Shown here one piece after another: positions 1 through 58,673 of a stretch of 58,673 nt of DNA (position 1 is the stretch's first letter; the number at the start of each line of letters is the position of its first letter). The position numbers and the translations under genes were made by a program. Source of the stretch: Clostridia bacterium (GTDB lineage: Bacteria > Bacillota > Clostridia > Oscillospirales > CAG-272); NCBI GenBank assembly GCA_017399105.1, contig JAFQEJ010000018.1, positions 1-58,673 on the forward strand. The letters run 5' to 3'. The notes beneath the pieces were generated by a model that saw nothing but the letters and a program-made list of their open reading frames with translations, searched no databases and had not been told where the DNA came from.

Positions 1-1172
1 ATGTGTCCGTTCTCCATCAGCCAGCGAACAACTTCGTCAAGGGTTCTCTGGTCGGAGACATCAAACTGCTCGGTGTCATGAGGGCGCTCTTCCTGGGTGT
101 AGCCGCCGACAGAGGTGCGCGAACCGCCGCTGACCTGAGAAACACCGAGTCGGAGCAGTCTGGAGCGGACAGCCTCGGTCTCGCGGGTGGAGATGATGAT
201 GCCGGTATAGGGAACAGCGAGACGGATGCAGGCGGTGATTTTTGCGAAGGTATCGTCGTCGATGCCGTTGTCAAAGACGTTGGGGTCGATATCTGCGGCG
301 CGCTTGATACGGGGGACACTGATAGTGTGGGGACCGACACCGTGAACTGCCTCCAGATGCTCCGCATGCATGATGAGACCGGCAAATTCATATTTGTAAA
401 GCTCAAGTCCAAAGAGTACGCCAAGACCTACATCATCGATACCGCCTTCCATTGCGCGGTCCATCGCTTCGGTGTGATAATTATAATCATGCTTGGGTCC
501 GGTGGGATGGAGCTTGAGATAGCTTTCTTTATGATAGGTTTCCTGGAATAGGATATAGGTACCGATGCCGGCATCCTTCAGCTTGCGGTAGTTTTCGACT
601 GTGGTAGCCGCAATGTTGACATTGACGCGGCGGATAGCACCATTCTTGTGATTGACGCTGTAGATGGTCTTGATGCAGTCGAGGATATATTCGATGGGAT
701 TGTTCACAGGATCCTCGCCGGCTTCGATGGCAAGGCGCTTATGACCCATATCCTGCAGGGCAATGACTTCAGCTTTGACCTCTTCCTGGGTCAGCTTTTT
801 GCGGGGGATCTGCTTATTCTTTGCGTGGTAGGGGCAGTACACACAGCCGTTGACGCAGTAGTTGGAGAGGTAGAGGGGGGCGAAGATGACGATGCGGTTG
901 CCGTAGAAGGCAAGCTTGATCTCTTCTGCGATTTCCTCGATCTTCCTGTTCAGCTCGGGGATGTCGCATGCAAGGAGCACCGATGCTTCGCGGTGGGTCA
1001 GTCCTGCACATACACAGCCCTCGGCAGTTTTCTTAGGGCGTGCCTTTTCGAGGATGGAGTTGATCAGCTCATAGTTGTGCTTGTTTGCCTCTGCATAAGC
1101 GAGGGTTTCGCGGATTTCACCGTCATGGATGAATTCTTCCGCATGAAGAGATTTTGGATTGTAGATTGCCAT
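1..1172 (-). CDS. hydG: [FeFe]-hydrogenase maturase HydG (radical SAM tyrosine lyase), 3' end beyond the left window edge
   Basis: Hand translation of the minus strand from the ATG at 1172 gives MAIYNPKSLHAEEF... with the radical SAM motif CVNGCVYCPY and ThiH/HydG-like downstream blocks. The frame stays open to position 1, so the ORF track did not list it. It lies immediately downstream of hydE. Confidence 0.8.
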   Translation of the reverse strand, partial: MAIYNPKSLHAEEFIHDGEIRETLAYAEANKHNYELINSILEKARPKKTAEGCVCAGLTHREASVLLACDIPELNRKIEEIAEEIKLAFYGNRIVIFAPLYLSNYCVNGCVYCPYHAKNKQIPRKKLTQEEVKAEVIALQDMGHKRLAIEAGEDPVNNPIEYILDCIKTIYSVNHKNGAIRRVNVNIAATTVENYRKLKDAGIGTYILFQETYHKESYLKLHPTGPKHDYNYHTEAMDRAMEGGIDDVGLGVLFGLELYKYEFAGLIMHAEHLEAVHGVGPHTISVPRIKRAADIDPNVFDNGIDDDTFAKITACIRLAVPYTGIIISTRETEAVRSRLLRLGVSQVSGGSRTSVGGYTQEERPHDTEQFDVSDQRTLDEVVRWLMENGH

Positions 1173-1221
1173 GATATCGTCCTTTCTTATGGGTCAGAAA
1201 ATCTTTCCCGTTAGATATTAT

Positions 1222-2271
1222 TTATTTTTTGATGTCTCCTCTGGCGCATACGATCTCATATCCGATCGCTCTCATCCGCGCTGCAAGATTTGCCTTGCAC
1301 TGTGCAGATTCGCTGCCGTCCGAGAGCTTGTTGTTGTAGAGCAGGTATTTACGTCTCACTGATGTGGGAGAGAGGTTGGGCATGACCACGTTGGCTCCCG
1401 AGAGAATGCCCATCTCGCGACCGTCCTCACGCAGGGTGCCGAGGGCAGTAGTGGAAGGAAGGAGCAGTGGTGGATGAATCAGCCGCAGGATGGAGAGCAG
1501 ATAACAGGTCAGCTCTACGCTGCCGGCGGGATGATCGCGGAAGGGGGTATCCTTGTGGGGAATAAAGGGACCGATGCCGCACATGTCGGGCTTGAAGGTT
1601 TCAACAAATTTGAGATCTTCGGCGAGCATGGCGTTTGTCTGATAGGGAGAACCTACCATGAAGCCGCAGCCTACCTGATAGCCGATTTCACGCAGGTCAC
1701 GCAGACAGCGCATGCGGTTTTCGTGGGTCAGCTCAGCGGGATGGAGCTTGGCATAATGCTCTGCATTGGCTGTCTCATGCCGAAGGAGATAGCGGTCGGC
1801 ACCGGCGGCATAGAGCTTTTCGTAGCTCTCGCGGCTTCGCTCACCCAGCGAGAGGGTGACAGCACAGTCGAGATAACGGGATTTGATCTCGCGCAGCAGG
1901 TCACAGAGAAGGGAATCGCTGAAGTAGGCATTTTCGCCTCCCTGCATGACAAAGGTGCGGAAGCCAAGCTCATAGCCTTCCTCACAGCAGGAAAGGATTT
2001 CATCGGGGGTCAGCCGATATCGCTCACAGGCTGAATTGGAGGCGCGGATGCCGCAGTAATAACAGTTGTTCTGACAGATATTGCTGACCTCGATGAGTCC
2101 GCGGATATAGACGGAATTGCCGTAGATCTCACGGCGGATTCTGACAGCACGCTCGGCAAGAGTGGCGGCGGCTTCATCATTCCGTTCGGTGATAAGGCAC
2201 TCATATTCGGCGAGGCTGAGTGAATGGGTTTCTGTCAGCTTGTCGATTAAGGGTAATAAATTATTATTCAT
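1222..2271 (-). CDS. hydE: [FeFe]-hydrogenase maturase HydE (radical SAM, biotin-synthase-like)
   Basis: 349 aa. It carries the CYYCGIR CxxxCxxC radical SAM motif and a BioB/HydE-like architecture (GGE motif, C-terminal region). It sits in an operon with hydG and a TM1266-like gene. Confidence 0.8.
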   Translation of the reverse strand: MNNNLLPLIDKLTETHSLSLAEYECLITERNDEAAATLAERAVRIRREIYGNSVYIRGLIEVSNICQNNCYYCGIRASNSACERYRLTPDEILSCCEEGYELGFRTFVMQGGENAYFSDSLLCDLLREIKSRYLDCAVTLSLGERSRESYEKLYAAGADRYLLRHETANAEHYAKLHPAELTHENRMRCLRDLREIGYQVGCGFMVGSPYQTNAMLAEDLKFVETFKPDMCGIGPFIPHKDTPFRDHPAGSVELTCYLLSILRLIHPPLLLPSTTALGTLREDGREMGILSGANVVMPNLSPTSVRRKYLLYNNKLSDGSESAQCKANLAARMRAIGYEIVCARGDIKK

Positions 2272-2524
2272 TGTTTGTAATTACGCTCGAATAAGCGGTT
2301 TTGACGCTGATGCCCGGGAGCTTGCCAACCTTGCCTGAGAGGGCGGCGATGATATCCTGGGGGGCGTCGATAGCGATACTGATGATATTGATCTTCTTTT
2401 CGCGGTAGGGGATGCCCATGCGTCCGACGATATACCGTCCGTAATCATGAAGCAGGGCATTGAGCGCTTCGGTGCTGTCGGGATTTTCTACGATGATGCT
2501 CATGACAGCGACTCTTGTTTCCAT
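2264..2524 (-). CDS. TM1266-like small ACT-fold 'iron-only hydrogenase system regulator' family protein
   Basis: About 86 aa from METRVAVMSIIVEN...GRMGIPY...IISIAID. It is the first gene of the hydE-hydG operon, overlaps the hydE start by 8 nt, and has GAGGT 5 nt upstream of the ATG at 2524. Confidence 0.6.
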   Translation of the reverse strand: METRVAVMSIIVENPDSTEALNALLHDYGRYIVGRMGIPYREKKINIISIAIDAPQDIIAALSGKVGKLPGISVKTAYSSVITNNE

Positions 2525-2540
2525 TTGATACCTCAAGCTG

Positions 2541-2590
2541 TAAAAAACTGCAAAAAATGATGCCGCACCCGAACAAAAACAGGCGCGGCA
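2541..2590 (-). terminator. Leader hairpin plus U-tracts in the 5'UTR of the hyd maturase operon (candidate attenuator)
   Basis: On the minus strand: UGCCGCGCC-12nt-GGUGCGGCA (9 bp including a G-U pair), followed by UCAUUUUUUGCAGUUUUUU. It lies between the promoter and the start codon. Confidence 0.4.
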
Positions 2591-2660
2591 AAAAGCGTTT
2601 TACAGCATTATATTACCGTCGCCTTTCACGCAGATCAATCTTTATGTCAGGCACACTTAT

Positions 2661-2689
2661 ATCATACCATATAACTATGAAATTGTCAA
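2661..2689 (-). promoter_or_regulatory. Sigma-70-type promoter TTGACA-17-TATGAT for the TM1266-like/hydE/hydG operon
   Basis: Minus-strand sequence ctaTTGACAatttcatagttatatggTATGATata. It would give an approximately 130-nt leader. Confidence 0.5.
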
Positions 2690-2762
2690 TAGGGGGCGTT
2701 TATTTGTCTTAATAATATATTTCCGGTCGGAGATAAAAACGAAAGCGCATCTGTGGGCTGGC

Positions 2763-3083
2763 TCAGAGGAGCTCATCCAGCATCTTTGCCAGTGCTGCCT
2801 TAGTTTTGAAGCCGATGGAGTTTGCAGCAATCTCGCCATTCCTGAATATCAGCAGGGTGGGAATGCTTGCGATGCTGTACTTCATTGCCAGGTCACTCTG
2901 TTCGTCTACGTTGATCTTGCCAACCTTCAGCTTGCCTTCGTATTCTTCTGCGATCTGTTCAACAACCGGACCGAGCATACGGCAGGGGCCGCACCACTCC
3001 GCCCAGAAATCCACCAGAACGGGAATGTCGGAATTCAGTACTTCATTTTCAAAATTTTCGTTTGTGAGAATCAGTTCAGCCAT
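2763..3083 (-). CDS. trxA: Thioredoxin
   Basis: 106 aa with a WAEWCGPCRM active site. Confidence 0.9.
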   Translation of the reverse strand: MAELILTNENFENEVLNSDIPVLVDFWAEWCGPCRMLGPVVEQIAEEYEGKLKVGKINVDEQSDLAMKYSIASIPTLLIFRNGEIAANSIGFKTKAALAKMLDELL

Positions 3084-3106
3084 GATTATTTCTCCTTTGA
3101 TTTTGT

Positions 3107-3754
3107 TTATGAGTTAATTTCGATTAACTGATTGATATAACTGTACAGGGTTTCTTCTGACATAGATCCAAGTTGATAGCCAGCCAGAGAGCCGTCACTG
3201 TTTATAAAAAATGTCATTGGGACAGAATAGACGCTGTATATACTTGACGCAGACAGATTGGTGTCACAGAAGACAGGGAACGAATAGTCATGTTCTTCGA
3301 TATATGCTTTGACTGTCTCGACGGTATCACGCTGACCGTCGGTTAGATTGACCATGAGAAAATTGACACGGTCGCTGTATTCACCGTAAAATTTATCGAA
3401 ATAGGGCATCTCTCTGAGGCAGGGATTACACCAGGTTGCCCAGAAATTAACAATGGTGGGCTTGCCGATATAATCGGAAAGCTTGACTGCATTGCCATCC
3501 ATATCATAGACGGTGAAGTCGGGGGCAGCATTGACAGCGGTTTCTGCTGAGGTTTCGCTGTCTTGAGCTGCAGGTTCTGTGTCTGCAGCGGGTGATGCGC
3601 TAGTCTCGGTTGAAGGAAATTCAAGACCGGAGGGAACGGTAACCGCCGTATCGCCTTCGGTGAGCGAATTGTAACCCACGACTGCGGCGGCGATGAGCAG
3701 GACGAAAAGAACAGCCAGCAGGATGAAGGATAGCTTTTTATTCATGTGAATCAC
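3107..3754 (-). CDS. Membrane-anchored TlpA/ResA-like thiol-disulfide oxidoreductase
   Basis: N-terminal transmembrane helix, a Thr/Ser/Ala/Glu-rich linker, and a thioredoxin fold with WATWCNPC. Confidence 0.8.
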   Translation of the reverse strand: MIHMNKKLSFILLAVLFVLLIAAAVVGYNSLTEGDTAVTVPSGLEFPSTETSASPAADTEPAAQDSETSAETAVNAAPDFTVYDMDGNAVKLSDYIGKPTIVNFWATWCNPCLREMPYFDKFYGEYSDRVNFLMVNLTDGQRDTVETVKAYIEEHDYSFPVFCDTNLSASSIYSVYSVPMTFFINSDGSLAGYQLGSMSEETLYSYINQLIEINS

Positions 3755-3755
3755 C

Positions 3756-4409
3756 TCACGAAAAGAGTGCCATCAGCGCGCTCATATGTCCCAGCATCAT
3801 GAGAATTCCGATGAGAATCAGGAAGATGCCGCAGACCAGATTGATTACACGGTAATGCTTTTTGATAAAGTCGAAGGCACCGCTCAGCTGGTCGATGAGC
3901 ACAGCCGAGAGTAAGAAGGGAATTCCCAGCCCCAGTGAATAAACGGCAAGCAGCAGTGTTCCCTGAAGGGATGTTCCGGCATTGGATGCAAGCATCAGTG
4001 CCGAGCCGAGGAATGCTCCCACGCAGGGGGTCAGGCTCACCGAATAGATGATGCCGAAGAGGTAGGCGGAAAGGATGCTTCCTGCATTTTTCGATGACTT
4101 CATGCCGCCGAAAAAGGGGAGACGGATGACCTCCAGATATGACAGACCGAAGATCACCACAAAAAAGCCGCTTACGGCATCCACAACCGTGCGGTATTTG
4201 GACAGTAAGCTGCCGATGGTACCGGCAAAGAGTCCCAGCAGGCTGAATACCAGTGTGAATCCCAGAACGAAGCTGATGGCGCGGACAAAGATGCGGTGTT
4301 TTTTATCGGCACCTGCCGCAAAGTAGGAGATATAGAGCGGGAGCATGGGGAGCATGCAGGGAGAGATAAAGGAGATGAAGCCTTCGAGGAAGGTGATCAG
4401 ATACTGCAT
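3756..4409 (-). CDS. ccdA: CcdA/DsbD-family transmembrane thiol-disulfide electron transporter
   Basis: 217-aa polytopic membrane protein with conserved Cys in TM1 and TM4 (FISPCMLP, LTPCVGAF). Its stop lies 2 nt from the TlpA-like start. Confidence 0.8.
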   Translation of the reverse strand: MQYLITFLEGFISFISPCMLPMLPLYISYFAAGADKKHRIFVRAISFVLGFTLVFSLLGLFAGTIGSLLSKYRTVVDAVSGFFVVIFGLSYLEVIRLPFFGGMKSSKNAGSILSAYLFGIIYSVSLTPCVGAFLGSALMLASNAGTSLQGTLLLAVYSLGLGIPFLLSAVLIDQLSGAFDFIKKHYRVINLVCGIFLILIGILMMLGHMSALMALFS

Positions 4410-4471
4410 ATCGGTATCCTTTCAAGCAAAGTGAGGTTGTGAATAAGTTTTGCAGGTTTAAGCGTGATTAT

Positions 4472-5218
4472 TCAGGCAAAAAAGATGCGATCATCAGCGA
4501 TATAACGCTTCACATGGAAGCTTTTTTCGAGAATATCGCAGGACAGGCAGTGCTCCTTGGTGCCATGGAAGAGCAGTTTGCCGTGCTCAAGGAGGAGAAT
4601 GTTGTCAGCGATGGTCACTGCTTCGCCAAGATCGTGCATGACGATGAGCAGAGTTTTTTGATGATTCTGTACCAGCGCTTTGATCAGATTGTAAAGCTCC
4701 CGACGCGCATCGGTGTCGAGATAGGAAGCAGGCTCATCCATAAGCAGAATGTCACTGTCCTGCGCCAACAGCATGGCAAGATAGGCACGCTGCTTTTCAC
4801 CGCCCGAAAGCGTATTTACCGCTCGGCTGCTCATGGCGGTCATATCGGTTTGAGATAAAGCGGTATCGATTGCGCTGTGATCGTTTTCTGCCAGTCTGCC
4901 TGTGATGCCGGTATACGGATTTCTTCCGAGGGCGGTAAGCTGACCGACAGTGAGCGGCGTATCGGGGAGCGCTTGGGGAAAGCAGGCAATCCTTTTTGCC
5001 TTCTGAGAAGAGGGGATTCGGGTTAGGGGAATGCCGTCCAGGGTGATGCTGCCGCTGAAGTGCTGCAGGCAGTTGATACATTTGATCAGCGTGGATTTTC
5101 CGCTTCCGTTTTTGCCGAGGAGGACAGTGATGCGGTGGGGCTCAAGCTGAAAGCTGATATTCTGCAGAATGAGGTACCCTGCTGCATTGACATTGAGGTT
5201 GGTAAGCTCAAGCATCAT
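4472..5218 (-). CDS. ABC transporter ATP-binding protein (FecE/BtuD-like)
   Basis: Walker A GKNGSGKST, signature LSGGEKQR and Walker B LLMDEP. It overlaps the permease by 11 nt. Confidence 0.9.
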   Translation of the reverse strand: MMLELTNLNVNAAGYLILQNISFQLEPHRITVLLGKNGSGKSTLIKCINCLQHFSGSITLDGIPLTRIPSSQKAKRIACFPQALPDTPLTVGQLTALGRNPYTGITGRLAENDHSAIDTALSQTDMTAMSSRAVNTLSGGEKQRAYLAMLLAQDSDILLMDEPASYLDTDARRELYNLIKALVQNHQKTLLIVMHDLGEAVTIADNILLLEHGKLLFHGTKEHCLSCDILEKSFHVKRYIADDRIFFA

Positions 5219-6191
5219 AACTCCTCCGTTTCATGAGAAGTACAAAGAAGAAGGGCGCTCCGATGAATGCCATGACGATTCCGACCGATATTTCGGAGGG
5301 AGCGAAGATCAGTCTGCCCGCAAGATCGGAGAGAAGTACCAAAGTCGCACCGATCAGTGCTGATCCTGCAAGCTGATGTCTGATGCCGGCACCCATCATG
5401 CGTCTTGTAATATGAGGCACCACGAGTCCGACAAAGCCGAGCAGTCCCGCATAGCTGATGACAGCAGCGGCGCTCATACTGGCAATGAGGAGAAGAAGCG
5501 TACGCATCAATCCGACACGGATACCGAGGGAGGATGCGATGAAATCTCCCAGTGAAAGTATGGCAAGCTTGTTTGCTAAAAAGAGAGATGCAATGAGGCA
5601 GAGTGCAACGAGCAGCGCAGGGAGGAGCAGTCTGTCGGCTGTGATGCCGCGAAATCCGCCCACCGAAAAGGCGCTGTACTGACTGAGCAGATCGGTGTCG
5701 ATGGCTGTGAGGAAGGAAATGATCGCTTGAAAGAAGGTGGTGCAGGCAATTCCTGCAAGCACAACGGTTGCTCTGCCGCCGCCTGCCTTTTTAGAGAGGG
5801 CAAGAATCAGGAGAGAGGTGAAGAATGCTCCGATAAAAGCGGCGAAGGGAAGCAGAAGGACAGAACCGGGAAAGATGGCAATTGAGAGGATTGCCGCCAG
5901 TCCGGCACCTGCGTTGACACCAATGGTATTGGGACTTGCAAGGGCATTTCCCATGATATTTTGCAGAAGCACACCGGAAACTGCAAGACCGACACCGGCT
6001 ATCAGCGCGGCGGCAAGTCTCGGAAGCCGCACCGAGAAGAGAATGAGTCGCTCGGTTTCATAGCCGCTTTGACCACAGAGCCCTCCGAGGAGCTCTTGTG
6101 CAGAGAGAGATGCACTGCCAATCGAGAAGGAGAGCATTACGGAAAGGAGCAGGAGTATGCTGAGGATAATATATCGAATCGGATACTTCAT
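5208..6191 (-). CDS. FecCD-family ABC permease (iron-siderophore/cobalamin/heme type)
   Basis: About 328-aa polytopic membrane protein. The likely start is MKYPIRY at 6191, giving an ATGA overlap with the SBP stop; the tracked ORF extends to 6293. Confidence 0.85.
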   Translation of the reverse strand: MKYPIRYIILSILLLLSVMLSFSIGSASLSAQELLGGLCGQSGYETERLILFSVRLPRLAAALIAGVGLAVSGVLLQNIMGNALASPNTIGVNAGAGLAAILSIAIFPGSVLLLPFAAFIGAFFTSLLILALSKKAGGGRATVVLAGIACTTFFQAIISFLTAIDTDLLSQYSAFSVGGFRGITADRLLLPALLVALCLIASLFLANKLAILSLGDFIASSLGIRVGLMRTLLLLIASMSAAAVISYAGLLGFVGLVVPHITRRMMGAGIRHQLAGSALIGATLVLLSDLAGRLIFAPSEISVGIVMAFIGAPFFFVLLMKRRSYDA

Positions 6192-7072
6192 GATGTTTTT
6201 TTCAGCAGATCTGCCAGTATGCTGTATGCCTCGACCCAGCGGGAATTGGGCTTGAAATGAAAGCTTTCCTTGGGGAGAATATGCACGCGGCATTCCTTTA
6301 CGGCGGTCAGTGATTGCCAGGTTATCTCGGAAAGCAGCGCCTCCACATTAGATTGTGCCGCATCTTCACTCCCCATCAATGAGAAGAATATATAATCGGG
6401 ATCGGCCAGCAGAATCGCTTCGATGCTCAGTCCGTCAAGGAGATGCGGGGCATCGTCGGCGATATTATAACAGCCGAATTCTTCGAGCATGGCACAGGCG
6501 AAATGATCCTCTGCACATTTTGCTTTAGTGGAGGAGGCGCTTGAACCGGCACGGATAAATAGGATGCTGCTATCGGAAGCATTGGCGGTGAGAATATCCC
6601 GGATTTCCTTTTGCATGGTGAGTGCGTGATCATATGCGGCGGTATTACCCGTAATGCTGCTGAATATTTTCAAGGTGTTTACATAATCATCGAAGGATTC
6701 AACTTGCAGTGAAAGGAAGGGAATGCCTGCAGATTTCAGCAGTGGGACAAGCTCTGTCTGTGCCGGAATGTCAGACGAACAGATGACAAAATCGGGATTC
6801 ATGGATAACAGGAGCTCGGCGTTGACTGTTTTGCCGGCACCGCTGTCCACGAGCGGCGTTCCCTCGGGGACGAAACCACGTTCAATGGATTCTCCGACCG
6901 TGATGTCTACACTGCCGCCTGCCTCCAGCCAGATTTCGGCAAGTGAAGAGAAGAGTACCGCTGTTTTTTCGGGCATTGTTTTCGGCAGCAGTGTATCCGC
7001 AGGAGAAGGTGTACAGGAGATTATGATAAACAGGCAGACTGCTATCAGAAGGGACAGAATGCTCCGCTTCAT
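6188..7072 (-). CDS. Lipoprotein substrate-binding protein of the FecB/BtuF (cluster A-II) class
   Basis: Signal peptide plus lipobox (IISCT) and periplasmic-binding-protein-2 architecture. It is coupled to the permease and ATPase. Confidence 0.8.
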   Translation of the reverse strand: MKRSILSLLIAVCLFIIISCTPSPADTLLPKTMPEKTAVLFSSLAEIWLEAGGSVDITVGESIERGFVPEGTPLVDSGAGKTVNAELLLSMNPDFVICSSDIPAQTELVPLLKSAGIPFLSLQVESFDDYVNTLKIFSSITGNTAAYDHALTMQKEIRDILTANASDSSILFIRAGSSASSTKAKCAEDHFACAMLEEFGCYNIADDAPHLLDGLSIEAILLADPDYIFFSLMGSEDAAQSNVEALLSEITWQSLTAVKECRVHILPKESFHFKPNSRWVEAYSILADLLKKTS

Positions 7073-7998
7073 TCGTTCTTTTCCTTAACGGATGCTGCGA
7101 GAATTTCATCGCGGCGAGCAGTCAGATTCTCTGAGAAAAGCTCGGCTTCAAAGTTTTTTTCACCGACCCTGTCGATTGCAGAACCGAGACGCTCTCCGGC
7201 ATAACCCCTGTCTTTGTACCAGAGCAGGATACGCTCAACGATATCACCGACCTCAGAGGGGGAGAACTTGCCTGAAAGTGCGGTTCCGATACGCTGTTTC
7301 TTTCCCCATGTGCCGCCCGCGTATACGGTACAATAGGCTTCCCCTTTTTCGGGTATGGCACCAAAGGCACATTTTCCTATGCACACGCCGCAGTGAATAC
7401 ACTTGATATCGTCGATGACCGCTTTACCGTCGATAACAGAGATTGCCTTCATGGGGCAAAGCTTGGCGCATTTTCCGCAGCCGCGGCAGAGTTTGCTGTT
7501 GTAGGTGAATTCTGTGTGACCTTCGATTCCCACATCGTTGATACTGGGCTTCATACAGCTGTTGGGACATCCGCCGACCGCAATTTTAAATTTATGAGGA
7601 AGCTTGACCTGTGCCATGCCGATATAAAAACGAGCATGCAGTTCCTTTGCCAGTGCCTGGGTATCAATATTACCGAAAACGCAGGTGCTGCCCTTACAGG
7701 CGGGAATGGGACGCACTTTGGCACCGGTACCGCCGAAGAAGAGACTGTGCTCAGCAAGAAATGCTTCGGCAGCCTCGATTTTATCGTAAGGAATACCCGA
7801 TATTTCTGCAGAGAGACGGCCGGTCATCAAAACCCTGCCGTTTCCGTAAAGCCTGGCACAGGCGGCGATTGCCTCTAATTCTTCGGCAGAATAGCTTCCG
7901 CCGGCGGTGATAACACGCCCGGAAAAGGCTTCGGTTCCGCGATTCAGCAGAAAGCCGCGCCCTTTGACACGGGTGATATCTTCCTTTGATATACTCAT
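7069..7998 (-). CDS. Dissimilatory-type sulfite/nitrite-reductase-like siroheme/[4Fe-4S] protein with a C-terminal 2x[4Fe-4S] ferredoxin domain (AsrC/DsrAB-like)
   Basis: 309 aa with CKGSTC ... GGCPNSC (the DsrAB/AsrC-type siroheme-cluster motif) and CRGCGKCAKLCP ... CIHCGVCIGKC. Its stop overlaps the SBP start by 4 nt. Confidence 0.55.
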   Translation of the reverse strand: MSISKEDITRVKGRGFLLNRGTEAFSGRVITAGGSYSAEELEAIAACARLYGNGRVLMTGRLSAEISGIPYDKIEAAEAFLAEHSLFFGGTGAKVRPIPACKGSTCVFGNIDTQALAKELHARFYIGMAQVKLPHKFKIAVGGCPNSCMKPSINDVGIEGHTEFTYNSKLCRGCGKCAKLCPMKAISVIDGKAVIDDIKCIHCGVCIGKCAFGAIPEKGEAYCTVYAGGTWGKKQRIGTALSGKFSPSEVGDIVERILLWYKDRGYAGERLGSAIDRVGEKNFEAELFSENLTARRDEILAASVKEKNE

Positions 7999-8140
7999 TT
8001 TTTATTCCTCCGTTGCATGATGCACAGTTTTGTCTCATTATATCACATTTTCGCGTACAATGCAAACAGGATATGTAAATTTAAGGAGTTTTTTGATTAA
8101 ATTATTTATAAATCAGAAATATTTATTTGACCGACAGTGC

Positions 8141-8169
8141 TTGACCGAGTGGAGGAAAAGAGTTAAAAT
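8141..8169 (+). promoter_or_regulatory. Candidate promoter TTGACC-17-TAAAAT for the HAD hydrolase gene, preceded by a TTGACCGA direct repeat
   Basis: TTGACCGAcagtgcTTGACCGAgtggaggaaaagagtTAAAATagt. Confidence 0.35.
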
Positions 8170-8208
8170 AGTAGGGTATATGATAAATTAAAGATAAAGG
8201 AAATTTTT

Positions 8209-8913
8209 ATGACCATCAAAACCATTTTTTTCGATATGGACGGCACATTGCTTCCCATGGATCAGGATTATTTTATCAGCTCTTATATGAAGATGCTGGC
8301 AGCGAAGCTGGCACCTCACGGTTATGAACCCGGGGAGATGATCAATTCGATCTGGAGCGGATGTCATGATATGTTCAGCAACGACGGCAGTGTGAAAAAT
8401 GAGGTGCGTTTTTGGGAGCGCATGGAGAAGATCTACGGGGAGCGCACAGCCGCACTTTATCCGCTGCTTGATGAATTCTACAGTGTTGATTTTAAACAGG
8501 CATCCCGATTCTGCGGTCATACACCGAAATCGGCAGAGCTGTTGGCGAAGCTGAAGGCGGCGGGCTATCGTTTGGTACTGGCGACCAATCCGGTCTTTCC
8601 GGCGGTGGCTGTCGAGGCACGCATAGAGTGGGCAGGTGTGATGAAAGAGGATTTTGAATTGATCACCACCTATGAGAATGTTTCTCACTGCAAGCCGAAT
8701 CCGGACTACTACAGGGAGATTCTTTCACTCTTGTTACTTGATCCCACCGAGTGTCTGATGGTGGGAAACGATGTGGAAGATGATATGGTGGCAGAGAGCG
8801 TCGGTATGAAGGTTTTCCTGCTGACAGACTGCTTGATCAATAAGAAGAACGCAGACATTACTGCTTACCCTCAGGGCGGTTTTGAGGAATTGGCAGCTTT
8901 TATCGGTATTTGA
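8209..8913 (+). CDS. HAD-superfamily hydrolase (subfamily IA-like)
   Basis: FFDMDGTLL motif I and a downstream GND..D motif. Confidence 0.8.
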   Translation: MTIKTIFFDMDGTLLPMDQDYFISSYMKMLAAKLAPHGYEPGEMINSIWSGCHDMFSNDGSVKNEVRFWERMEKIYGERTAALYPLLDEFYSVDFKQASRFCGHTPKSAELLAKLKAAGYRLVLATNPVFPAVAVEARIEWAGVMKEDFELITTYENVSHCKPNPDYYREILSLLLLDPTECLMVGNDVEDDMVAESVGMKVFLLTDCLINKKNADITAYPQGGFEELAAFIGI

Positions 8914-8989
8914 TTGGAAAATGAATATGATCACCTCATATGGGAATGATAAGGACAGCAGGTCTAAATTTCAAAATGAGGTGATTTTT

Positions 8990-9652
8990 ATGTTCAAGCA
9001 CGAAAAACAGCTCTTCCATCCGGTTGGTGTGGAGAGGGCGAATCCGCAGTATGCGGCACTGCTGCAGGAACAGCTCGGCGGCGGAAATGGTGAGTTGAAG
9101 TCGGCAATGCAGTATATGTCACAATCTTTCCGCATCAAGGATCAGAAAATCAAGGATCTCTTTCTGGATATTGCCGCCGAGGAATTGGGACACATGGAGA
9201 TGGTGGCACAGACCATCTGTCTGCTGAACGGGCATGATGTGGATGCTGAAAAGGTGCCTTCGGGTGAGATCCAGACCCATGTACAGCTTGGATTGAACCC
9301 CGGGCTGATCAATGCATCCGGTTATTCCTGGACGGGCGATTATGTGACGGTGACCGGCGATCTCTGTGCTGATTTACTCAGTAATATTGCCTCAGAGCAG
9401 AGAGCAAAGGTGGTGTACGAATATCTCTACCGTCAGATCGAGGACAAAAAGGTGCGTGAGACCATCGATTTTTTGCTCAACCGTGAGGAGGCACACAATC
9501 AGCTCTTCCGCGATGCTTTCAATGAGGTACAGGAGAGCGGCTCTAATCGCGACTTCGGTACGACTAAGGCAGCGAAGATGTATTTCTCGCTCTCAAATCC
9601 GGGAGCGAATGCCTTTGCGGGAGGAGATGTGAAGCCGCCTGCCTTTACCTGA
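8990..9652 (+). CDS. Manganese catalase family protein (CotJC/YdbD-like)
   Basis: MFKHEKQLFHPV...ELGHMEMV (the di-Mn ExxH motif). GAGGTG sits 7 nt before the ATG at 8990; the tracked ORF start at 8882 is probably upstream read-through. Confidence 0.8.
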   Translation: MFKHEKQLFHPVGVERANPQYAALLQEQLGGGNGELKSAMQYMSQSFRIKDQKIKDLFLDIAAEELGHMEMVAQTICLLNGHDVDAEKVPSGEIQTHVQLGLNPGLINASGYSWTGDYVTVTGDLCADLLSNIASEQRAKVVYEYLYRQIEDKKVRETIDFLLNREEAHNQLFRDAFNEVQESGSNRDFGTTKAAKMYFSLSNPGANAFAGGDVKPPAFT

Positions 9653-9660
9653 ATTGATTT

Positions 9661-9695
9661 GGGGAGGATGATTTTTACGATCATCCTCCCTTTTG
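9661..9695 (+). terminator. Rho-independent terminator after the Mn-catalase gene
   Basis: GGGAGGATGAT-ttttacg-ATCATCCTCCC followed by TTTT. Confidence 0.75.
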
Positions 9696-9708
9696 TATAG
9701 AATTATCC

Positions 9709-9737
9709 TTGACAATAGCAGATGAATATGTTATAAT
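9709..9737 (+). promoter_or_regulatory. Perfect consensus promoter TTGACA-17-TATAAT for lipoprotein A
   Basis: ccTTGACAatagcagatgaatatgtTATAATaaa. Confidence 0.6.
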
Positions 9738-9793
9738 AAAACATAAAAACATTGAAATGTGCGAAGATAAACATGTAATACGTAGGAGGGACT

Positions 9794-12514
9794 ATGAAAA
9801 AAGTATGTACATCGGGTATCGCGCTGATTCTTGTTTTGCTCATGCTGTTGCTTGCAGGATGTGAGAGTGATACAGGCAGTGATGAAACAGAAGCAGAAAC
9901 AGATACCGTTGCTTCGGTCAGCAGCGAGGTTGACATTACCGGCTACAAGCTGATGAGAAGCGATGTAAGCTCGGACGAGGTGCGTGACAGCTATGTTCTG
10001 GTCAAGAAGATGGCACGGGAACTCTGCGGCGTTGAGCTGGAAGTGGGCACCGATTATAAATCGGAGGATCCTGCCAACCGTACCGAAAAGGAGATCATCA
10101 TCGGTCATACCAATCTTCCCGAGGAAAATGCTGTTTACGAAACGCTTGCCGAGGGAGAGTATGCGATCACACAGAGCGGCAGCAAGATCATTATTGTCGG
10201 TTATACCGACACGGAGACCGTTTATGCCGTCAACCGTTTTCTGGAGCTGACTATGGGATACAATAAGGATAAATATGAAAATCAGCCGATCGGTACATCG
10301 GTGCTGAATATTCCCAACGAGAAGCAGGCAGTTGAAATGCCGTCGTTTGAATCAGGCAGAGTGATTTCTGCTATTCCCGCGATGACAAGTGAAGTTATGA
10401 AGTCTTCCGAATTCAAGCTGAACGGCTGTAAGAAGGAGGGCGACAATATTCACTGGACGAATACCGGTACGGCGGTGGCTGATATCGACACGGGAGAAGG
10501 AAGCTTCCGTATAGAATTTACGGTGGATATCGAAGGCGAAAATATGCCTACCATACAGTTATTTACATATTTTAATAATGCGGAGCATATCTGCATCGGT
10601 ATTTCGGACAGCTTTGTGCGTATCGGAAGAGCGACCTATGAGCGCGGCGGAGCCAATTTCACGGGTGACACCAAGCACTATACCTTCCGCATGGATGTAC
10701 ATCCCGACTCGGGGCGCATGCAGTATTTTGTGAATGGAAAATTCCTCGGCGAGATGAATATTGGTGAGGCGGATGATCCGCTGACCGCTCACTCCAACTT
10801 TGCGCTGGCAGCAGTCGGCGACAAAATTGATGTAACGATTTCGGATATCCGCTGGGAAAACATCGATGACATCGGAGAGAGACGCTACGATGCGCCCAAG
10901 GTGCTGACTGCTGCTGACGATATCTATCCCAAGTCGGAGAAGGCGCCCGGCGATGTGATTTATGTGGTTGAAGGTACAACAGCGTCCAATGAGAATCTGT
11001 TGACCATCGCGACTCTGCAGGGAAATGTCAATCGCACAACCCCCGAAATTTTTATGGATTACCGCAACTACAATCTTGACCACCATCATATGAATATTGT
11101 GGAAGAAGAGGCTTATATTGAGATCCTTCGGCAGAAGGGCAGAACGGTGGAAAACGCCGATATAGAGGAGCTTCTTGTCAAGTATGCTGACCGATACAAA
11201 GGTGTTATTGTGGGAGATGCCTTCGCTACCGTATATGGTGAGAATGTGGTTACCTCTCTTTGCGGTGTGCTTGATGCAGTATATCTGACAGAAAAGCAGT
11301 ATGAGTCGCTGAAAAAACAGATCAAAAAGGATGTGCTTTTCCGCATTGATGCCTATTGGGAATCTCCGGTAGATGCATATATGTGGGTATGGAATACTTA
11401 TGGAGATCTGTTCTCGGATAACATTCTCTTCCATACGCCTTCTATGATTGAGCAGACCGGTCACAATTCAAGAGCATGCCGTGATTATGCGGTCATGTCA
11501 CGTGCTTTTACCTTCTATACACATGGCGTTGAATGTGTGGAGGACTATGATTTTTATATGAATCTGTTTGCCACACGCGCCGCCAACTCGGGCATTGTCG
11601 GATTCGGCGGAGGATGCTTCCCCGAATTTGAGATGTTCCAGGTGGCAGGTCAGTTTGCCAAGTTCTGGACTTACGGTTTCTCCACACCGAACATGTCGCT
11701 TTTCAACAGTCTTGAAGTAGGTGAGCTGAAGCAGAAAGCTCCCACATCGGGTGTACAGCTTGAGAATGATACGGTGTATGTAGCATTTGATATGTCGGAA
11801 GGTGACAATCTGTCCTGGAACTATCACCTTTGGGCACAGAATTTTTCCAATGAAGCAGGACGTGCTGCTTATCCCAAGGGATACTCGCTTTGCGGTGCGC
11901 TCTATTATGTTGCACCTGCACTGATTGAGTATTTTTATGATATTGCTACGGTTAACGATTACTTCTTCCTTGACGGCGGAAGCGTTTCCAATGTGGGATC
12001 ACCCGATTCATATGCTCTGATGTACAAGGATGATGACCGTGAAGTGATCATGAAAGAGATGCTCTCGGTGCTCAATCATGTCTGTGAGAAAACTGATATA
12101 ACTGTTCTTCGTGCGATCAACAATATTTCGGATGAAATGACTCTTAGATTTGATGAAGCCTGCCCCAAGATTACGGCGCTGTTCTCTTCCTACGGTAACA
12201 CAACCTATTCTACCGGCGGAAGCGGAGGAAAATATGCGGATTCTATTAAAATGGTGGGTGATATGGTACGTGTGCGCTGTCATTTGACCAATTTCCAGGC
12301 GGATCTCGGGAAACAGCTTAAAACGCTCGCCAAGCAGGTTAAATCGGATGATGGCATTGTTTTTGCAAAGACCTTTATATATGCAAATTCGGTACTTTAC
12401 GATATTGCAGATCTGAAGAAATATACCGATGAGCTGGAATCTTCGGGTAAGACGATCGTCTATGTGCGTCCCGATGAATATGCGGCGCTCTACAGAGAAT
12501 ACGCATCAAGATAA
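9794..12514 (+). CDS. Large lipoprotein A (906 aa) of unknown function, with a shared ~100-aa N-terminal module
   Basis: Signal peptide with LAGC lipobox, then a Ser/Thr/Glu-rich linker. Residues ~50-160 align with the N-terminal modules of lipoproteins B and C (Y.l..SD...EI.IG.TN....YAVNrFLE). The remainder has no recognisable catalytic motif. Confidence 0.6.
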   Translation: MKKVCTSGIALILVLLMLLLAGCESDTGSDETEAETDTVASVSSEVDITGYKLMRSDVSSDEVRDSYVLVKKMARELCGVELEVGTDYKSEDPANRTEKEIIIGHTNLPEENAVYETLAEGEYAITQSGSKIIIVGYTDTETVYAVNRFLELTMGYNKDKYENQPIGTSVLNIPNEKQAVEMPSFESGRVISAIPAMTSEVMKSSEFKLNGCKKEGDNIHWTNTGTAVADIDTGEGSFRIEFTVDIEGENMPTIQLFTYFNNAEHICIGISDSFVRIGRATYERGGANFTGDTKHYTFRMDVHPDSGRMQYFVNGKFLGEMNIGEADDPLTAHSNFALAAVGDKIDVTISDIRWENIDDIGERRYDAPKVLTAADDIYPKSEKAPGDVIYVVEGTTASNENLLTIATLQGNVNRTTPEIFMDYRNYNLDHHHMNIVEEEAYIEILRQKGRTVENADIEELLVKYADRYKGVIVGDAFATVYGENVVTSLCGVLDAVYLTEKQYESLKKQIKKDVLFRIDAYWESPVDAYMWVWNTYGDLFSDNILFHTPSMIEQTGHNSRACRDYAVMSRAFTFYTHGVECVEDYDFYMNLFATRAANSGIVGFGGGCFPEFEMFQVAGQFAKFWTYGFSTPNMSLFNSLEVGELKQKAPTSGVQLENDTVYVAFDMSEGDNLSWNYHLWAQNFSNEAGRAAYPKGYSLCGALYYVAPALIEYFYDIATVNDYFFLDGGSVSNVGSPDSYALMYKDDDREVIMKEMLSVLNHVCEKTDITVLRAINNISDEMTLRFDEACPKITALFSSYGNTTYSTGGSGGKYADSIKMVGDMVRVRCHLTNFQADLGKQLKTLAKQVKSDDGIVFAKTFIYANSVLYDIADLKKYTDELESSGKTIVYVRPDEYAALYREYASR

Positions 12515-12637
12515 AAATAACATGAATATCACAAGACCCGGCGGATATCACATCTGTCGGGTTTTGTTATGGCATATTTGTATAAAAAATACAGTTGAAA
12601 TTCAGCATTATGACTAATTTAAAGTTAAAATGAAATG

Positions 12638-12666
12638 TTGACAATGTTAGATTTGTGTGATATAAT
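12638..12666 (+). promoter_or_regulatory. Perfect consensus promoter TTGACA-17-TATAAT for the DeoR gene
   Basis: gTTGACAatgttagatttgtgtgaTATAATgca. Confidence 0.55.
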
Positions 12667-12693
12667 GCAATTAGAATAAAATGGAGAGTGAAT

Positions 12694-13431
12694 ATGAATA
12701 CACGCCAGCAGGACATTATCAGCTTACTTGAACAGCGCGGGGAGATGACCATCAAATCGCTTGCCGAGACCTTCGGTGTCACCGAGATGACCATTCACCG
12801 CGATCTTGATTATCTGGAAAAGAAGAACTATCTATTTAAAAAGCGCGGTGCCGCTGTTTTTGTCAACAGCCATGACAGAGAAAGCCGCAGCTTTTATGCG
12901 GATGAAAAACGCAGCATCGGACAGAAGGCAGCCGAGCTGATCAAACCCGGTCAGTCAATTCTCTTCGACAACAGCACAACAGCACTTGAAACAGCGCGTT
13001 TTCTTGATGGAATCGCCGGGCTGACTTTCTATACCACCAATCTGGAAACCGCGGCAATTCTGGCAAAATACCCGAATACCATCATGTACTGCAGCGGCGG
13101 ATATTATTTTCCCGATTCCAAGGGTTTTATCGGAAAACAGACAGAGACATTTGTGGAGAGCATTCATGTGGATCTTTGTGTGATTGGTGCCAGCGGTATC
13201 GATATTGAGCACGGTATCACAGGTCCATATCCCATGCACACTGCGCTTCAGCGCAAGATTATCGATGCAGCCGATTACCGTATTCTTACAGCCGATCATT
13301 CCAAGTTCGGAAAGGCAGCCATTGAAAAGATTGCCGATCTTGACGAGATTGACTGCATTGTTACCGACAGCGGTATTCGGCCTGAGATTTCGGAGGAATA
13401 CGGAAAGCATACGCGAATCATTCTGGCGTAG
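12694..13431 (+). CDS. DeoR/GlpR-family transcriptional regulator
   Basis: N-terminal DeoR HTH (IISLLEQRGEMTIKSLAETFGVTEMTIHRDLDYLEK) and a C-terminal DeoRC sugar-phosphate sensor domain. GGAG sits 7 nt before the ATG. Confidence 0.85.
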   Translation: MNTRQQDIISLLEQRGEMTIKSLAETFGVTEMTIHRDLDYLEKKNYLFKKRGAAVFVNSHDRESRSFYADEKRSIGQKAAELIKPGQSILFDNSTTALETARFLDGIAGLTFYTTNLETAAILAKYPNTIMYCSGGYYFPDSKGFIGKQTETFVESIHVDLCVIGASGIDIEHGITGPYPMHTALQRKIIDAADYRILTADHSKFGKAAIEKIADLDEIDCIVTDSGIRPEISEEYGKHTRIILA

Positions 13432-13531
13432 GTTAAACAGTAAACAACAGCACGGGACTGTTGAAATAAAATCAATTCTTGGAAAGGATGGGTGCATCAT
13501 GAATTCCCGCTGTCATGATGCAGAGATTCAC

Positions 13532-15025
13532 ATGAAAAAATCATTGTTAAAGCCGCTTTCTTCTTTGATCTTGGCAGCGCTGATGATGCTTGGATCCTTT
13601 GCGGCATGTTCAACAGAAGATGGAGGAGCGCAGACTCCTTCGGACGACACAGCGGTCGATCAGACTGCAGCTGATACAACTGCGGCTCCCGAAGAGACCG
13701 AGCTTGTTTATGCAGCCGACATTCCCTCGGGAACCAACTATAACGGCTATAACTTCCGCGTTGCGGTTGCCGATCTGACCACCATTGTCTGGTGTGATAC
13801 CGACTTTTCGATCCTTGAGCCTTCGGCGGATATTGTAGAAAATGCCGTTTATGAACGTAAGACCAAGGTTGAAGGTCAGCTCGGTGTGGAAATCACTCCG
13901 GTTTACTATCTGGGCGACGTTGCAAATGAAATGAGCAAGAGCATTCAGGCGGATGAAAATGCTTTTGATATCGGTTTTGCACCTCCTAAATTTTCGGGTG
14001 CGAGAACGACTGAGGGCTGGTTCCTTGATCTGAATAATTTCCCCAACATCGATCTGAGCGATCCCTGGTGGGATCAGAACTCGGTGGAGGATCTTTCAAT
14101 TAAGGGAAAGCTCTTTACCGTTGCTGGTGATATCGGATATAACTATAAGCGTTCGACTTCGGTGCTTTTCTTCAACAAGAAACTCATCGAGACTAAGCAG
14201 CTGGAGAATCCCTATGATCTGGTTAACAACAATCAGTGGACACTGGATAAGCTTTTCGAGATGGCAGACAACATTTCGGAGGATCTGAACGGTGACTCTG
14301 CAATTTCTCCTGCCGACGACCTGTACGGATTTGCAAACTGTCCCGATACGCTCAATCAGATGATGGTGGGTGCCGGTGTCAATGTTACTGAGTTTGATTC
14401 GGAGGGTACACCCACACTCTGCTTCATGGATGAACGGACTACCTCTGTTTTTGAGAAGATCACCACATTTATTTACGATGATGCCAAGTCCTTTAACTGG
14501 GAGGCTGTCGGCGTCAATGCAGGTACCAAGTTTACCAATGACCAGCTTCTCTTTATGCCTACCGAATTCTGGGTTATTACAACCTATCGCGATATGGCGA
14601 CCGATTTCGGTGTGCTTCCCATGCCCAAGTATGATGCATCTCAGGAGAACTACGGACATATCGTTAACGCTCATGTCGCAGCACTGCTCATGATTCCCAG
14701 AACCAACACAGACAATAATATGACCGGTCATGTGGTTTCTGCGCTTGGTGCTGAGGGAAAGAATCTTATCACTCCCGCATATTATGAGGTTGCGCTCAAG
14801 ACCAAGATGTCCCGCGATACCGAGTCTGAGGCGATGTTTGACATTATTTTTAATTCGATCGACTGGAACGCAGGTGTAATTTACAACTGGGGCGGCTTTA
14901 TGGATACCACACGCAGCATGGTTGGTGCTAAGAATACCGATATCGCTTCTACATACGAGCGTATGGTGAAGCGAATCAACAAAGATATCGAGAAGGTACT
15001 CGAGGCATACAGCAAGCTTGGTTGA
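13532..15025 (+). CDS. Large (~497 aa) extracellular solute-binding lipoprotein (LplA-like ABC SBP family), orphan
   Basis: MKKSLLKPLSSLILAALMMLGSFAACS lipoprotein signal and an Asp/Thr/Ala-rich linker. It is the right length and composition for a family-1 large SBP. An alternative start lies at 13499. No permease or ATPase genes are nearby. Confidence 0.6.
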   Translation: MKKSLLKPLSSLILAALMMLGSFAACSTEDGGAQTPSDDTAVDQTAADTTAAPEETELVYAADIPSGTNYNGYNFRVAVADLTTIVWCDTDFSILEPSADIVENAVYERKTKVEGQLGVEITPVYYLGDVANEMSKSIQADENAFDIGFAPPKFSGARTTEGWFLDLNNFPNIDLSDPWWDQNSVEDLSIKGKLFTVAGDIGYNYKRSTSVLFFNKKLIETKQLENPYDLVNNNQWTLDKLFEMADNISEDLNGDSAISPADDLYGFANCPDTLNQMMVGAGVNVTEFDSEGTPTLCFMDERTTSVFEKITTFIYDDAKSFNWEAVGVNAGTKFTNDQLLFMPTEFWVITTYRDMATDFGVLPMPKYDASQENYGHIVNAHVAALLMIPRTNTDNNMTGHVVSALGAEGKNLITPAYYEVALKTKMSRDTESEAMFDIIFNSIDWNAGVIYNWGGFMDTTRSMVGAKNTDIASTYERMVKRINKDIEKVLEAYSKLG

Positions 15026-15026
15026 T

Positions 15027-17234
15027 ATGAAAAAACGCATCACGGCACTGATTATCGCATGTTTTCTTCTGCTGTGCTCCTGTGACAGTGGAATACAGCA
15101 GGAGACGCTCTCCGACACACTTCTGATATCCGAGGCTGAAACCGAGCTGCCGAAGCTTTCACTTGACGGCTATACGGTGGTGATCAGCGGCGATGCTTCC
15201 GAGCGCGAGAGTGAAGCGGCGAAGGCACTGTACCTGGCGCTGGGGGAGGTTTGTGAGGGAATTGCGCTCTCGGACGATTTCGACGGCAAGCAGGACAACA
15301 CCGGTCGGGCAGAAATTCTTGTGGGCGCGACCAACCGTCCTCAGTCACAGGCTGCACTGGTGGAGTGCGGTGAATTTGAGTTTATTATCCGCAGTGCGGA
15401 GAACAAGCTTGTCATCGCGGCAAAGCGTCCTGAAACTATCGAATATGCGGTGAATTATTTTCTTGAGCACTGTACTGTTCGAGGCAGCGTTGACCAATCG
15501 ATGTCAATACTGCTCTCATATACAGAGCTTGAGGGGATTGAAGCCTACGATTATAATGAGGTTTATAATATGAACTGCACCCGTCCTACCGAAGATATTG
15601 TCTATCCCAGAAGTGATCTTCAGGCATCGCTTGTCGAAACCGAAACACGCAGTGTTTCGAAATCCGACATTTATACCGGCGGCCCTCAGTTTATCGCGAA
15701 GCTTTATACAGAAGCGCTCTCCCGCTCGCCTTCCGGTGAAGAATTTGCTGATGCCACAGCACGAATCTCCGAGAAGGGTTGTACAGTGGAAACACTGACA
15801 GCTTTGGCATATGAGATTTTTGCTTCGGATGAATATAAAAATCACAATCTCACCCGGGAAGAATCCTGCTTCACCCTCTACCGTGCCATCTTCTCACGCG
15901 ATCCTTCGCTTGAAGAGTTGGAGACTTTTGGAGGAAATGCCGCAGACTCTGTGTCATCGCTTACTGCGAGTGATGAGTTTGCGGATATGATGCAGGGGAT
16001 TATCGAAGGACCGTACTTCTGGGGCATTAATCAGGAAGAGGTCTATACAGGAAGTAGCGTGATTCTCGCATCGCAGCTTCAGAAGCAGATCTCAAACTAT
16101 ACTGTGACCAAGCTGCCGCAGGGAACGCTGGTGCTTATGGATACGGTGCTGGTGCTTCCAACGGGTGCAATGCTTGTCACTGAGGGGGAACCGACACATT
16201 ATGCGAAGATGGCGCGCTTTCTGCGACCGGCAGAGAAGGGAAGCCATCACCATCTGATTCAGATGGGAGAAGAATGTGAGATCAAGTCGATTTTTATTGA
16301 CGGCAATATGTCGGCATTTGAGCTCAATGAAACTGCAAACGGAAGCAATACCGTGATTACGGGAAGCTACTGCAATGTTACATACTGCCGCGTGTCCGAT
16401 TCCACCAGCCACCAGAATGTATGGGCGTTGGACGGCACAAGCGAGATGTACATCGCACATAATCTGATCACCGGTTATGCATCCGATCACAATAAGACCT
16501 GGCAGGACGGTATTTCCTGTCTGGCAACCGGATCGGTCATCGAGTACAATGATATCGTCGATACGACAGACGGTGCGATTGCGGTGTTCCGTTATATCGA
16601 AAACTATGCGGCATACGATCATATCCGGGCGCAGAATTCGATCATTCGTTATAACAACATCTTCAATGCAGGTAATTCCGCTTATGTTGCACATGACTAC
16701 GAGACGGTGAATTATTTTAAGATTGGCAATCCTCCTGAATATCCTGCCAATATGACCGGACTTGTCAGCTATGAAAATAACATCTGGACATCCTGGAGAG
16801 CGCATTATCATATGGTGGTTACCTTCTCTACGGTACCGTGGCAGGGACCTGTGGTCAATGACCGTGCCATCGGCGGTTCCTTCTATAACAATTCCTCACC
16901 CGACGGATGCTTTGCGCTCTGTGCCTGCGGAATCAATGTGGACAAGGTTACCGATGCGGCGGTACGGGGCAACAGCTTTCTCTTCTATCTCGGTGACTGG
17001 TGCCGATCTGCGCCGGGAGTGGGAGCTCGTGCATACAGCATCAATGAGGAGAACAGCGGCGGCGACTTCCAGGCTGGCTATGTGAATATGCCGATTGCAA
17101 CAGAGACTGCGACCTTCATCAACACTCTTGCAGGAGGGCTGACGCTGGAGGCTGCCGATACGGTTGAGCTGCAGGGATGGAAGCTGACCGAGGGAAAGGT
17201 GACCATTCCTCTGGAACGCTTTCAGGCAGAATAG
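15027..17234 (+). CDS. Lipoprotein B: shared N-terminal module + DUF4214-like repeats + right-handed beta-helix + C-terminal Cys cluster
   Basis: MKKRITALIIACFLLLCSCD lipobox. The N-module aligns with A and C. Two repeats resemble DUF4214 (FIAKLYTEALSRSPSGEEF.., CFTLYRAIFSRDPSLEEL..). Beta-helix rung-like repeats follow (NLITGYASDH.., EYNDIVDTTDGAI.., IRYNNIFNAGNSAY), then CFALCACGIN...DWCRS. Its ATG at 15027 lies 1 nt after the SBP stop. Confidence 0.55.
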   Translation: MKKRITALIIACFLLLCSCDSGIQQETLSDTLLISEAETELPKLSLDGYTVVISGDASERESEAAKALYLALGEVCEGIALSDDFDGKQDNTGRAEILVGATNRPQSQAALVECGEFEFIIRSAENKLVIAAKRPETIEYAVNYFLEHCTVRGSVDQSMSILLSYTELEGIEAYDYNEVYNMNCTRPTEDIVYPRSDLQASLVETETRSVSKSDIYTGGPQFIAKLYTEALSRSPSGEEFADATARISEKGCTVETLTALAYEIFASDEYKNHNLTREESCFTLYRAIFSRDPSLEELETFGGNAADSVSSLTASDEFADMMQGIIEGPYFWGINQEEVYTGSSVILASQLQKQISNYTVTKLPQGTLVLMDTVLVLPTGAMLVTEGEPTHYAKMARFLRPAEKGSHHHLIQMGEECEIKSIFIDGNMSAFELNETANGSNTVITGSYCNVTYCRVSDSTSHQNVWALDGTSEMYIAHNLITGYASDHNKTWQDGISCLATGSVIEYNDIVDTTDGAIAVFRYIENYAAYDHIRAQNSIIRYNNIFNAGNSAYVAHDYETVNYFKIGNPPEYPANMTGLVSYENNIWTSWRAHYHMVVTFSTVPWQGPVVNDRAIGGSFYNNSSPDGCFALCACGINVDKVTDAAVRGNSFLFYLGDWCRSAPGVGARAYSINEENSGGDFQAGYVNMPIATETATFINTLAGGLTLEAADTVELQGWKLTEGKVTIPLERFQAE

Positions 17235-17252
17235 ACTAAACAATCATTCAGA

Positions 17253-17290
17253 AAGGGCTTAAAGAAAACAAACTTTAAGCCCTTATTTAT
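17253..17290 (+). terminator. Hairpin between the two paralogs
   Basis: AAGGGCTTAAAG-aaaacaaa-CTTTAAGCCCTT followed by ATTTAT. Confidence 0.6.
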
Positions 17291-17307
17291 ACGAGGTGAT
17301 TTATTCA

Positions 17308-18966
17308 ATGAAATTCTTACGTCCCACATCGGATATTGTCTACCCCAAGAGCGATATCATTTCCTCTCTTACAAAACACGAGAGCATCAGCGTTTCCAAG
17401 TCGGATATTTACACCGGCGGCCCGCAATTTATCGCCAAGCTGTATACCGAGGCGCTCTCCCGCTGTCCTACCGGTGCAGAATTTGCTGATGCAACCGCTC
17501 ACATCAAGGAACAGGGCTGCACCAAGAAAATGCTGGCGGTGCTTGCCTGCGAGATCTTCAGCTCGGATGCGTATCAGAAGGCGGCACTGACCCGCGATGA
17601 AATATGCTTTACCCTCTACCGTGCGATTCTCTCCCGTGATCCAATGGGGGAAGAGCTTGCTTCCTTCAACGGTGATGCTGTGACTGCTGTAAAGGCACTG
17701 ATTGCGGGTGCTGAGTTTGATGCATTGATGGAGGGGATTATTAAAGGTCCCTACTTCTGGCATGGAACCAACTACGAGTGCTATACGGGATCGCAGGTGA
17801 TGCTTGCTTCCGAGGTACAGAAGCTGCTGAGACCGGATACGGTCACCGCACTTCCGCAGGGGACGCTTGTGATTGTTGATGAAACGATCAATATGCCCAT
17901 CGGTGCCAAGCTGATCACTGAGGGAGAGCCGACCCATTACGCCAAGATGGCGCGTTTTCTGCGTCAGCGTGATACCGAAAAATATTATGATCTTCTCAGA
18001 CTCAGCGACAGCTGCGATATCCGCTCAATTTTCGTGGACGGCGCGCTTTCGGAATATCATGACAAGCTGATTCCTCCGACTCCTGTGATGGTGCTGGGCA
18101 ATTCAACCTCGGTGACAGACTGCCGTGTGTCCGATTCGATCAGCAGCGTGAATATTTTCATCGGTGCACAGCATGATGTTTATATTGCCCGCAATTTGAT
18201 CACCGCTTATGCTTCGGATCATGATCGAACCTGGCAGGATGGCATCCATAATAAGGCTTACGACGCGCTGATCGAATATAATGAAGTTGTAGATTCGACC
18301 GATGCGCCGATTGTGACCTTCCGTTATTTGCTGAATACACCCGATTACGATCACAAGCGGGCGCAAAATTCGATCATCCGCTTCAATAAGATTTTCAATG
18401 CGGGTAATTCTGCCTACTGTGCGCATGATTTTGAGACAGTGCATTATCTGAAGGTAGGACAGTCTGCCAAGGACGATGCTAATATGACAGGGCTTGTCAG
18501 CTATCATAATGAAATATGGTCATCCTGGCGCGCGCATTTTCACATGATTGCAACCTTCTCTACCGTGCCGTGGCAGGGCTCGGATAATAACGATATGGCA
18601 CATGGAGGTTCCTTCTACAACAATTGCACACCAGAGGGATGCTTTGCCCTCTGTGCCTGCGGAATCAATGCAGATAAGGTCCAGAATGCGGCAATTCGCG
18701 GCAACCGCTTTACCCTATATCTTGGTGATTGGTGCCGTTCCGATCCGAGATTGGGCAAAAGAGCCTACAGCGTGCACGCTGATAACTGCAGCGGTGATTT
18801 TCAGCCGGGATATAGTGATATGGCGATGTATACAGAGAAGGAGACCTTTATTATTAATCTGATTGGCGGACTGCAGCTTGAAGCTGAGGACAGCGTTTTA
18901 CTTGAGAGATGGGAGCTTTGCGAGGGCAGAGTAACCATTCCGATCGAGCGTTTTATGTCAAGATAA
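17308..18966 (+). CDS. Signal-less paralog B' of lipoprotein B (DUF4214-like + beta-helix + Cys cluster)
   Basis: About 60% identity to residues ~185-738 of B over its full length. No hydrophobic N-terminus (MKFLRPTSDIVYPKSD...). GAGGTGA sits 8 nt before the ATG at 17308. Confidence 0.55.
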   Translation: MKFLRPTSDIVYPKSDIISSLTKHESISVSKSDIYTGGPQFIAKLYTEALSRCPTGAEFADATAHIKEQGCTKKMLAVLACEIFSSDAYQKAALTRDEICFTLYRAILSRDPMGEELASFNGDAVTAVKALIAGAEFDALMEGIIKGPYFWHGTNYECYTGSQVMLASEVQKLLRPDTVTALPQGTLVIVDETINMPIGAKLITEGEPTHYAKMARFLRQRDTEKYYDLLRLSDSCDIRSIFVDGALSEYHDKLIPPTPVMVLGNSTSVTDCRVSDSISSVNIFIGAQHDVYIARNLITAYASDHDRTWQDGIHNKAYDALIEYNEVVDSTDAPIVTFRYLLNTPDYDHKRAQNSIIRFNKIFNAGNSAYCAHDFETVHYLKVGQSAKDDANMTGLVSYHNEIWSSWRAHFHMIATFSTVPWQGSDNNDMAHGGSFYNNCTPEGCFALCACGINADKVQNAAIRGNRFTLYLGDWCRSDPRLGKRAYSVHADNCSGDFQPGYSDMAMYTEKETFIINLIGGLQLEAEDSVLLERWELCEGRVTIPIERFMSR

Positions 18967-19065
18967 GGAAAATCTGACAACGTTTTTGACCGATTGGAAT
19001 TGACAAAAAGATCAAACAGCGGTATAATAATGAAAATTGAGTTCATAGTAAGGAAGGATTTGCCT

Positions 19066-20694
19066 ATGAGAAGATTTTCTGTTATACTGCTGTTTTTCTG
19101 TCTTTTGTGGGGATTGATCTCCTGCGGCGAGTCATCGTCAGATGGCACGGAAAGCGAAATACCACCTGATCATGCACAGCCGGTCGTTGAAAAGTTCTAT
19201 CAGATTGTGCGCTCGGATGATTCGAGCAAGACGCTGACAAGTGCAGCGGTGGCATTGAAAAACGCGATTCGTGATAGGGCAGGCTATGATATTGTGCTGA
19301 CCACCGACTGGGACAAAAATCCGGTTGAGGAATACGAGATTCTGATCGGTGAGACCCTTCGAGCTGAGTCGGATGTTGGTGAGCTTGATGCTTCCACCTT
19401 TGTTGTGCGTGAAGTCGGAACAAAAATCGTTATCACCGGCGGCAGTGAAAATGCTGTTATCGCAGGTATCAATTACTTTATTGAGGAGTATGTGAATAAA
19501 ATGGAGAATACAGGAAAGTTTGCACCCCCCACGGGGATCGATGTGAGCGATTCAACGCTCAACCGTCTGCTTGCTCTGAAAACAGATGGATCCTCCAAGA
19601 AGAAGGCATACAGCGATTACATCAAAACATACACCGAGAAGCAGCTTCTCAGCTTCGATGATCTGGATACAAAGAGCCTTCGTACAGCAGATGGCGTGGA
19701 GATCGACTCCACTTATATGCGCGAAGGCAGTGGTGCCATGCGCTGGACTTTGGATAAGGATTACAATGATCTTGTACAGATGATGCAGGTTTCTCGCAAT
19801 GCCTTTGAATTTGCGGTAAAGGATAAGAGAACGACTACATTGAAATTCTGGCTCTTTATCAATGATACCGATCTGATATCCTGCGACCATGATTCTCAAT
19901 ACGGAATCCAGGAGAATCAGGCAACCTTCTTCATCCGTGTGACCGACAAAAACGGACGTACTTACTGCTGGAATCATACCATCACCGATAACGGCTGGCA
20001 CGAAATTGAGCTTTCCTTCAATGTACACAACGGTGTTGATGCCGATTTTGATTATGATCACATCACCGGCTTTTGGATCATGTTCTCGGGTAAAGCTGGG
20101 GCGGTTGTAGAACTGGACGACCTGCGTGCTGTGGAATATACAACCGATTACAAGCCCGAGGCAGTTCCCGCTGAATGGCGCGTGATTACAGATGCGGAAT
20201 ATGATGCGCTTGATGGTGCGATTGTCCAGGAATGGTACGGTACATATTACGATACTGAGGATAAGGTACAGGGCAAGTCTTCGCTTTGCTGTGAAGGTGA
20301 TGCTTCGGTTAATGATTTCCGTTTGATCATTGCAAACACCAGTATCCCCCTGGATTATGATCAGGATGTGCTGGTTTTCTGGATGAAACTGGAGAAGTTT
20401 GCTTCCTGCAATGGACTCTTCCTTGAGCTGAATCATGTACAGGATCAGCATGAGTATGAGAAGTCGGTTTCTCTGGATGAACTGAAGGCATACGGTCTTG
20501 ACAAGGAAAACGAATGGTGTCAGGTTGTCATTCCGCTCACCGATTTCAAACAGAATCTGAAGCCCGATGTATACGGCAAGGGCGAGGATATTGTGATGCA
20601 GAATTTTCGCTTTGTTATGAATCCTGTTTCCGGTATGGATTATAAAGTTCATATGGATCGCGCATATTTTACCACAAAGGATGCGCTGAATTGA
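19066..20694 (+). CDS. Lipoprotein C: shared N-terminal module + two putative beta-sandwich (CBM-like) domains
   Basis: MRRFSVILLFFCLLWGLISCG lipobox; AGGAAGGA sits 7 nt before the ATG at 19066. The N-module aligns with A and B. The C-terminal half is Trp/aromatic-rich and strand-like (KFWLFINDTD..., VLVFWMKLEKF...). Confidence 0.5.
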   Translation: MRRFSVILLFFCLLWGLISCGESSSDGTESEIPPDHAQPVVEKFYQIVRSDDSSKTLTSAAVALKNAIRDRAGYDIVLTTDWDKNPVEEYEILIGETLRAESDVGELDASTFVVREVGTKIVITGGSENAVIAGINYFIEEYVNKMENTGKFAPPTGIDVSDSTLNRLLALKTDGSSKKKAYSDYIKTYTEKQLLSFDDLDTKSLRTADGVEIDSTYMREGSGAMRWTLDKDYNDLVQMMQVSRNAFEFAVKDKRTTTLKFWLFINDTDLISCDHDSQYGIQENQATFFIRVTDKNGRTYCWNHTITDNGWHEIELSFNVHNGVDADFDYDHITGFWIMFSGKAGAVVELDDLRAVEYTTDYKPEAVPAEWRVITDAEYDALDGAIVQEWYGTYYDTEDKVQGKSSLCCEGDASVNDFRLIIANTSIPLDYDQDVLVFWMKLEKFASCNGLFLELNHVQDQHEYEKSVSLDELKAYGLDKENEWCQVVIPLTDFKQNLKPDVYGKGEDIVMQNFRFVMNPVSGMDYKVHMDRAYFTTKDALN

Positions 20695-20738
20695 GATTCT
20701 ACCGGCGAGAAGTGGATTTCATTTACTAAGTAAAAATT

Positions 20739-20770
20739 GGGGTTGACGTTATAAAAGCGTCAACCCTTTT
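20739..20770. terminator. Bidirectional terminator between lipoprotein C and the AI-2E transporter gene
   Basis: GGGTTGACG-ttataaaag-CGTCAACCC flanked by A/T runs on both sides. Confidence 0.8.
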
Positions 20771-20778
20771 GACTTTTA

Positions 20779-21903
20779 TTAAGTTTTGATTTTGTTTTTT
20801 GGCTCTTTTTTATTCATATCATCCCTTACGATGCGATATATGGCTGCTGTTATCGGAACGCCGAGAAGCATGCCCGAGACACCTGCAATACCGCCGCCGA
20901 TTGTGACTGCCGCAAGCACCCAGATACCAGGGAGTCCGATGGAAGAACCAACTACGCGGGGATAGATGATATTGCCTTCAAGCTGTTGGAGAACAACAAT
21001 GAAGATTAGGAAAAGAAGTGCTTGCATGGGGGATTCGGTCAGAATCATGAAAGCTCCAACACCTGCGCCAATATATGCACCTGCTATGGGAATCAGAGCT
21101 GTAAAGGCCGTCAGTGCGCCGATCATGGTAGCGTAGGGGAATCGGAAGATCATCATGCCAACGGTGCAGAGCAGACCGAGAATCACAGCCTCTGTACACT
21201 GTCCAACCACATATTTATGCATACAGTCCTCAAAGGTGACAAAAATATAATGAAGCTTGTCATAAATACCGCTCTTCAGATAATGACGCAGGACACGACC
21301 AGTCTGGGAGAGGAGCTTATCCTTGCTGATGAGCAGATAGACCGCAAAGATAATCGCCAGCAGGGCGGTAACAATACCCGAGAACACCGAGGTAACTGTT
21401 TTAAATACCGTGTCGACGACACTTCCCATACCTGAAGTGAGCATGTTGAATATTTCACCGATACGGGATTTCCAGTCGATTTCAGACAGAAATTTAAAGT
21501 TTTCGTCTGACAGAATTCCGTGATCTTCCAGCCAGATCAGCACAACCTCGATGTAACCGGGCAGCTCAGCTACAAGCAGCTTCACGCAGGAGACAAGCTC
21601 GGGCAGTACCAGACCGATTATGAGTGCGATAATGGCAACCATTGAGAGGATTGCAGCGACAAGACAGACCGGGCGGCGGCTTTTGATCAGAAGCTTTTTA
21701 CTTGTATGGGGAAAATAATTACGTTCATAACAGCTCATGAGAATGTTGAGCAGATAAGCAATGACACCGCCGATGATCAGCGGGACTGCAGCTGTGAAGA
21801 TTGCAGAAAAAATCTCAGCTGCCACTTCCCAGTAGTATACACAGAGAAAGATTGCCACAATACCGGCACCAAAGAGAAGATAACGTTTGGTCTCGGGCTT
21901 CAT
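20779..21903 (-). CDS. AI-2E family transporter (PerM/YhhT-like)
   Basis: About 374-aa polytopic membrane protein with a family-typical C-terminal GVPITAAIYRIV block. The likely start is MKPETKR at 21903, with AAAGGA 8 nt upstream. Confidence 0.75.
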   Translation of the reverse strand: MKPETKRYLLFGAGIVAIFLCVYYWEVAAEIFSAIFTAAVPLIIGGVIAYLLNILMSCYERNYFPHTSKKLLIKSRRPVCLVAAILSMVAIIALIIGLVLPELVSCVKLLVAELPGYIEVVLIWLEDHGILSDENFKFLSEIDWKSRIGEIFNMLTSGMGSVVDTVFKTVTSVFSGIVTALLAIIFAVYLLISKDKLLSQTGRVLRHYLKSGIYDKLHYIFVTFEDCMHKYVVGQCTEAVILGLLCTVGMMIFRFPYATMIGALTAFTALIPIAGAYIGAGVGAFMILTESPMQALLFLIFIVVLQQLEGNIIYPRVVGSSIGLPGIWVLAAVTIGGGIAGVSGMLLGVPITAAIYRIVRDDMNKKEPKNKIKT

Positions 21904-22192
21904 ATCATTTGCCGTCCTTTCAGATAAAGTCATATCTGGCACTATTATAATACAGATCGGATCAATTTGCAACCGAAACATAAGAACATTTTGTGACAGA
22001 TTTTATGAAATATCTGTCAGCGAAGTGATCATGCTCGGTGGTTGGTGAAGACGTAGTAAGAAATGTCATATCATCATATTAAAAAATGCCATATAAGGCA
22101 CAAGTTTTTCCATGTAAATCGCCCGAAAATGTAGTATAATATAAATAAAATGCGGGTTTTGACGGTGAGTATGCCGAAAGGAGGATGGCTGC

Positions 22193-23014
22193 ATGCTTAA
22201 GCAGATCGGTGTAAAAGACGAATTCAACATCAAAATTGCGGCAGCGTTCGGTATGGCTGACACCATCGATGAGGTATATTCCAAAGATAGAATTCGCGAT
22301 GAATATGTCATCCATTTTATCATCAGCGGCAGCGGTTACTTCAACGGTGTGAAGCTCCATCAGAATCAGGGATTTATTGTCCGTCCTTTCATTGAAAATG
22401 AATACCATTATGACAGCGAGGATCCCTGGACATATATCTGGATTATCCTGCGAGGGGCAGAAGCTTCGGGAATTCTTGCAAAATACGGTTTATCGGGCGA
22501 TATGGAAACCTTTGATTATGAATTTCAGAACAATTTCTATGAAGCATACCGTGCGTTAATTGCGGGAGATGACAGCTATGCATCTTATGATTTTCTCATG
22601 GGACTGATGCATATGATGCTTTCTTTTGTACGTATTGATGAAACAAAGCCGAAGTTCAATCGCGGTGAAACACTTGCCATTGAGGCGGTTCGATATATCG
22701 ATCAGAATTACTGCAGAGGGATCAATATTTCGGATATCGCAGCACATTTTTTTGTTTCACACGGCTACCTCAGTAATATATTCTCGAAATATATCGGGGT
22801 ATCACCTAAAGAGTATCTTACTACTGTGCGGGCGCAGCGCTCAAGAGATCTGCTTACCGAAACCGAATATCCGATATCCAAGATCAGTAAGCTAGTGGGG
22901 TACGATGATTCGATGCAATTTTCAAAATTTTTCAAGAACCGTGTCGGAATGTCACCCACAGAGTACCGAGAGCTGCGGAAGAAAGAACAGAATAAAAATC
23001 AAGAGGATGCGTGA
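22193..23014 (+). CDS. AraC-family transcriptional regulator (cupin sensor + AraC HTH)
   Basis: C-terminal HTH_18 blocks (ISDIAAHFFVSHGYLSNIFSKYIGVSPKEYL...) and an N-terminal cupin-like domain. Confidence 0.85.
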   Translation: MLKQIGVKDEFNIKIAAAFGMADTIDEVYSKDRIRDEYVIHFIISGSGYFNGVKLHQNQGFIVRPFIENEYHYDSEDPWTYIWIILRGAEASGILAKYGLSGDMETFDYEFQNNFYEAYRALIAGDDSYASYDFLMGLMHMMLSFVRIDETKPKFNRGETLAIEAVRYIDQNYCRGINISDIAAHFFVSHGYLSNIFSKYIGVSPKEYLTTVRAQRSRDLLTETEYPISKISKLVGYDDSMQFSKFFKNRVGMSPTEYRELRKKEQNKNQEDA

Positions 23015-23035
23015 AAATGCATCCTCTTGATTTTG
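23000..23035. terminator. Bidirectional terminator between the AraC gene and the GH2 gene
   Basis: CAAGAGGATGC-gtgaaaat-GCATCCTCTTG followed by ATTTT. It overlaps the AraC stop codon. Confidence 0.7.
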
Positions 23036-23038
23036 CAG

Positions 23039-25495
23039 TTAACCCATATAAGAATAGAGAATCTTGCCGCTCTTGCTTCCCAGCTTGACCTTATAGGGAC
23101 GGCCGGGGAAGAGATCGAAGAAGTTATCGCCAAGGTCACCGTCCTCTCCGTCAAGATCCAGACAGACGCCGAAGACAAAGGCGTCAGATGTGAAGGTGGC
23201 ATAACCGTCAGAAATTTCCACCTTGATTTCCGATTTGCACATGCCAAGAATATTGTAGGCTTTGTCAACAAAACGGCGACGTGCAAGGGATTCGCCATCA
23301 ACAGCAAGCTCCGCAAAGGGAATCGCACCCTCGGGAAGATTGTTGATCTGTGCGATGACTGCAGAATTGTTAACAGGAAGCATTACATTAAGCTCGCTGA
23401 GCGATATATTGCTGCCGTCGGGCATTGCATAGCCATAAGTCAGCTTTCCTGCCTTAGCTTCAAGATGCTCGCTGATGCCGTAGATATCAAAGCCTACGGC
23501 AGTTTTGACAATATCCACCGTTACGGGAGCGAAGCTGCGCTTGACACCCCAGAATGCGGGTGTGCGGTTGCGGAGATAGTCAACAGTTGTCCAGGAGCGG
23601 GTTGCAGGCCAGCAGTCGTTGTACATCCAGAAGATTGCCGAGGAGGTGGTATCATTCATGCGGCGGCGGAAGTTGAGAATATACTCGGTAAGCCCTTCAC
23701 CCTGCAGAAAACCGCCGTAGTAAACATAGTCGGGGATTGAAAGCTTCTGCAGATCTTCGGTCATACCCAGTTTTTCGGAGAGCAGCATGATGGGATCTTT
23801 GGACCAGTCGGAAACCGAATTATCATGAAGCTTGAAATCATGGGAATACATATATTCCTGCCCTTTTCCCAGCGAAGCCATCATATTGGGAAGCGAAGTG
23901 GGGCCAAGGATGCCGCCCTCGTTGGGGAATCGGCTTTCCATAGTGCGATAGGTGAAGTAATCCAGATTGTGGAAGCCGATTGCCCAGGGATGCTGGTCGC
24001 CTGTCTCGTGTTCTGTGGGGCTGCGTCCGTCGGGAGACCATGGGCTGGAAGGCTGGTAATAGTGATTATCGCCTTCATAATTTAACAAACGGGGAATCAG
24101 AACATAATAAAGCGATGCATCGGTGTATTTATCAATGCGGGCGGTACCGTTCATGAACTGATCGATTTCATTATTGCCGCAGTAGATAACAGGTGAAGCA
24201 TAGACTGACATACGGCGGATATTATGCTTGACTTCGGCGATATAGCTGTCGATGAATTCGCGGTCCCAGGCGGGATAGGTTGCACAGGCACCGACAAAAT
24301 CCTGCCATACGACAATACCCCGCTCATCGCAGAGATCATAGAAATCGTCTGTCTCGTAGAGTCCGCCGCCCCAAACACGGAGTGCATTGAAGTTGTTTTC
24401 CACCGCACGGTCGATGAGCACCTCATAACGGTCACGGGTGAGACGGGACATCAGAATATCATGGGGGATCATATTTCCGCCCTTGGCAAATAGCTGATGT
24501 CCGTTGATGATCAATTTATAATAACGGCCGCCTGCGGGACGGAGAGACTGATCGATTTCCACGCGGCGCAGACCGACACGCTTAGTGATACAGCTCAGAA
24601 TACTTCCGCTTGCACAGTCGGTGATTTTGATTTCGATGCTGTAGCGGTAGGGCTCACCGTGGCCGATAGGATTCCAAAGCTTAGGCTGATCAATGGTGAG
24701 CTGAAGGGGGATGAACTGATCTTCTTTGCTTTCGGTGAATGTTTTTTCAACAGAGGTGCTTACGCCTGTTTCAAGGACGGTGACCTCTGCACGGATTGTG
24801 CGCTCACCCTTGACAGTCAGATACTGACGAAGGCGGAGAGATGCACTGCTGTAGTCTTCTGCAAGATCGTGGAAGATGGAGAACTCATCAACAAAGAAAG
24901 GGGCGATCTCAATGCGGCAGGGCTTGACAATACCCACATTGAGCAGTTGGGGAGACCAGTCCCATTCATATTCCGACTGGGGACGGCGGCAGTACATGCG
25001 TTTGAGAATTGCAGCAGCCCTACGGTTGCAGTAAAGATCTTCGGTGGATTTGTTTTCTGTCTCAAAGAAGCCGCTGTCGAGGCGCACATCAATGTGGTTT
25101 TCACCGGGCATCGCCAGATCTGTGATGTCGAGACGGCAGGGATAATAGGCATTGCAATGCTTGCCAACAAAATTACCGTTTATATAGATATATGCGGCAT
25201 ATTCCAGTCCTTCAAAGACAATGCGAAGGCGGTTGTCCTCGGTAAGATCCTCTGCTGTCAGCGTAAAGCTGCGGGAATAAAGCCAATACTGCTGCTCAAT
25301 GAAGCGGGCATTGTAGATATTGCGTCCAAGATGTACATCTCCGATGTCAGGCTCCAGCATCTCCTGTACTGTACCCGGAACCTGTGCGTCGTAGGTAGGC
25401 TGAAAGGGATTATGTCTCGGCCAGATGTGGATGCCTCCGCGCTCACTGCTGGAGCCCTGGCATTTCCATGTGCCGTTCAGATCGATAATTTTCAT
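23039..25495 (-). CDS. Glycoside hydrolase family 2, beta-mannosidase-like
   Basis: 818 aa with an MKIIDLNGTWKCQ N-terminus and a GH2 sugar-binding/TIM-barrel layout. The WQDFVGACATYP block resembles the WQDFMFA motif of beta-mannosidases. Confidence 0.7.
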   Translation of the reverse strand: MKIIDLNGTWKCQGSSSERGGIHIWPRHNPFQPTYDAQVPGTVQEMLEPDIGDVHLGRNIYNARFIEQQYWLYSRSFTLTAEDLTEDNRLRIVFEGLEYAAYIYINGNFVGKHCNAYYPCRLDITDLAMPGENHIDVRLDSGFFETENKSTEDLYCNRRAAAILKRMYCRRPQSEYEWDWSPQLLNVGIVKPCRIEIAPFFVDEFSIFHDLAEDYSSASLRLRQYLTVKGERTIRAEVTVLETGVSTSVEKTFTESKEDQFIPLQLTIDQPKLWNPIGHGEPYRYSIEIKITDCASGSILSCITKRVGLRRVEIDQSLRPAGGRYYKLIINGHQLFAKGGNMIPHDILMSRLTRDRYEVLIDRAVENNFNALRVWGGGLYETDDFYDLCDERGIVVWQDFVGACATYPAWDREFIDSYIAEVKHNIRRMSVYASPVIYCGNNEIDQFMNGTARIDKYTDASLYYVLIPRLLNYEGDNHYYQPSSPWSPDGRSPTEHETGDQHPWAIGFHNLDYFTYRTMESRFPNEGGILGPTSLPNMMASLGKGQEYMYSHDFKLHDNSVSDWSKDPIMLLSEKLGMTEDLQKLSIPDYVYYGGFLQGEGLTEYILNFRRRMNDTTSSAIFWMYNDCWPATRSWTTVDYLRNRTPAFWGVKRSFAPVTVDIVKTAVGFDIYGISEHLEAKAGKLTYGYAMPDGSNISLSELNVMLPVNNSAVIAQINNLPEGAIPFAELAVDGESLARRRFVDKAYNILGMCKSEIKVEISDGYATFTSDAFVFGVCLDLDGEDGDLGDNFFDLFPGRPYKVKLGSKSGKILYSYMG

Positions 25496-25598
25496 ATGGT
25501 TTTCTCCTTTTAATCGGATAGATTACTATGTTCAGTATACCACGAACCGGTGTCAAAAGCAAGTGAATCACCGATTTCACAAAAAAATCGATACAAGC

Positions 25599-25643
25599 GC
25601 AGAAATCTGCTAAAAAAAATGCAGCTCCGCAATGGAACTGCAT
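25599..25643 (-). terminator. Rho-independent terminator after aroF
   Basis: On the minus strand: ATGCAG-ttccattgcggag-CTGCAT followed by UUUUUUUU. Confidence 0.65.
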
Positions 25644-25651
25644 ATGAAGTG

Positions 25652-26680
25652 TTAAAGCTGATCTGCGAGATCATAAATGAGATGTTCGGTCTTCTCCCAG
25701 CCGAGACAGGGATCGGTGATTGATTTGCCATAGATATGCTCACCGATTTTCTGGCAGCCGTCCTCAATGTAGCTCTCGATCATAAGACCCTTTACAAGCT
25801 TCTTGATATCGTTATTGTGGCGGCAGCTGTGGAGAATTTCCTTAGAGATACGAATCTGCTCGAGATAATTCTTGCCCGAGTTTGAGTGGTTGGTGTCAAC
25901 AATCAATGCGGGATTTTTCAGCTCGGAGCGATGGTAAGCGTCAGCGAGCTTGGCAAGATCTTCATAGTGATAGTTGGGGAAGGAATTGCCGCGCTCATCC
26001 ACATAGCCGCGGAGAATAGCATGGGTGTAAGGATTACCCTCGCTCTGAACCTCCCATCCGCGGTAGATGAAGGTGTGCGAATGCTGTGCGGCGAAGATCG
26101 AGTTCATCATAACCGAGAGGTCGCCGCTGGTGGGATTCTTCATACCAACGGGGATATTGAGACCGCTGGCGGTCATGCGGTGGTGCTGATCCTCAACCGA
26201 ACGCGCACCGACTGCTACATAAGCGAGCAGGTCGTTGAGATAGCGGTGATTTTCGGGATAGAGCATTTCTTCCGCACAGCTGAAGCCGCTTTCCTTCAGA
26301 GCGCGCAGATGAAGCTCGCGGATGGCAATGATGCCTTTGAGCAGATCGGAGCGTCCTTCGGGGTTGGGTTGATGAATCATACCCTTGTAGCCTTCGCCTG
26401 TGGTGCGGGGCTTACCGGTGTATATGCGGGGGATGATGATGATTTTATCTTCTACCTTATCCTGCACCTTGCGCAGACGGGAGATGTAGTCGAGCACGCT
26501 GTCGGCAGAATCTGCAGAGCAGGGACCGATGACAAGAAGGAACTTTTCCGACTCGCCTGTAAAAATTTTCTTGATTTCCAGATCGCGGGCAGCCTTGATT
26601 GCCGCATATTCTTCGGGTACCGGATATTCCGCCTTGATGTCCATAGGAATGGTCAGCTTGCGGATAAAATTCATATTCAT
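25652..26680 (-). CDS. aroF: 3-deoxy-7-phosphoheptulonate (DAHP) synthase, class I
   Basis: 342 aa with the IYTGKPRTTGEGYKG motif. Confidence 0.85.
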   Translation of the reverse strand: MNMNFIRKLTIPMDIKAEYPVPEEYAAIKAARDLEIKKIFTGESEKFLLVIGPCSADSADSVLDYISRLRKVQDKVEDKIIIIPRIYTGKPRTTGEGYKGMIHQPNPEGRSDLLKGIIAIRELHLRALKESGFSCAEEMLYPENHRYLNDLLAYVAVGARSVEDQHHRMTASGLNIPVGMKNPTSGDLSVMMNSIFAAQHSHTFIYRGWEVQSEGNPYTHAILRGYVDERGNSFPNYHYEDLAKLADAYHRSELKNPALIVDTNHSNSGKNYLEQIRISKEILHSCRHNNDIKKLVKGLMIESYIEDGCQKIGEHIYGKSITDPCLGWEKTEHLIYDLADQL

Positions 26681-26701
26681 AAGTCAATATCTCCCTTGCT
26701 A

Positions 26702-27565
26702 TTAATTAGGTTTCTTGTCGAAGAGGGCACGGCGTGCGGTGGAATAACGCATCATTTCGCGCATTCCTTCGGCATCGTCGTCCTCAATCATGATTTTCAG
26801 TCTATCAAGCTCACGCTGGAAGAGATTCATCTGCTTGAGCAGTGCTTCCTTGTTGAGTAAGAATAGCTCGCTCCACATCTCATCGTTCAGGCGTGCAATT
26901 CTTGTCAGATCACGGAAGGAGTCGCCGGTGTAGTCCTCCAGATGCTCGGTTTGCTGGCAGGTCATCAGCGATACCGCGATACAGTGGGTGAGCTGGGAAA
27001 CGAAGGCGATGATTTCATCGTGATCGTCGGGCGAAAGACGGGATACGCGGGCAAATCCCAATACATTACCCAGATCCTCGCATAATTCGATGGCATCGGG
27101 GGTGTTTCTCTCGGACGGGGTTACCACATAGTTGGCACCGCGGAAGATGGAGTCATCACTGTTTTTGACACCGCTGACCTCGCGTCCTGCCATCGGATGA
27201 GCTGCGATGAATTCCACATCGGGACGCAGGATGCTCTGAATTTCAGAGACGATACAGCCCTTGACACCGGTGACGTCGGTGATGACAGCTCCCGGCTTGA
27301 AGAGGTCTTGATGCTCCTTCACCCAGTCAAGGAAAATATGAGGATAAAGGGCGAACACGATGAGATCAGCCTCACCGACGAGTGCAGGATCGACACTTGC
27401 TGCACCTGCAGTGATCATGCCATCCTCCATGGCGAAATCGATGGAGGACTGACTGCGTGTAATCGCCGTGACGCGGTAGCCCTTTTTGGTCAGTGCCTTT
27501 GCATAGCTTCCGCCCAAAAGACCGAGACCGACGATGAGAATATTCATATCTTTGGTAAGCTTCAT
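26702..27565 (-). CDS. tyrA: Prephenate dehydrogenase
   Basis: NAD-binding ILIVGLGLLGGS and a PDH domain. Confidence 0.85.
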   Translation of the reverse strand: MKLTKDMNILIVGLGLLGGSYAKALTKKGYRVTAITRSQSSIDFAMEDGMITAGAASVDPALVGEADLIVFALYPHIFLDWVKEHQDLFKPGAVITDVTGVKGCIVSEIQSILRPDVEFIAAHPMAGREVSGVKNSDDSIFRGANYVVTPSERNTPDAIELCEDLGNVLGFARVSRLSPDDHDEIIAFVSQLTHCIAVSLMTCQQTEHLEDYTGDSFRDLTRIARLNDEMWSELFLLNKEALLKQMNLFQRELDRLKIMIEDDDAEGMREMMRYSTARRALFDKKPN

Positions 27566-28788
27566 TTTATAATTGCCTCCGCTCCGAGAGAATTGAGTAA
27601 TGTAAAGTAATCGGGCAGACTCTTTGAAACAGCCTGTGCGTCGTCGATTCTGCCGCCTGTGACCGTAAGAAGAGTGGCAAGTGCCATAACAATGCGGTGA
27701 TCGTTGTGCCCGTGAAGCAGCTCATCCGGAGCATGGAACGCTTCTGGAATCACGCGAATGGTGTCCTCCTCAAGCTCGGCTTTGACGCCGAATTTTGCAA
27801 GCTCGGCTGCCATAGCAGTACCGCGGTCGCTTTCCTTGATCTTAAGCCGCTTCGTACCGGTCAATGTGATGCCATGCTTTGCAGCAGCCAGAGCCATAAA
27901 AATTGGCCCGAGGTCGGGACAGTCGCCGATATGAACGGTGGGACAGCCGCTCGCAATCTGCGGGAAGATCGTGCGGTAAATGCGGTCACCCTGAAGGCTG
28001 TTTTCATTGAGTCCTGTTACGCTGACATCATGACCGAGGCAGGGAAGTGCCTCAAAAAATGCGGTGTTGGAGTAATCACCTTCAACCGAAACATCGGCGG
28101 GGGTGTATTGCTGATTTCCCGCTATCGAGATGGTATGATGATCGCTCCAATTCACACGGATGCCAAAGAGCGCGAGGGCGGCGATTGTCATGTCAATATA
28201 GGATCTGCTTTCAATCGGTTCACTGATTGAAAGAATGCTGTCATTATCCAAAAGGGGGAGCGTGAAGAGCAATCCTGTGATAAACTGACTGCTGATATTG
28301 CCTGCGATCTCATAAACACCTGCGCTGAGCTTGCCGCCGACCTCGATTGCACCGTCTTTGCGGATAAAGGTCAGCTTCTGTTTGACGCAAATTTCCTCAT
28401 AAACGCTTTGAGGACGCTCCATGAGGCGGGGCGAGCCTGTCAGTGTGAAATGTTCATCCTTAGCTGCGGCTTCGTCGGAGACCATGCAGAGGGGAATCAT
28501 GAATCTCAGCGTACTTCCGCTTTCACGGCAGGCCAGGGAGGCAGCCGGCTTTGCCTTTCGCAGATCAGTGCCGCGAATTTCAACTGCGCTGCCCTTTTTG
28601 GTACAGCTTACACCGAGAGCAGTGAGGGCATCCAGCGTGGCATGCATATCCTCTGAGTCGGAGATTCCCTCGATGTGGGAGATTCCGTTGGCAAGAGCTG
28701 CGCAGATCATCATGCGATGTCCCATACTTTTTGATGGCGGTGCCTGGATAATGCCCTTCAGCCTGGCGGGCTTAATTTCTGCAATCAT
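27562..28788 (-). CDS. aroA: 3-phosphoshikimate 1-carboxyvinyltransferase (EPSP synthase)
   Basis: 408 aa with APPSKSMGHRMMICAALANG near the N-terminus. Confidence 0.9.
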   Translation of the reverse strand: MIAEIKPARLKGIIQAPPSKSMGHRMMICAALANGISHIEGISDSEDMHATLDALTALGVSCTKKGSAVEIRGTDLRKAKPAASLACRESGSTLRFMIPLCMVSDEAAAKDEHFTLTGSPRLMERPQSVYEEICVKQKLTFIRKDGAIEVGGKLSAGVYEIAGNISSQFITGLLFTLPLLDNDSILSISEPIESRSYIDMTIAALALFGIRVNWSDHHTISIAGNQQYTPADVSVEGDYSNTAFFEALPCLGHDVSVTGLNENSLQGDRIYRTIFPQIASGCPTVHIGDCPDLGPIFMALAAAKHGITLTGTKRLKIKESDRGTAMAAELAKFGVKAELEEDTIRVIPEAFHAPDELLHGHNDHRIVMALATLLTVTGGRIDDAQAVSKSLPDYFTLLNSLGAEAIIK

Positions 28789-29231
28789 GCCTGAGCCTTC
28801 TTTCCTGTGTGTTCGATCAGAAGATCCAGCGCTTCGAGATAGCCCTTTGTACCGTGCCCCGAGATGGTGGCGATGCAGGCGGCGCGGATGTAGCTGACCT
28901 GACGGAAATCTTCGCGGGAGGATAGGTCAGAGATATGTACCTCGACAGTGGGGGTCATAACCGATTTGACCGCATCAAGGATGGCGATGCTTGTATGTGT
29001 ATAGGCTCCGGGATTGATGATAATGCCGTCATAGGCGTTATAGGTAGACTGGATGTAATCCACCAGATCACCCTCGTGATTGGACTGACGGAAGGAAACC
29101 TCAACGCCGCGCTCGGCAGCGTAGGATTCAATTTTGGCAGTCAGCTGTGCATAAGTTTCGCTGCCGTAATGTCCTGGCTCGCGGATGCCCAGCATGTTCA
29201 GATTGGGACCATTGATGACCATGAATCTCAT
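28785..29231 (-). CDS. aroQ: 3-dehydroquinate dehydratase, type II
   Basis: 148 aa with MRFMVINGPNLNMLGIREPGHYG. Confidence 0.9.
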   Translation of the reverse strand: MRFMVINGPNLNMLGIREPGHYGSETYAQLTAKIESYAAERGVEVSFRQSNHEGDLVDYIQSTYNAYDGIIINPGAYTHTSIAILDAVKSVMTPTVEVHISDLSSREDFRQVSYIRAACIATISGHGTKGYLEALDLLIEHTGKKAQA

Positions 29232-30484
29232 ATGTGAAAATCCTTTCTGATGGAAGAAACGGTATGCTCAATGTTTTCGTCGATTTTGATCTCGCAGCCG
29301 CAGGTGGCAAGATAACGGTCATAACGCTCTTCAAATCGGCGCTTGATTGCTTCGACTGTGGATGCGAGAGGGCGGTCATCGGTGGGGATCAGTGCTTCCA
29401 GTGCGCGGTTGAGGAAATAGAGACGTCCGTTTCGGCGCAGTGCACGCACATTGTCATCGCGCAAAATCGCGCCGCCGCCTGTAGCGATGACTGCGCCATT
29501 TGTCATGGCAACCTCGCGTACGACCTCTGCTTCAATCTCGCGGAAGCCTGCTTCGCCCTGCTTTTCAAAGATTTCGGAGATTTCGCAGCCGCATTTCTTT
29601 TTGATTTCAGTATCAGTGTCGATAAAGGGACGTCCGAGGGTTTCGGCAAGAGAAAGACCTACGGTGGATTTACCGCTGCCCGGCATACCGGTGAGGACGA
29701 TGTTTTCCTTTTCAGCGCGAATCTCATCGAAAACGCGGTCAAGGATGCCCTCTTCCAGCGGTGTGTCAAGGAAGTATTCGCAAGCCTTTACCGCCTGTGC
29801 AACCAGCATGTATAGACCGCCCTCGCAGGGGAGCCCTCTATCCTCGGTATTGAGAATGAAATTGGTGCGCAGAGGATTATAAACGGCGTCCACTGTGCCG
29901 CACAGCTTCGGGAATTTCGAGATATCGATGGGGCATCCTGCAATATGCGAAGCGCCGTCGGGATAGGGGAACATGCCGCAGGGGGTGGTGTTGATGATTA
30001 CCTCGGCATCAGCGTGGTTGGCGTAGACCTCGTCATAGGAAATCACGCCTTCTTTGGCGCTTCGTCCGGCTATGAGCACCTCTCTTGCGCCCATAGCGTT
30101 GGAAACCGCAATAGAGGTCAGGCAGGTTCCGCCCGTGCCGAGGATGAGAACCTTTTTATCCTTCAGCGACAGTCCGATTCGTTCGATCAGTACAGACATG
30201 CCGTAGAAATCGGTATTATATCCGTATAATTTTCCGTCACGTTTAACGATGGTATTGACTGCACCGACTGCCTTTGCATGCTCGTCGATATGATCGAGAT
30301 AGGGGATGACTGTCTGTTTATAGGGGATGGTCACATTGATGGCGTTGAAGTCGGCGCGTTCCATAAAGGGACCGACCTCATCGGGGGTCAGCTCGGTAAG
30401 AATATATTCATAAGGGGCAAGGCGTGCATGAATCTCCTTGGAAAAGCTGTGGGGGAGATGCTCGCCGATCAGTCCGTATTTCAT
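29228..30484 (-). CDS. aroE/aroK: Bifunctional shikimate dehydrogenase / shikimate kinase fusion
   Basis: N-terminal AroE domain (KYGLIGEHLPHSFS...GTGGT) fused to a C-terminal shikimate kinase (P-loop GMPGSGKST). Confidence 0.85.
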   Translation of the reverse strand: MKYGLIGEHLPHSFSKEIHARLAPYEYILTELTPDEVGPFMERADFNAINVTIPYKQTVIPYLDHIDEHAKAVGAVNTIVKRDGKLYGYNTDFYGMSVLIERIGLSLKDKKVLILGTGGTCLTSIAVSNAMGAREVLIAGRSAKEGVISYDEVYANHADAEVIINTTPCGMFPYPDGASHIAGCPIDISKFPKLCGTVDAVYNPLRTNFILNTEDRGLPCEGGLYMLVAQAVKACEYFLDTPLEEGILDRVFDEIRAEKENIVLTGMPGSGKSTVGLSLAETLGRPFIDTDTEIKKKCGCEISEIFEKQGEAGFREIEAEVVREVAMTNGAVIATGGGAILRDDNVRALRRNGRLYFLNRALEALIPTDDRPLASTVEAIKRRFEERYDRYLATCGCEIKIDENIEHTVSSIRKDFHI

Positions 30485-31584
30485 TTTCTGTCGCCTCCCG
30501 CAAGATAATCGGTACCGTAGCGCATCGCAAGCGCATCGCAGAGTACAAGAGCAACTGCACTGTCCACTACCACGCGGGCACGGTGGACAATAGCGGGATC
30601 ATGACGTCCCCTGATCTGAAGCGGTGTGTTTTCGCAGGTCTTAAAGTTGACCGTCTGCTGCTCTTTATAGATAGAGGGGGTGGGCTTCACCGCGCAGCGA
30701 AGCAGCATGGGAGTACCGCAGGAGATGCCGCCGAGAATGCCTCCGTTGTGATTGGTTGCAGTCTTAATCTCGCCGTTTTCGGCATAGAAGGGATCGTTTG
30801 CACTGCTTCCCATCATGTCGGCAAGGGCAAATCCATCGCCAAATTCCACACCCTTGATGGCGGGAATGCTGAAGAGCATGTGTGCGAGCTGCCCCTCGAG
30901 GGTATCAAACCAGGGTTCACCCACGCCGGCGGGGAAACCGGTGATGACCGTTTCCAAACGTCCGCCTACGCTGTCGCCTTCAGAGCGCGCTTTTTCGATG
31001 GCTGCGCGCATTTTGCCCCCCTTTTTCTCATCAAGAACGGCGAAATCCCGTCCTGCAAGGAGTGCCATATCTTCCTTCAGATTCCCAAAGTCACGGTCAT
31101 AGATACCGGCGCAGGACTGAATGTGTGTGCAGATCTCGATGCCGAGCGATTTGAGTGTCGTGAGTGCAACCGCACCTGCAGCTACCAAACCTGCTGTAAT
31201 TCTGCCCGAGAAATGTCCGCCGCCGCGGATATCGTTGAAGCCGTGATATTTGGCATAGGCGGTGTAATCGGCATGACCGGGACGCGCGATGGAGCGCATC
31301 GATTCATAATCGCCGCTTCTGGTGTCGGCATTTTCGATGATGAAGGTGATGGGCGTGCCTGTGGTTATACCGTCCACAACGCCTGAAACAATCAAAACCT
31401 TGTCGTCCTCACGGCGTGCGGTAGAGAGTGAAGCAACCGATCGGCGGGCTGCCATCTGTGAGACGATGAAATCTTCATCAACCGGGATACCGGGAGCAAG
31501 TCCGTCGAGAATTGCACCGATCATTTTTCCATGGCTTTCACCGAAGATGGTGATGGCAACGCTGTTTCCAAAGCTGTTTTTCAT
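30481..31584 (-). CDS. aroC: Chorismate synthase
   Basis: SFGNSVAITIFGESHG N-terminus; 367 aa. Confidence 0.9.
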   Translation of the reverse strand: MKNSFGNSVAITIFGESHGKMIGAILDGLAPGIPVDEDFIVSQMAARRSVASLSTARREDDKVLIVSGVVDGITTGTPITFIIENADTRSGDYESMRSIARPGHADYTAYAKYHGFNDIRGGGHFSGRITAGLVAAGAVALTTLKSLGIEICTHIQSCAGIYDRDFGNLKEDMALLAGRDFAVLDEKKGGKMRAAIEKARSEGDSVGGRLETVITGFPAGVGEPWFDTLEGQLAHMLFSIPAIKGVEFGDGFALADMMGSSANDPFYAENGEIKTATNHNGGILGGISCGTPMLLRCAVKPTPSIYKEQQTVNFKTCENTPLQIRGRHDPAIVHRARVVVDSAVALVLCDALAMRYGTDYLAGGDRK

Positions 31585-32618
31585 CTGGCAAGTGCCTCCT
31601 TCGCCATGCTCTTGAATTCGGCAAGCGAGGAGGATTTCATCTCAAACCGACCGATTTCGGGGACATAAATATAGTGAATGGTGTCGCCCTCCAGCTTTTT
31701 ATCGTGTGAAAGTGCTTCGAGGGCTGTATCCAGATTGAATTTCGCTGTTGTGGGGAGCCCCGCTTTTTTCAGCACCGAGAGAATGCGGTCACGCACAGCT
31801 GTACTGCACATGGGGAGCATGCCCAGCGCTACGCATTCGCCGTGGTAGAGTCCGTCCTCACCGCGTCTGGGATCATCCTCAAGTCCTGCACAGGCTTCGA
31901 TTCCGTGGCCAAGGGTATGACCGAAATTCAGCACACGGCGCAGACCTTTTTCTGTTTCATCCTGCTCAACAACTGCTTTTTTGATCTTCAGTGAACCAAT
32001 GATGATATCATCGAGGATGGCGCTCATATCTTCATTTTCCATGCGGGTAAAGAGCGCATCGTCAAAGCAGGCCGCCATTTTGATTGCCTCGGAGAGTCCG
32101 TTTGCAATTTGTCTTGCGGGCAGTGTAGCCAGCACATCGGGATCGATCAGTACTTTTTTAGGCTGATGGAATGCACCGATGCAGTTTTTAACTCCGGCGT
32201 GATTGATAGCAGTCTTTCCGCCGATAGAAGAATCCACCTGGGAGAGCAGGGTGGTGGGAATGTTATGAAAATCGATGCCGCGCATGAAGCATGCCGAAGC
32301 GAATCCGGCAAGATCGCCCACAACGCCGCCGCCGACCGCAACTACTGCGTCGGTGCGGGTAAAGCCGCCCTCCAGCATGACGGTGCAGAGATACTCAAGG
32401 GTAGTAAAGGCTTTGCTTGCCTCACCCTGTTCAACCGTGACAACTGTGGGAGCTTTGCAGGCTGATGCGACCTTTTGAGCATATATTTCGGGCACTCCGC
32501 TGTCGGTGACAACGAGAACCTTTCGATTGAGATTTAACAGCTCACAGGCGCGGTCGATGGCACCGTGTTCGATGACAATATCGTAGCTGTTTTTACCGAG
32601 ATCGAGTGTCAGAATCAT
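31581..32618 (-). CDS. aroB: 3-dehydroquinate synthase
   Basis: 345 aa with the GGGVVGDLAGFAS nucleotide-binding block. Confidence 0.9.
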   Translation of the reverse strand: MILTLDLGKNSYDIVIEHGAIDRACELLNLNRKVLVVTDSGVPEIYAQKVASACKAPTVVTVEQGEASKAFTTLEYLCTVMLEGGFTRTDAVVAVGGGVVGDLAGFASACFMRGIDFHNIPTTLLSQVDSSIGGKTAINHAGVKNCIGAFHQPKKVLIDPDVLATLPARQIANGLSEAIKMAACFDDALFTRMENEDMSAILDDIIIGSLKIKKAVVEQDETEKGLRRVLNFGHTLGHGIEACAGLEDDPRRGEDGLYHGECVALGMLPMCSTAVRDRILSVLKKAGLPTTAKFNLDTALEALSHDKKLEGDTIHYIYVPEIGRFEMKSSSLAEFKSMAKEALAR

Positions 32619-32629
32619 AATGAACCTTC

Positions 32630-33721
32630 TTAATCCAATTTCGCAGAATAACTGAAGCTGCCCAGAACCTTCAGCTTGTCACAGCAGGAGGACAGTTCTT
32701 CACGCATCGCTCTGCCTTCATCGCTGTTCATGTTGCCTTCAAGCTCCACATAGAAATAGTACTGCCAGAGCAGCTCCTTCATGGGACGGCTTCGCAGGCA
32801 TCGCATGTTGAAGCCATGGGAACCGATGATGTTGATTGCCTTGGCAAGAGAACCGGCTTCATTGCGAACAGTAAACATGAGAATGGAGTGCTTATCAGTG
32901 CGTGTATCCTGAACAGCAGCACGGGAGAGAACGGCAAAACGTGTGGTATTGACGCTGACCTCATTGATATTCTTTTCAAGAATTTTCAAACCGTAAAGGG
33001 TTGCGGTTTCCTCGCTTGCAATAGCTGCGGTGTGGATATCGCCTGCTTTGGCGACAGCACGTGCGGCGATGGCAGTGTTTTCCGCACGGCGCTCTTCAAA
33101 TCCGTGCTCTTTGATATAAGCTGCGCACTGTGCCAATGCCTGAGGATGGCTGTAAACCTCACGGATATCTCCGATTGTAGCCTCGGGCAGACCGAGAAGA
33201 TGCTGTGTGATGGGAAAATCATAAACGCCTGTCACGTAAAGAGAACCGAAGAAGAGCATGTCTACAACCTGTCCGACCTCACCTGCGGTGCTGTTCTCGA
33301 TAGGAAGCACCGCTACATCGCAGTCGCCGTTGACAACCGCGTTATAGGCAGATTCAAAATCGGGATGAGGAACTCTTGTCGCATCGGGAAAAATTTTGTA
33401 TGACGCGATAGAAGCGAATGCACCTTCGACGCCGCTGAAGGCTACGCGAAGTCCCTCCATCTGTCTTGACTGGAACTGACGGGAGACCTTCATTACATCC
33501 CGCAGAAATTCAACATAGTAGGTGCTGAACGCATCGTCCGAAAGGCGTTCCACATTTTTGCGGATGACGGCATCCTCTCTTGCGCCGTCATATACGGGGA
33601 GTCCATGCTCCAGCTTGTATTCCGAAACCAGCTTGACAGCATGCATTCTGCGGATAAACAGCTTAGCCATTTCGCTGTCAACATGGTCGATTTCTTCTCT
33701 TGCAATTTTCAATTTATCCAT
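32630..33721 (-). CDS. pheA: Chorismate mutase / prephenate dehydratase (P-protein) with a C-terminal ACT domain
   Basis: N-terminal AroQ-type CM helix (AREEIDHVDSEMAKLFIRRM), a PDT domain and an ACT domain. Confidence 0.85.
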   Translation of the reverse strand: MDKLKIAREEIDHVDSEMAKLFIRRMHAVKLVSEYKLEHGLPVYDGAREDAVIRKNVERLSDDAFSTYYVEFLRDVMKVSRQFQSRQMEGLRVAFSGVEGAFASIASYKIFPDATRVPHPDFESAYNAVVNGDCDVAVLPIENSTAGEVGQVVDMLFFGSLYVTGVYDFPITQHLLGLPEATIGDIREVYSHPQALAQCAAYIKEHGFEERRAENTAIAARAVAKAGDIHTAAIASEETATLYGLKILEKNINEVSVNTTRFAVLSRAAVQDTRTDKHSILMFTVRNEAGSLAKAINIIGSHGFNMRCLRSRPMKELLWQYYFYVELEGNMNSDEGRAMREELSSCCDKLKVLGSFSYSAKLD

Positions 33722-33775
33722 ATGTATTGCTCCTTAAAATTCCAGCGCGAAAGCGGCAAAGCTTATATCGCTGAG

Positions 33776-34342
33776 TTAAATATATCCGTTTTCCTTTTTT
33801 TGTGCTGCCTGCTTACCCTGGGTGATCGCTCTTTTCAGGGTGGTCAGATCGGGGGTGATCTCATCGGGAAGGACAAGCTCGTCGGTTTCAGCTTCCATTT
33901 CGTAGTTTTCGAGAATCAGACGGGCTGCTGTAACGCGCGACTGCATGGTGGTGTGGCAGTGGGTGGTAAACATCTGAAGCAGGGAATACCACGAGCTTCC
34001 ATGCTTGCCTGCCATGAGATAGAGCAGCTCGCGCTTTTCAAAAGCAGAAGATCTTCTGATCAGCATGATTAGCTGCTCTTCAAGCTGTCTGTCCTCGTCG
34101 CTGTCGGCAGAATCGGAAACCGTTAAATAATGCAGCGGGTCCAGCCCGAGAAGCTTGAACCATGCGGTATATTGCGTGATATCGGGGAAGGTTACGCCTC
34201 GCTCCCAGTTTTGTATGGTCTTTTTGGAGACACCGAGTCCCACTGCCATATAATGCTGGGATTTTCCGGCATCGTTTCTTGCTTTGCAGAGCAGTGCTGT
34301 AAATCGGGAAGCGTCCTGTTCTCTGCCATAGTCATCCTTCAT
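33776..34342 (-). CDS. XRE-family HTH transcriptional regulator
   Basis: HTH_3 block (SQHYMAVGLGVSKKTIQNWERG). The likely start is MKDDYG at 34342, with AAAGGAG 7 nt upstream. It lies only 54 bp upstream of pheA. Confidence 0.7.
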   Translation of the reverse strand: MKDDYGREQDASRFTALLCKARNDAGKSQHYMAVGLGVSKKTIQNWERGVTFPDITQYTAWFKLLGLDPLHYLTVSDSADSDEDRQLEEQLIMLIRRSSAFEKRELLYLMAGKHGSSWYSLLQMFTTHCHTTMQSRVTAARLILENYEMEAETDELVLPDEITPDLTTLKRAITQGKQAAQKKENGYI

Positions 34343-34639
34343 GATGTGCTCCTTTAAAAAAAGCATATTTAAAATTTGTGAATTATTATGCATAAGCTGC
34401 GGTTATGTTGAATCAAAATTCATTATGCCGCAAAAATCTGCCCGCTTTTTAAGAAAGCTGGCGAAAATTATTTCCTCACGAAGATAAAAAAGAAAGCTGC
34501 GTAACGGCAGCGGGGAGAGTGGATCGTTGTCGCTCAATCTGTTGGCATGAATAAATCAACACTAAATAGCATTATATCATACAGCGAAAAAAATGTCAAT
34601 ATTATAGCTGAAAAGATATTATCAAATTAAAGCATAAAA

Positions 34640-34799
34640 GGGACTGTCGCATTTGCATGCGACAGTCCCTTGAATATTGATTATGCCGGTCAAAAACCGT
34701 CATTTCAGGGCGTTTTACGCCCTGAAACCAATCAATATATGCCACAAAATCGGAAATTTTGTGGCGGGGCTGTTGCAAATGAAAAATTTGCAACAGCCC
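34640..34799. repeat. Array of four different perfect inverted repeats (10-14 bp stems) within 160 bp, 3' of the sigma-factor gene
   Basis: Four hairpins, all perfect and with short A/T-rich loops: GGGACTGTCGCAT-ttgc-ATGCGACAGTCCC (34640-34669); TTTCAGGGCG-tttta-CGCCCTGAAA (34704-34728); GCCACAAAAT-cggaa-ATTTTGTGGC (34741-34765); GGGCTGTTGCAAAT-gaaaa-ATTTGCAACAGCCC (34767-34799). Confidence 0.8.
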
Positions 34800-34823
34800 A
34801 AATTTTACCTATTATTTAAAATA

Positions 34824-36491
34824 TCAGTTATCGTAAACCAGAACCGCCGGAGGACAGCAGCAGTCAAGCTCGGTCAGATGCAGTCCGCGCTCATAGGCTT
34901 CACGTACGACAGCCATGACAATGCAATGGGATGAAATGCAGTAAAGTCGGAAGACAGGCTGATTTTTTAAATGCGCCGGTGGCTTCAGCGGAATACTGTC
35001 AAGGAAGCGGCTGTAGGCATAGCCCAGCACTTCGGTCAGGCTGGTGGTTGCCGCCGATATGAAGCTGTTGATTTCATTGTATTCAGTTCGCGAGAGAATG
35101 GCAATGTCAGGCTTTAATGTGCCATTATCACGCCTCAGCATGCCGAAGGTAATATATCGGTCAATTGTCTGCAGCATGCGCTCATCCAGTTCACCGTTCT
35201 CAGGTGTAACGCCGATGTGTGTGCACCAGAGCAGCTTGTGCATGTCTCTGTTGAGAAAATAGGAATCAAAGCCTGCGGCGGAAGCACGGTAGGGCGAATC
35301 ATAGAAGGGGGTATCAAATTCATAAAGATCGAGGCATTTTGTTCCTCTGTAATCAAGAAGCCGCGAACTGCGGTGACCGCCATGAATCAAATAGTTGCTG
35401 ATTTGATTATCCTTGGCTTCATCGTAAACGGCGGGATAATGGTATGCTACAGCCGACCAGCGGCCACCGTCCTTTCTTTGAGGATAGCTGTTGGGATCAT
35501 TGAAGGATTCCTGCAGCTTCGGGCAGCCGTAAAATTCAAAATCCTGCAGTGCCTTCAGTGTTGCATAACGCTCCAGCTTTATTTTTTGCAAAGGTGTCAG
35601 TGTTTGATAGGAATCCAATTTCCGTATATTGCAGAGAAGTGTGTCCATTGCTGCCCAGAAGGTGTCGAAATGCTCCTTGACAAAGCGCTTCTGCGGCTCA
35701 AAGCGACTGTACCTGTCCTCGGGATGATAAATGATAAAATCGGTATAGATACGACCGCTGTCCTGTCTCACCATTAGCTCGCCGTCAACGAGTCTATCAA
35801 TGACAGGCTCAAGATATACGGTGGGGATACCTAACACTTCTGCAATTTCGGTGGGGAGCAGAGGCTTATCGTAGGCGACAATCAGAATGTTCTGGGCAAT
35901 GAGATCGCCGTTGACAAGTGTGTTCGGTTCACCCTTCCGACCGTCAGAGCCTCCGAAGGTCATTGCCAGTTTGCCTGGGATATATTGCTTCTTATCCATA
36001 TGTTCCTGTCCTTTCGTCAGTCTGTTCCTGAGCTGCCCCCGTCCTGCAGACAGTCTGCTTTTAACCGTTCCCTCGGGAATGCGGAGTGTTTTTGCAATCT
36101 CGGCGACGCTCTCACCTGCGAAATAGTGACGCAGCAGTACCTCGCGGCTCAGCTTTGCCAGATAAAGCAGTTCACGGCGAAGTTCTGCAGCTTCGTCGGA
36201 TTCGCAGACTGTATCAAAAACCTGATCGTCCTCATAAACATCGCCAATGGCATCCATGTTCAGAATCGGCGGCTGTCGGTATAATCTGCGAAGCCGGTCA
36301 TTTGCCTTGTGCATCAGCGTATTTGCCAGCCATGTCCGCGGATACTCAATTTCGTCTCCATGTTTGAGACAGGCAAGTGCTGCCAGCATGGTATCCGAGA
36401 CCAGGTCTTCCGCATCCTGCCGATTCTTTGATTTGGTGAGGGCGAGGGCAAAGAGATCGTCAAAGTAGGTCAGCAGCTCGGTTTTGTTCAT
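34824..36491 (-). CDS. ECF-like sigma-70 family sigma factor fused to a ~380-aa C-terminal domain of unknown function (555 aa, no TM segment)
   Basis: N-terminal ~170 aa has sigma region 2 and region 4 features (LRHYFAGESVAEIAKTLRIPEGTVKSRLSAGR). The long hydrophilic C-terminal extension contains a second HTH-like stretch. GAGGT sits 7 nt before the ATG at 36491. Confidence 0.7.
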   Translation of the reverse strand: MNKTELLTYFDDLFALALTKSKNRQDAEDLVSDTMLAALACLKHGDEIEYPRTWLANTLMHKANDRLRRLYRQPPILNMDAIGDVYEDDQVFDTVCESDEAAELRRELLYLAKLSREVLLRHYFAGESVAEIAKTLRIPEGTVKSRLSAGRGQLRNRLTKGQEHMDKKQYIPGKLAMTFGGSDGRKGEPNTLVNGDLIAQNILIVAYDKPLLPTEIAEVLGIPTVYLEPVIDRLVDGELMVRQDSGRIYTDFIIYHPEDRYSRFEPQKRFVKEHFDTFWAAMDTLLCNIRKLDSYQTLTPLQKIKLERYATLKALQDFEFYGCPKLQESFNDPNSYPQRKDGGRWSAVAYHYPAVYDEAKDNQISNYLIHGGHRSSRLLDYRGTKCLDLYEFDTPFYDSPYRASAAGFDSYFLNRDMHKLLWCTHIGVTPENGELDERMLQTIDRYITFGMLRRDNGTLKPDIAILSRTEYNEINSFISAATTSLTEVLGYAYSRFLDSIPLKPPAHLKNQPVFRLYCISSHCIVMAVVREAYERGLHLTELDCCCPPAVLVYDN

Positions 36492-36582
36492 GATGTTACC
36501 TCGCTTGATTTTTTGTAGCTACACATATATTGTCGTCGGAAAGAAGAGCGGGTTCGATGAATAGGAGAAATTATATAGACAT

Positions 36583-36630
36583 AAATGAAGAAATGAAGAA
36601 ATGAAGAAATGAAGAAATGAAGAAATGAAG
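36583..36630. repeat. Octanucleotide simple-sequence repeat (AAATGAAG)x6, perfect
   Basis: Six tandem identical 8-mers lie between the terminator hairpin of the upstream gene and the TATATAAT -10-like element of the sigma-factor gene. Confidence 0.9.
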
Positions 36631-36660
36631 GAACGGAGCCGTATGATACGACTCCGTTCG
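36631..36660 (-). terminator. Hairpin immediately after the stop of the small ORF 36663-36998
   Basis: GAACGGAG(CCGTATgATACG)aCTCCGTTC. On the minus strand it is followed by CUUCAUUUCUUCAUUU from the repeat tract. Confidence 0.5.
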
Positions 36661-36662
36661 AT

Positions 36663-36998
36663 TTAATCACTGTAGCTGTCGATAATCTGCTCGGCAAGGC
36701 TGAGGAAGTTTTCTTCTCCCAATGTATTGAGCTTAAAAAACATTGCCTGACTTCCGCCCGAGGCTGTCACGATCACACGGAATGTATTGGTATCGCCCAC
36801 CACAGTGAGACTGAGGCTTACGCGATTGCCGCCCGACCAGCTGTATCGCTCATAGATGCGCACGGCACAGGTGACGCCGCCGATTTTATAATCGGAGGAT
36901 TCTTCCAGTGTGACCGAAAGACCGTTTTCGATTTCGCTCCCGAAATAATTCAGAAAGCTGTGCAGATTGCCATTCAGCGTTTTTTCGTATTTTGCCAT
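36663..36998 (-). CDS. Hypothetical 111-aa beta-rich protein, translationally coupled to flotillin
   Basis: Its ATG overlaps the flotillin stop at 36998. No recognisable motif; a Gly/Ser/Thr/Val-rich predicted beta structure. Confidence 0.45.
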   Translation of the reverse strand: MAKYEKTLNGNLHSFLNYFGSEIENGLSVTLEESSDYKIGGVTCAVRIYERYSWSGGNRVSLSLTVVGDTNTFRVIVTASGGSQAMFFKLNTLGEENFLSLAEQIIDSYSD

Positions 36999-38404
36999 TA
37001 CTCTGCTTCGACAGAATTGGTTACATCAGGCTGTGCGCCCTTCTCTGTACCAAGATAGGAGGGAAGCTGCATACCTGCCATGTCGAAAATTTCCTGCATG
37101 GGGGGAATGCTCTTCATCATACCCGAGATAAAGTTGGCGGTGGAGTTTTTGCCGTCCTCGCTGCCCTTGCCCGAATCCCAGACAGTAACCTTGTCGATCT
37201 TGATATTCTTGATCGCATCGACCTGGATCTTGGTGAGCTCTTCCAGCTTGTCGGCAACCATAAGACGGATTGCATCGTTTGCTTCGCCGCCTGCAGCATC
37301 GACGATATTCTTGAGACCTTCAGCCTGCTTGGTGAGCATTTCGCGCATACCGGCAGCTTCAGCCTGCATCTTCATCATGATGGAGTCGGCTTCACCCTTG
37401 GCACGGCGGCGCATCTGCTCTGCTTCAGCTTCAGCTTCGAGCTCAAGTCTGCGCTTTTCGATTTCCATTTTTACGATGACATCTGCCTCGAGACGAGCCT
37501 TTTCAAGCTCTGCACGGGCAAGCTCTGCTGCACGCTCTGCGGCGTAGGATTCCTCTCTTGCGAGAGCGGCCTGAATGTTTTCGGCGGCGGTTGCACGCTT
37601 CAGAGATTCAGCTTCACGCTCACGGCGGATAGCATCCGATTCGGCGATGGCAGCCTTAGCTTCGTTCTCGCCCTTGATTGCCTCGGAGTTGGATGCGGCG
37701 ACGTTGATACGCTGATCGCGCTCTGCATCTGCGGCACCGATGGCACCGGTCTTGTCAGCCAGCGCAACCGAAACCTTTGCGTCGTTAATTGCCTTGGAAG
37801 CGGCTTCCTTACCGAGTGCGCTGATATAGCCCGACTCATCGTTAATATCGGTGACATTAACGTTGATCAGGCGGAGACCGATCTTCTTCAGCTCGGTTTC
37901 CACGTTGCCCGAAACGGCGTCGAGGAATTTGTCGCGGTCGGTGTTGATCTCTTCGATTTCCATGGTGGCGATGATCAGACGGAGCTGACCGAAGATGATA
38001 TCCTCAGCAAGACGCTCAATTTCATCCATCTTCAGACCGAGCAGACGCTCAGCCGCATTTTGCATGATGCCAACCTCGGTGGAGATACCGACGGTAAAAC
38101 GGGAGGGAACATCGATACGGATATTCTGCTTGGAGAGGGCGTTCTTCAGGTCGACGCTGATCGAAACAGGGGTCAGATCGAGGTATTCATAGGACTGAAT
38201 AATCGGCCAGATGAATGCCGCGCCGCCGTGGATACACTTTGCGGAGCGCTGAGTGCCGTCCTGATTGTTGCCGACCTTACCGTAGATGACCATAACCTTA
38301 TCGGAGGGACACTTGCGGTAGCGCGACATGAGAATGATGAAGGTTGTGAAGACGAAGAGCACGATGACGGTCACAAGGACTAACATGGAGGTGTCAATAG
38401 GCAT
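36998..38404 (-). CDS. floT: Flotillin-like SPFH/band-7 protein (FloT/YuaG-like)
   Basis: N-terminal transmembrane helix, SPFH domain, and a long Ala/Glu-rich coiled coil (AEAEQMRRRAKGEA...). Confidence 0.85.
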   Translation of the reverse strand: MPIDTSMLVLVTVIVLFVFTTFIILMSRYRKCPSDKVMVIYGKVGNNQDGTQRSAKCIHGGAAFIWPIIQSYEYLDLTPVSISVDLKNALSKQNIRIDVPSRFTVGISTEVGIMQNAAERLLGLKMDEIERLAEDIIFGQLRLIIATMEIEEINTDRDKFLDAVSGNVETELKKIGLRLINVNVTDINDESGYISALGKEAASKAINDAKVSVALADKTGAIGAADAERDQRINVAASNSEAIKGENEAKAAIAESDAIRREREAESLKRATAAENIQAALAREESYAAERAAELARAELEKARLEADVIVKMEIEKRRLELEAEAEAEQMRRRAKGEADSIMMKMQAEAAGMREMLTKQAEGLKNIVDAAGGEANDAIRLMVADKLEELTKIQVDAIKNIKIDKVTVWDSGKGSEDGKNSTANFISGMMKSIPPMQEIFDMAGMQLPSYLGTEKGAQPDVTNSVEAE

Positions 38405-38471
38405 AGGTTTCTCCTTTTCTTAAAATGTATGTGGTTGAAAAACGAATGACATAAATACAACAGAATTGCGG

Positions 38472-39071
38472 TTACTTTGCACCGACAGGCACCTTGACTC
38501 TTTCCACGATGACACAGCCGACCTCGTCGGTAGCGACGACTCTGACCATTTCACCGGTTTTGAGGGGCTCTCCCTCGCTTGTCATAGCGGTGACCTCGGT
38601 GTATTTGTCCTGGATGGTGATATTCACCTTGCCGGAGCCTGACATCTGCGGAGGGATGGGAATGTATACCTGTCCAACCTTGCCGATGGCATTGGAGAGC
38701 TGGATGTTGCCGTTTGACTGCAGCTTGAGTATCAGCTTGATGAGCAGTGCACAGCCTACAAGAGCGGCAAATCCAACAATCAGCGCCAATGTGATGGCTG
38801 CTGCCGGGACAATGCCGGCGTCAATGAAGAAGACGCCGCTCCAGCCGCCGACCGCAAGGAAAGCCATGATGCCGCGAACCGTGAAGAGGGCGAGACCGTC
38901 ATCACCGACGCTTTCGGGAATACTGTCGCCGTCATCGATGTCTCCGGCACCGTCATCGAGTACGCCGAGCAGCAGAAGCACTGCCTGGAGGATGAAAATC
39001 AGGGTGGAAGGGAAGGCGATGAGGGTAAATATTTTCTGAAGGGTAGTCATGGTGTTGAACCAATCGAGCAT
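38472..39071 (-). CDS. nfeD: NfeD-family membrane protein (YuaF-like)
   Basis: Transmembrane segments plus a C-terminal OB-fold-like tail (GKVNITIQDKYTEV...VVATDEVGCVIVERVK). It is upstream of flotillin, as in the Bacillus yuaF-floT pair. Confidence 0.75.
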   Translation of the reverse strand: MLDWFNTMTTLQKIFTLIAFPSTLIFILQAVLLLLGVLDDGAGDIDDGDSIPESVGDDGLALFTVRGIMAFLAVGGWSGVFFIDAGIVPAAAITLALIVGFAALVGCALLIKLILKLQSNGNIQLSNAIGKVGQVYIPIPPQMSGSGKVNITIQDKYTEVTAMTSEGEPLKTGEMVRVVATDEVGCVIVERVKVPVGAK

Positions 39072-39094
39072 GTGATGTTACCTCCTTTGCTGCA

Positions 39095-39667
39095 TCAGAG
39101 TTTATCAAAGAGTTCACTTGCGTGACCCTTGATCAGCTTTGCGTAATAAGAGAAGATGATGATTTCCAGTGCTGCACAGAGCCGCCGCCTTGCACCCGAA
39201 ACGCGCTCCTCATAATCGGAGGTTACCTCTTCGATGATGGCACGCAGCTCCTCGTTGGAGGTGGAATCCTCTTCTGAAATGCTGTCTAAAATGCGGCAGA
39301 TGTAGTCATACAGGATCGATTCGGGGATGATATCATCCTCTTTTTTATCAAGAGTGCCGTTGATATATTTAAGTAAAAAATCGATACGCTCCAGCAGCAT
39401 GGTGTCGCGGAGCATATTTATGATGAGAATGCGCGACAGCTGGTCGATATTGTATTTTTTCAGCTTGGTATTGGGAAGCCAGCCGCGCTTTACCCAATTC
39501 TGGAGGGTGGAGCCGTCAAGCCCCGAGATCTCGCGAATCTGGTTCAGCATGATGCCGTTGGTGATGTAGAAAATTTTATGCAGGAATTCAAGTCCGGTCA
39601 CATTGCCCATCTTTTCGCGGTTCAGCTGCGTTCCCGGTATATGATCGTCGGTGATGCCGAATTTCAT
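39095..39667 (-). CDS. Cytoplasmic protein, DUF1836-like (putative N-terminal HTH)
   Basis: The likely start is MKFGITDD at 39667, with GAAAGGAG 8 nt upstream. The ISGLDGSTLQNWVKRGWLP block is HTH-like. Confidence 0.4.
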   Translation of the reverse strand: MKFGITDDHIPGTQLNREKMGNVTGLEFLHKIFYITNGIMLNQIREISGLDGSTLQNWVKRGWLPNTKLKKYNIDQLSRILIINMLRDTMLLERIDFLLKYINGTLDKKEDDIIPESILYDYICRILDSISEEDSTSNEELRAIIEEVTSDYEERVSGARRRLCAALEIIIFSYYAKLIKGHASELFDKL

Positions 39668-39746
39668 GGTAGCGCTCCTTTCATCAGCATCCAAAGGTTG
39701 GATGCCTTCATTTGGGGATAATCTCCCACCATATCTTGTGTAATAT

Positions 39747-39775
39747 GATTATAGCATACGGTCATATGATTGTCA
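39747..39775 (-). promoter_or_regulatory. Perfect consensus promoter TTGACA-17-TATAAT for the DUF1836/nfeD/floT operon
   Basis: Minus-strand sequence cctaTTGACAatcatatgaccgtatgcTATAATcat. Confidence 0.55.
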
Positions 39776-39943
39776 ATAGGGAATCGAAAGATTTTATGCA
39801 ATTTTTCGACTTAATCTGGACGGATATAATCGGTCGAAAAATCCCGAATATACTCCTTGACAACGATGATTGATTATGATAAACTACACCCAAGGAGATT
39901 TCCGTTATCGAAACAGAAATTGTATTTAAAGAGAGGTAGAATT

Positions 39944-41020
39944 ATGACAAAGAAACTTCGTATCGGTATTATCGGATGCGGCGGAATTGCACATGCACAT
40001 GCACGTGCTTATGCGGCTTTTGATGATGTAGAGGTTGTGGCAGGTGCCGATATTATTTCCGGCAAGGCACGAGCATTCCTTGATGAATTCGGTTGGAATG
40101 ATGCCGATGCATACGATACCTGTGAAGAGCTCTGTGCCCGTGAGGATATTGATGCGGTATCGGTCTGCACCTATAACATGCAGCATGAGGTCTGTACTGT
40201 GGCTGCACTGAAGGCAGGTAAGCATGTACTCCTCGAAAAGCCGCTCTGTGTCACCATGGAGGAAGCCAAGCGCATCGTTGCTGCCGAAAAGGAATCGGGC
40301 AAGATTCTCACCGTCGGATTCCAGCCCCGCTATGGTGCCAACATGAAGCAGGTCAAGCAGATTATCGAAGAGGGCACTCTCGGTGACGTGTACTATATCG
40401 CAGTTGGCGGCGGCCGCTTCCGCGGTATTCCCGGCAGAACCTTTATCGAGAAGGATAAAGCCGGATTCGGTGCTATTGGCGATATCGGCTGCTATGGTCT
40501 GGATTTTGCGCTCAATTCCATCGGTTATCCCAAGCCGCTTACCGTTTCTGCAACCTCAAGTGCACATTTCGGCAAGAATCCCGAGCTGTATGCTGAGGCT
40601 CATCGCTTCACGGTGGACGATGATTTTGCTTCTGCCTTCATCCGTCTGGAGGGCGGCGTCACTCTGGACTGGCGCGTCAGCTGGGCGATGCATATGGATA
40701 CCCTGGGCGACTTCCTCTTCCTCGGCACCAAGGCAGGTCTCAAGATCAAGGGTAATCCCGGTATGTGCTGGGACGGCACTGCAGGTGAACTGACCCTCTT
40801 CTACAATGACGAGAAGGGCAATCCCACCTCCAAGCCCATTCCGCCCGCTGTGGAAGAAAAGAGCAATCTCTTCAATCAGAAGGTGCGCTCTTTCATCGAT
40901 GCCATCCTCGAGGGAAAGCCGGCTCCCATTCCCACATCGCAGATTATCTATAATCAGGCGATTATAGACGGTATCCTGAAGTCGGCAGCAAGCGGTCACG
41001 AGGTTGAAATCGAGCTGTAA
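39944..41020 (+). CDS. Gfo/Idh/MocA-family NAD(P)-dependent oxidoreductase
   Basis: LRIGIIGCGGIAHAHA Rossmann N-terminus plus a GFO_IDH_MocA C-terminal domain. GAGAGG sits 7 nt before the ATG at 39944. Confidence 0.85.
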   Translation: MTKKLRIGIIGCGGIAHAHARAYAAFDDVEVVAGADIISGKARAFLDEFGWNDADAYDTCEELCAREDIDAVSVCTYNMQHEVCTVAALKAGKHVLLEKPLCVTMEEAKRIVAAEKESGKILTVGFQPRYGANMKQVKQIIEEGTLGDVYYIAVGGGRFRGIPGRTFIEKDKAGFGAIGDIGCYGLDFALNSIGYPKPLTVSATSSAHFGKNPELYAEAHRFTVDDDFASAFIRLEGGVTLDWRVSWAMHMDTLGDFLFLGTKAGLKIKGNPGMCWDGTAGELTLFYNDEKGNPTSKPIPPAVEEKSNLFNQKVRSFIDAILEGKPAPIPTSQIIYNQAIIDGILKSAASGHEVEIEL

Positions 41021-41024
41021 ACAT

Positions 41025-41774
41025 ATGTACATTATCAGCGAAAAGCTCAACAGCTCCTCGAAAAGTGCTCGTGCCATGCTGGAGGCAGAAGATGCATCTC
41101 CTCTTGCAGCCTTTATAACTTCACAGAAGAAATTCGGTGCCCATGCCTGCGATATCAATACCGCTCTTTGCAGCAAGTCCGCAGAATGTATGCGCCGAGC
41201 CTGCAGAATGGTGCTTGATGCAGGAATGGCGGTCTGGATTGACTCCGACGATGCGAGCCTGCAGATGTTGATGCTGGAGGAGCTGGGCAGGGAAGCGGTG
41301 ATCAACTCGGTGACCTCTGCACCTGCATATGACCGTGTGATTACACTGGCTGCTGAATGCGGCGCAAAGGTGGTTGCTATGCCGCGAGGTGAAGCCTCTC
41401 CTGTCGATGAGGCAATGCGGCTTATCGAAAAGCTGACAATATCGGGTATTGACGAGGAAAATATCTTCCTTGATATTATGTCGGGAGCACTGGCAGCTGC
41501 AGATTGCGCAGCGCAGGATGCTATACGCTTCCTCGGTGAGATAAAGGAGAAGCTGCCGAAGATATCAACCGTCTGCGGAATTACCAACATCTCCTACGGA
41601 CTTCCCGATCGGGATCGGCTGAACGCCGCCTTTCTCACTGTGCTGGCAACACACGGACTTGACGCTGTGATATGCGACATCGGTAAGGAATCCATCCGCG
41701 ATTCGATTGTGCTTGCGGATTTACTCTGCGGCAGGGACGAGCTCTGTGCGGAGTATGTGACGTCATTCAAATAA
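41025..41774 (+). CDS. Pterin-binding (DHPS-like TIM barrel) methyltetrahydrofolate:corrinoid methyltransferase-like protein (AcsE/MtrH family), orphan
   Basis: Block-wise similarity to the AcsE/MetH pterin-binding domain: MYIISEKLN vs IIGERIN; ACDIN; WIDSDD vs CLDSTN; AVINSV vs AMINST; IFLDIM vs LYIDPL; CGITNISYGLPDRDRLNAAFL vs [21 protein letters not shown]. Confidence 0.55.
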   Translation: MYIISEKLNSSSKSARAMLEAEDASPLAAFITSQKKFGAHACDINTALCSKSAECMRRACRMVLDAGMAVWIDSDDASLQMLMLEELGREAVINSVTSAPAYDRVITLAAECGAKVVAMPRGEASPVDEAMRLIEKLTISGIDEENIFLDIMSGALAAADCAAQDAIRFLGEIKEKLPKISTVCGITNISYGLPDRDRLNAAFLTVLATHGLDAVICDIGKESIRDSIVLADLLCGRDELCAEYVTSFK

Positions 41775-41799
41775 TCGGTAAAAAATTAATATAAAAGTG

Positions 41800-41860
41800 T
41801 TGACAAGTGTCTGCGATTGTGGTATAGTGAAGATACCACCGTAGACACTTGTCTTTGTTT
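41800..41860 (+). promoter_or_regulatory. Promoter TTGACA-17-TATAGT of the blaI/blaR1-like operon 1, bracketed by an 11-bp inverted repeat (GACAAGTGTCT ... AGACACTTGTC); candidate BlaI-type operators
   Basis: gtgTTGACAAGTGTCTgcgattgtggTATAGTgaagataccaccgtAGACACTTGTCttt. One half-site overlaps the -35 and one lies downstream of the -10. An inner TGGTA-9-TACCA dyad overlaps the -10. Confidence 0.45.
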
Positions 41861-41883
41861 ATGATTTGAAAGGAAGATCTGCT

Positions 41884-42261
41884 ATGACCCACGACATTCC
41901 CCGCCTTCCCGATGCCGAGCTGGATATCATGCTTGTGCTCTGGAGTACCGATCACATGATGAAAGCAAGCGAAATCCTCGAAGCTCTCGAAGGGGAGCAT
42001 TCCTGGAAAAAGGGCACGCTTCATGTCCTTCTGGAGCGGCTTTTGGAGAGAGGTTTTATCGAAGCGAAGAGAGAGAGTAACTACAAGCTCTTTTCGCCGA
42101 AAATTACAGAAGAAGAGTATCGTACATCCGAGTCACGCACCTTCATGAAGAAGCTCTGCCGAGGATCGTGGAAGACGATGGTTGCTTCCTTCACTTCGGG
42201 CAACAAGCTGACCGAGGAAGACATCCGCGAAATTGAGGATATACTCAAAAACGCCAAATAA
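41884..42261 (+). CDS. BlaI/MecI/CopY-family transcriptional repressor (copy 1)
   Basis: Penicillinase-repressor winged-helix N-terminus (ELDIMLVLWSTDHMMKASEILEAL). AAAGGAAG sits 7 nt before the ATG at 41884. Confidence 0.8.
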   Translation: MTHDIPRLPDAELDIMLVLWSTDHMMKASEILEALEGEHSWKKGTLHVLLERLLERGFIEAKRESNYKLFSPKITEEEYRTSESRTFMKKLCRGSWKTMVASFTSGNKLTEEDIREIEDILKNAK

Positions 42262-42272
42262 GGAGGATCATA

Positions 42273-45200
42273 ATGGAATTTCTTGCTGAGAGTATGCTGA
42301 ATATCACTCTGTCCATGTCGGTGATTATCCTATTGATGCTGATCTTCTCTCGCATCGCCGCAAAAAAGCTCACTGCGCGCTGCCGTTATCTGCTGTGGTG
42401 CCTGGTGATTCTCCGCCTTGCCATTCCCGCTGTGGGGCTGCGTGCTCTGCCGCCGCTTTTTACGGTGACACTGCCCGAGACGGTGATTGTGGAGGAAGAT
42501 ATCGCCGAAACGCTGCCCGAGTTGAACGAGCCGCCCTACAGCGTGATGCCACAGCAGCCGTTCGAGGGCAGTGCGCAGGATATCATTGCTGCCCCGCCTT
42601 CAGAGGATATACCGAACATCCCCAATTATACACAGAATATCACGCCCGATACCACACAGGGGATGCCGGGGGAGATAATAACTCCGATTATCCCCGAAAC
42701 CTTACCGGTTACGATGCCTGCGCCCGAGGAGAGCAATATTACCCTCGATCTTACGGTTGTTCTTCGTATCGTCATGCACCTTTGGGCTGTGATTGCCCTC
42801 GGAAGCTTTGCCTTCCGTATGCTGTCCTATCTGCACTTTGTGCTTCGCATGAAAAAGGACAATACAGTCTGTACAGATGAGCGTATTCATGAAATATATG
42901 ACAGCCTCTGCACCAAAAATTCTATCCGACGCAGACCGAGGCTCTGTATGAATGACGGCGTGACTTCACCAATGGTGTATGGTTACTTTAAACCGATCAT
43001 CATTCTCCCTTCGGATATTAAGGATGAATTTGCTCTGCGCGGCATCCTTTTCCATGAGCTTGTGCACTATCGACGCGGTGACCTGTACATGAAGCTGATT
43101 GCACAACTTGCCCTGTCACTGCACTGGTTCAATCCGCTTGTATATATTGCATCCGACCGTCTTGCACAGACGGCAGAACTTGCCTGTGATGAGCGGGTGC
43201 TTGCAGCATGCAGTATGAGCGATCGCGTAGATTACGGTAATGTGATGCTCGATATCATCAAGCAAAGCAGCGAGGAGCGCATCACAAGCAGCTCGATGAG
43301 CACGCACTTCAATCCCCGTACCGACGCGGTGAAGGAGCGCTTCCGCAATATCCTCGATATGCGGCCGAAAAATTTTGCTCTCTGGCTGGTGGTGCTTCTG
43401 ATGATTGCCTGCATTGTTACGGGAACCCTGGTGGCATGCAGCTTTAGCGGCGATGCTGACGGTGAGCAGAACAGTGAAGGGAAGGATGCCGTTACCACCG
43501 AAGCCGATACCGAGTCTGAGGAAACCGAAAGCGCGGAGACGGTGACGAACATTCCAGAGACAGGGGATGACAGACTTCCTCCCGATGTCTTTCCTGTCAC
43601 CGGTATCGACAGTGCGGTGATTCTGACCGGATATTATAACCTCAGCGAGAAAGCATTGGCACAGCTTTCGGCGTCAAGTGAGCATGCGAATAAAGAACTT
43701 GAAAATATGATCCTGATCGGATTGATGGTCAGCGAGGATGACGAGGTTCTCGCGGTTTACAAAACGCTTGGAGGAGATTCCAACCGTTATGCAGCCTATA
43801 CTGGCGGTGAACAGTTCTATTTAAAGGATGCCTATCCCGGTATAAACACGATTGTTCCCACGCAGGAAATGGCGGTTGGATGGGGCATCAATGCTACCCT
43901 CATTTGTGATTCTCAGCAGATTCTGATGGATGAAGCGGGAGACGGAAATTTCTTCTTTGAACAGGGCTGGCTTTTCCAAAAGCGTCATTATCAAGGTACC
44001 ATTCACACCTTCCGTCTGCCCATCAGCGAAGCTTATGTCCCTGACCTCGAGATTCAACGCTCCGAGCGCGTCTTTACCCATAATTGGCAGGAAGCAATGA
44101 TGACGCTGATTCCGGGCGGTGATATCGGAGGCGACGAAAATTGTCTTTATGTGTTTATCACCTACGATATGGCTCAGACCTGGTATGTGACTGCGCTTCC
44201 TGCGCCCGGTGTCTGTGTCAGAGGCAGCGCGAATTATGACGAGTACGGCAATCTCCATGTCTATGCCATAGGCGAGGGAAATTCCGATTACAATCGCTAC
44301 TTCAGCTACAATGGCGGCTTCCGCTTTGTGATGGTGGACGATATGTACCTCGGAGAGGGCACCGCCGTGGAGGTAAAGACGCCGAACGAACACTATTCAG
44401 CATCGGTGAACGGCTTCGCTTATGCCACGCTCTATGATATGATGAAGCAGGGATATCCGTTCCCCGCGCATGGCGATGCCAGTGAGGAATATATCCTCGT
44501 CGGTCCGGGACCGGCGGGCGGTGAGAGTGTGATACTCAAGCCGGGTGATGCACTTTATGATGATGTGTCGGCACTTCTTTACCGCCGCTCCATGCGTATT
44601 TATATCAGCGATGAATGGCAGTATCCCATCGCGGTTGCCTCCGGCAATTCACCGACCATGGGGCAATTCGCGCTGCGCTGGAATCCCGGAAATGCTTCGG
44701 GAGCGGGCTGGAATACATACGATATTATGAGCGGTGACGGAGCAGGCTACAAGAAGATTACCTTCTGCGAGCAGGGGGCGATCATTACCTTTGATACCAA
44801 CCACCGCAGTGTGGAAGGTGGGACTGCCACAAGTCTGTACCGCATTCTCTGCGATCTTACCGAGCGTGGTGAAGGTGTGCGTTCCGACGAGCTTGAAGTC
44901 TACCGCGATGAGCTTCGCGCCCGTGTGATGCTGCTGGTGGACGGTGTTGAGCTGCCGATCCGACTGACCTTTGCAGCGGAAGATAAATCTGCGATTCTTG
45001 TTCAGACCGATACGCCCATCAAATATGACAACATTCTGTCGTATATGCAGATTATCATCGGCGATACATATTCCCGCTTTGACACAATCGATGAGCTGAT
45101 CGCGGCACAGAATGAGGAAACCTGGCAGGAGTTCTACGAGTACGCACTGATGGTGCCCTATGTCTGGCATATCGATTATCTCACTGCCATCAAATCGGGG

Positions 45201-45971
45201 GATACCGCAAGACTCGAGCAGATGAGCGGCGGTCTGACTGCAGGAATGTACGACAGCTACAAGTCACTGAAATTTGCCGAGGGGGACTACTTCGAGATCA
45301 TTCATCTGGGCGATCTGAACAAGCCCTTTTACTGGCATGTTACCATCACCGAAAGTGAAGTCCCCGGACTTCCGGCGGGCGATTATGTGTTCCGTCTTGA
45401 TGAGGGCATCAGAGGTGTCACTCTGAATCGGGAAAATGCACAGTCTGTCGAGATTCACAATTACGGTGTGAGAAGCGATCTGCTCACATGGCTCGGTACC
45501 TGCGGCATGTATGAAATCCCCGATTGGGGAGATTGGGACGCGGCGGTTACCGAGGGACGGCTGGATGAAAGCATTTATGCGGTTGCCTTCGACTATCTCT
45601 CCTGCCGCTACGGATCTATGACCGCAGAGCAGATCAATGACTACGGTTACCGTGCTTTCGGTATCGATGAGCTGTTCTCACATCTTGGGCTGGATGAGAA
45701 TTCCTACGAATATGTCAATGGCAAATACGGTGTGGCAGGGCATGGCGGCGAGATCTGGAGCTATGACATTGTGGACTGTAATTTTGTCGGCGAGTCGGCA
45801 GCGGTCACGGTGCAGTTCTGGGCAGATTGGTCGAAAACAATTCCGTCTCACAGGATCACCTACCGCTTCGGTATTGATGTTCCAGAGGACGGTGGACTTC
45901 CCGTCAACAGTATCGTCGGCATCACCTATGAGAACAGAGGCGCATACGAACCGGCACATACTGCAGTATAA
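42273..45971 (+). CDS. BlaR1/MecR1-like M56 zinc-metallopeptidase sensor with an ~830-aa extracytoplasmic C-terminal domain of unknown function (1232 aa)
   Basis: N-terminal transmembrane helices, the HExxH motif HELVHYRRGD, and the WFNPL/CDERVLA blocks typical of M56. A Pro-rich insertion sits between the first transmembrane helices. After the last TM, the ~830-aa C-terminus has no recognisable domain. Confidence 0.75.
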   Translation: MEFLAESMLNITLSMSVIILLMLIFSRIAAKKLTARCRYLLWCLVILRLAIPAVGLRALPPLFTVTLPETVIVEEDIAETLPELNEPPYSVMPQQPFEGSAQDIIAAPPSEDIPNIPNYTQNITPDTTQGMPGEIITPIIPETLPVTMPAPEESNITLDLTVVLRIVMHLWAVIALGSFAFRMLSYLHFVLRMKKDNTVCTDERIHEIYDSLCTKNSIRRRPRLCMNDGVTSPMVYGYFKPIIILPSDIKDEFALRGILFHELVHYRRGDLYMKLIAQLALSLHWFNPLVYIASDRLAQTAELACDERVLAACSMSDRVDYGNVMLDIIKQSSEERITSSSMSTHFNPRTDAVKERFRNILDMRPKNFALWLVVLLMIACIVTGTLVACSFSGDADGEQNSEGKDAVTTEADTESEETESAETVTNIPETGDDRLPPDVFPVTGIDSAVILTGYYNLSEKALAQLSASSEHANKELENMILIGLMVSEDDEVLAVYKTLGGDSNRYAAYTGGEQFYLKDAYPGINTIVPTQEMAVGWGINATLICDSQQILMDEAGDGNFFFEQGWLFQKRHYQGTIHTFRLPISEAYVPDLEIQRSERVFTHNWQEAMMTLIPGGDIGGDENCLYVFITYDMAQTWYVTALPAPGVCVRGSANYDEYGNLHVYAIGEGNSDYNRYFSYNGGFRFVMVDDMYLGEGTAVEVKTPNEHYSASVNGFAYATLYDMMKQGYPFPAHGDASEEYILVGPGPAGGESVILKPGDALYDDVSALLYRRSMRIYISDEWQYPIAVASGNSPTMGQFALRWNPGNASGAGWNTYDIMSGDGAGYKKITFCEQGAIITFDTNHRSVEGGTATSLYRILCDLTERGEGVRSDELEVYRDELRARVMLLVDGVELPIRLTFAAEDKSAILVQTDTPIKYDNILSYMQIIIGDTYSRFDTIDELIAAQNEETWQEFYEYALMVPYVWHIDYLTAIKSGDTARLEQMSGGLTAGMYDSYKSLKFAEGDYFEIIHLGDLNKPFYWHVTITESEVPGLPAGDYVFRLDEGIRGVTLNRENAQSVEIHNYGVRSDLLTWLGTCGMYEIPDWGDWDAAVTEGRLDESIYAVAFDYLSCRYGSMTAEQINDYGYRAFGIDELFSHLGLDENSYEYVNGKYGVAGHGGEIWSYDIVDCNFVGESAAVTVQFWADWSKTIPSHRITYRFGIDVPEDGGLPVNSIVGITYENRGAYEPAHTAV

Positions 45972-45978
45972 TATTAAA

Positions 45979-46024
45979 GGGACTGACATAAACTTCCGAA
46001 ACGTCAGTCCCTCGTATTATTTTG
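45979..46024. terminator. Bidirectional terminator between blaR1-like 1 and mntP
   Basis: GGGACTGAC-15nt-GTCAGTCCC with T-rich flanks. Confidence 0.7.
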
Positions 46025-46028
46025 GTTA

Positions 46029-46610
46029 TCAAATGAAGCTCTTTACGAAAATCTGCACCCCGATGATGATGAGTATCACACCGCCGAAGATGGAAGCCTT
46101 GCCTGTCAGTTTGGTACCGACTGTTTTTCCGATGACAACACCGGCAAGGCAGATGAAGAAGGTGAGCGCCGCAATGATACCGGCACAAACCAGAGCCATG
46201 GTTTTATTATAATCGGCAATGGTGAAGCCTACCGACAACGCATCGATGGAGGTTGCCACGCCCTGTACGAGAAGCGCGCCCAATGTAAGGCTTTGACGCT
46301 CGCCTGTTTCATCGCCTCCTTTGATGCCTTCAATGAGCATTTTTCCGCCGATATAAAGGAGCAGAATCAACGCAATCCAGGGAATGAAACGGTTGAAAGC
46401 ATTAAACTGATTGGAAATGGTGTGAACACAGATCCAGCCGATCATGGGCATCAGCGCCTGAAAGAAGGCGAAGACTCCGGCGATCTGACACATCCTGCCG
46501 CGCCTCATCTGCGGTTCGTTGAGTCCGTTTGCCAATGACACAGAAAAGGCATCCATGGCAAGTCCGATACCAAGCATGAAGGATACAATAAAGAAATCAA
46601 AATTCCACAT
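46029..46610 (-). CDS. mntP: Manganese efflux pump MntP (DUF204)
   Basis: About 193-aa 6-TM protein with the duplicated DAFSVS / DALSVG motif. The likely start is MWNF at 46610, with GGAG 8 nt upstream. Confidence 0.85.
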   Translation of the reverse strand: MWNFDFFIVSFMLGIGLAMDAFSVSLANGLNEPQMRRGRMCQIAGVFAFFQALMPMIGWICVHTISNQFNAFNRFIPWIALILLLYIGGKMLIEGIKGGDETGERQSLTLGALLVQGVATSIDALSVGFTIADYNKTMALVCAGIIAALTFFICLAGVVIGKTVGTKLTGKASIFGGVILIIIGVQIFVKSFI

Positions 46611-46630
46611 GATATACTCCAAAATGTAAT

Positions 46631-46800
46631 AAAAAATCTCCGTCTGAGCACACAGGCGCAGGTCGGAGACACAAATGGGCAGACTTCATGCGCGGCATGC
46701 ACATGAGTCTCGTAAATGAAAGCAAGCCAGGATCTTGTCCAGTACGTTGACTTACTGCGCACCGAAGAACGGTACGCCTACTACTCCCTCAATTTGACTG
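46631..46800 (-). ncRNA. Probable yybP-ykoY (Mn2+) riboswitch with a terminator expression platform in the mntP leader
   Basis: The minus-strand leader contains the hallmark GGGAGUAG, followed by the helix GCGUACC-guucuucg-GGUGCGC and then ...UUUACGAGACUC... The intrinsic terminator UCUCCG-N21-CGGAGAUUUUUUAUU (46631-46670) lies just before the mntP RBS. This family classically controls mntP. Confidence 0.6.
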
Positions 46801-46805
46801 CAGCT

Positions 46806-46834
46806 ATTATAACACAAACGGGGAGGCTTGTCAA
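46806..46834 (-). promoter_or_regulatory. Perfect consensus promoter TTGACA-17-TATAAT driving the mntP leader
   Basis: Minus-strand sequence ctaTTGACAagcctccccgtttgtgtTATAATagc. Confidence 0.6.
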
Positions 46835-46850
46835 TAGCGAAAGAAGATGA

Positions 46851-46890
46851 AAAAAGGCAGATCGAGGAGATATACTGCCTGCGAGCTGCC
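46851..46890 (-). terminator. Terminator after the serpin gene
   Basis: On the minus strand: GGCAG..AGGCAG-uauaucuccucgau-CUGCCUUUUUUC. Confidence 0.55.
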
Positions 46891-46898
46891 TTAATCAT

Positions 46899-48167
46899 TC
46901 AGTTGATCTGCGAAACAGCGCCCATGAAAATCGGTACGCCCAGCTCACAGTCGAAGATGATGTAAAGGTAGGGGCGGTCGAGTATGACCAACTTGGTTTC
47001 ATCTTCGCTTGGAACAGCGGATGTGGGGGCGGCGATGACAGCGGTAGCGGCTCCCGCTTCGGTTCCTTTGCCGTCTACCTTGATGTAGGTTTTATGGAGC
47101 ACACTGCTCACATAAAGGGGAGAGCCCGCATAGCTTCCCATGGCGCTGAGGTCACATTCCGCACCGAAGAGGTCGGTGATACCCGCCATCTTCAGTATAT
47201 CGTTCAGTGATACCGAATATTCCTGCTCAAATTTAGGCATGCCTGCCTCTACCTTTACCGAAATGGGATTTTTGAGCATCTCGGTCAGTTTTTCGTCGGT
47301 CAGCATGGCGGCATAATCGGCAAGGCTCATACCTTCCTCGGGAAGCAATGCTGCAAAGGCGTATTTTCGGTCTTTGTAATATTTAATGAAGCCAACAGCA
47401 TGCTCGTCCTCCAGATAGGCTCGCTCGGTAGAATACATCATTGAAGCCTCCTGCACCTCGCCTGATGCGGTGGTGAAGCTTCGGGGACGGATGCTGTACT
47501 CGTTGTAGGGCGATTGCCATTCTGCATCAAAGGAGAGGGCATTGATGAGACAAACTACCTCATCGCCGCTGAATCGGTCAATCATTTTAGCGATGCGATC
47601 CTTTGTATTTTCCTTTACCCATGCATTGATGTCGGCGACTGTAGATTGATCGAAGGGCGCTTTAAATAATCCCGCACCGTAGTAACTTTCCCCGACGGCA
47701 TCGAGGAAGGATTCTTTGATTTCAAGCTTGCCGTCATCCTTCATCCAGATGGAATTCGCTGTATGCAGAACCTCATCCTCGCCCTGCATGTAGTGTGATA
47801 TCAGATCATTCAGCTGGGCGGTGCTCATACCGAAAGCGGCTTCAAGCTGTGCGAGAGTGTCACCGGCTGCTCCGTTGGCGGTCATACCAAGGGCTGCAAG
47901 AATGGAGAGCGGAGAGATGCATACCGAATCCTCTTCGTCAAGTGCCTGTCTGAGCAGCGTAAGCGAAAAGCCAACCGCAGTTGCTTCGGGGAGCGATTGA
48001 TTTTTCGCGGAGGACTTTTTTTGCGAAAGCAGATTGACAGCTTTAATCGGCTCTGCGATATGATCGGGAAGATCGGTTTCTTCCAGCTCGGAACTGTTCA
48101 AATAACAGCCGGAGAGAGAGGCAGTGATCATTCCCACAAGTAATAGCATGGAAATCAGACGTTTCAT
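46899..48167 (-). CDS. Serpin-family serine protease inhibitor, lipoprotein
   Basis: Lipobox SLSGCYLN; a serpin-like reactive-centre-loop hinge GTEAGAATAVIAAPTS; the C-terminal block PFIFLIR-like (RPYLYIIFDCELGVPIFMG). GGAG sits 8 nt before the ATG. Confidence 0.8.
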   Translation of the reverse strand: MKRLISMLLLVGMITASLSGCYLNSSELEETDLPDHIAEPIKAVNLLSQKKSSAKNQSLPEATAVGFSLTLLRQALDEEDSVCISPLSILAALGMTANGAAGDTLAQLEAAFGMSTAQLNDLISHYMQGEDEVLHTANSIWMKDDGKLEIKESFLDAVGESYYGAGLFKAPFDQSTVADINAWVKENTKDRIAKMIDRFSGDEVVCLINALSFDAEWQSPYNEYSIRPRSFTTASGEVQEASMMYSTERAYLEDEHAVGFIKYYKDRKYAFAALLPEEGMSLADYAAMLTDEKLTEMLKNPISVKVEAGMPKFEQEYSVSLNDILKMAGITDLFGAECDLSAMGSYAGSPLYVSSVLHKTYIKVDGKGTEAGAATAVIAAPTSAVPSEDETKLVILDRPYLYIIFDCELGVPIFMGAVSQIN

Positions 48168-48204
48168 AACAAAGTCTCCTGTTCGTTTACCGATATGACG
48201 TTAA

Positions 48205-48250
48205 AAAGCAAAAAAAGTTTCGCTGTCTACGGAAAATTTCGCAGACAGCG
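48205..48250 (-). terminator. Terminator after blaR1-like 2
   Basis: On the minus strand: CGCUGUCUGCG-aaauuuuc-CGUAGACAGCG followed by AAACUUUUUUUGCUUUUU. Confidence 0.65.
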
Positions 48251-48256
48251 ATGTTT

Positions 48257-50563
48257 TTAATTAGCGGCGGGAACCTCCTGTACAGGTCTTGTGATGACCG
48301 CACCTCCTATTTCAGAGTTTGACTGCATGATGCAATCATCTGATATCATATAGGCGGAGTAGATTTTGCCAATACCTGTACGGATTTCTCCGGTATCGCG
48401 GATGTAGATGCTGCCCGAGGCAACGTATTCGCCATTTTTTACCGCAGTATAGGTGAGCATGCTGCCCGAAACCGAAGCGACCTCTCCATAATTGAACGGA
48501 TACCACTTTGCGGAGGTGTCATCTATGGTCATCTGAGCGACCTGATGCTTTGGTCCGATGGCATCCTGTCCCATATTGCCAAGGGTGCAGGAGACCGACA
48601 GCTCATCGTAATCAAAGTCGAATTTGAAGCGGAAGAAGGGCGATTTTGCACTGATGTTGGGGGCATATTCCCAATAAACCTTATCCACCGTCGCTTCGGG
48701 GATGAGAGAGTAGATATCCCAGATCATCTGCTTTTCATCCTGACCGTTGAAACGTACAATCCACATGCTGCCGTTGATCTCCCACAGACTGAAGTTGTCG
48801 TTCAGGCGCATCTCGAATTTTTTGCTGTAGAAATCGAGATTAAGATGATTTCCGAGACTGCCTGTAAGAAGCTGATCAAGCTCACTTTCGCTGTAGGGCC
48901 AGGGCGACCATACTCCGCTCATTTCACCGGCAGCAACAATTTCGCCGCTGCTGTGCATAATCTCAAATGTATCTGCCGAAAAATAGTAGAGCATTCCCGA
49001 ATCTCCGGTTGAGAGTGTGGAGCTGAGCGGTGTCATATAGATGCACTGATCAGAGATGTAGCCAACCGGTTCGTCACTTTGCAGATAAGCCTCCGAGCGT
49101 CCCTCAAGCTCGAACATCCAGCGGATGATATTTTCACGCTCGTTGTCAGAAGAATTGTAACCGTAAGCAAGATACAGCTTTCCGCCTTCTGCTTGGATGA
49201 GGTAATAGCAGACATCGTTATCCGGATTGATATCCTCCACATAGTTTGCCCAATTAACCTGCGAGCGCAGGGCTGCGGGATCGAAATTCTTATAATTATA
49301 TTCGTCGAGCATGAGAAACATGTCATCGAAATTTTCTTCGGTGAGCGTCATCTCGGCAAGCTCACCGCACTCGAGCCAATCACCGTAGACGCCGCCTTCC
49401 TGAAGATGACGCGTATAGAGCTTTCCGCCGTCAAGCATGAATTCGGGTGCATTTTCGGTGGTAACCGTGAAGGAATACATGGGCGCATCATAAAGAACGT
49501 CTCTAACATGGTAATATAGTCCGTCGCGGTTGAGTATAACAGAATCAGAGGTTTTATCCTTCTTTGGATTGGCCGCACAGGCGATGATTGCTGCAGCACA
49601 GAGCAGAATCGCAATCGCGGTTACCCATAATGTCGGCTTTTTCCAGCTCAGAATGTTTTTGATGCGTACCTTCACCGCACTCTCTCCGAAGGCAAGGGGA
49701 GCAGGGGCAGGGAAGCGCTTATTGGCTGCAAAGGAGAGAAGCGTGATACCGTATGCCTTGCGGATGCTTTCATCCTGTGCCAGAACACGCTCGTCACAGC
49801 TCATCTCCATATCTCTTGACATCAGTATGAAGGCAAGCCAGCAGAGGGGATTGAACCAGTGCAGAACGAGAATGAGGTAGGCAAGGGGCTTGATGATGTG
49901 GTCGCACCGTTTGATATGGATGCGCTCATGGGTGAGCACATAATGGCGGGCATCATCGTCAAGTCCATAGGGGAGATAGATGCGCGGTTTTATGATGCCG
50001 AGCACAAAGGGGGAGCGAACTTCTTCGGAGCAATAGATGCGATCTTCGATCTTCACTGCTTTTTGCAGCTTCACCAGAAGCAGAATGAGGCTGACGATCG
50101 AATAGATCACCAGTGCCGCCATACCGCATATCCAGAAGAAGGTGAGGATATACATCCAAATCTGCAGGGGATTGGCACTGTACATGGGAGTAGCTGCAGG
50201 GAGTGATCCGGAGATTGCAGAATTGAGGTAGGGAATCCCCACCGTTACCTCTGGTTCTGCCATGAGACCGATATTTTCTGGAATGTAGGTGAGCGTGCCC
50301 GGCGCAATTTCCTGTGCCGCTGACATGTCGAAGGGCTTCAGAGAAAAGAGACTGAACAACGATTCAAAGGAAACAGGACATACTAGACGGAAGGCTGCAG
50401 CACTCCAAAGCAGATATGACCAGCGTTTGGGGGCTTTCTTCAAAAGAAGACGGATGAGCATAACTGCGAGAATCACATAGCTTCCCGTGATGCTCATGTT
50501 TAGAATCTGTCGGAAGATCGGTTCGCTCTCTTCGACTAATATCAGGATCGGTTCAATCATCAT
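48257..50563 (-). CDS. BlaR1/MecR1-like M56 zinc-metallopeptidase sensor with a ~430-aa extracytoplasmic C-terminal domain (768 aa)
   Basis: HERIHIKRCDH (HExxH), and the HWFNPLCW and CDERVLA blocks. After the last TM (TLWVTAIAILLCAAAIIACAANP) a hydrophilic domain follows that is unrelated to that of copy 1. It overlaps the blaI-like gene by 11 nt. Confidence 0.75.
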   Translation of the reverse strand: MMIEPILILVEESEPIFRQILNMSITGSYVILAVMLIRLLLKKAPKRWSYLLWSAAAFRLVCPVSFESLFSLFSLKPFDMSAAQEIAPGTLTYIPENIGLMAEPEVTVGIPYLNSAISGSLPAATPMYSANPLQIWMYILTFFWICGMAALVIYSIVSLILLLVKLQKAVKIEDRIYCSEEVRSPFVLGIIKPRIYLPYGLDDDARHYVLTHERIHIKRCDHIIKPLAYLILVLHWFNPLCWLAFILMSRDMEMSCDERVLAQDESIRKAYGITLLSFAANKRFPAPAPLAFGESAVKVRIKNILSWKKPTLWVTAIAILLCAAAIIACAANPKKDKTSDSVILNRDGLYYHVRDVLYDAPMYSFTVTTENAPEFMLDGGKLYTRHLQEGGVYGDWLECGELAEMTLTEENFDDMFLMLDEYNYKNFDPAALRSQVNWANYVEDINPDNDVCYYLIQAEGGKLYLAYGYNSSDNERENIIRWMFELEGRSEAYLQSDEPVGYISDQCIYMTPLSSTLSTGDSGMLYYFSADTFEIMHSSGEIVAAGEMSGVWSPWPYSESELDQLLTGSLGNHLNLDFYSKKFEMRLNDNFSLWEINGSMWIVRFNGQDEKQMIWDIYSLIPEATVDKVYWEYAPNISAKSPFFRFKFDFDYDELSVSCTLGNMGQDAIGPKHQVAQMTIDDTSAKWYPFNYGEVASVSGSMLTYTAVKNGEYVASGSIYIRDTGEIRTGIGKIYSAYMISDDCIMQSNSEIGGAVITRPVQEVPAAN

Positions 50564-50923
50564 GCTCCTCCTTATGTTCGTTGATTAGTGCCATCAGCTC
50601 AGCAGCATCTTTGTCCGAGATGGTCTTTCCGCCGAGAAAAGATGCTAAAAATCCCGGCAGTGATCCGCCAAACGCCCTCTCGACGAAGCGCTCGCTCTCA
50701 TATGCCTGTACCTGTTCCTTGGGGATCAGAGAACGTACGATGGTATCTTCGTTGGCGGCGAATCCTTTTTCACACAGCTTTTTCAGTGTGGTGTAGGTAG
50801 TAGATTTCTGCCAGCCGAGCTGATTTTTGCATAACTCCACCAGATGACGGGAGGTAAGAGGTTCAGCCTCCCAAATCACGCACATAAATCGGTAATCGCT
50901 TTCGCAAAGCTTGAGATTTTTCA
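50553..50923 (-). CDS. BlaI/MecI/CopY-family transcriptional repressor (copy 2)
   Basis: The likely start is MKNLKLCESDYRFMCVIW at 50923, with AAGGAGG 6 nt upstream. Winged-helix penicillinase-repressor fold. Confidence 0.8.
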
Positions 50924-51037
50924 TTGGATGCCTCCTTGATTCAGAATGGTTGGTAACTACCGACCATCTATAGTCTATAACCACCGACCGAAATTGTCAA
51001 GGGATATTCCATACAGTTTACATAAAATTCAAAATGA

Positions 51038-51066
51038 TTGACGAAAGTGAAGATTTGTGGTAGAAT
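51038..51066 (+). promoter_or_regulatory. Promoter TTGACG-17-TAGAAT for the thrE-like gene
   Basis: gaTTGACGaaagtgaagatttgtggTAGAATgat. Confidence 0.45.
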
Positions 51067-51099
51067 GATACTATCAATTAACAAAATCAAAGGGGCTAT

Positions 51100-52347
51100 A
51101 TGAACATAGAAGAAATTGTATCCGCTGCTCTCGATATCGGCGAGGAAATGCTGGTTTCGGGTGCTGAGGTGAAGCGTGTGGAAGACTCGGTCAGCCGCAT
51201 CATCAAAGCATACATATACGGCGATGTGGATGTTTTCACCATCACCTCCAGCATCATTGTCACGGTGCGCTCGCCAAAGGACGGAATCCATACTCAATCA
51301 CGGCGAATTCTGAAGCATAAAACCGATCTCGATCGTCTCAGCAGACTCAACAACCTGTCGCGTACCGTTTGCCGTGAGCTTCCGCCGCTGGAAAGCATTG
51401 AGTTTGAGCTTGCTAAAATCAAACGAAACAGACAGTACAGTCGGTTTACAATGTTCTTTATTTATGCACTCGTCGCATCCTCCTTTACCCTCTTTTTCGG
51501 CGGTACCCTTATTGACGGTGGGGTGTCTGCCGCTGTGGCGCTTGTGCTCTGTGCAATGACCGATGTGATGGGACGCTTTGATCTGAACCGGATATTTGTC
51601 AATATGATCTGCTCCTTTGCAGCAGGCGTGCTTTCAATTTTGGCAGTGCATGCAGGCTTAGGGCATAATCTGGATATGATCATTATCGGCAATATCATGC
51701 TGATGATTCCCGGAATTGCATTGACAAATTCAATTCGCGATATGATCAGCGGCGATCTGATGACAGGCATTCTGCGTCTTGTTGAGGCATTATTGTTGGC
51801 TGTTTCGATTGCGCTGGGCTTCTCTCTGGCAATGATTCCACTCGATGCGCTGATTATTTCAGGACGCAATGCCGTGCAGACTAATCTGCTTCAGCTTCTT
51901 TGGGCACTGCTCGGCTCAGTGAGCTTTGCAATGCTTTTCAATGTGCGCGGACGTCATCTTTTGATTTCGTCATTGGGCGGGTTCTTCCTGTGGGCAGTTT
52001 ATCTTCTCTGCGGCAACTTCATTTCCAATGAATATGCCCTCTATTTTATCGCGGCGGCAGCGGCTACGGTATATGCAGAGGTCTTCGCCCGCGTCATGAA
52101 AACTCCCACCACGCTCTTTCTGGTTGTTGCGGTTATTCCTCTGGTTCCGGGCGGCAAGCTTTACTACACCATGGAGCATGCGGTAAATGGCGAGATGGAG
52201 CAATTCTTCTCGGCGGGAGCTGCTACCATGGGATTTACCGTTGCCATCGCGGCGGGGATATTATTTATCTCTTCGGTGATGTCGGTGGCTGCTTCACTGA
52301 ATAAAAAATATAAAATAACACATACTACGAAAAAAACAATGAGGTAA
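51100..52347 (+). CDS. Threonine/serine exporter family protein, fused ThrE (DUF1212 + DUF3815)
   Basis: 415 aa. The N-terminal ~250 aa are YjjP/DUF1212-like (MNIEEIVSAALDIGEEMLVSGAEVKRVEDSV...). C-terminal transmembrane helices are YjjB/DUF3815-like. Confidence 0.7.
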   Translation: MNIEEIVSAALDIGEEMLVSGAEVKRVEDSVSRIIKAYIYGDVDVFTITSSIIVTVRSPKDGIHTQSRRILKHKTDLDRLSRLNNLSRTVCRELPPLESIEFELAKIKRNRQYSRFTMFFIYALVASSFTLFFGGTLIDGGVSAAVALVLCAMTDVMGRFDLNRIFVNMICSFAAGVLSILAVHAGLGHNLDMIIIGNIMLMIPGIALTNSIRDMISGDLMTGILRLVEALLLAVSIALGFSLAMIPLDALIISGRNAVQTNLLQLLWALLGSVSFAMLFNVRGRHLLISSLGGFFLWAVYLLCGNFISNEYALYFIAAAAATVYAEVFARVMKTPTTLFLVVAVIPLVPGGKLYYTMEHAVNGEMEQFFSAGAATMGFTVAIAAGILFISSVMSVAASLNKKYKITHTTKKTMR

Positions 52348-53265
52348 ATGATGAAAATAGGACTTTCCAGCTACAGCATGGACAATCTGATGCAGAGCGG
52401 CGAGATGACCATCCTTGATGTGATGTGCTTTGCCAAGGAAAACGGTGCCGAGCATATTGAGCTTGTCCCCTTCGGTTTTACTCTGGTGGATGATAAAACC
52501 GGTGTGTTTAATGAAGAGCTAATTACAGCTATCAAAGCAAAATCTGCCGAGCTTAGCCTTCCCATCTCCAACTATGCGGTACTGGGCGATCTTCTGAAGC
52601 CCGACCGGGATGCCTATCTTGATGAGGTGGAGCGGCTCAAGCTTCATATCGATGTGGCGGCAAAGCTGGGCATTAAGCAGATGCGCCACGATGTTTCTTC
52701 CTTTCGCCGTCCCCTTGAGACCAATACACAGCTCGACTTTGAGCGCGAATTTCCGCAGATGGTCGAAGCCTGCCGTACCCTTGCCGATTATGCCGCAGAT
52801 TACGGAATCACCACACTGGTGGAGAATCACGGCTTCTTTGTCAACGGCAGTGACCGCGTGATTCGTCTTGTGGAGGAGGTTGACCGCAAAAACTTCCGCA
52901 TGGTGGTGGATACCGGCAATTTCGCCTGCATGGATGAGTGCTGTGAGATTGCGGTGAAAAAGTGTATGCCCTATGCAGATATGATTCATCTGAAGGATTT
53001 TTATATCAGAAAGACCTCATCACTCCCCTCTATCGGAGGTCTCTTCCGATGCGATTCGGGTAACTGGTTCTCTACCGTATCGGGATATTCCATGCTGCGC
53101 GGCTCAATTCTGGCGCAGGGGGATCTGGAAATCGGTGAAATGATCGCGACAATCAAGGAATACGGCTTTGAGGGATATGTTTCCATTGAATTTGAAGGAA
53201 TGGAAGACCCCCGCGCAGGCTCGATTGCCGGACTGCAGGCAGCGCGCTATTATACGGAAAGATGA
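52348..53265 (+). CDS. Sugar phosphate isomerase/epimerase (xylose-isomerase-like TIM barrel)
   Basis: 305 aa with the AP_endonuc_2 pattern (MKIGLSSYS..., conserved E/D/H positions). It starts 1 nt after the thrE stop. Confidence 0.7.
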   Translation: MMKIGLSSYSMDNLMQSGEMTILDVMCFAKENGAEHIELVPFGFTLVDDKTGVFNEELITAIKAKSAELSLPISNYAVLGDLLKPDRDAYLDEVERLKLHIDVAAKLGIKQMRHDVSSFRRPLETNTQLDFEREFPQMVEACRTLADYAADYGITTLVENHGFFVNGSDRVIRLVEEVDRKNFRMVVDTGNFACMDECCEIAVKKCMPYADMIHLKDFYIRKTSSLPSIGGLFRCDSGNWFSTVSGYSMLRGSILAQGDLEIGEMIATIKEYGFEGYVSIEFEGMEDPRAGSIAGLQAARYYTER

Positions 53266-53270
53266 ATTAA

Positions 53271-53312
53271 AAAGTCCGGTACAGGTCACACAAAACCTGT
53301 ACCGGATTTTCT
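53271..53312. terminator. Bidirectional terminator
   Basis: TCCGGTACAGGT-cacacaaa-ACCTGTACCGGA followed by TTTT. Confidence 0.8.
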
Positions 53313-53325
53313 TATATTGGCTTTA

Positions 53326-54345
53326 TTATATCGCTTCAATAAGCTTCTTTGCGTTGGTGTAGAAGACCGCTTCCACATCCTTGTCGCTGAGCTTAAGCTG
53401 AGCAGCCACACGCTTGAATGCGCGGATCTGCTCGTACATCATGATGGTGATGTCTGTCTCGTCCGATTCACGCATGTGAGGCTCGCCCTCAACATTGCCG
53501 TAGTAACCGCGGGGAACTACATTGTAATAAACGCCATTTTCGGTGATGCGGTACATACGCATGATGGCAACATACAGGTCGGAGCCGAAGATGAGACGTT
53601 CGGTTCCCACAGCCTCAATGCAAGCCTTGATGGCATCGTCGCAGAGGTTGGCGGTGAAGTCGAACATCATGTTCTTGGTCTTGCCCAGAATGTCAAAGGC
53701 ATCGCCGATATCCTCCAGCGAGTATGCGCGGCCGATGTGAGCAACAACAAGCTTCAGATTGGGATACTTCTCCTCAATCTCCATGAGCTGAGCAATGTTG
53801 ACCTTGTCGCGCAGACGCCCCTCTCTGGGAATATGCAGCATGACAATCCAGCCGTTTCTGTTGCAGACCTCAAGATGCGAGTGGGGGAGGAAGTCGAAGA
53901 TACGGGTTTCTTTGCTGGGAATGTAAGGGGGACAGTTGGTCAGGTAGGGCTTGATGCCGAGGAAGCCGCCTGCCTTGATTTTTGCCTCCATCTCGTCGGG
54001 ATCCATCGCATAGTCGGTGCGGTAGAGGGTGGGAAAGCCGAACTCCAGCCGCTTTTCATATACATAGTCGTTTACCTGGTTGGGATTGCAGAGACAGCCG
54101 CCGAAAACAAGGGGAGTGACTTTCTTGTCGGGGAAGAGCACTGTATAGGTGCGAAGCAGATCCTCTGCAGTCAGCTCATCTGCAATCAGATCGGTCCAGG
54201 TAGAGCCGCCGTTGTGAGAACCGTAGACATCAAAGTGTGCTCTTGTGACATGAGTATGGAAGTCGATAAAGGTATCGGGGACAAAATCCTTTATCTCGGT
54301 TTCGTAGACCTTGCGGTCATAATCGTTGAAAACTAAATTATACAT
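53326..54345 (-). CDS. Amidohydrolase-2 family metal-dependent TIM-barrel hydrolase
   Basis: FIDFHTHV metal-binding HxH near the N-terminus; 339 aa. Confidence 0.65.
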   Translation of the reverse strand: MYNLVFNDYDRKVYETEIKDFVPDTFIDFHTHVTRAHFDVYGSHNGGSTWTDLIADELTAEDLLRTYTVLFPDKKVTPLVFGGCLCNPNQVNDYVYEKRLEFGFPTLYRTDYAMDPDEMEAKIKAGGFLGIKPYLTNCPPYIPSKETRIFDFLPHSHLEVCNRNGWIVMLHIPREGRLRDKVNIAQLMEIEEKYPNLKLVVAHIGRAYSLEDIGDAFDILGKTKNMMFDFTANLCDDAIKACIEAVGTERLIFGSDLYVAIMRMYRITENGVYYNVVPRGYYGNVEGEPHMRESDETDITIMMYEQIRAFKRVAAQLKLSDKDVEAVFYTNAKKLIEAI

Positions 54346-54369
54346 GTTAAACTCCTTTAGTGTTGGAAT

Positions 54370-55713
54370 CTATTCCGCCAGGATACAATTTTTAGCATCA
54401 GCTTCATCCTTGTAGACACCGGCACCGATACCGGCAAGAATCGCTGCGCCCACAGCACCTGCATGGGCACCGTGGATGACACGTACACTGATGCCGCACA
54501 TTTCTTCAATCAGACGGCACCACATGGGATCTTCGGAGGGACCGCCTACCATAACAGCGGATTTTGGACGGATGCCGACTTCGGCAACTTTATCCAGCTT
54601 GGCTTTCAGCAGGGCAACCGTTCCTTCCATAATGGCGCGCGCAATCTGCTTCTTGGAATAGAATGTGATTTTCTCATCATCCGGTTCATCGGTGGGGCAG
54701 ATGGAAAGTCCGCCTGCTCCGGCTTCGCATTCGGCTGCCAGCTTGCTGAGAATGACAAAGGCATTATCGCTGTCATCGATATAACGATTGACATAGAGCT
54801 TGATCTTCTCGGAAACCGAAGCTACCGAAACCATAGCGGCATGGCAGCCGTTGGGGGAGAGGAAGGGATCGATCAGAAAATGTGCATCGGCAATGACATC
54901 GCGGGATTTGACGGGGAAGAGCCCTACCCAGGAGGTACCGCAGGAGAGCAGCATTTCGCCTTCCTCCAATACACCGACACCTCTTGCAGCGGAAGGATGA
55001 TCGAAACTGCCTACCACGACAGGTGTACCGACAGGAAGTCCGCATGCCTCGGCTGCCTCGGAAAAAATACCGCCGACAACCGTACCGCAGGGCATAACCG
55101 GGGGAACCTTGCCATCATCAATGCCGAAAGCGGCGAGAAATTCGGGAATATAGGTACCTGCCTGCTGATCAATCAGATAGAAAGGCGTGCCGGCTGAAGT
55201 GCTGATGCCGAACTTCCCGGTAAGCGAATAGTAAAGATATTCGGTACTCATGCAGACCATGCCGCAGTTGGCGAGAACCTCGGGGGAATGAACCTTCACA
55301 TAACAGAGCAGAGCCAGCGGGAAGGTTTTATAGTCGAAGCCCCATCCGGTGCGGCGGTAGAGTGCATCGGTGTCCATCTCACCCAGCACATTGTGTGCTT
55401 CGTCCTGTACACGGGTATCCTGCCAGTTGAAGATCGGCGTGGAGGGCTTTCCATCCTTATCGAGGACAACAAGATTACCGCTTGCCGAGGATGCACAGAG
55501 ACCGAGAATTTCACCGTCAGCGGCAGCAGCAAGCTTTTTGATGGCTGCATAACAAACCTTAAGATAATCTGCACCGCTGATTTCAAGTCCGCCATTATCA
55601 AGGGATGTATAGACAAAGCCTTCGCGGGCGGTGGCTGCAATCTTGCCGTCGACGGTCAGAAGAACGCCCTTGACCGAAGATGTACCGATATCAAGTCCAA
55701 TCAGATATTGCAC
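54370..55713 (-). CDS. FGGY-family carbohydrate kinase
   Basis: MQYLIGLDIGTSSVK N-terminus and an FGGY C-terminal block (VMVGGPSEDPMWCRLIEEMCGISV...GAAILAGIGAGVY). Confidence 0.75.
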   Translation of the reverse strand: MQYLIGLDIGTSSVKGVLLTVDGKIAATAREGFVYTSLDNGGLEISGADYLKVCYAAIKKLAAAADGEILGLCASSASGNLVVLDKDGKPSTPIFNWQDTRVQDEAHNVLGEMDTDALYRRTGWGFDYKTFPLALLCYVKVHSPEVLANCGMVCMSTEYLYYSLTGKFGISTSAGTPFYLIDQQAGTYIPEFLAAFGIDDGKVPPVMPCGTVVGGIFSEAAEACGLPVGTPVVVGSFDHPSAARGVGVLEEGEMLLSCGTSWVGLFPVKSRDVIADAHFLIDPFLSPNGCHAAMVSVASVSEKIKLYVNRYIDDSDNAFVILSKLAAECEAGAGGLSICPTDEPDDEKITFYSKKQIARAIMEGTVALLKAKLDKVAEVGIRPKSAVMVGGPSEDPMWCRLIEEMCGISVRVIHGAHAGAVGAAILAGIGAGVYKDEADAKNCILAE

Positions 55714-55724
55714 GTGAAGCCTCC

Positions 55725-57089
55725 TCAGATGATGACAACCTTCATGCCGAGCAGCTTACCGAAGTAGGCGATCTCCTCGGCGGCAGCACCGTAGATGAAG
55801 CTGCTGTGATGAGTTGCTCCGTTCTTGCTGAGATTTTCGAGGAAGCTTGCAGTACTGCCTTCAAACTTCATCCAGCCTCTCATGGCCTTGGGGAAGTTAT
55901 CGGGACCGTCCGCAGTCATTTCGCAGGATGCAATCAGCAGCTGATAGTCATCGGAATCACGGCTTACATTGATATAAACGCCCTTGCCGCCCTTCATGCG
56001 GGAATATCCCGGATACGGATTGGAACCGGTGGCATAATTTGTGCCTGCCCGGCAGATCAGGGGCTTGCCATCAATGATGCGGTAGTTCATCTCACCCATA
56101 TGGCTGAGGAAGACCGTGTCGTGCTTCCAGTCGGGGCAGAAAATCTCCACAAAGCTTGTTTCGGGATAGGCGGCAAGGAATGCACCGGTGAAAGAAGCGG
56201 TCAGCGCATCGCCCTCGCCTGCATAACCGATACCTCGCTCCATTGCCTTGCAAGCCTCGATAAAAGGCATAGCGGGAAGACCGTTGATATTGAGGAAGCT
56301 TACCGAGAATGCACGGTATGCTTCATTGTCGAGAAGCTTGCGAATGGTCAGGCAGCTCTTTAATGTCTCGCGGTATTCGCTTTCGATGATATTATCTGCA
56401 AATGCAAATCGAGCAGCGTTAGCCTCTTTTTCTTCTGCGATTTCTTCCTCGGTAATGCTGTCGGCAAGGGAGATAAGCAGCTCAGAGGAGACATCCTCGA
56501 CGGTGATGCCGAAGCGTGCCTTCAACTCGGCAGGATCAACTGCAAAGTCGCCCATACCCGGAAATGCGCCGCCAATCAGACCTACACGCATGGTGGAGAG
56601 TGCCTTTGCTGCAACAGCCGCACGCACATAACCGCAAACACGGTCAATGACGTCGCTTGTGATATAGTGTCCTGCTGCGATAGCATAGGGCTTACCGCGG
56701 CGCTTGAGCATGCTGCACATATCCATAACGCCGTGTATGCCATGATTGGCACCGATCGCATCGGGATTCTGAGTCTGAGTAAATTCGTATGCGGGGGTCG
56801 TATCCAGAACGATGATGGGGAGCTTGGTTGCAGTCAGTGCATCAATCGATTCAAGTGAGGGAGAATATGCCATATGCATGGTTACAATGGCATCAACCAT
56901 TTCCGCTTCAAAGGCTGCAACAACAGCTTCAAATTCGGGCTTGATACGGCAGAAATCGCTTGTGACAACCTCAACATCTCTGTCATTGAATGCCTTGACA
57001 GTGTCATTGTACCAGTCATAAAGCTCGGTACGGTCCGAGCCAACATCGTCGTATAGTTTAATATAAAGGGGAAGTAATCCGATTTTCAT
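55725..57089 (-). CDS. L-arabinose/L-fucose isomerase family protein (AraA-like, short form)
   Basis: 454 aa. The C-terminal GATHHSSFIYG resembles AraA GPVHHTVFS. Its N-terminal domain is alpha/beta. Confidence 0.55.
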   Translation of the reverse strand: MKIGLLPLYIKLYDDVGSDRTELYDWYNDTVKAFNDRDVEVVTSDFCRIKPEFEAVVAAFEAEMVDAIVTMHMAYSPSLESIDALTATKLPIIVLDTTPAYEFTQTQNPDAIGANHGIHGVMDMCSMLKRRGKPYAIAAGHYITSDVIDRVCGYVRAAVAAKALSTMRVGLIGGAFPGMGDFAVDPAELKARFGITVEDVSSELLISLADSITEEEIAEEKEANAARFAFADNIIESEYRETLKSCLTIRKLLDNEAYRAFSVSFLNINGLPAMPFIEACKAMERGIGYAGEGDALTASFTGAFLAAYPETSFVEIFCPDWKHDTVFLSHMGEMNYRIIDGKPLICRAGTNYATGSNPYPGYSRMKGGKGVYINVSRDSDDYQLLIASCEMTADGPDNFPKAMRGWMKFEGSTASFLENLSKNGATHHSSFIYGAAAEEIAYFGKLLGMKVVII

Positions 57090-57115
57090 AATGATGTATC
57101 TCCTTTGTATAGTGA

Positions 57116-57610
57116 TTATTCACCGATGATCATAATCTGCACAGTGCGCTGTCTTGCTCTGGTGCTGTCAAAGTCAATGAAATAGATGAAGCCGAATTCG
57201 CCCAGATCCATTTCGCCGTCATCAACAACGATGGTCTCGCTTCTGCCGATGATAGAGGAGCGCAGATGTGCATCTGTGTTGTGGCAGCCTCTGGCATCCT
57301 CGTCATGCTCCTCGGCAAACTTCAGCGCTTTGGGGCCGGGATGAAGGTAGATGCCCTCATACTTCTGCTCGGGGGAAATGCGCTCCATTGCGTTGACCAG
57401 ATCCTGCTGGAGAGTTTCGAGACCTGTCATGGACATATCAAAGGCACATTCCTGTGTGATGACACAGCAGGTGGTGTGATGGGAGTAAACAACAACGATG
57501 CCGTCCTTGATGCCCGATTTTTTTAAAGCTTCCTTTGCCTGAGCGGTCACATTGTGGAAGGTGACAGCCTTATCGTTGGACTGTACCTTGAATTTTTCCT
57601 TGTAGATCAT
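57116..57610 (-). CDS. YjbQ/UPF0047 family protein
   Basis: The SHHTTCCV motif is like the family HTTA signature. The likely start is MIYKEK at 57610, with AGAAGGAGG 6 nt upstream. Confidence 0.7.
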   Translation of the reverse strand: MIYKEKFKVQSNDKAVTFHNVTAQAKEALKKSGIKDGIVVVYSHHTTCCVITQECAFDMSMTGLETLQQDLVNAMERISPEQKYEGIYLHPGPKALKFAEEHDEDARGCHNTDAHLRSSIIGRSETIVVDDGEMDLGEFGFIYFIDFDSTRARQRTVQIMIIGE

Positions 57611-57611
57611 C

Positions 57612-58325
57612 TTATGCCTCCTTCTGTTTTTTAAGGTCATCGGCAGCGCGTCGTGTGGCGGCGATCATTTCGTCGATCATTGCCAGCGGATCTTCCGCCT
57701 TCATGATGCCCGATGCCGCGCCTGCCGCTTCGGAGCCTGCCATGATGAAATCGTAAACCTGCTGACCGTTTGTGATGCCGGCAGCCTGCTCGATGAGAAT
57801 ATTGGGATCGATCCTACGGATTTCGCGGATGACTTCCTGTACATACCCCATATCGCTGACACCGCCGCCGCTGCCGCCGATCAGCTCGGAGGGTTCGGGA
57901 TTGATGATGTCGGGATGAAGCTCTGCAATGGCACGGGTCTCAGCAACCGAATCGGCGCAGGCAAATACCAGCATATCCAGTTCGTTTGCGCGATCGATGG
58001 TCGCCTTGATCTGGGGAAGCGACATGGGCCTCTCACAGTGGTTGACCACAACGCCTTCAGCGCCCGCTGCCTTGAGTGCTTCGGGGAGAATATCCGCCAT
58101 GCCTCTGCCGGGACGGAGGGTATCCATGTAGGGCGCCAGTACGATCAGATGCTTGGTGTTCTCCACAACTCTGCGGATTTCAACGGCAGGAGTGATGAAG
58201 AGTACGTCGATATCGTACTTCTCAGCAGCCTTGTCGGCGGCGAGGGCATACTCCAGTACCGTATCACCCCAGATATAGTTCTTGGTGCCTATTTCAAAAT
58301 AGGGAGTTCTGATTTTACGTTTCAT
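57612..58325 (-). CDS. Triose-phosphate-isomerase-family (TIM-like) protein
   Basis: 237 aa. VVNHCERP vs TIM ILGHSERR; EPSELIGG vs EPVWAIGTG; a C-terminal Gly-rich phosphate loop. Confidence 0.45.
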   Translation of the reverse strand: MKRKIRTPYFEIGTKNYIWGDTVLEYALAADKAAEKYDIDVLFITPAVEIRRVVENTKHLIVLAPYMDTLRPGRGMADILPEALKAAGAEGVVVNHCERPMSLPQIKATIDRANELDMLVFACADSVAETRAIAELHPDIINPEPSELIGGSGGGVSDMGYVQEVIREIRRIDPNILIEQAAGITNGQQVYDFIMAGSEAAGAASGIMKAEDPLAMIDEMIAATRRAADDLKKQKEA

Positions 58326-58337
58326 GCCTGCCGTCCT

Positions 58338-58673
58338 TTATCTCTGCTGCTGAAGTGTGTAGTGCACGTCGTAAGCCTTTTCTTCCTCTGTGTATTTGCG
58401 CTTGGTATCGATGACTTCGCCGTTGTTCCACTTGCGGTCACCCACATCCTCGGTGGTGCCCATAACGGTTACATTGAGCTGGCGGCGGCGTGCTCTGACA
58501 TGATCCCAGTCGATGAAGTAGATGTGTGCGAACTCGCCTCCGTCAAGTATGCCGTCCTTGATGGTCATGGTTTCGCTTCTGCCGAAGAATACGGAACGGA
58601 GATGACCGTCTGTATTCATGCTGGTGTAGTCACCGGGCTCGTTGACATAGCGGCCGAACTGGGAGTGGATGGG
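58338..58673 (-). CDS. Second YjbQ/UPF0047 paralog, 5' end beyond the right window edge
   Basis: The C-terminal ~90 aa align with YjbQ 57116-57610 (GHLRSVFFGRSETMTIKDGILDGGEFAHIYFIDWD vs AHLRSSIIGRSETIVVDDGEMDLGEFGFIYFIDFD) and carry an extra ~40-aa Lys/Glu-rich tail. Confidence 0.6.
   Translation of the reverse strand, partial: PIHSQFGRYVNEPGDYTSMNTDGHLRSVFFGRSETMTIKDGILDGGEFAHIYFIDWDHVRARRRQLNVTVMGTTEDVGDRKWNNGEVIDTKRKYTEEEKAYDVHYTLQQQR

Follow-up and report, generated by a model that had tools for sequence, protein, structure and literature searches.

Lipoproteins carrying a glycosidase-type accessory module in a putative glycan-utilisation locus of an uncultured gut Clostridia bacterium

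Introduction

Three lipoproteins encoded close together in the genome of an uncultured gut Clostridia bacterium (GTDB Bacillota; Clostridia; Oscillospirales; CAG-272) begin with a similar module of ~110 aa and carry different domains behind it. What is this module, and do the genes around it serve a common purpose in glycan processing? We addressed these questions in a window of 58,673 nt (assembly GCA_017399105.1, contig JAFQEJ010000018.1, positions 1–58,673 of the forward strand). "The window" refers to this whole stretch, and all locus features described below lie on its forward strand.

Results

The locus is delimited by two intrinsic terminators. The left one (9661–9691; 13-bp stem with six GC pairs and a T tail) closes an upstream Mn-catalase gene, and the right one spans 20739–20767 (12-bp stem with six GC pairs and a T tail). 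Promoter P1 (9709–9737), a perfect TTGACA-N17-TATAAT with TG, precedes gene A, and promoter P2 (12638–12666), also a perfect consensus with TG, precedes the DeoR, SBP, B and B2 genes. These two promoters and both terminators had been placed by the initial annotation, and all four were recovered here. A third perfect promoter missed in that annotation, P3 (19000–19028), precedes gene C. The whole window contains six perfect promoter matches, against 0.01 expected by chance. All six locus genes are under purifying selection (dN/dS 0.03–0.09).

Genes A, B and C encode lipobox-type N-termini (LLAGC, LLCSC and LISC, respectively), in agreement with their earlier designation as lipoproteins. Pairwise BLASTP within a six-protein database gave 27.5–30% identity over 128–156 aa (E 1e-7 to 1e-10), with signal peptides included in most of these alignments. 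As an independent test we used an HMM of 80 module instances taken solely from unrelated external proteins. This model matched A at residues 45–154 (E 1.6e-27), B at residues 45–152 (E 6e-24) and C at residues 45–145 (E 3.7e-28), which bears out the proposed common module, and it found no further match among 365 six-frame segments of the window. The copies correspond to positions 9920–10279 in A (residues ~43–162), 15150–15497 in B (residues ~42–157, delimited by the external HMM and an AF2 model) and 19198–19500 in C (residues ~45–145). In the AF2 model, the B module is bordered by low-confidence linkers (residues 11–40 and 173–182).

The AF2 model of the module itself is confident (pLDDT 86.6, pTM 0.80) and has the topology b-a-b-b-a-b-b-a. 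Nearly all of the top 50 Foldseek matches to this model were glycosidase accessory domains of the GH20b/GH67N/NAGLU_N/GH115-N type (TMq 0.5–0.63). A Pfam scan of the 80 isolated external instances matched NAGLU_N in eight, GH67N in five (best 4.5e-9) and GH20b in four; these three families are grouped in one Pfam clan. Searching PDB sequences with the module profile returned weak matches (E 0.06–0.8), most of which were to N-domains of GH84 and GH67. The fold predicted for the module, together with the sequences of some family members, links it to the non-catalytic alpha/beta accessory domains of the GH20b/GH67N/NAGLU_N/GH115-N type, which occupy the N-termini of GH20, GH67, GH84, GH89, GH115 and GH138 glycosidases and of which we take it to be a divergent member. 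On the same grounds we reject the suggestion that the domain might be undescribed.

As in these relatives, the module is located at the protein N-terminus and has no catalytic motif, and members of its family match the GH20b, GH67N and NAGLU_N models at levels from sub-threshold to significant. It departs from GH20b-type domains in several respects. None of the three window copies reaches any Pfam gathering score; the one nearest to NAGLU_N is that of C (E 7.7e-5; 22.9 bits, cutoff 28.3). The module has a conserved family-specific motif, D...EIL(I/V)GxTNRxES, it occurs as one to eight tandem copies behind a lipobox, and no (beta/alpha)8 catalytic barrel directly follows it. Instead, its fusion partners are metallo-beta-lactamase-fold, EEP, alkaline-phosphatase, GDPD, metallophosphatase, beta-helix and binding domains. 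The GH20b domain is described as N-terminal, non-catalytic and required for stability (PMC4449183). Because neither the alignment to GH84 NagJ N-domains nor the match to Pfam NAGLU_N covers the EILxGxTNR part of the module motif, this stabilising role may not transfer to the module.

The module family comprises 8,701 clusters (representatives) at E<=1e-3. Among the top 149 matches, the first copy starts at median residue 50, tandem copies are ~28 aa apart and a lipobox-like signal is present in 132. Partner domains in 74 members include Lactamase_B (21), Exo_endo_phos (19) and Alk_phosphatase (7), and more rarely GDPD (3), Metallophos, GH16 and DUF4838 (2 each). The earlier view of the module as a reusable unit holds, in that it is a genuinely mobile domain. 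The A, B and C copies share 24–30% mutual identity and are as distant from one another as from external members, which indicates a lineage-wide habit, not a building set specific to this locus.

Gene A (9794–12514) encodes a 906-aa lipoprotein in which the module is followed by a ~220-aa domain and a GxGYxYP putative glycoside hydrolase region. The latter matches Pfam GxGYxYP_C (5.9e-21, well above threshold) and GxGYxYP_N_3rd (1.3e-5), as well as PDB 3sgg (BT2193; E 3.7e-18). The putative triad of A, a glutamate with Glu669 and Asp671, aligns to the proposed Glu272, Asp331 and Asp333 of 3sgg, so that the aligned acidic residues are kept. In this family (BT2193, PDB 3SGG), catalytic residues and activity are predicted (Rigden et al. 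2014, PMC4071793). Compared with BT2193, A has an additional lipobox, module and ~220-aa domain in front, and whereas the known context of the family is Bacteroides PULs, that of A is a Gram-positive lipoprotein setting. The middle region (residues 166–390; 10289–10963) has no Pfam match, even at E<=1, and is kept in all A orthologs, 23 of which are full-length. What had been described as a 700-aa unknown domain is thus a GxGYxYP region plus ~220 aa without a family. The dN/dS of A is 0.077.

Gene B (15027–17234) encodes a 735-aa lipoprotein with the module, a DUF4214-like helical domain and a right-handed beta-helix. The DUF4214-like domain (residues 220–327; 15684–16007), helical in the AF2 model, is sub-threshold for Pfam DUF4214 in B, and this family is recorded for several B orthologs; residues Q221, K225, E229, R233 and R286 are invariant. 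The beta-helix (residues 345–720; 16059–17186) was delimited in the AF2 model. Its residues Y484, D494, N508, D512, D515, Q536 and N543 are invariant across 42 family members from several phyla, and N584 is also among the family-invariant residues. Both domains had been anticipated from the sequence, together with a Cys cluster, which is conserved in only 8–18 of the 42 members, depending on the position.

Gene B2 probably starts at 17308, correcting an earlier reading, and extends to 18966. It encodes a 552-aa paralog of B residues 179–735 without signal peptide or module, identical to P0032 and predicted to be cytoplasmic. The beta-helix paralog pair noted previously, B and B2, shows 59% identity over 557 aa; a dN/dS of 0.066 places B2 under selection. 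Pairs of exported and signal-less B proteins recur, being found in the window and stretch L006, in stretch L017 and in stretch L026. B and B2 belong to a widespread family that combines DUF4214 with a pectin-lyase fold and has an invariant Tyr/Asp cluster. For its beta-helix, this family has no sequence match to solved structures, Pfam or CAZy-type models. Identity of B to AlgE-type mannuronan C5-epimerase/lyase, GH28, PL31/PL6 alginate lyases and phage tailspike depolymerases is 9–15%. Like the Asp residues of GH28 polygalacturonases, the invariant acidic residues of B lie on adjacent coils; B differs in that a DUF4214 helical domain, obligatory and with invariant residues of its own, precedes the helix. 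The putative activity may be that of a hydrolase, lyase or epimerase.

Gene C (19066–20694) encodes a 542-aa lipoprotein with the module and two copies of a B-associated repeat domain that has no family assignment. An HMM built solely from Paenibacillus and other Clostridia repeats matched C as its sole hit in the window (whole-protein E 7.9e-10). Repeat 1 spans residues 207–356 (19684–20133; i-E 2.8e-8). Repeat 2 (residues 391–496; 20236–20553) is more divergent (i-E 0.27 alone); in the L006 ortholog, iteration made it clear (2e-23). Paenibacillus has such repeats fused to B (three copies in L017, two in L019), and in L009, L010 and L024 they are encoded beside B. C also has a faint Pfam match to SGBP_B_XBD and, like Bacteroides surface glycan-binding lipoproteins, is a non-catalytic lipoprotein of binding-type repeats. 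Its dN/dS is 0.058.

The DeoR-family regulator (12688–13431; dN/dS 0.034) was confirmed by Pfam matches to HTH_DeoR (1e-14) and the DeoRC sensor domain (1.6e-43); its nearest NCBIfam models are AgaR, GlpR and SrlR, all under equivalog cutoffs. The adjacent gene (SBP; 13500–15025) encodes a divergent family-1 solute-binding lipoprotein that is sub-threshold for SBP_bac_1 (23.7 bits, cutoff 26). Its start is probably the ATG at 13500 (508 aa), correcting an earlier reading, with an alternative at 13532; gene callers give the 507–508 aa form. In line with the earlier statement that SBP lacks a partner, a scan of the large ORFs from 1.2 to 53.3 kb in the window detected no BPD_transp_1 permease or sugar ATPase, and the sole ABC system there is of the FecCD iron type, upstream of the locus.

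The whole locus is kept as a unit only in close relatives (85% identity). Elsewhere, SBP orthologs or paralogs stand directly upstream of B orthologs (L006, L008 and L012). The order in L009 and L010 is SBP-B-(8-repeat protein)-GH38; in L009 this series is preceded by two permeases and a GH32/43 gene, and the L010 stretch begins at SBP. In L017 the order is permeases-SBP-epimerase/dehydratase-UxuA-B-B. The neighbouring enzymes found in other genomes (GH38, GH32/43, GH127, UxuA and sulfatase) suggest no single substrate.

Discussion

The reading that we hold to be modestly probable is that of a Gram-positive gene set for glycan utilisation, transcribed from three strong promoters. In this scheme, B would cut or modify a polysaccharide at the cell surface through its Tyr/Asp/Asp/Asp cluster on successive coils. 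C would assist B, its two repeat domains being of the kind fused to B-type proteins in Paenibacillus, and A, as a putative hydrolase, would trim the same or a related glycan. SBP would then capture oligosaccharides on behalf of an ABC permease from another part of the genome; as the window has neither a sugar permease nor a sugar ATPase, the proposed uptake would depend on genes outside it. The signal-less B2 would repeat the chemistry of B on imported oligosaccharides, and the DeoR protein would keep the unit repressed as long as no sugar-phosphate intermediate is present.

The regulator, solute-binding lipoprotein, lipid-anchored surface proteins and cytoplasmic paralog are shared with Gram-positive polysaccharide utilisation loci. 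This locus differs from them in having no permease or ATPase and no recognised CAZy family member other than the putative GxGYxYP protein. B, B2, C and SBP match no characterised protein and A matches solely a putative hydrolase family; the activities of the GxGYxYP, B and C-repeat families are putative in every member. Of the surface glycan apparatus envisaged in the initial annotation, we retain a group of lipid-anchored extracellular proteins that bear domains of carbohydrate type, along with a regulator and a binding protein.

Alternatively, the genes may form no common system, the module being what exported lipoproteins of this lineage ordinarily carry at their N-termini, with incidental adjacency and with A, and perhaps DeoR, unrelated to SBP-B-B2-C. 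The size of the module family and its many unrelated catalytic partners fit this account, as do the separate promoter of A and the replacement of DeoR by an AraC regulator in L012. We also looked for an operator common to the three promoter regions and found none. Orthologs of A at 77%, 51% and 48% identity are located in other, unrelated neighbourhoods, a sign that A may stand apart from the remaining locus. On the other hand, a B-family lipoprotein (41% identity) is encoded ~1 kb from an A ortholog in L004, GxGYxYP fragments lie close to a B ortholog in L007 and a DeoR fragment stands ahead of SBP-B in L008, while several lineages independently show the SBP-B and B-C links. We consider this account rather doubtful. 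A very improbable one, in our estimate, is that B and B2 are non-enzymatic beta-helix binding proteins or adhesins and that the locus serves adhesion or sensing, without catabolism. It would agree with the failure of B to match any CAZy-type family by sequence and with an SBP that, having no adjacent permease, could conceivably act as a sensor. However, members from several phyla keep invariant acidic and polar residues spaced by one coil (D494, followed by D512 and D515), as is typical of an active site. A signal-less cytoplasmic paralog under purifying selection would make no sense for an adhesin, and family members are found inside catabolic operons with permeases, UxuA, GH38 and GH32/43.

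As for the module, in this lineage it is an autonomous membrane-proximal domain that comes directly after a flexible linker and the lipid-modified cysteine. As a single copy or in tandem, it would carry whichever enzyme or binding domain comes after, and we take it to be a structural pedestal; given its motif, it may also bear a conserved binding patch. This places a divergent copy of a known glycosidase accessory domain beside a membrane anchor and ahead of putative sugar-processing proteins. The module could instead be a docking or anchoring device that binds peptidoglycan, a secondary cell-wall polymer or the S-layer, or that co-assembles A, B and C, in which case it would be a targeting device and no passive pedestal. 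Its autonomy, its capacity for tandem arrangement, its attachment to unrelated enzymes and a strongly conserved polar motif (D47, E60, G64, T66, N and R) that offers a candidate binding site are compatible with such a role, which we nevertheless judge unlikely: the lipobox anchor on A, B and C already accounts for cell attachment, the sequence links of the module lead to GH67N, GH20b and NAGLU_N and to no wall-binding families, and its top and commonest structural matches are glycosidase N-domains.

Organisation of the locus

Two strong forward-strand terminators (9661–9691 and 20739–20767) enclose six genes of the same strand. These encode lipoprotein A (9794–12514, 906 aa), a DeoR regulator (12688–13431), a solute-binding lipoprotein or SBP (13500 or 13532 to 15025), lipoprotein B (15027–17234, 735 aa), its paralog B2 (17308–18966, 552 aa) and lipoprotein C (19066–20694, 542 aa). 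The initial annotation had placed both terminators and perfect promoters at 9709 and 12638; we recovered all of these and identified a further perfect TTGACA-N17-TATAAT promoter at 19000. Because one such promoter lies ahead of each of A, the DeoR gene and C, transcription probably runs in three units: A by itself, DeoR-SBP-B-B2, and C by itself. Perfect promoters of this kind appear to be a habit of the source genome: six were observed in the 58.7 kb of the window against a chance expectation of 0.01, the remaining three lying at 34599–34571, 39776–39748 and 46834–46806 (coordinates descending). A search for a shared DeoR operator in the three promoter regions returned the promoter hexamers only.

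The flanking genes are unrelated, with a Mn catalase, a HAD hydrolase and a FecCD-type iron ABC system upstream and an AI-2E transporter, an AraC regulator and a GH2 enzyme downstream. Several metagenome contigs carry the same locus, as does a close relative (L006), with which protein identity is 85–93% and dN/dS is 0.03–0.09 for all six genes. Named homologs are all annotated “hypothetical protein” and come from Clostridia MAGs, and no NCBIfam model matched A, SBP, B, B2 or C.

A shared N-terminal module related to glycosidase accessory domains

By reading of the sequences, the signal peptides of A, B and C each end in a lipobox cysteine (LLAGC, LLCSC and LISC, respectively), as does that of the SBP (SFAAC), in agreement with the lipoprotein status originally proposed for A, B and C. 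Pairwise BLASTP comparison of the three gave 27.5–30% identity across 128–156 residues. An HMM built from 80 module instances, all from unrelated external proteins, had only three matches when the window was translated in all six frames: residues 45–154 of A (E 1.6e-27), 45–152 of B (E 6e-24) and 45–145 of C (E 3.7e-28). The N-terminal module reported as common to the three lipoproteins is thus confirmed. The window copies are as distant from one another as from external copies and therefore do not represent a recent building set specific to this locus.

The module is a divergent branch of a known non-catalytic glycosidase accessory domain. Its AlphaFold model (pLDDT 86.6, pTM 0.80, from a 34-sequence alignment) has an alpha/beta fold that superposes on the N-domains of GH20, GH67, GH84 and GH115 enzymes, and nearly all of the top 50 Foldseek matches were glycosidase N-domains of this group. 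The module profile gave weak matches to PDB sequences, mainly the N-domains of GH84 and GH67. When the 80 external instances were searched in isolation, eight matched NAGLU_N, five Glyco_hydro_67N (best 4.5e-9) and four Glyco_hydro_20b (reaching 6e-6) in Pfam. We assigned the module to the accessory-domain superfamily because of these fold matches and the Pfam matches of family members; the initial annotation had found no family for it. The suggestion that the module may be undescribed is not supported, as the kind of domain is known (GH20b/GH67N/NAGLU_N). The window copies themselves fall below the Pfam cutoffs, with NAGLU_N scores of 22.9 bits for C and 12 for A (cutoff 28.3) and no NAGLU_N match for B. 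A search of a 5.8-billion protein set with the three-sequence module alignment, a query short for the word index, returned a single fragment.

The module differs from characterised accessory domains in several respects. Domains of the GH20b type are described as invariably preceding the catalytic domain and as being required for stability (PMC4449183). In A, B and C the module is not placed immediately before, and packed against, a catalytic barrel. The B model shows low-confidence linkers on both sides of the module, the second leading to the DUF4214 domain and the beta-helix; in C, the module precedes binding-type repeats; and in A, about 220 aa and the GxGYxYP N-repeats separate it from the putative catalytic region. 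In comparison with GH84 NagJ N-domains and Pfam NAGLU_N, the invariant pattern of the module family (D47 ... E60-I-L-x-G64-x-T66-N-R) falls outside the aligned or matched stretch. The module is of a known type but takes a new architectural role here, and is best read as a membrane-proximal domain of lipoproteins.

Distribution and partner domains of the module

A search of 1.84 billion cluster representatives with the module profile identified 8,701 proteins at E≤1e-3, of which 3,871 reached E≤1e-10. Among the best 149 of the 8,701, a subset biased towards multi-copy proteins, the first module copy starts at residue 50 (median), a lipobox-like signal is present in 132, and copies number 2–8 per protein at a spacing of about 28 residues. 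Unlike glycosidase accessory domains, the module is partnered mostly with non-glycosidases. In 74 members we identified Lactamase_B (21), Exo_endo_phos (19) and alkaline phosphatase (7) domains, followed by the rarer GDPD (3), metallophosphatase (2), GH16 (2) and DUF4838 (2). A giant Lachnospiraceae MAG protein (P0056/P0210; MCR4728637.1, 3,270–3,306 aa) carries eight module copies distributed over the whole chain.

With at least 8,700 clusters, the module may represent a very large Pfam-unassigned family, recruited from a glycosidase accessory domain to serve as a general membrane-proximal domain of Clostridia surface lipoproteins. It may also bind a ligand of its own, such as a cell-envelope polymer, through the invariant D/EILxGxTNR patch. 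If so, the module would organise a class of surface hydrolases, including phosphoesterases, on the Gram-positive cell surface.

Protein A resembles GxGYxYP putative glycoside hydrolases

The 700-aa domain of A, initially described as unknown, includes a GxGYxYP_C region well above the Pfam cutoff (5.9e-21, 75.8 bits, cutoff 27). GxGYxYP_N_3rd also scored above its cutoff (25.7 bits against 24.4) and GxGYxYP_N below (17.9 bits against 23.9). With both the C-domain and an N-terminal repeat domain above cutoff, A is by sequence a member of the GxGYxYP putative glycoside hydrolases, a family whose activity is itself a prediction only (PMC4071793). A matched the structure of BT2193 (PDB 3SGG) at 3.7e-18. 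The catalytic triad proposed for BT2193 comprises Glu272, Asp331 and Asp333 (PMC4071793); by counting in the 3SGG alignment, the corresponding residues of A are the Glu in CFPEFEM, Glu669 and Asp671, with one Asp replaced by Glu. Residues 166–390 of A had zero Pfam matches even at E≤1.

Orthologs of A with 77%, 51% and 48% identity are found in unrelated neighbourhoods. In one compared locus (L004), a B-family lipoprotein (41% identity) is encoded about 1 kb from the 77% ortholog, and in another (L007), GxGYxYP fragments occur near a B ortholog. Beside the A ortholog of L004 (5370–8958) lie genes for a DUF4964/DUF5127/GtaA_6_Hairpin protein, NagA-like and NagB-like proteins and a GH5 enzyme, a different glycan-type neighbourhood for the same protein.

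Proteins B and B2 are predicted beta-helix proteins

In the AlphaFold model of B (pLDDT 85.6, pTM 0.84), the module is followed by a linker, then by a helical DUF4214-like domain (residues 220–327) and finally by a right-handed beta-helix (residues 345–720). B scored 17.5 bits against DUF4214 (PF13946, cutoff 23.2), and this family is on record for seven homologs. The right-handed parallel beta-helix typical of pectin-lyase-fold CAZymes is predicted for both B and B2, and had no Pfam or NCBIfam match to a defined GH, PL or epimerase family. Searches of PDB sequences with the B profile gave no relative, and the titles and abstracts of the DUF4214 papers listed held nothing relevant to function. 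In a scan of one genome per species, the core of DUF4214 plus helix was found in herbivore-gut Clostridia, Paenibacillus, Actinomycetota, Ktedonobacteria, Ignavibacteria and Proteobacteria, among others.

Across 42 B-family members, complete or near-complete conservation was observed for Y484, D494, N508, D512, D515, Q536, N543 and N584, and likewise for R397, R400 and several DUF4214 residues. D494 and D515 are 21 residues apart, which is about one coil. In GH28 enzymes the catalytic acids are likewise spaced by about one coil, and by analogy D494/D515 may resemble the GH28 arrangement. A cysteine cluster (CFALCACG...WC; B residues 628–659, window 16908–17003) is kept in B and B2. We considered it as a family-defining metal site and rejected this, as its positions are conserved in 8–18 of the 42 members, depending on position, and the cluster is therefore lineage-specific. 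Whether it forms disulfides or binds a metal, such a cluster is unexpected in a cytoplasmic paralog.

B2 has no signal peptide, nor is there room for one because of an in-frame stop just upstream, and it is conserved under purifying selection. Paenibacillus baekrokdamisoli (L017) and a Clostridia MAG from sheep colon (L026) likewise have pairs of exported and signal-less B proteins. The signal-less proteins are encoded at 17308–18966 of the window (B2), 9529–11130 of L017, 9595–11229 of L026 and 8001–9464 of a further compared locus, L023. They recur beside exported versions in distant lineages and are presumably cytoplasmic.

Protein C and the associated repeat

The C-terminal 390 residues of C matched no Pfam family, with a faint SGBP_B_XBD match alone, and C had no relatives among PDB sequences. 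The two halves were not significantly similar to each other by BLAST; their kinship is visible solely through an external repeat family. An iterative search seeded with an N-terminal repeat of the Paenibacillus eucommiae B-type protein gathered three copies in L017 (6345–9545), two in L019 (6861–9545) and one in L024 (5451–6326), as well as both domains of the C ortholog. Eight repeats each were found in proteins of 1,497 and 1,504 aa encoded directly after B-type genes (L009, 9828–14321; L010, 3538–8052). An HMM of the external copies alone matched C at E 7.9e-10, the sole match in the window, where two copies span 19684–20553.

The repeat is about 150–170 aa long, with the pattern ..D..dkkEGs.S.. 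/ LK.WLYi.D / GW.El.l.f /.vDDi.v, and is fused to or encoded beside DUF4214 plus beta-helix proteins; proteins of 1,500 aa hold as many as eight copies. At E≤1 the repeats gave scattered weak Pfam matches and no common family. Gene fusion elsewhere and the neighbourhood together tie C to B.

B/B2 and the C-type repeat are two still uncharacterised protein or domain families that accompany the module. Together they may constitute a new family of carbohydrate-active enzymes that brings a binding module of its own; in Clostridia, Paenibacillus and Actinomycetota its members may act in pairs, one extracellular and one cytoplasmic. We regard these two readings, that of the module family and that of the enzyme family, as rather unlikely. 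If B-type proteins are enzymes, they would form a new carbohydrate-active family from herbivore-gut microbiomes.

The solute-binding protein and the DeoR regulator

The SBP scored 23.7 bits against SBP_bac_1 (cutoff 26), its paralogs were similarly weak, and no relative was identified among PDB sequences. The initial annotation described it as lacking a permease or ATPase partner, and indeed the large ORFs scanned (1.2–53.3 kb of the window) include neither a BPD_transp_1 or sugar permease nor a sugar ATPase. In L008, the gene immediately upstream of the B ortholog encodes an SBP ortholog (58% identity); in L012 and L007, paralogs (27–29% identity) are located upstream of or near the B orthologs. 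A permease is absent around the SBP-B genes of L012. In L009, L010 and L017 a canonical SBP precedes the B-type genes, with permeases further upstream in L009 and L017. The L017 operon, from Paenibacillus baekrokdamisoli KCTC 33723, runs permeases-SBP-epimerase/dehydratase-UxuA-B-B.

The regulator contains HTH_DeoR (1e-14) and the DeoRC sugar-phosphate sensor domain (1.6e-43), consistent with its earlier description as a sugar-phosphate-type DeoR protein, and reached no NCBIfam equivalog cutoff. A DeoR fragment precedes the SBP-B genes in L008, and L012 has an AraC regulator instead.

Proposed role of the locus

The locus is best read as a Gram-positive glycan-utilisation set. B, and possibly also A, would act as surface enzymes and C as a surface binding partner; the SBP would capture oligosaccharides, with its permease encoded elsewhere, B2 would be the cytoplasmic paralog and the DeoR protein would function as repressor. 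Neighbouring genes in other genomes include those for UxuA with an epimerase/dehydratase, GH38, GH32/43, GH127 and a sulfatase. This recurring neighbourhood unites three uncharacterised groups, namely the DUF4214 plus beta-helix proteins, the associated repeat domain and a divergent solute-binding protein, and because it also occurs in cultivable Paenibacillus, its chemistry is experimentally testable.

Thousands of lipoproteins in gut and rumen Clostridia are annotated as “hypothetical”, and many of them start with one GH20b-related domain. Recognising the module offers a way to annotate more than 8,000 protein clusters, and raises the question of why a glycosidase accessory domain is positioned between a lipid anchor and unrelated hydrolases.

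Other features of the window

Two BlaR1/peptidase-M56 membrane proteins of 1,232 and 768 aa (42273–45971 and 48257–50563) flank a bacterial serpin gene (46899–48167; Serpin 1.2e-75). A protein of about 555 aa with N-terminal sigma-70 regions 2 and 4 and a long unassigned C-terminal part is encoded at 34824–36491, and such proteins recur in related MAGs, with three in a row in L001 (16630–21784) and one in L012 (16583–18250).

Follow-up and report, generated by a model that had tools for sequence, protein, structure and literature searches.

The locus described here, from a gut Clostridia bacterium, raises the question of why a lipoprotein gene (B) should be followed directly by a shorter copy of itself (B') that encodes no recognizable export signal. 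The answer toward which we lean, with moderate confidence, is that B is an exported glycan depolymerase and B' a conserved cytoplasmic paralog, the two dividing their labor within one DeoR-controlled operon. Both genes lie in the window, by which we mean the whole 58.7-kb stretch of DNA that was analyzed.

15027..17234, plus strand: gene B, a 735-aa lipoprotein with signal peptide, accessory domain, DUF4214-like region, and beta-helix
17308..18966, plus strand: gene B', 552 aa, a predicted complete catalytic core without signal peptide and without accessory domain

The two open reading frames were found as the earlier note had described them, and its estimate of about 60% identity agrees with the BLASTP alignment (329 of 554 positions identical, 59%, with 2 gaps), for which B was taken from the ATG at 15027 and B' from the ATG at 17308. 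Residues 182 to 735 of B align with residues 1 to 552 of B'; the range of 185 to 738 given earlier for B denotes the same residues, numbered from a TTG start. The genes are in different reading frames, the 73-nt spacer between them has stops in all three frames, and independent gene callers arrived at the identical 552-aa B' product in seven public contigs. On this alignment, B and B' are the products of a partial tandem duplication.

The copies differ at their N termini, where B carries two elements.

15027..15083, plus strand: lipoprotein signal peptide of B (MKKRITALIIACFLLLCSC, lipobox LCS/C), assigned from lipobox and hydropathy
15084..15569, plus strand: linker and N-terminal alpha/beta accessory domain of B; B' lacks both

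Lipoproteins were recognized by a positive n-region, a hydrophobic h-region, and a lipobox [LVI][ASTVI][GAS]C within about 35 residues. B, which begins with MKKRITALIIACFLLLCSC and continues with D, has all three (MKKR, ITALIIACFLLL, and CS/C), with a peak 11-residue hydropathy of 3.24 at residue 7. The Cys at position -2 of its lipobox is atypical; the same motif is present in the orthologs P0003 and P0004, and P0005 has a classical A-V-S-C. In the first 60 residues of B' the peak hydropathy is 0.75, and this segment has no lipobox, no RR motif, and no signal peptide, so that the predicted contrast between a lipoprotein and a copy lacking an N-terminal export signal is borne out by hydropathy and lipobox. 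An upstream in-frame start that would supply B' with a signal peptide was also sought, but the frame is closed by a TAA at 17260-17262, and a signal peptide therefore cannot be added. Hydrophobic N termini were found in 52 of 58 aligned family members and in about 116 of 141 further representatives; by this count the family is normally exported. A cytoplasmic location for B' is what we infer from the missing N-terminal signal, which is no proof of it.

Beyond the N terminus, both copies are predicted to share the same architecture, for which the AlphaFold2 (AF2) model of B' (pLDDT 94, pTM 0.94) and the family alignment provide the following features.

17422..17745, plus strand: helical DUF4214-like region of B' (residues 39-146), from AF2 secondary structure
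17797..18927, plus strand: right-handed parallel beta-helix of B' (residues ~164-540), from the AF2 model
18043..18267, plus strand: B' residues 246-320, holding 21 of 33 lineage-specific fixed replacements
18640..18735, plus strand: Cys motifs of B' (C445, C449, C451, C476), with clade-specific conservation

The modeled beta-helix has three sheets and 8 or more rungs, as expected of a pectin-lyase-like fold, and it carries the invariant residues T299, Y301, D311, G312, D329, Q353, N360, G366, and N401 together with the near-invariant W309, D332, H410, and W422. The DUF4214-like and beta-helix content noticed earlier is upheld by this model, by homologs, and by a weak Pfam match: PF13946 (DUF4214) scores 17.5 bits on B against a cut-off of 23.2 and gives no match to B' at E ≤ 0.01. 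Homology of this region to DUF4214 is nonetheless likely given that 35 of 58 family members match PF13946 (best E value, 2e-19). Pfam otherwise returned only a sub-threshold Disaggr_assoc match for B and B', and NCBIfam returned nothing; a family profile searched against PDB sequences at E ≤ 10 found only weak phycobilisome-linker matches in the DUF4214 part and no beta-helix enzyme, and Foldseek against the PDB gave only generic beta-helix matches (TM ≤ 0.54). In the literature, no paper was found that joins DUF4214 to a beta-helix, a polysaccharide lyase, or such an enzyme; the DUF4214 papers were unrelated. The family comprises about 650 clusters at 50% identity (E ≤ 1e-30) and occurs in Clostridia from ruminant and human guts as well as in culturable Paenibacillus. 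We regard it as an uncharacterized beta-helix and DUF4214 family and a candidate new glycanase family.

An invariant Cys cluster had also been proposed. The motifs GCFALCACGIN and DWCRS are indeed present in both copies, but across the family they vary: C445, C449, C451, and C476 occur in 28, 19, 18, and 22 of 29 Clostridia-clade members, and in the 29 remote members all four are replaced nearly throughout, most commonly by Ile/Gln/Leu, Val, Thr/Ser, and Ser/Gly, respectively, with a single Cys remaining, at position 449. Such substitutions are typical of positions in a buried beta-helix core and not of ligands, and family conservation leads us to reject the suggested metal site. Because the cluster is not conserved, the argument that disulfides would be odd in a cytoplasmic copy retains little weight.

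That B' is not a decaying duplicate, as the earlier note held, is supported by the syntenic locus L005, where the gene order is unchanged and B' again has 552 aa (90% identical; dN, 0.05; dS, 0.76-0.78): dN/dS is 0.06-0.07 for B', lower than for B in the same comparison (0.09-0.10), and 0.03-0.08 for neighboring genes. L005 is unbiased for B' because it was found through its B ortholog; the strain L002, with 10 synonymous and 0 non-synonymous B' differences, was retrieved by exact protein match, a bias for which L005 was used instead. Compared directly, B and B' are saturated (dS, 1.58), so an omega of ~0.2 is uninformative. All 13 of 13 family-invariant residues are kept in B', as are the four near-invariant ones; every invariant residue is present in both copies and omega is below 0.1, and both may be catalytically competent. 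By these estimates, B' is under strong purifying selection.

This constraint is accompanied by divergence from the exported enzymes. All three B' sequences carry fixed replacements at 33 positions where the 8 nearest exported homologs do not vary; these cluster at residues 246-267, 280-288, 314-320, and 379-405. G257P and N259P, within the 246-320 segment, and T405S, downstream of it, alter sites whose conservation among the compared exported members of the Clostridia clade is 96-100%. B' keeps 83% of homolog-invariant positions, versus 94-99% for 7 of 8 homologs in leave-one-out controls. Lying near the catalytic candidates, these fixed replacements most likely reflect neofunctionalization of B'. 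B' is absent from a second syntenic locus, L006, which has B, and it is therefore dispensable in a close relative. In the tree, B' falls outside the B/P0003/P0004 clade on a branch longer than that of B; the gap in L006 may reflect loss there or a later duplication followed by acceleration.

The surroundings of the pair indicate how it might be expressed and on what it might act.

9794..12514, plus strand: 906-aa lipoprotein with a B-type N-terminal accessory domain and GxGYxYP putative glycoside hydrolase domains
12638..12666, plus strand: sigma-70-type promoter consensus (TTGACA-17-TATAAT with TG, 12/12 match)
12694..13431, plus strand: DeoR-family regulator, 245 aa (Pfam HTH_DeoR and DeoRC, E values 1e-14 and 1.6e-43)
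13499..15025, plus strand: SBP-like lipoprotein, ~500 aa (weak, sub-cut-off SBP_bac_1 match, E value 5.8e-5)
17253..17285, plus strand: B/B' intergenic hairpin, 13-bp/12-bp stem, 8-nt loop, weak T-run after
17293..17300, plus strand: RBS of B', GAGGTGAT, 7 nt 5' of the ATG
19000..19028, plus strand: second perfect sigma-70-type consensus, 5' of lipoprotein gene C
19066..20694, plus strand: lipoprotein C, 542 aa, with an N-terminal accessory domain as in B

The accessory domain of B thus opens two further lipoproteins of the locus, 9794-12514 and 19066-20694; in the former it was seen by alignment, and Pfam GxGYxYP_C matches with an E value of 5.9e-21. The DeoR gene is retained in L005, and the gene for lipoprotein C is present in L001-L003 and L005 and missing from L006. 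The SBP-like gene stops 1 nt ahead of the B start, has a dN/dS of 0.04 against L005, and encodes a protein 58% identical to that of the gene lying upstream of P0005 in L007; across lineages, B-type genes keep this partner. Among the scanned ORFs of ≥150 aa in the window there is no sugar ABC permease (BPD_transp_1); the SBP-like gene is an orphan, leaving the import step without identified machinery in the window.

Both the hairpin and the strong RBS reported earlier are real, the stem pairing 17253-17265 with 17274-17285 (minimum free energy of the intergenic RNA, -18.9 kcal/mol; z = -4.7; 0 of 200 shuffles fold as well). The L005 spacer has another sequence, yet it forms two hairpins at the equivalent place (dG, -43.8; z, -8), and a terminator-like hairpin occupies the equivalent position in the independent L037 pair. 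Both are more terminator-like than the hairpin at 17253-17285, on which a scan for intrinsic terminators (a GC-rich stem, then a T-run of 5 or more in 8 nt) was silent, its tail ATTTATAC having 4 T. Independent expression of B' is not supported as it had been put: no promoter-like site was found near 17100-17290, promoter-like counts in the region equal the shuffle expectation, and the hairpin-to-RBS gap of only 7 nt leaves no room, so that a promoter of its own is rejected. A TTGAGG-17-TATAAT match inside B (15529-15557), overlapping the internal Shine-Dalgarno (SD)-like sequence described below, was also set aside as probably a by-product of AT-rich Asp/Tyr/Asn codons. Most simply, B' is the last gene of a DeoR-SBP-B-B' transcription unit and the hairpin is an attenuator or stabilizer; the consensus at 12638..12666, 5' of the DeoR gene, is likely the promoter of this unit, and that at 19000..19028 likely marks its 3' limit.

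Signal-less copies are not confined to this pair. In L037 the second copy, signal-less, directly follows the lipoprotein copy, with a GCCGG...CCGGCTTTT hairpin between them, and in Paenibacillus baekrokdamisoli (L018) one directly follows a secreted multi-domain copy; L024 and L025 hold single signal-less copies. In a neighbor-joining tree, signal-less copies were monophyletic in 0 of 100 bootstraps, and B grouped with B' in 80 of 100. By this reconstruction the signal peptide was lost at least four separate times in the family, in two cases in a tandem copy preceded by a hairpin, which amounts to a naturally replicated experiment on recruiting exported enzymes to the cytoplasm. In L024 the signal-less copy closes a series of genes for SBP_bac_1, two BPD_transp_1 permeases, and an SBP-like lipoprotein, a setting in keeping with a cytoplasmic role; the unrelated genes on either side of the L037 pair weigh against the reading we favor. 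Substrate clues diverge: the Paenibacillus pair is adjoined by UxuA and SDR, the B-type genes in L073 and L010 by GH32, and the window has GH2 and GxGYxYP.

A possible origin for the start of B' lies within B itself.

15558..15572, plus strand: SD-like GAGGT (Glu-Val codons), 7-nt spacer, and ATG (Met182) in B, a candidate internal start

Met182 (ATG 15570) sits exactly where B' begins, at the boundary of accessory domain and core, and the in-frame reading upstream of B', Y-E-V-I-Y-S-M, parallels N-E-V-Y-N-M in B; the internal GAGGT and ATG likely gave rise to the RBS and start codon of B'. The motif E-V-x-[NT]-M-x-[CF]-x-R-P occurs in B-type genes of the seven contigs examined, covering P0002 to P0008, each gene has at most one in-frame ATG with a 5-mer SD besides that of the boundary Met, and GAG is used for the motif Glu even where it accounts for just 12-28% of the codons for this residue. 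Taken jointly, these features have a probability of ~0.005, an estimate that is post hoc and drawn from few, partly related lineages. B-type genes might accordingly be dual-product genes in which GAGGT/GGAGGT and the Met let one mRNA also yield a cytoplasmic isoform that lacks the signal, with B' the duplicated, specialized outcome; we offer this tentatively and think it rather unlikely, but if true it would be a compact means of having the same enzyme on either side of the membrane.

We propose the following course of events for the pair. The paralogy, the missing signal peptide, the fold, the selection, and the repeated appearance of such an arrangement are shown by the results above, and from them we infer where B' resides, that the two proteins are enzymes, what they act on, what the hairpin does, and how labor is divided. 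The ancestral gene would have encoded a surface-tethered, glycan-depolymerizing enzyme with a DUF4214-like helical module and a pectin-lyase-fold beta-helix. B would be exported by Sec and lipid-anchored at Cys19, its GH20b/GH67N-type accessory domain holding it off the membrane. B' would be the bare catalytic core, beginning at the Met that marks the domain boundary in B and using as its RBS the GAGGT that encodes Glu-Val there; starting at this Met, without an export signal, it would stay in the cytoplasm. Since its catalytic candidates are all intact and several adjacent rungs remodeled, B' most likely takes the substrate of B in another form, presumably as oligosaccharides that B releases outside, the co-transcribed SBP-like lipoprotein captures, and the cell imports. 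The hairpin most likely lowers or stabilizes the transcript, so that the two enzymes would be made in different amounts.

B' might instead act outside the cell as a free enzyme beside tethered B, having left by a non-classical route (lysis, vesicles, an unrecognized signal, or piggy-backing). We judge this unlikely. In its favor, the family is overwhelmingly exported, no permease adjoins the operon, and Cys number 15 in B' and 11 in the core of B. Against it, conservation of the Cys positions is lacking, neither a hydrophobic segment nor a lipobox nor a twin-arginine motif is present in B', and the signal was lost at least four times, in one case within an ABC importer operon, which would be hard to account for if export were still needed. 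The signal of B, moreover, is of the Sec/lipoprotein type (MKKR..., no RR), and Tat hitch-hiking is therefore not available. Quite unlikely, too, is a cytoplasmic but non-hydrolytic B', either a binding or sensor protein reporting import to DeoR or an epimerase-type modifier of a cytoplasmic glycan or precursor; the invariant polar residues Y301, D311, D329, D332, Q353, N360, N401, and H410 are all kept, which argues for chemistry like that of exported members, and other signal-less copies sit in catabolic contexts (ABC importer, UxuA).

Two readings deny B' a function or a separate existence. As a truncated, functionless duplicate, a young pseudogene-like remnant still open, B' would explain the missing two parent modules, its absence from L006, and a branch longer than that of B, but omega over a dS of ~0.8, tighter than for B, contradicts this, and we reject it as very improbable; the identical length and start in L005, the L002 differences (biased by retrieval), the retained invariant residues, and the strong RBS also speak against it. 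An annotation artefact, with B' starting upstream or joined to B through read-through or a frameshift, and so carrying an export signal, has the short spacer and nothing else in its favor and is scarcely credible: the TAA at 17260 and the three-frame stops between the B stop and the B' ATG reject it, the frames differ, and the 552-aa call recurs in the 7 contigs and in L005, whose spacer differs in sequence. An exported B with a cytoplasmic B' remains our preferred reading.

Comparison with known enzymes helps to place the family. PsAly, a PL31 alginate lyase of 298 residues from Paenibacillus sp. FPU-7 (PDB 6kfn), shows 15% identity in structural alignment and is without a DUF4214 module; the family profile misses 6kfn at E ≤ 10, so PL31 membership by sequence is rejected. 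The GH28 polygalacturonases 1bhe and 1k5c and the mannuronan C5-epimerase AlgE4 (2pyg) show 9-14% identity. No Glyco_hydro_28 match was obtained for B/B' (E ≤ 1) or the 58 members (E ≤ 0.01), GH28 signature motifs are not recognizable in B/B', and no Pfam family match links B/B' to GH28 or AlgE4-type enzymes. To DUF4214 (PF13946) proteins the likeness is a weak match in B and a region that is helical in the AF2 model, with B and B' below the gathering score. The family is without sequence link to CAZy-type families or the literature, and Paenibacillus offers accessible test organisms.

An exported depolymerase with a cytoplasmic paralog follows a familiar logic of Gram-positive glycan foraging, and the split in localization alone is unsurprising. 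XT6 and IXT6 of Geobacillus stearothermophilus form one such extracellular/intracellular pair. Another is found in Caldicellulosiruptor kronotskyensis, where Xyn10A is extracellular (secreted and multi-modular), Xyn10B is intracellular, and the GH10 domain is common to both (PMC4761950). Like such pairs, B and B' have a putative catalytic domain in common at moderate identity; again as in such pairs, predicted exported B combines signal peptide and accessory modules and B' is a bare core, and the two lie in a regulated sugar-utilization locus with a solute-binding lipoprotein. The window has only the SBP-like lipoprotein and no permeases, whereas in L024 the signal-less copy lies inside an ABC importer operon, as in pairs with oligosaccharide import. 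Unlike the GH10 pairs, B and B' are adjacent, from a partial tandem duplication, and their predicted fold is a beta-helix, not a TIM barrel, in an uncharacterized family; what is new is the familiar outside/inside arrangement in an unstudied enzyme family.

B and B' are tandem paralogs, as the earlier note had claimed: both ORFs are present on the same strand, residues 182 to 735 of B align with residues 1 to 552 of B' at 59% identity (329/554, BLASTP) with only two gaps, and a stable hairpin lies between them.

Genes and signals of the B/B' region
9794-12514, gene of a 906-aa GxGYxYP lipoprotein
12638-12666, sigma-70 consensus promoter (TTGACA-17-TATAAT, 12/12) upstream of the DeoR gene
12694-13431, DeoR regulator gene
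13499-15025, gene of a solute-binding-protein-like lipoprotein (SBP), upstream of B
15027-17234, forward strand, lipoprotein gene B, ATG 15027 to stop 17234, 735 aa
15558-15572, Shine-Dalgarno (SD)-like GAGGT (Glu-Val codons) 7 nt 5' of an internal ATG (15570) of B, at the domain boundary
17253-17285, hairpin between B and B', -18.9 kcal/mol, z -4.7
17293-17300, ribosome-binding site (RBS) of B', GAGGTGAT, 7 nt 5' of its ATG
17308-18966, forward strand, signal-less paralog B', ATG 17308 to stop 18966, 552 aa
19000-19028, sigma-70 consensus promoter (TTGACA-17-TATAAT, 12/12) upstream of gene C
19066-20694, lipoprotein gene C, 542 aa

The N-terminus of B (MKKRITALIIACFLLLCSC, then D) combines a charged n-region with a hydrophobic core, of mean hydropathy 3.24, and a lipobox-like LCS/C; that of B' (MKFLRPTSDIVYPKSD) reaches at most 0.75 in any 11-mer of its first 60 residues. 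A TAA at 17260 closes the B' frame upstream of its ATG and the B/B' spacer contains stops in all three frames, which excludes both a longer, signal-peptide-bearing form of B' and a read-through B/B' fusion; the alternative GTG at 17296 falls within the B' RBS. Gene callers report the identical 552-aa product in seven public contigs. The proposal that the two proteins differ in localization is a reasonable reading of a lipoprotein-type signal in B and none in B', and from the missing signal we infer a cytoplasmic location for B'.

Locus L005 (GCA_053312775.1, another lineage) was retrieved via its B ortholog, P0003, and is thus unbiased as to B'. Its gene order is that of the window (GxGYxYP lipoprotein, DeoR, SBP, B, B', C, AI-2E transporter, AraC, GH2), and its B' opens with the same MKFLRPTSDI. 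The two B' proteins share 90% amino acid identity (dN 0.05, dS 0.76 to 0.78, omega 0.06 to 0.07), compared with 85% identity and an omega of 0.09 to 0.10 for B and an omega of 0.03 to 0.08 for four neighboring genes. All 13 invariant columns of a 58-sequence family alignment (E48, R105, R216, G245, T299, Y301, D311, G312, D329, Q353, N360, G366, and N401 in B' numbering) are kept in both B and B', as are the near-invariant W309, D332, H410, and W422. The low omega and the intact invariant residues exclude a pseudogene and bear out the earlier view that B' is no decaying duplicate.

B' has nevertheless been remodeled. Of 212 positions that never vary among the eight nearest exported homologs, it retains 176 (83%), versus 94 to 99% in leave-one-out controls, the exception being the most divergent homolog, P0009 (82%). 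All three B' sequences share 33 fixed replacements, clustering at residues 246 to 267, 280 to 288, 314 to 320, and 379 to 405, segments that flank the invariant G245, T299/Y301, D311/G312, and N401; among them are G257P, N259P, and T405S, which fall at positions 96 to 100% conserved in the comparison set of exported Clostridia-clade members (every aligned one but P0017 and P0027). Because these clustered, fixed replacements are combined with strong purifying selection, B' looks like the product of a completed shift in substrate subsites in which the chemistry would have been retained.

Separate expression of B', also proposed earlier, did not hold up. Two perfect sigma-70 consensus promoters lie in the region. 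Promoter-like sites are overall as numerous as expected from shuffling, and the promoter scan found no site just upstream of B'. The SBP stop is 1 nt from the B start, and the gap from the hairpin to the B' RBS is 7 nt. Given this tight spacing and the lack of a near promoter, B' is most simply the final cistron of a DeoR-SBP-B-B' unit. The hairpin failed a terminator rule (its tail has 4 T in 8 nt) and might act as a partial terminator or 3' stabilizer for the upstream part of the unit. The L005 B/B' junction contains two strong hairpins of a sequence unlike that of the window (-43.8 kcal/mol, z -8), and a terminator-like hairpin (GCCGG...CCGGCTTTT) separates the two copies at L037, a locus in a sheep-colon Clostridia MAG; a structured spacer is thus conserved, even convergent, in the paired arrangement.

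B' lacks not only the signal peptide of B but also a linker and a ~125-residue domain. This domain also opens the GxGYxYP protein and C (110 to 125 aa, alpha/beta, 27% identity), and a model of it matches accessory domains at the N-termini of GH115, GH67, GH20, and GH84 enzymes; it looks like a common module of surface lipoprotein glycanases. The three lipoproteins differ C-terminally, with GxGYxYP domains, the beta-helix core, and an unassigned 400-aa region, respectively. In family members of ~600 aa the signal peptide is followed directly by the core, which opens with R-P-x-x-D-I as B' does, so B' corresponds to the core and nothing more.

The first Met of B' aligns with Met182 of B, and every B-type gene read has GAGGT or GGAGGT at a distance of 7 nt 5' of a conserved internal Met.

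Internal SD/start region of B-type genes at related loci
L005: gatGAGGTatataacATG
L006: gagGAGGTttacaacATG
L007: tcgGAGGTaatgacaATG
L010: acgGAGGTcacgaacATG
L072: tcgGAGGTattgaccATG
L073: tcaGAGGTattgacaATG

Each B-type gene has 14 to 18 in-frame ATGs, and a 5-mer SD precedes either the boundary Met alone or the boundary Met and one other. The boundary Glu codon is GAG even where GAG makes up 12%, 19%, or 28% of the gene's Glu codons; multiplied across about five lineages, the GAG frequencies give ~0.005, a post hoc value from lineages not wholly independent of one another. The in-frame reading 5' of B', Y-E-V-I-Y-S-M, parallels N-E-V-Y-N-M of B, and on the strength of this likeness the RBS and start of B' appear to descend from internal B-type signals, an inheritance that would explain how a 5'-truncated duplicate could be translated immediately. 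That B-type genes themselves yield a short isoform from this candidate start strikes us as rather unlikely.

A scan of GTDB species representatives recovered 59 loci of this family, hosted by gut and rumen Clostridia, Selenomonadaceae, two Paenibacillus species, actinomycetes, myxobacteria, Acidobacteriota, and others. Three of the 59 have two copies: L037, with a 581-aa lipoprotein copy, 73 nt, and a 522-aa signal-less copy; Paenibacillus baekrokdamisoli (L018), with a ~1,040-aa secreted copy of three repeats followed directly by a ~520-aa signal-less copy; and Paenibacillus eucommiae (L019), with signals on both. Oscillospiraceae and Clostridiales MAGs (L024 and L025) each have one copy, signal-less and of 512 and 510 aa, respectively, and among 141 further representatives ~116 have hydrophobic N-termini and ~8 to 10 are convincing full-length signal-less forms. 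In a neighbor-joining tree each signal-less copy clusters with local exported relatives (bootstraps of 0/100 for signal-less monophyly, 80/100 for B with B', and 100/100 for a B clade without B'); because the signal-less copies scatter in this way, the signal has been lost at least four times. The L024 signal-less copy is the final gene of its operon, behind SBP_bac_1, two BPD_transp_1 permeases, and an SBP-like lipoprotein, and this context hints most clearly that signal-less members encounter their substrate after import.

Neither B nor B' matched profile libraries above threshold; 35 of 58 family homologs match DUF4214 and 6 of 58 match Beta_helix. An AlphaFold2 run on the family alignment gave a B' model (pLDDT 94, pTM 0.94) with a predicted short N-terminal strand, a helical region (39 to 146), and a long right-handed beta-helix (164 to 540). 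Its structural matches were the PL31 alginate lyase 6kfn (score 23.1), GH28 polygalacturonases (22.1 and 21.5), and the mannuronan C5-epimerase AlgE4 (21.8), followed by lower-scoring capsule depolymerases, tailspikes, PL6, GH87, GH110, and GH91; Foldseek agrees, but with weak scores, and the family profile found no beta-helix enzyme among PDB sequences. Invariant polar residues sit on consecutive rungs (WxDG, VDxTD, NxxxxxGNSxY, and NxxWxSxxAHxH), a layout that would correspond to the usual active-site groove of this fold. Based on the fold matches, the rung layout, and the lack of a profile match, the family is probably a glycan hydrolase, lyase, or epimerase outside all described sequence families. 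At E ≤ 1e-30, a full HMM search recovered 652 family representatives (50% clusters), and our literature search found no paper on the B/B' family. The DUF4214-like region (A1 profile positions ~77 to 167, B' ~56 to 146) gave weak repeated matches to REP/linker domains of phycobilisome ApcE and linker proteins (E 0.003 to 0.26), which suggests a common helical repeat fold.

The earlier note had also described an invariant Cys cluster that could bind a metal, and this did not survive comparison across the family. C445, C449, C451, and C476 of B' are common to B and present in 28, 19, 18, and 22 of 29 Clostridia-clade sequences, respectively; in 29 remote members they are nearly all replaced (a single Cys at 449), most commonly by Ile/Gln/Leu, Val, Thr/Ser, and Ser/Gly. 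Such aliphatic and small substitutions would be the pattern of a buried beta-helix core. They lend no support to a conserved metal site, and the argument about disulfides in a cytoplasmic copy loses its basis.

Genomic context gives substrate hints that disagree between lineages: UxuA (mannonate dehydratase) and an SDR lie directly upstream of the P. baekrokdamisoli pair (L018 826-2762), versus a GH32 gene overlapping the B-type gene start in L073 (1496-5187) and GH32 and GH127 nearby in L010 (2753-6171). L006 (413-3893; P0004, 742 aa), the syntenic locus in a related lineage, has SBP and B, then immediately an AI-2E transporter and GH2, without B', C, or AraC. The SBP-like protein of the window scores below the Pfam threshold, and no sugar ABC permease was found in the ORFs scanned within the 58.7-kb window.

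Several other features of the window were recorded.

Other features of the window
3107-4409, reverse strand, DsbD/CcdA-type membrane protein adjoining an AhpC/TSA-redoxin/thioredoxin-like protein, an extracytoplasmic thiol-reducing pair; beside it are an iron/cobalamin-type ABC importer (FecCD, Peripla_BP_2) and a sulfite/nitrite-reductase-like Fe-S protein
25652-33721, reverse strand, long shikimate/aromatic amino acid operon (DAHP synthase, prephenate dehydrogenase, EPSP synthase, dehydroquinase, shikimate dehydrogenase-kinase fusion, chorismate synthase, DHQ synthase, chorismate mutase-prephenate dehydratase), kept beside the locus in L001, L005, and L006
34824-36491, reverse strand, 555-aa protein carrying sigma-70 regions 2 and 4 within residues 1 to 160, extended C-terminally by a long unassigned stretch; L024 encodes a similar 541-aa protein (11495-13120, reverse strand) close to its signal-less family member
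42273-50563, two BlaR1/peptidase M56 membrane proteins (1,232 aa, forward; 768 aa, reverse) around a serpin gene
46899-48167, reverse strand, bacterial serpin gene (Pfam Serpin, E 1e-75)

What is new here is an uncharacterized DUF4214 and beta-helix family with repeated independent origins of signal-less copies and a candidate internal start. Exported enzymes paired with cytoplasmic paralogs are already known, for example the GH10 enzymes Xyn10A and Xyn10B (PMC4761950), and to that extent B and B' would follow the same logic.

Follow-up and report, generated by a model that had tools for sequence, protein, structure and literature searches.

Four perfect stem-loops, which occupy 162 nt on the sense strand from 24 to 186 nt past the stop codon of a sigma factor gene, can with reasonable probability be read as a compound ('cluster') intrinsic (Rho-independent) terminator and insulator carried by the 3' UTR of that gene. 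They lie in a contig of an uncultured gut Clostridia bacterium, JAFQEJ010000018.1 (GCA_017399105.1), of which positions 1-58,673 (58.7 kb) were analysed and are called the window below. The closest relative that we found (GCA_053312775.1, hereafter L004) carries only one hairpin in the corresponding place, and the strain variants of the window differ from one another within the array.

Organisation of the locus

The sigma factor encoded upstream of the array carries a long C-terminal extension and matches the Pfam families Sigma70_r2, r4_2 and r4. Downstream, the XRE gene opens an operon continuing with pheA, aroB, aroC, aroE/K, aroQ, aroA, tyrA and a DAHP synthase gene. The two genes are separated by 481 bp, and the 3' UTR of the sigma gene bears the hairpins in the order HP4-HP3-HP2-HP1. 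On the RNA, the succession is: sigma stop codon, 24 nt, HP4, 1 nt, HP3, 13 nt, HP2, 31 nt, HP1, promoter, XRE gene. The position of the array speaks for a terminator, since the hairpins begin 24 nt past the sigma stop codon and the genes on either side are both encoded by the minus strand. All features are listed in Table 1.

Table 1 Features of the sigma-XRE intergenic spacer and of the two flanking genes (positions in the window)
Feature	Position	Strand	Description
Sigma-70-family (ECF-like) sigma factor gene	34824..36491	-	555 aa, ORF
HP4 stem-loop	34767-34799	-	14-bp perfect stem, 5-nt loop, -22 kcal/mol
HP3 stem-loop	34741-34765	-	10-11-bp perfect stem, 5-nt loop, -12 kcal/mol, moderately T-rich tail
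HP2 stem-loop	34703-34727	-	11-bp perfect stem, 3-nt loop, -16.7 kcal/mol
HP2 including outer helix	34674..34738	-	9-bp outer helix, 34674-34682 pairing with 34730-34738
HP1 stem-loop	34638-34671	-	15-bp perfect stem, 4-nt loop, -27.4 kcal/mol
HP1 terminator including tail	34622..34671	-	stem-loop followed by TTATGCTTTAATTT
Sigma-70 promoter	34571..34599	-	TTGACA-17 nt-TATAAT, 12/12 consensus, extended -10 TG
Leader	34343..34564	-	about 220 nt, conserved block TGAGCGACAACGA
XRE/HTH_3 regulator gene	33776..34342	-	188 aa, opens the aromatic amino-acid operon

Two further elements were observed upstream of the sigma gene. An ECF-type motif, GAACC-N12-CGACGAC (36555-36532, minus strand), precedes the ATG of the sigma gene and is also conserved in L004. 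The presence of this conserved motif before the start of the gene suggests that the sigma factor activates its own transcription, potentially strongly. Between the stop codon of a DUF6054 gene and the sigma start, an 8-nt perfect tandem repeat (CTTCATTT on the minus strand) extends over positions 36583-36630 and adjoins the putative sigma promoter on its upstream side. The window has 6 copies of it, L096 has 4, L095 and L102 have 3 each and L004 has none. The Logan contigs L003 and L102 both begin within this repeat.

Anatomy of the four hairpins

The original prediction had reported four perfect inverted repeats after the sigma stop codon, and all of them are present. Their coordinates held to within one or two bases: HP1 had been given as 13 bp at 34640-34669 and HP2 as 10 bp at 34704-34728 (one base off), in place of the values of Table 1. 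The folding energies of the individual stems range from -12 to -27 kcal/mol and add up to about -78 kcal/mol. The palindromes of the array are GGGRCTGWCGCATGCAAATGCG; GGGCTGTTGCAAAT; TTTCAGGGCGT-N3-ACGCCCTGAAA; and GCCACAAAAT-N5-ATTTTGTGGC. Read on the plus strand, the loops of HP1 to HP4 are TTGC, TTT, CGGAA and GAAAA, so that their description as A/T-rich applies only in part; their lengths are 3 to 5 nt. The core CATTTGCA/TGCAAATG that had been noticed in two of the stems is indeed common to HP1 and HP4, with a spacing between the shared half-sites differing by about 5 bp. Taken alone, the similarity between the arms of HP1 and HP4 is marginal (9 matches out of 11, p about 0.05).

HP1 was the top match in a generic terminator scan and has the form of a canonical ('L-shaped') intrinsic terminator. 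Its loop reads GCAA, a GNRA loop, on the minus strand only. HP2 is followed at 5 nt by a run of five T and was found terminator-like on the minus strand in the same scan. HP3, located 1 nt from HP4, forms with it a 'V-shaped' pair. HP4 itself is devoid of a U-tail on the sense strand ('I-shaped').

To compare the strands, T-tail scores were calculated for each hairpin in both orientations. The scores were 2.63 on the minus strand vs 0.47 on the plus strand for HP1, 1.16 vs 0.16 for HP2, 1.24 vs 0.14 for HP3, and 0.01 vs 0.72 for HP4. The sense strand is thus favoured by three of the four hairpins, HP1, HP2 and HP3 having the higher score on the minus strand. A U-tract is clear after HP1, weak after HP2 and HP3, and lacking after HP4. 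Judged by these tails, HP4, HP3 and HP2 would each be a poor terminator if taken singly, which weighs against the terminator reading. This strand asymmetry, together with the GNRA loop that HP1 displays on the minus strand only, argues for termination of the sigma transcript.

Rarity of the cluster

Perfect hairpins with a stem of 9 bp or more number about 10 in the window, four of them in the array, whereas its shuffled versions yielded about 1.1 per 58.7 kb. A survey of 736 kb, comprising the window and assorted bacterial loci, gave 63 perfect hairpins with stems of 10 bp or more, and the array was the sole place in these 736 kb where more than two such hairpins fell within 200 bp. The stack of perfect palindromes had been singled out as unusual from the outset, and this survey bears it out. 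After correction for GC content, no other stretch of the window reaches as low a folding energy as the 160 nt at 34641-34800 (z of -8.6 and -8.3 for the two strands), the next unrelated region having a z of -4.25. When a 231-nt region was folded, we obtained -102 kcal/mol, corresponding to z = -13 against dinucleotide shuffles. A chance origin of the cluster is excluded. An assembly artefact is ruled out as well, because three independent assemblies (L001, L002 and, for part of it, L003) contain the array with identical sequence; near-identical variants occur in four further contigs.

The second-best folding outlier of the window lies elsewhere, at 41800-41855 on the plus strand. It is a long imperfect dyad, GACAAGTGTCTGCG...CGTAGACACTTGTC, and probably a BlaI-type operator; it covers a TTGACA...TATAGT promoter and precedes a Penicillinase_R/BlaR1-like gene pair.

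Promoter and leader of the XRE-aro operon

About 22 nt past the U-tract of HP1 lies a sigma-70 promoter matching the consensus at all 12 positions (Table 1), which is the predicted promoter of the XRE-aro operon. It is conserved in L004 and in another relative, L087. The location of so strong a promoter directly downstream of the hairpins, and its conservation in these two relatives, argue for a role of the array as terminator and insulator.

The 300 bp between the array and the XRE gene (34343-34640), which had been regarded as unannotated, hold this conserved promoter and a leader with an attenuator-like hairpin. This small GC hairpin, GCTGC-cgttac-GCAGC, is located at 34496-34511 and is followed by a T-run at 34486-34495. 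Both the conserved block of the leader and the hairpin are found in three lineages, and the leader, which matches no Rfam family, could be an attenuator for the XRE-aro operon. We rejected a Phe-rich leader peptide (TTG ORF, 34537-34403): in L087 the frame closes after 5 codons, and the Phe codons mirror the T-run. An invertible promoter was rejected as well, none of the flanking inverted repeats being convincing.

Comparison with relatives

Apart from a handful of near-identical strains, the collections contain only one orthologous locus that is informative for covariation, L004. In L004 the gene order is unchanged, the sigma protein is 81% and the XRE protein 82% identical to those of the window, and the spacer is 296 bp long vs 481 bp in the window. 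This shorter spacer contains one terminator hairpin, AAAAAGGTGCAT-GAAG-ATGCATCTTTTT, directly before the conserved promoter and leader. The hairpin is orthologous to HP1: it occupies the same position, has the same type of apex (GCAT-GNAR-ATGC) and a similar 5' flank (ATATT.C..AA.GG). HP2, HP3 and HP4 are specific to the lineage of the window. Because the single hairpin of L004 corresponds to HP1 in apex, flank and position, HP1 is best taken as the ancestral terminator and the three other hairpins as lineage-specific additions. Since L004 manages with one hairpin, three of the four would be dispensable for the basic function, a point against the terminator reading of the whole array.

Behind the gene for a more distant sigma homologue, L005 (51% identity), come a single perfect hairpin of 16 bp, a promoter and an HTH_3 gene, in this order. 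The layout of sigma gene, one hairpin, promoter and HTH gene, kept in both L004 and L005, is consistent with a terminator. A third relative, represented by the contigs L087 to L093, has an XRE protein 80% identical to that of the window and retains the promoter and leader. Six of these seven contigs, which come from separate samples, share their first base, which lies about 50 nt ahead of the -35 box. A scan of genome contigs with the sigma alignment recovered only distant ECF sigma genes (25-36% identity), the scan patterns having fallen into the N-terminal part common to ECF factors in general.

Upstream of the sigma gene of L004 (positions 78-212), we observed that the DUF6054 gene is cut to a 44-aa ORF with its terminator hairpin retained. 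The shortening apparently arose by internal deletion.

Strain variants

The strain variants are 98.5-99% identical to the window. In L095, HP4, HP3 and HP2 are present with one SNP in a loop, and the contig ends between HP2 and HP1; the loop of HP3 is the site of a SNP among the variants. L102 has a C>T change in the 5' arm of HP4. L101 has a C>T change in the stem of HP3, and its HP1 has a C>T change and an A.A mismatch; it still folds as four hairpins. Each of the three stem transitions turns a base pair into G.U in the RNA of the minus strand, and into A.C in that of the plus strand. These wobble changes (3 out of 3, p = 1/8) lend weak support to selection acting on the sense-strand RNA. 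That they suit the minus-strand RNA, and that L101 keeps four hairpins, is in line with the terminator reading.

At the position of HP4, L101 carries a hairpin resembling HP1, AAGGGGCTGACGCAT-GCAA-ATGCGACAGCCC, which we call HP1'. It is 89% identical to HP1, including the 5' flank of HP1, AATATYCAAGGG, and its outer stem GGGCTG/CAGCCC is that of HP4. Since L101 provides this intermediate, HP4 and HP1 are probably paralogous, HP4 being a diverged copy of HP1. The four palindromes had been described as unrelated, which in the light of L101 does not hold for this pair.

L101 (ENA ERZ28654447 scaffold_119530) is homologous to the window from ACAGCCC onwards, these being the outer 7 nt of the 3' arm of HP4. 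Conversely, L096 diverges from the window straight after GGGCTGT, the outer 7 nt of the 5' arm of HP4. Upstream of the array, L101 encodes in its positions 1-300 an unknown gene instead of the sigma gene, with the C-terminus ...NWVSQIAKWMPSAQILLDDALATLKELP. This gene had no Pfam match, and its only similarity, a weak one, was to an SBP-like ORF of the window (13184-15025). As a different gene stands upstream of the array, L101 implies a putative rearrangement with its breakpoint at HP4. We consider it unlikely that L101, a single 1.4-kb contig, is an assembler chimera, since the sequence that it has in common with the window at the junction is only about 7 nt long. Of the nine recovered contigs that are strain variants or short, eight begin or end within the 480-nt spacer, L101 being the only one to cross it. 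About 6 differences from the window were counted in about 180 nt of the L101 array vs 17 in 1121 nt overall. From strain to strain, the hairpin region changes no more slowly than the genes on either side, so that selection on it is weak, which counts against the terminator reading.

Separately, four consecutive ORFs (613, 738, 556 and 566 aa) at 13184-20694 on the plus strand of the window had no significant Pfam match. The 613-aa ORF had a sub-threshold match to SBP_bac_1 only, and the group adjoins a gene for a GxGYxYP-domain protein.

Alternative explanations

The features of the array could also be those of mobile or recombinogenic palindromes of low copy number (REP/BIME-, MITE- or att-like) that accumulated in a permissive spacer, termination being a by-product. 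We regard this as unlikely, even though several observations agree with it: the array is lineage-specific, L004 having one hairpin; HP1 and HP4 are related through the intermediate HP1', whose flank AATATYCAAGGG is shared; L101 and L096 both break at the outer 7 nt of the HP4 arms; and eight of the nine variant or short contigs break inside the spacer. Against it, the stems had no copy elsewhere in the 58.7-kb window (allowing up to 1-2 mismatches) or in about 680 kb of other loci (up to 4 edits). Exact patterns of all four hairpins had no match in viral contigs, nor had those of HP1 and HP4, the only two searched there, in JGI metagenome contigs. The junction sequences of L101 and L096 did not match viral contigs, the fragment of the upstream gene of L101 yielded nothing among viral sequences, and a blastn search of the region against plasmids and phages gave no match. 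The dispersed REP family by which the original prediction would have been refuted was absent from all these sequences. The larger ORFs of the window contain no transposase, RAYT or integrase domain. Terminal inverted repeats and target-site duplications were absent, the only such feature being a 9-bp inverted repeat around HP2 that does not qualify as a MITE, and the stems lack a GTAG-type REP head. Only HP1, HP4 and HP1' are related to one another; HP2 and HP3 resemble nothing else that was searched. A narrower version, in which HP4 and HP1 alone form a low-copy palindrome family serving as a recombination or insertion target (REP/BIME- or att-like), seems doubtful to us, and so does its corollary, namely that the hairpins would make the array a hot spot for rearrangement of the genome and not just a terminator. 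To our knowledge, no such recombination-target palindromes have been described in this uncultured Clostridia lineage.

Of the three functions offered by the original prediction, the multi-terminator insulator fits best, and protein-binding dyads and a structured RNA found no support. Operators bound by regulators, such as the XRE protein or a sigma-factor partner, would be well placed at about 75 to 235 nt in front of a strong promoter whose operon is led by an HTH gene. The four sequences are nevertheless different and not recognisable by one dimeric regulator, the half-sites shared by HP1 and HP4 are out of register by about 5 bp, and stems of 10-15 bp closed by loops of 3-5 nt have the geometry of terminators and not that of operators. 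In addition, L004 keeps the XRE gene (82%) and the promoter without three of the dyads, the fourth being different in sequence. Operators are therefore very improbable. We judge an independent structured small RNA, on either strand, to be just as remote. The extreme predicted structure (z = -13) is found on both strands, a weak promoter-like site exists on the plus strand at 34593-34622, and sub-threshold Rfam matches to nrdJ RNA (32.8 bits vs a cut-off of 40.3) and psRNA14 were obtained on that strand. No Rfam 15 family reached its gathering score anywhere in the window, however, and the two weak matches were discarded, being antisense to the sigma transcript with alignments that cover generic hairpins. 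The region is not conserved even in L004, the plus strand offers no good pair of promoter and terminator to frame an RNA, and it is the minus strand, whose RNA here is simply the sigma 3' UTR, that the wobble changes favour.

Proposed mode of action and origin

As a compound terminator, the array would act as RNA transcribed from the minus strand. HP4, HP3 and HP2 would fold first in the nascent RNA and may slow or destabilise the RNA polymerase, and HP1, the presumed ancestral canonical terminator (15-bp stem, GNRA loop, U-tract), would then end the sigma transcript. The extra hairpins could catch read-through, providing back-up termination, and could shield the 3' end of the sigma mRNA from exonucleases. 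As a net effect, transcription of the sigma gene would be kept out of the promoter located about 22 nt downstream and of its separately controlled leader. We infer both the termination at these hairpins and the insulating role from the arrangement and the sequence of the locus. As to the origin of HP4, the hairpin HP1' of L101 points to a duplication of HP1 followed by palindrome-preserving remodelling, the passage from HP1' to HP4 altering both arms together.

If correct, this would be a natural example of a single terminator growing into a multi-hairpin insulator by duplication, remodelling and accretion, situated between a self-activated sigma gene and a promoter of consensus strength. Synthetic biology could use it as a part, and the 'cluster hairpin' model of termination could be tested on it. 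The case also shows that perfect palindromes in spacers of this kind vary by strain and break metagenome assemblies, which is relevant to the reading of the ends of MAG contigs.

Comparison with known systems

Double terminators employed as insulators, such as rrnB T1-T2, are stacked so that strong transcription of one unit does not continue into a promoter located behind it. Unlike rrnB T1-T2, made of two canonical terminators, the array has one canonical terminator out of four. Correction of quasipalindromes by template switching is a mutational mechanism and not a functional class. It would account for the perfect stems and for the change of both arms of HP4 relative to the HP1' of L101.

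The REPs and BIMEs of Enterobacteria and Pseudomonas are imperfect palindromes with a family consensus, present in dozens to hundreds of copies and linked to RAYT transposases. Clusters of REPs at the 3' ends of genes may stabilise the mRNA or terminate transcription, vary by strain, and are hot spots of recombination and insertion. REPs have been described as targets of insertion sequences (PMC1525189). The array is likewise an extragenic, strain-variable cluster of palindromes at the 3' end of a gene, but its palindromes are different from one another, perfect, and unique in everything searched.

The closest parallels are tandem terminators. The WebGeSTer classification defines 'U-shaped' and 'V-shaped' terminators as tandem hairpins less than 50 nt apart, the next hairpin starting immediately in the V-shaped class (PMC3013805). 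Gupta and Pal (2021) apply to their 'clusters of hairpins' a stricter spacing limit of less than 15 nt (PMC8355165). All gaps of the array are below the 50-nt limit of the former; the 15-nt limit of the latter unites HP4, HP3 and HP2 in one cluster and leaves HP1 outside it. Like tandem terminators, the array combines a place shortly after a stop codon, short gaps (1, 13 and 31 nt), hairpins with and without a U-trail and a canonical last hairpin. It differs in having four perfect stems of 10-15 bp, in being found in one lineage and in varying between strains, whereas the catalogued tandem or cluster terminators mostly comprise two hairpins, often weak, with stems of 4-10 bp (PMC3013805, PMC8355165). 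The array is thus most likely an extreme, strain-variable case of a known class of signal, and not a new class of system.

Follow-up and report, generated by a model that had tools for sequence, protein, structure and literature searches.

The window (the whole stretch of DNA that was analysed, 58,673 nt) carries a perfect octanucleotide repeat in the intergenic region between the end of a flotillin operon and a gene specifying an ECF-like sigma factor. All genes in the region of the tract are on the minus strand, and in the direction of transcription the features are as follows:

39748–39776, minus: consensus housekeeping promoter of the flotillin operon (TTGACA-17-TGcTATAAT, 12 of 12 consensus positions)
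Ending at 36663, minus: operon DUF1836 / NfeD-like / flotillin (Band_7) / DUF6054, served by the promoter at 39748–39776
36998–38404, minus: flotillin-like SPFH/Band_7 gene
36663–36998, minus: DUF6054 gene (PF19524, E = 1.8e-37), the last of the flotillin operon
36631–36659, minus: intrinsic-terminator hairpin (13-bp stem, 3-nt loop, −20.8 kcal/mol, z = −6.9)
36583–36630, minus: octanucleotide repeat, with 3, 4 or 6 copies depending on the strain
36570–36577, minus: TATATAAT, with a perfect TATAAT at 36570–36575, a candidate −10 box for the housekeeping sigma factor (P1)
36532–36556, minus: ECF-type promoter P2, CGAACC (36551–36556), N15, CGAC (36532–36535)
36514–36523, minus: perfect palindrome TGTAGCTACA at the predicted +1 of P2
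34824–36491, minus: ECF-like sigma gene, 555 aa, ATG at 36491

The DUF6054 and sigma genes are co-directional and separated by 171 nt. On the gene strand, the hairpin begins 4 nt past the DUF6054 stop codon, seven nucleotides (ATGTCTA) separate the end of the tract from the TATAAT box, P2 starts 27 nt downstream of the tract with no overlap, and the palindrome is followed by GAGG and then by the sigma ATG. A first-pass annotation had placed the repeat between the terminator hairpin of the flotillin operon and the sigma gene, which is correct when read on the minus strand, and the distance of about 90 nt to the sigma ATG that it gave is roughly right, the TATAAT box ending 79 nt and the tract 92 nt upstream of this start codon. 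It also named the hairpin, the TATAAT box and an ECF-like sigma factor with a long C-terminal extension, all of which are real. A 69-aa ORF running across the tract (36488–36697, minus) was rejected as a mechanical ORF, as it overlaps the DUF6054 gene and passes through the hairpin, tract and promoter region. On the far side of the sigma gene, a second consensus promoter with a TG extension (TTGACA-17-TGnTATAAT, 12 of 12, 34571–34599, minus) drives an HTH_3 gene, and the 430-nt gap between the sigma and HTH_3 genes holds tandem terminator-like hairpins (34638–34671 and 34702–34728, minus) with stems of 15 and 12 bp.

The tract reads (AAATGAAG)6 on the plus strand and (CTTCATTT)6 on the gene (minus) strand, and the unit is strongly asymmetric, with seven of its eight positions being purines on the plus strand. 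Tandem Repeats Finder bears out the six perfect 8-mers described in the first-pass annotation, and ranks them as the top array in the window (36583–36630, period 8, 6.0 copies, 100% matches, score 96). A regex scan of all 58,673 nt detected no other perfect repeat with a unit of 4–12 nt and at least three copies. The longest period-8 self-match run in the window is 40 while the maximum in shuffled sequences (n = 100) is 11, and the chance expectation for a 48-nt period-8 tract in the window is about 5e-20. Rfam returned nothing credible, whether for the window as a whole at the gathering score or, at E ≤ 1, for the 350 nt surrounding the tract. As would be expected of a contingency promoter, the tract is an uninterrupted tandem simple-sequence repeat, and it is perfect in every allele. 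Organisms using a contingency-locus strategy usually carry several such loci, and within the 58.7-kb window there is just this one.

The sigma gene product has matches to the Pfam domains Sigma70_r2 and r4_2 within residues 1–160 (9–155), and scores 59.5 bits against TIGR02937 (sigma70-ECF; cut-off 42.9). Its best structural matches (Foldseek) are the ECF sigma factors SigL, SigH, AlgU and SigW. It possesses sigma2 and sigma4 only, with no sigma3 or sigma1, which is the domain content of ECF (group 4) sigma factors. The C-terminal extension of approximately 390 aa (residues ~160–555; 34824–36011) is predicted with a pLDDT mostly above 85 and starts with a winged helix (residues 197–255). Beyond the winged helix, no match was found in Pfam, NCBIfam or the PDB (Foldseek), and the assignment of the extension to a known sensor domain was rejected for this reason. 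ECF sigma factors usually autoregulate their expression, and C-terminal extensions fused to them usually replace the anti-sigma factor (PMC7826278). At least 847 homologs are present in Clostridia metagenomes.

The hairpin that follows DUF6054 is stable and G+C-rich, and the position of its U-tail is occupied by the first repeat unit, CUUCAUUU, which has 5 U in 8 and is just at the threshold of the terminator scan. The scan accepts the hairpin together with CTTCATTTCT, and the earlier suggestion that the tract could serve as the U-rich tail of the preceding terminator is plausible on this placement. In the predicted RNA fold, the structure and energy of the hairpin (−20.8 kcal/mol) are identical with three or six units and the tract is unpaired; no pairing between the tract and the sigma leader or start codon was seen, and the fold of the whole intergenic region is no better than those of shuffled sequences (z = −1.2).

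The sister species L009 (GCA_053312775.1), whose sigma factor is 81% identical, can be aligned across the whole intergenic region, and retains the hairpin, the CGAACC-N15-CGAC motif, the palindrome and the ribosome-binding site. Its hairpin-to-CGAACC stretch is unrelated in sequence, with no repeat and no TATATAAT, and a canonical T7 run, stronger than CUUCAUUU, is found at the tail position. At L009:1–303 the DUF6054 gene has shrunk to a 44-aa remnant right after the flotillin gene, with the terminator hairpin retained.

A wider comparison used 80 loci of other species recovered by a GTDB scan, with sigma factors 39–51% identical to that of the window. The pattern GAAC-N15-18-CG[AT]N is present in 67 of the 80, about 60–70 nt before the start codon, and the consensus of the homolog promoters is aaGtcCGAACC-N15-CGACTATA. 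A pattern of this kind is what one would expect where an ECF sigma factor recognises the promoter of its own gene. In the window, CGAACC-N15-CGAC likewise combines an AAC-type −35 element with a CG −10 element about 16 nt apart, and is conserved in orthologues, and P2 is presumed to be the autoregulated promoter of the sigma gene. The motif has one sensible match in the window, namely P2. A second match (30148–30170, plus) was considered as a lead to the regulon but rejected, as it lies within a coding region of the opposite strand and two matches occurred in 22 of 100 shuffles, i.e. at the level of chance. No repeat was found upstream of the sigma gene in 82 homolog loci (23 kb of upstream sequence), and perfect repeats with units of 5–20 nt and at least three copies occur only twice in 516 kb of homolog loci.

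An exact TATAAT precedes the ECF motif in 40 of 74 anchored homolog loci, with a peak 27–29 nt before the motif, and in 36 of the 74 it takes the form TRTGnTATAAT; a TAGACA-like −35 element 17 nt above this box was seen in the many homolog loci that were read. On these counts, a tandem promoter consisting of a housekeeping P1 followed by an ECF-type P2 is a trait of the sigma family. Across L020–L099, the arrangement about 30–100 nt upstream of the sigma gene is TAGACA-17-TRTGnTATAAT, with CGAACC-N15-CGACTATA following about 28 nt further downstream. Most family members have a highly conserved leader, AAAAGCATTCCGGAAAGCAGG, after the tandem promoters; the window species is without it.

The P1 of the window species is degenerate, with a perfect TATAAT, a displaced TG and no −35 element. 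The hexamers that would serve as −35 with spacers of 16, 17 and 18 nt are TTCATT, CTTCAT and TCTTCA, which have at most three matches in six positions, i.e. no −35 match. The TG of TATG is misplaced by 1–3 nt, and a consensus promoter scan called no promoter at the TATAAT box. The standard for a strong promoter in this genome is set by the neighbouring operons, whose promoters have 12 of 12 consensus positions. P1 may be functional in the window species, since about half of the sigma family has a housekeeping promoter just upstream of the ECF promoter.

The classic slipped-strand mechanism alters the spacing between the −35 and −10 elements. At P1 this spacing cannot be altered by the gain or loss of units, because the −35 window (36592–36599) is wholly within units 5 and 6, and any allele with at least two units presents the same −35 sequence at the same distance from the TATAAT box. 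Nor is a defined regulatory site moved: upstream of the tract there is just the operon terminator hairpin and the 3′ end of a coding region, with nothing to be re-phased. The first-pass annotation had seen in the 8-bp shift caused by each unit the classic geometry for varying promoter strength, a claim that fails on both counts. Its view of a promoter under the control of the tract fares no better, as the conserved promoter is the ECF-type CGAACC-N15-CGAC downstream of the tract, kept in a sister species that has neither the repeat nor TATATAAT. The possibility that the repeat lies in the spacer, with a −35 element upstream of the tract, was also rejected, the distance from the hairpin to TATAAT being already 31 nt with three copies.

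Same-species contigs were gathered by exact-protein look-ups using the sigma factor, DUF6054 and the members of their 90% clusters, and every such contig in the collection was included. Six copies are present in the window, in L001 (= L007) and in L002, four copies in L003 (MAG GCA_052835745.1), and three copies in L012 (= L013, GCA_017624075.1), L015, L016, L017, L018 and L019. A comparison of copy number across strains had been proposed in the first-pass annotation, and the number proves to vary rather than being fixed, with three length alleles (3, 4 and 6) among about eight strain haplotypes that have almost identical flanks. The six-copy contigs, and those broken in the tract, are 100.000% identical to the window over 1.3–6.3 kb (blastn), so that they represent one clone, seen in four samples. 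Two assemblies span the tract in this clone, and both have six copies, although these are consensus contigs, which hide minority length variants. The four-copy strain differs from the window at 10 of 2,543 aligned positions. The three-copy strains (five or more) are about 0.5–1.3% distant from the window and from each other, yet all have three copies in their consensus contigs; when L012 is compared with the window, the tract is the only indel in 4.8 kb.

Three further contigs (L004, L005 and L008, Logan, k = 31) end inside the tract, as is expected when a periodic tract is longer than k. The contig L006 (ERZ28653877 scaffold_362521) is chimeric at 551–927, where 3.9 units are followed by a higher-GC gene (MKPLLYVDGYNIIGAW...) of another organism that is absent from the window. 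The head of this contig shows 2 differences from the window over 581 positions, and it must carry at least four units. A scan of JGI metagenomes with the junction pattern CTTCATTTATNTCTATATAATTTCTCC gave no match, and a protein-guided scan of JGI metagenomes returned relatives of 27–49% only, the same-species locus not being found. The GTDB species-representative scan likewise gave no further alleles, as none of its 80 homolog loci is from the window species.

These comparisons indicate that the tract is an indel hot spot, polymorphic between strains. The slipped-strand phase variation proposed at the outset is another matter: the variation seen is between strains, the six-copy clone having six in every spanning contig and the three-copy state being stable across diverged strains. 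The pattern resembles the usual polymorphism of microsatellites among strains.

The tract is probably a lineage-specific, effectively neutral microsatellite that doubles as the terminator tail and overlies a weak P1. Slippage during replication would have created this young tract in a spacer that is not conserved and separates the flotillin-operon terminator from the sigma promoters, with three copies as the common stable state and expansions to four and to six in two strains. The first unit would supply the U-rich tail of the terminator, the last two units would overlie the −35 position and spacer of a degenerate housekeeping-type P1, and the conserved, presumably autoregulated P2, 27 nt downstream, would be independent of the tract. 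Because both ends of the tract have the same sequence in all alleles, the terminator tail, the core geometry of P1 and P2 itself are unchanged by copy number, and only the distance from the hairpin to P1 changes. From this arrangement we infer which promoters are used, and that copy number either has no effect on expression or modifies the basal transcription of the sigma gene in no more than a mild, quantitative way, rather than acting as an ON/OFF switch.

Ordinary bacterial VNTRs and microsatellites serve as strain markers, and the tract resembles them in being lineage-specific, in having few alleles that follow the strain background, and in the lack of a conserved function in relatives. 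It differs from them in its location, with a terminator stem on one side and a −10 box on the other, where a small regulatory effect is possible. The nearest analogues are intergenic octanucleotides of Haemophilus influenzae, namely ATTATTTG in the cmkB–pdxS interval and GCATCATC ahead of the hmw loci; ATTATTTG varies from 1 to 6 copies by strain and has no known function (PMC2651432). They have in common with the tract an 8-nt unit, an intergenic position, a strain-variable copy number and an unproven function. They differ in belonging to another phylum, in their unrelated neighbouring genes, and in being accompanied by many repeat loci per genome, against one here in 58 kb.

Several points run counter to the neutral reading. 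A perfect six-unit tract is intrinsically prone to slippage, and copy number does vary among near-identical strains. In addition, the T-rich tract upstream of P1 extends from −20 to −43 with three units and from −20 to −67 with six, so that the region from about −40/−43 to −67/−70 is a G+C-rich hairpin with three copies and a T-rich repeat with six, and this difference could alter the strength of P1. An expression rheostat or contingency locus would make use of it: slippage would alter the length of T-rich sequence upstream of P1 and the distance to the terminator hairpin, acting through altered contacts of the RNA polymerase alpha subunit, through DNA topology, or through occlusion of P1 by polymerases terminating upstream. 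The basal level of the sigma factor would shift and, via autoregulation at P2, so would the probability that the regulon is switched on. We regard this as unlikely, even though it is the alternative that survives best. It draws on the three length alleles in nearly identical flanks among about eight haplotypes, on the perfect TATAAT 7 nt from the tract, on the P1-then-P2 order that is a family trait, and on two precedents for repeats that act outside the core spacer, hmw1A (PMC8262952) and sabA (PMC4081817).

In non-typeable H. influenzae, the 7-bp repeats (ATCTTTC)n of hmw1A and hmw2A lie between two promoters (PMC8262952, PMC12721329), and at hmw1A more repeats lead to less expression (PMC8262952). 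Like the tract, these repeats have a unit length not divisible by 3 and are in a promoter region outside the −35/−10 spacer, beside tandem promoters, and their effect is graded and not ON/OFF. They are situated between P2 and P1 of hmw, within the 5′-UTR of the transcript from the upstream promoter, whereas the tract in the window is upstream of both candidate promoters. Switching and the effect on expression have been demonstrated experimentally at hmw, where the repeats number 13–38, while the tract, with its 3–6 copies, falls far below the unit numbers of proven switches with units of this size (PMC2651432). In Helicobacter pylori, a T-tract in the sabA promoter acts as a rheostat (PMC4081817). 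It is comparable to the tract as a T-rich repeat upstream of and adjacent to the core promoter, whose length changes the upstream geometry and not the −35/−10 spacing, but it is a mononucleotide tract, and both its heterogeneity in length and its effect on the binding of RNA polymerase have been demonstrated.

Other observations weigh against a rheostat at the locus itself. The core promoter geometry is the same at all copy numbers, and P1 has neither a −35 match nor a correctly placed TG. The sister species lacks both TATATAAT and the repeat, yet conserves P2. The three-copy allele persists across diverged strains and the six-copy clone has six units in each contig spanning the tract, and there is no second repeat in the 58 kb and none upstream of any homolog. 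A working switch would carry contingency loci beyond the surface genes of pathogens, both to a global regulator and into an anaerobic commensal of the gut; if true, it would be a case of repeat-driven bet-hedging that works via a sigma factor, and in a gut commensal, instead of at a pathogen surface antigen. The full version of this proposal is improbable, namely that, in an uncultured Clostridia species of the ruminant hindgut, slippage of the tract adjusts the basal promoter from which a self-activating ECF-like sigma factor with a fused sensor domain is expressed, and thereby sets the fraction of cells in which the regulon fires.

A role as a terminator or read-through element is rather improbable. 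Here the imperfect U-run CUUCAUUU would leak transcripts into the co-directional sigma gene, only 171 nt away, to an extent modulated by tract length. The terminator scan does accept the hairpin with CTTCATTTCT, and the canonical T7 run of the sister species implies that the repeat has replaced a better tail. Intrinsic termination, however, depends on just the 8–10 nt that are 3′ of the stem, and these are identical in all alleles; the fold is also the same with three or six units, and the tract pairs with nothing downstream. It is very improbable that the tract is a series of sites for a DNA-binding protein or forms non-B DNA, for which the one point in favour is the purine/pyrimidine asymmetry of the unit. 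This gives the tract a likeness to the GAA repeats upstream of the Mycoplasma gallisepticum vlhA genes. Against it, an 8-bp period would put successive binding sites on different faces of the helix, the T that recurs at every eighth position makes a triplex less favourable, and neither the sister species nor any of the 82 homolog loci has the repeat. Least probable of all is an assembly artefact, i.e. collapse or expansion of the repeat by short-read assemblers, since, despite the k = 31 contigs that break in the long allele and the chimeric contig L006, tracts of 24–48 nt are short relative to typical short reads (at the read length assumed), six copies recur in two separate assemblies besides the window and three copies in six contigs from different assemblers, and each allele is tied to its own pattern of flanking SNPs.

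For the neutral microsatellite favoured here, the practical value on present evidence is that of a strain marker with alleles of 3, 4 and 6 copies. The tract also serves as a warning about assemblers, with k = 31 contigs broken in it and a chimeric join there in another contig. Of greater use, as a side result, is the promoter layout seen in a large, uncharacterised Clostridia family of ~545-aa sigma factors. Going downstream, this layout consists of a housekeeping P1, an ECF-type P2 and a lineage-variable palindrome at +1, and it offers testable handles on the control of sigma factors with fused domains.

A perfect palindrome of 8–12 bp is situated 8–9 nt past CGAC, at the predicted +1, in most of 77 loci (the window, L009, L010 and L020–L099). 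Its sequence varies by lineage while the dyad symmetry is kept: TGAACGTTCA is found in 45 loci, followed by TGTAGCTACA, GTACATGTAC, GTATCGATAC, GTAATATTAC, CGAATCGATTCG and others. This loopless +1 palindrome looks like a putative operator for a dimeric DNA-binding protein, candidates for which are the winged helix of the sigma factor itself and the HTH_3 protein encoded downstream. In one homolog locus (L094, ~1830–2010) a distance of 181 nt separates the ECF-type motif from the ATG, and within the leader there are about three imperfect direct repeats of ~20 nt (atatcaaattatca[ag]tgca), which are of another kind than the tract in the window.
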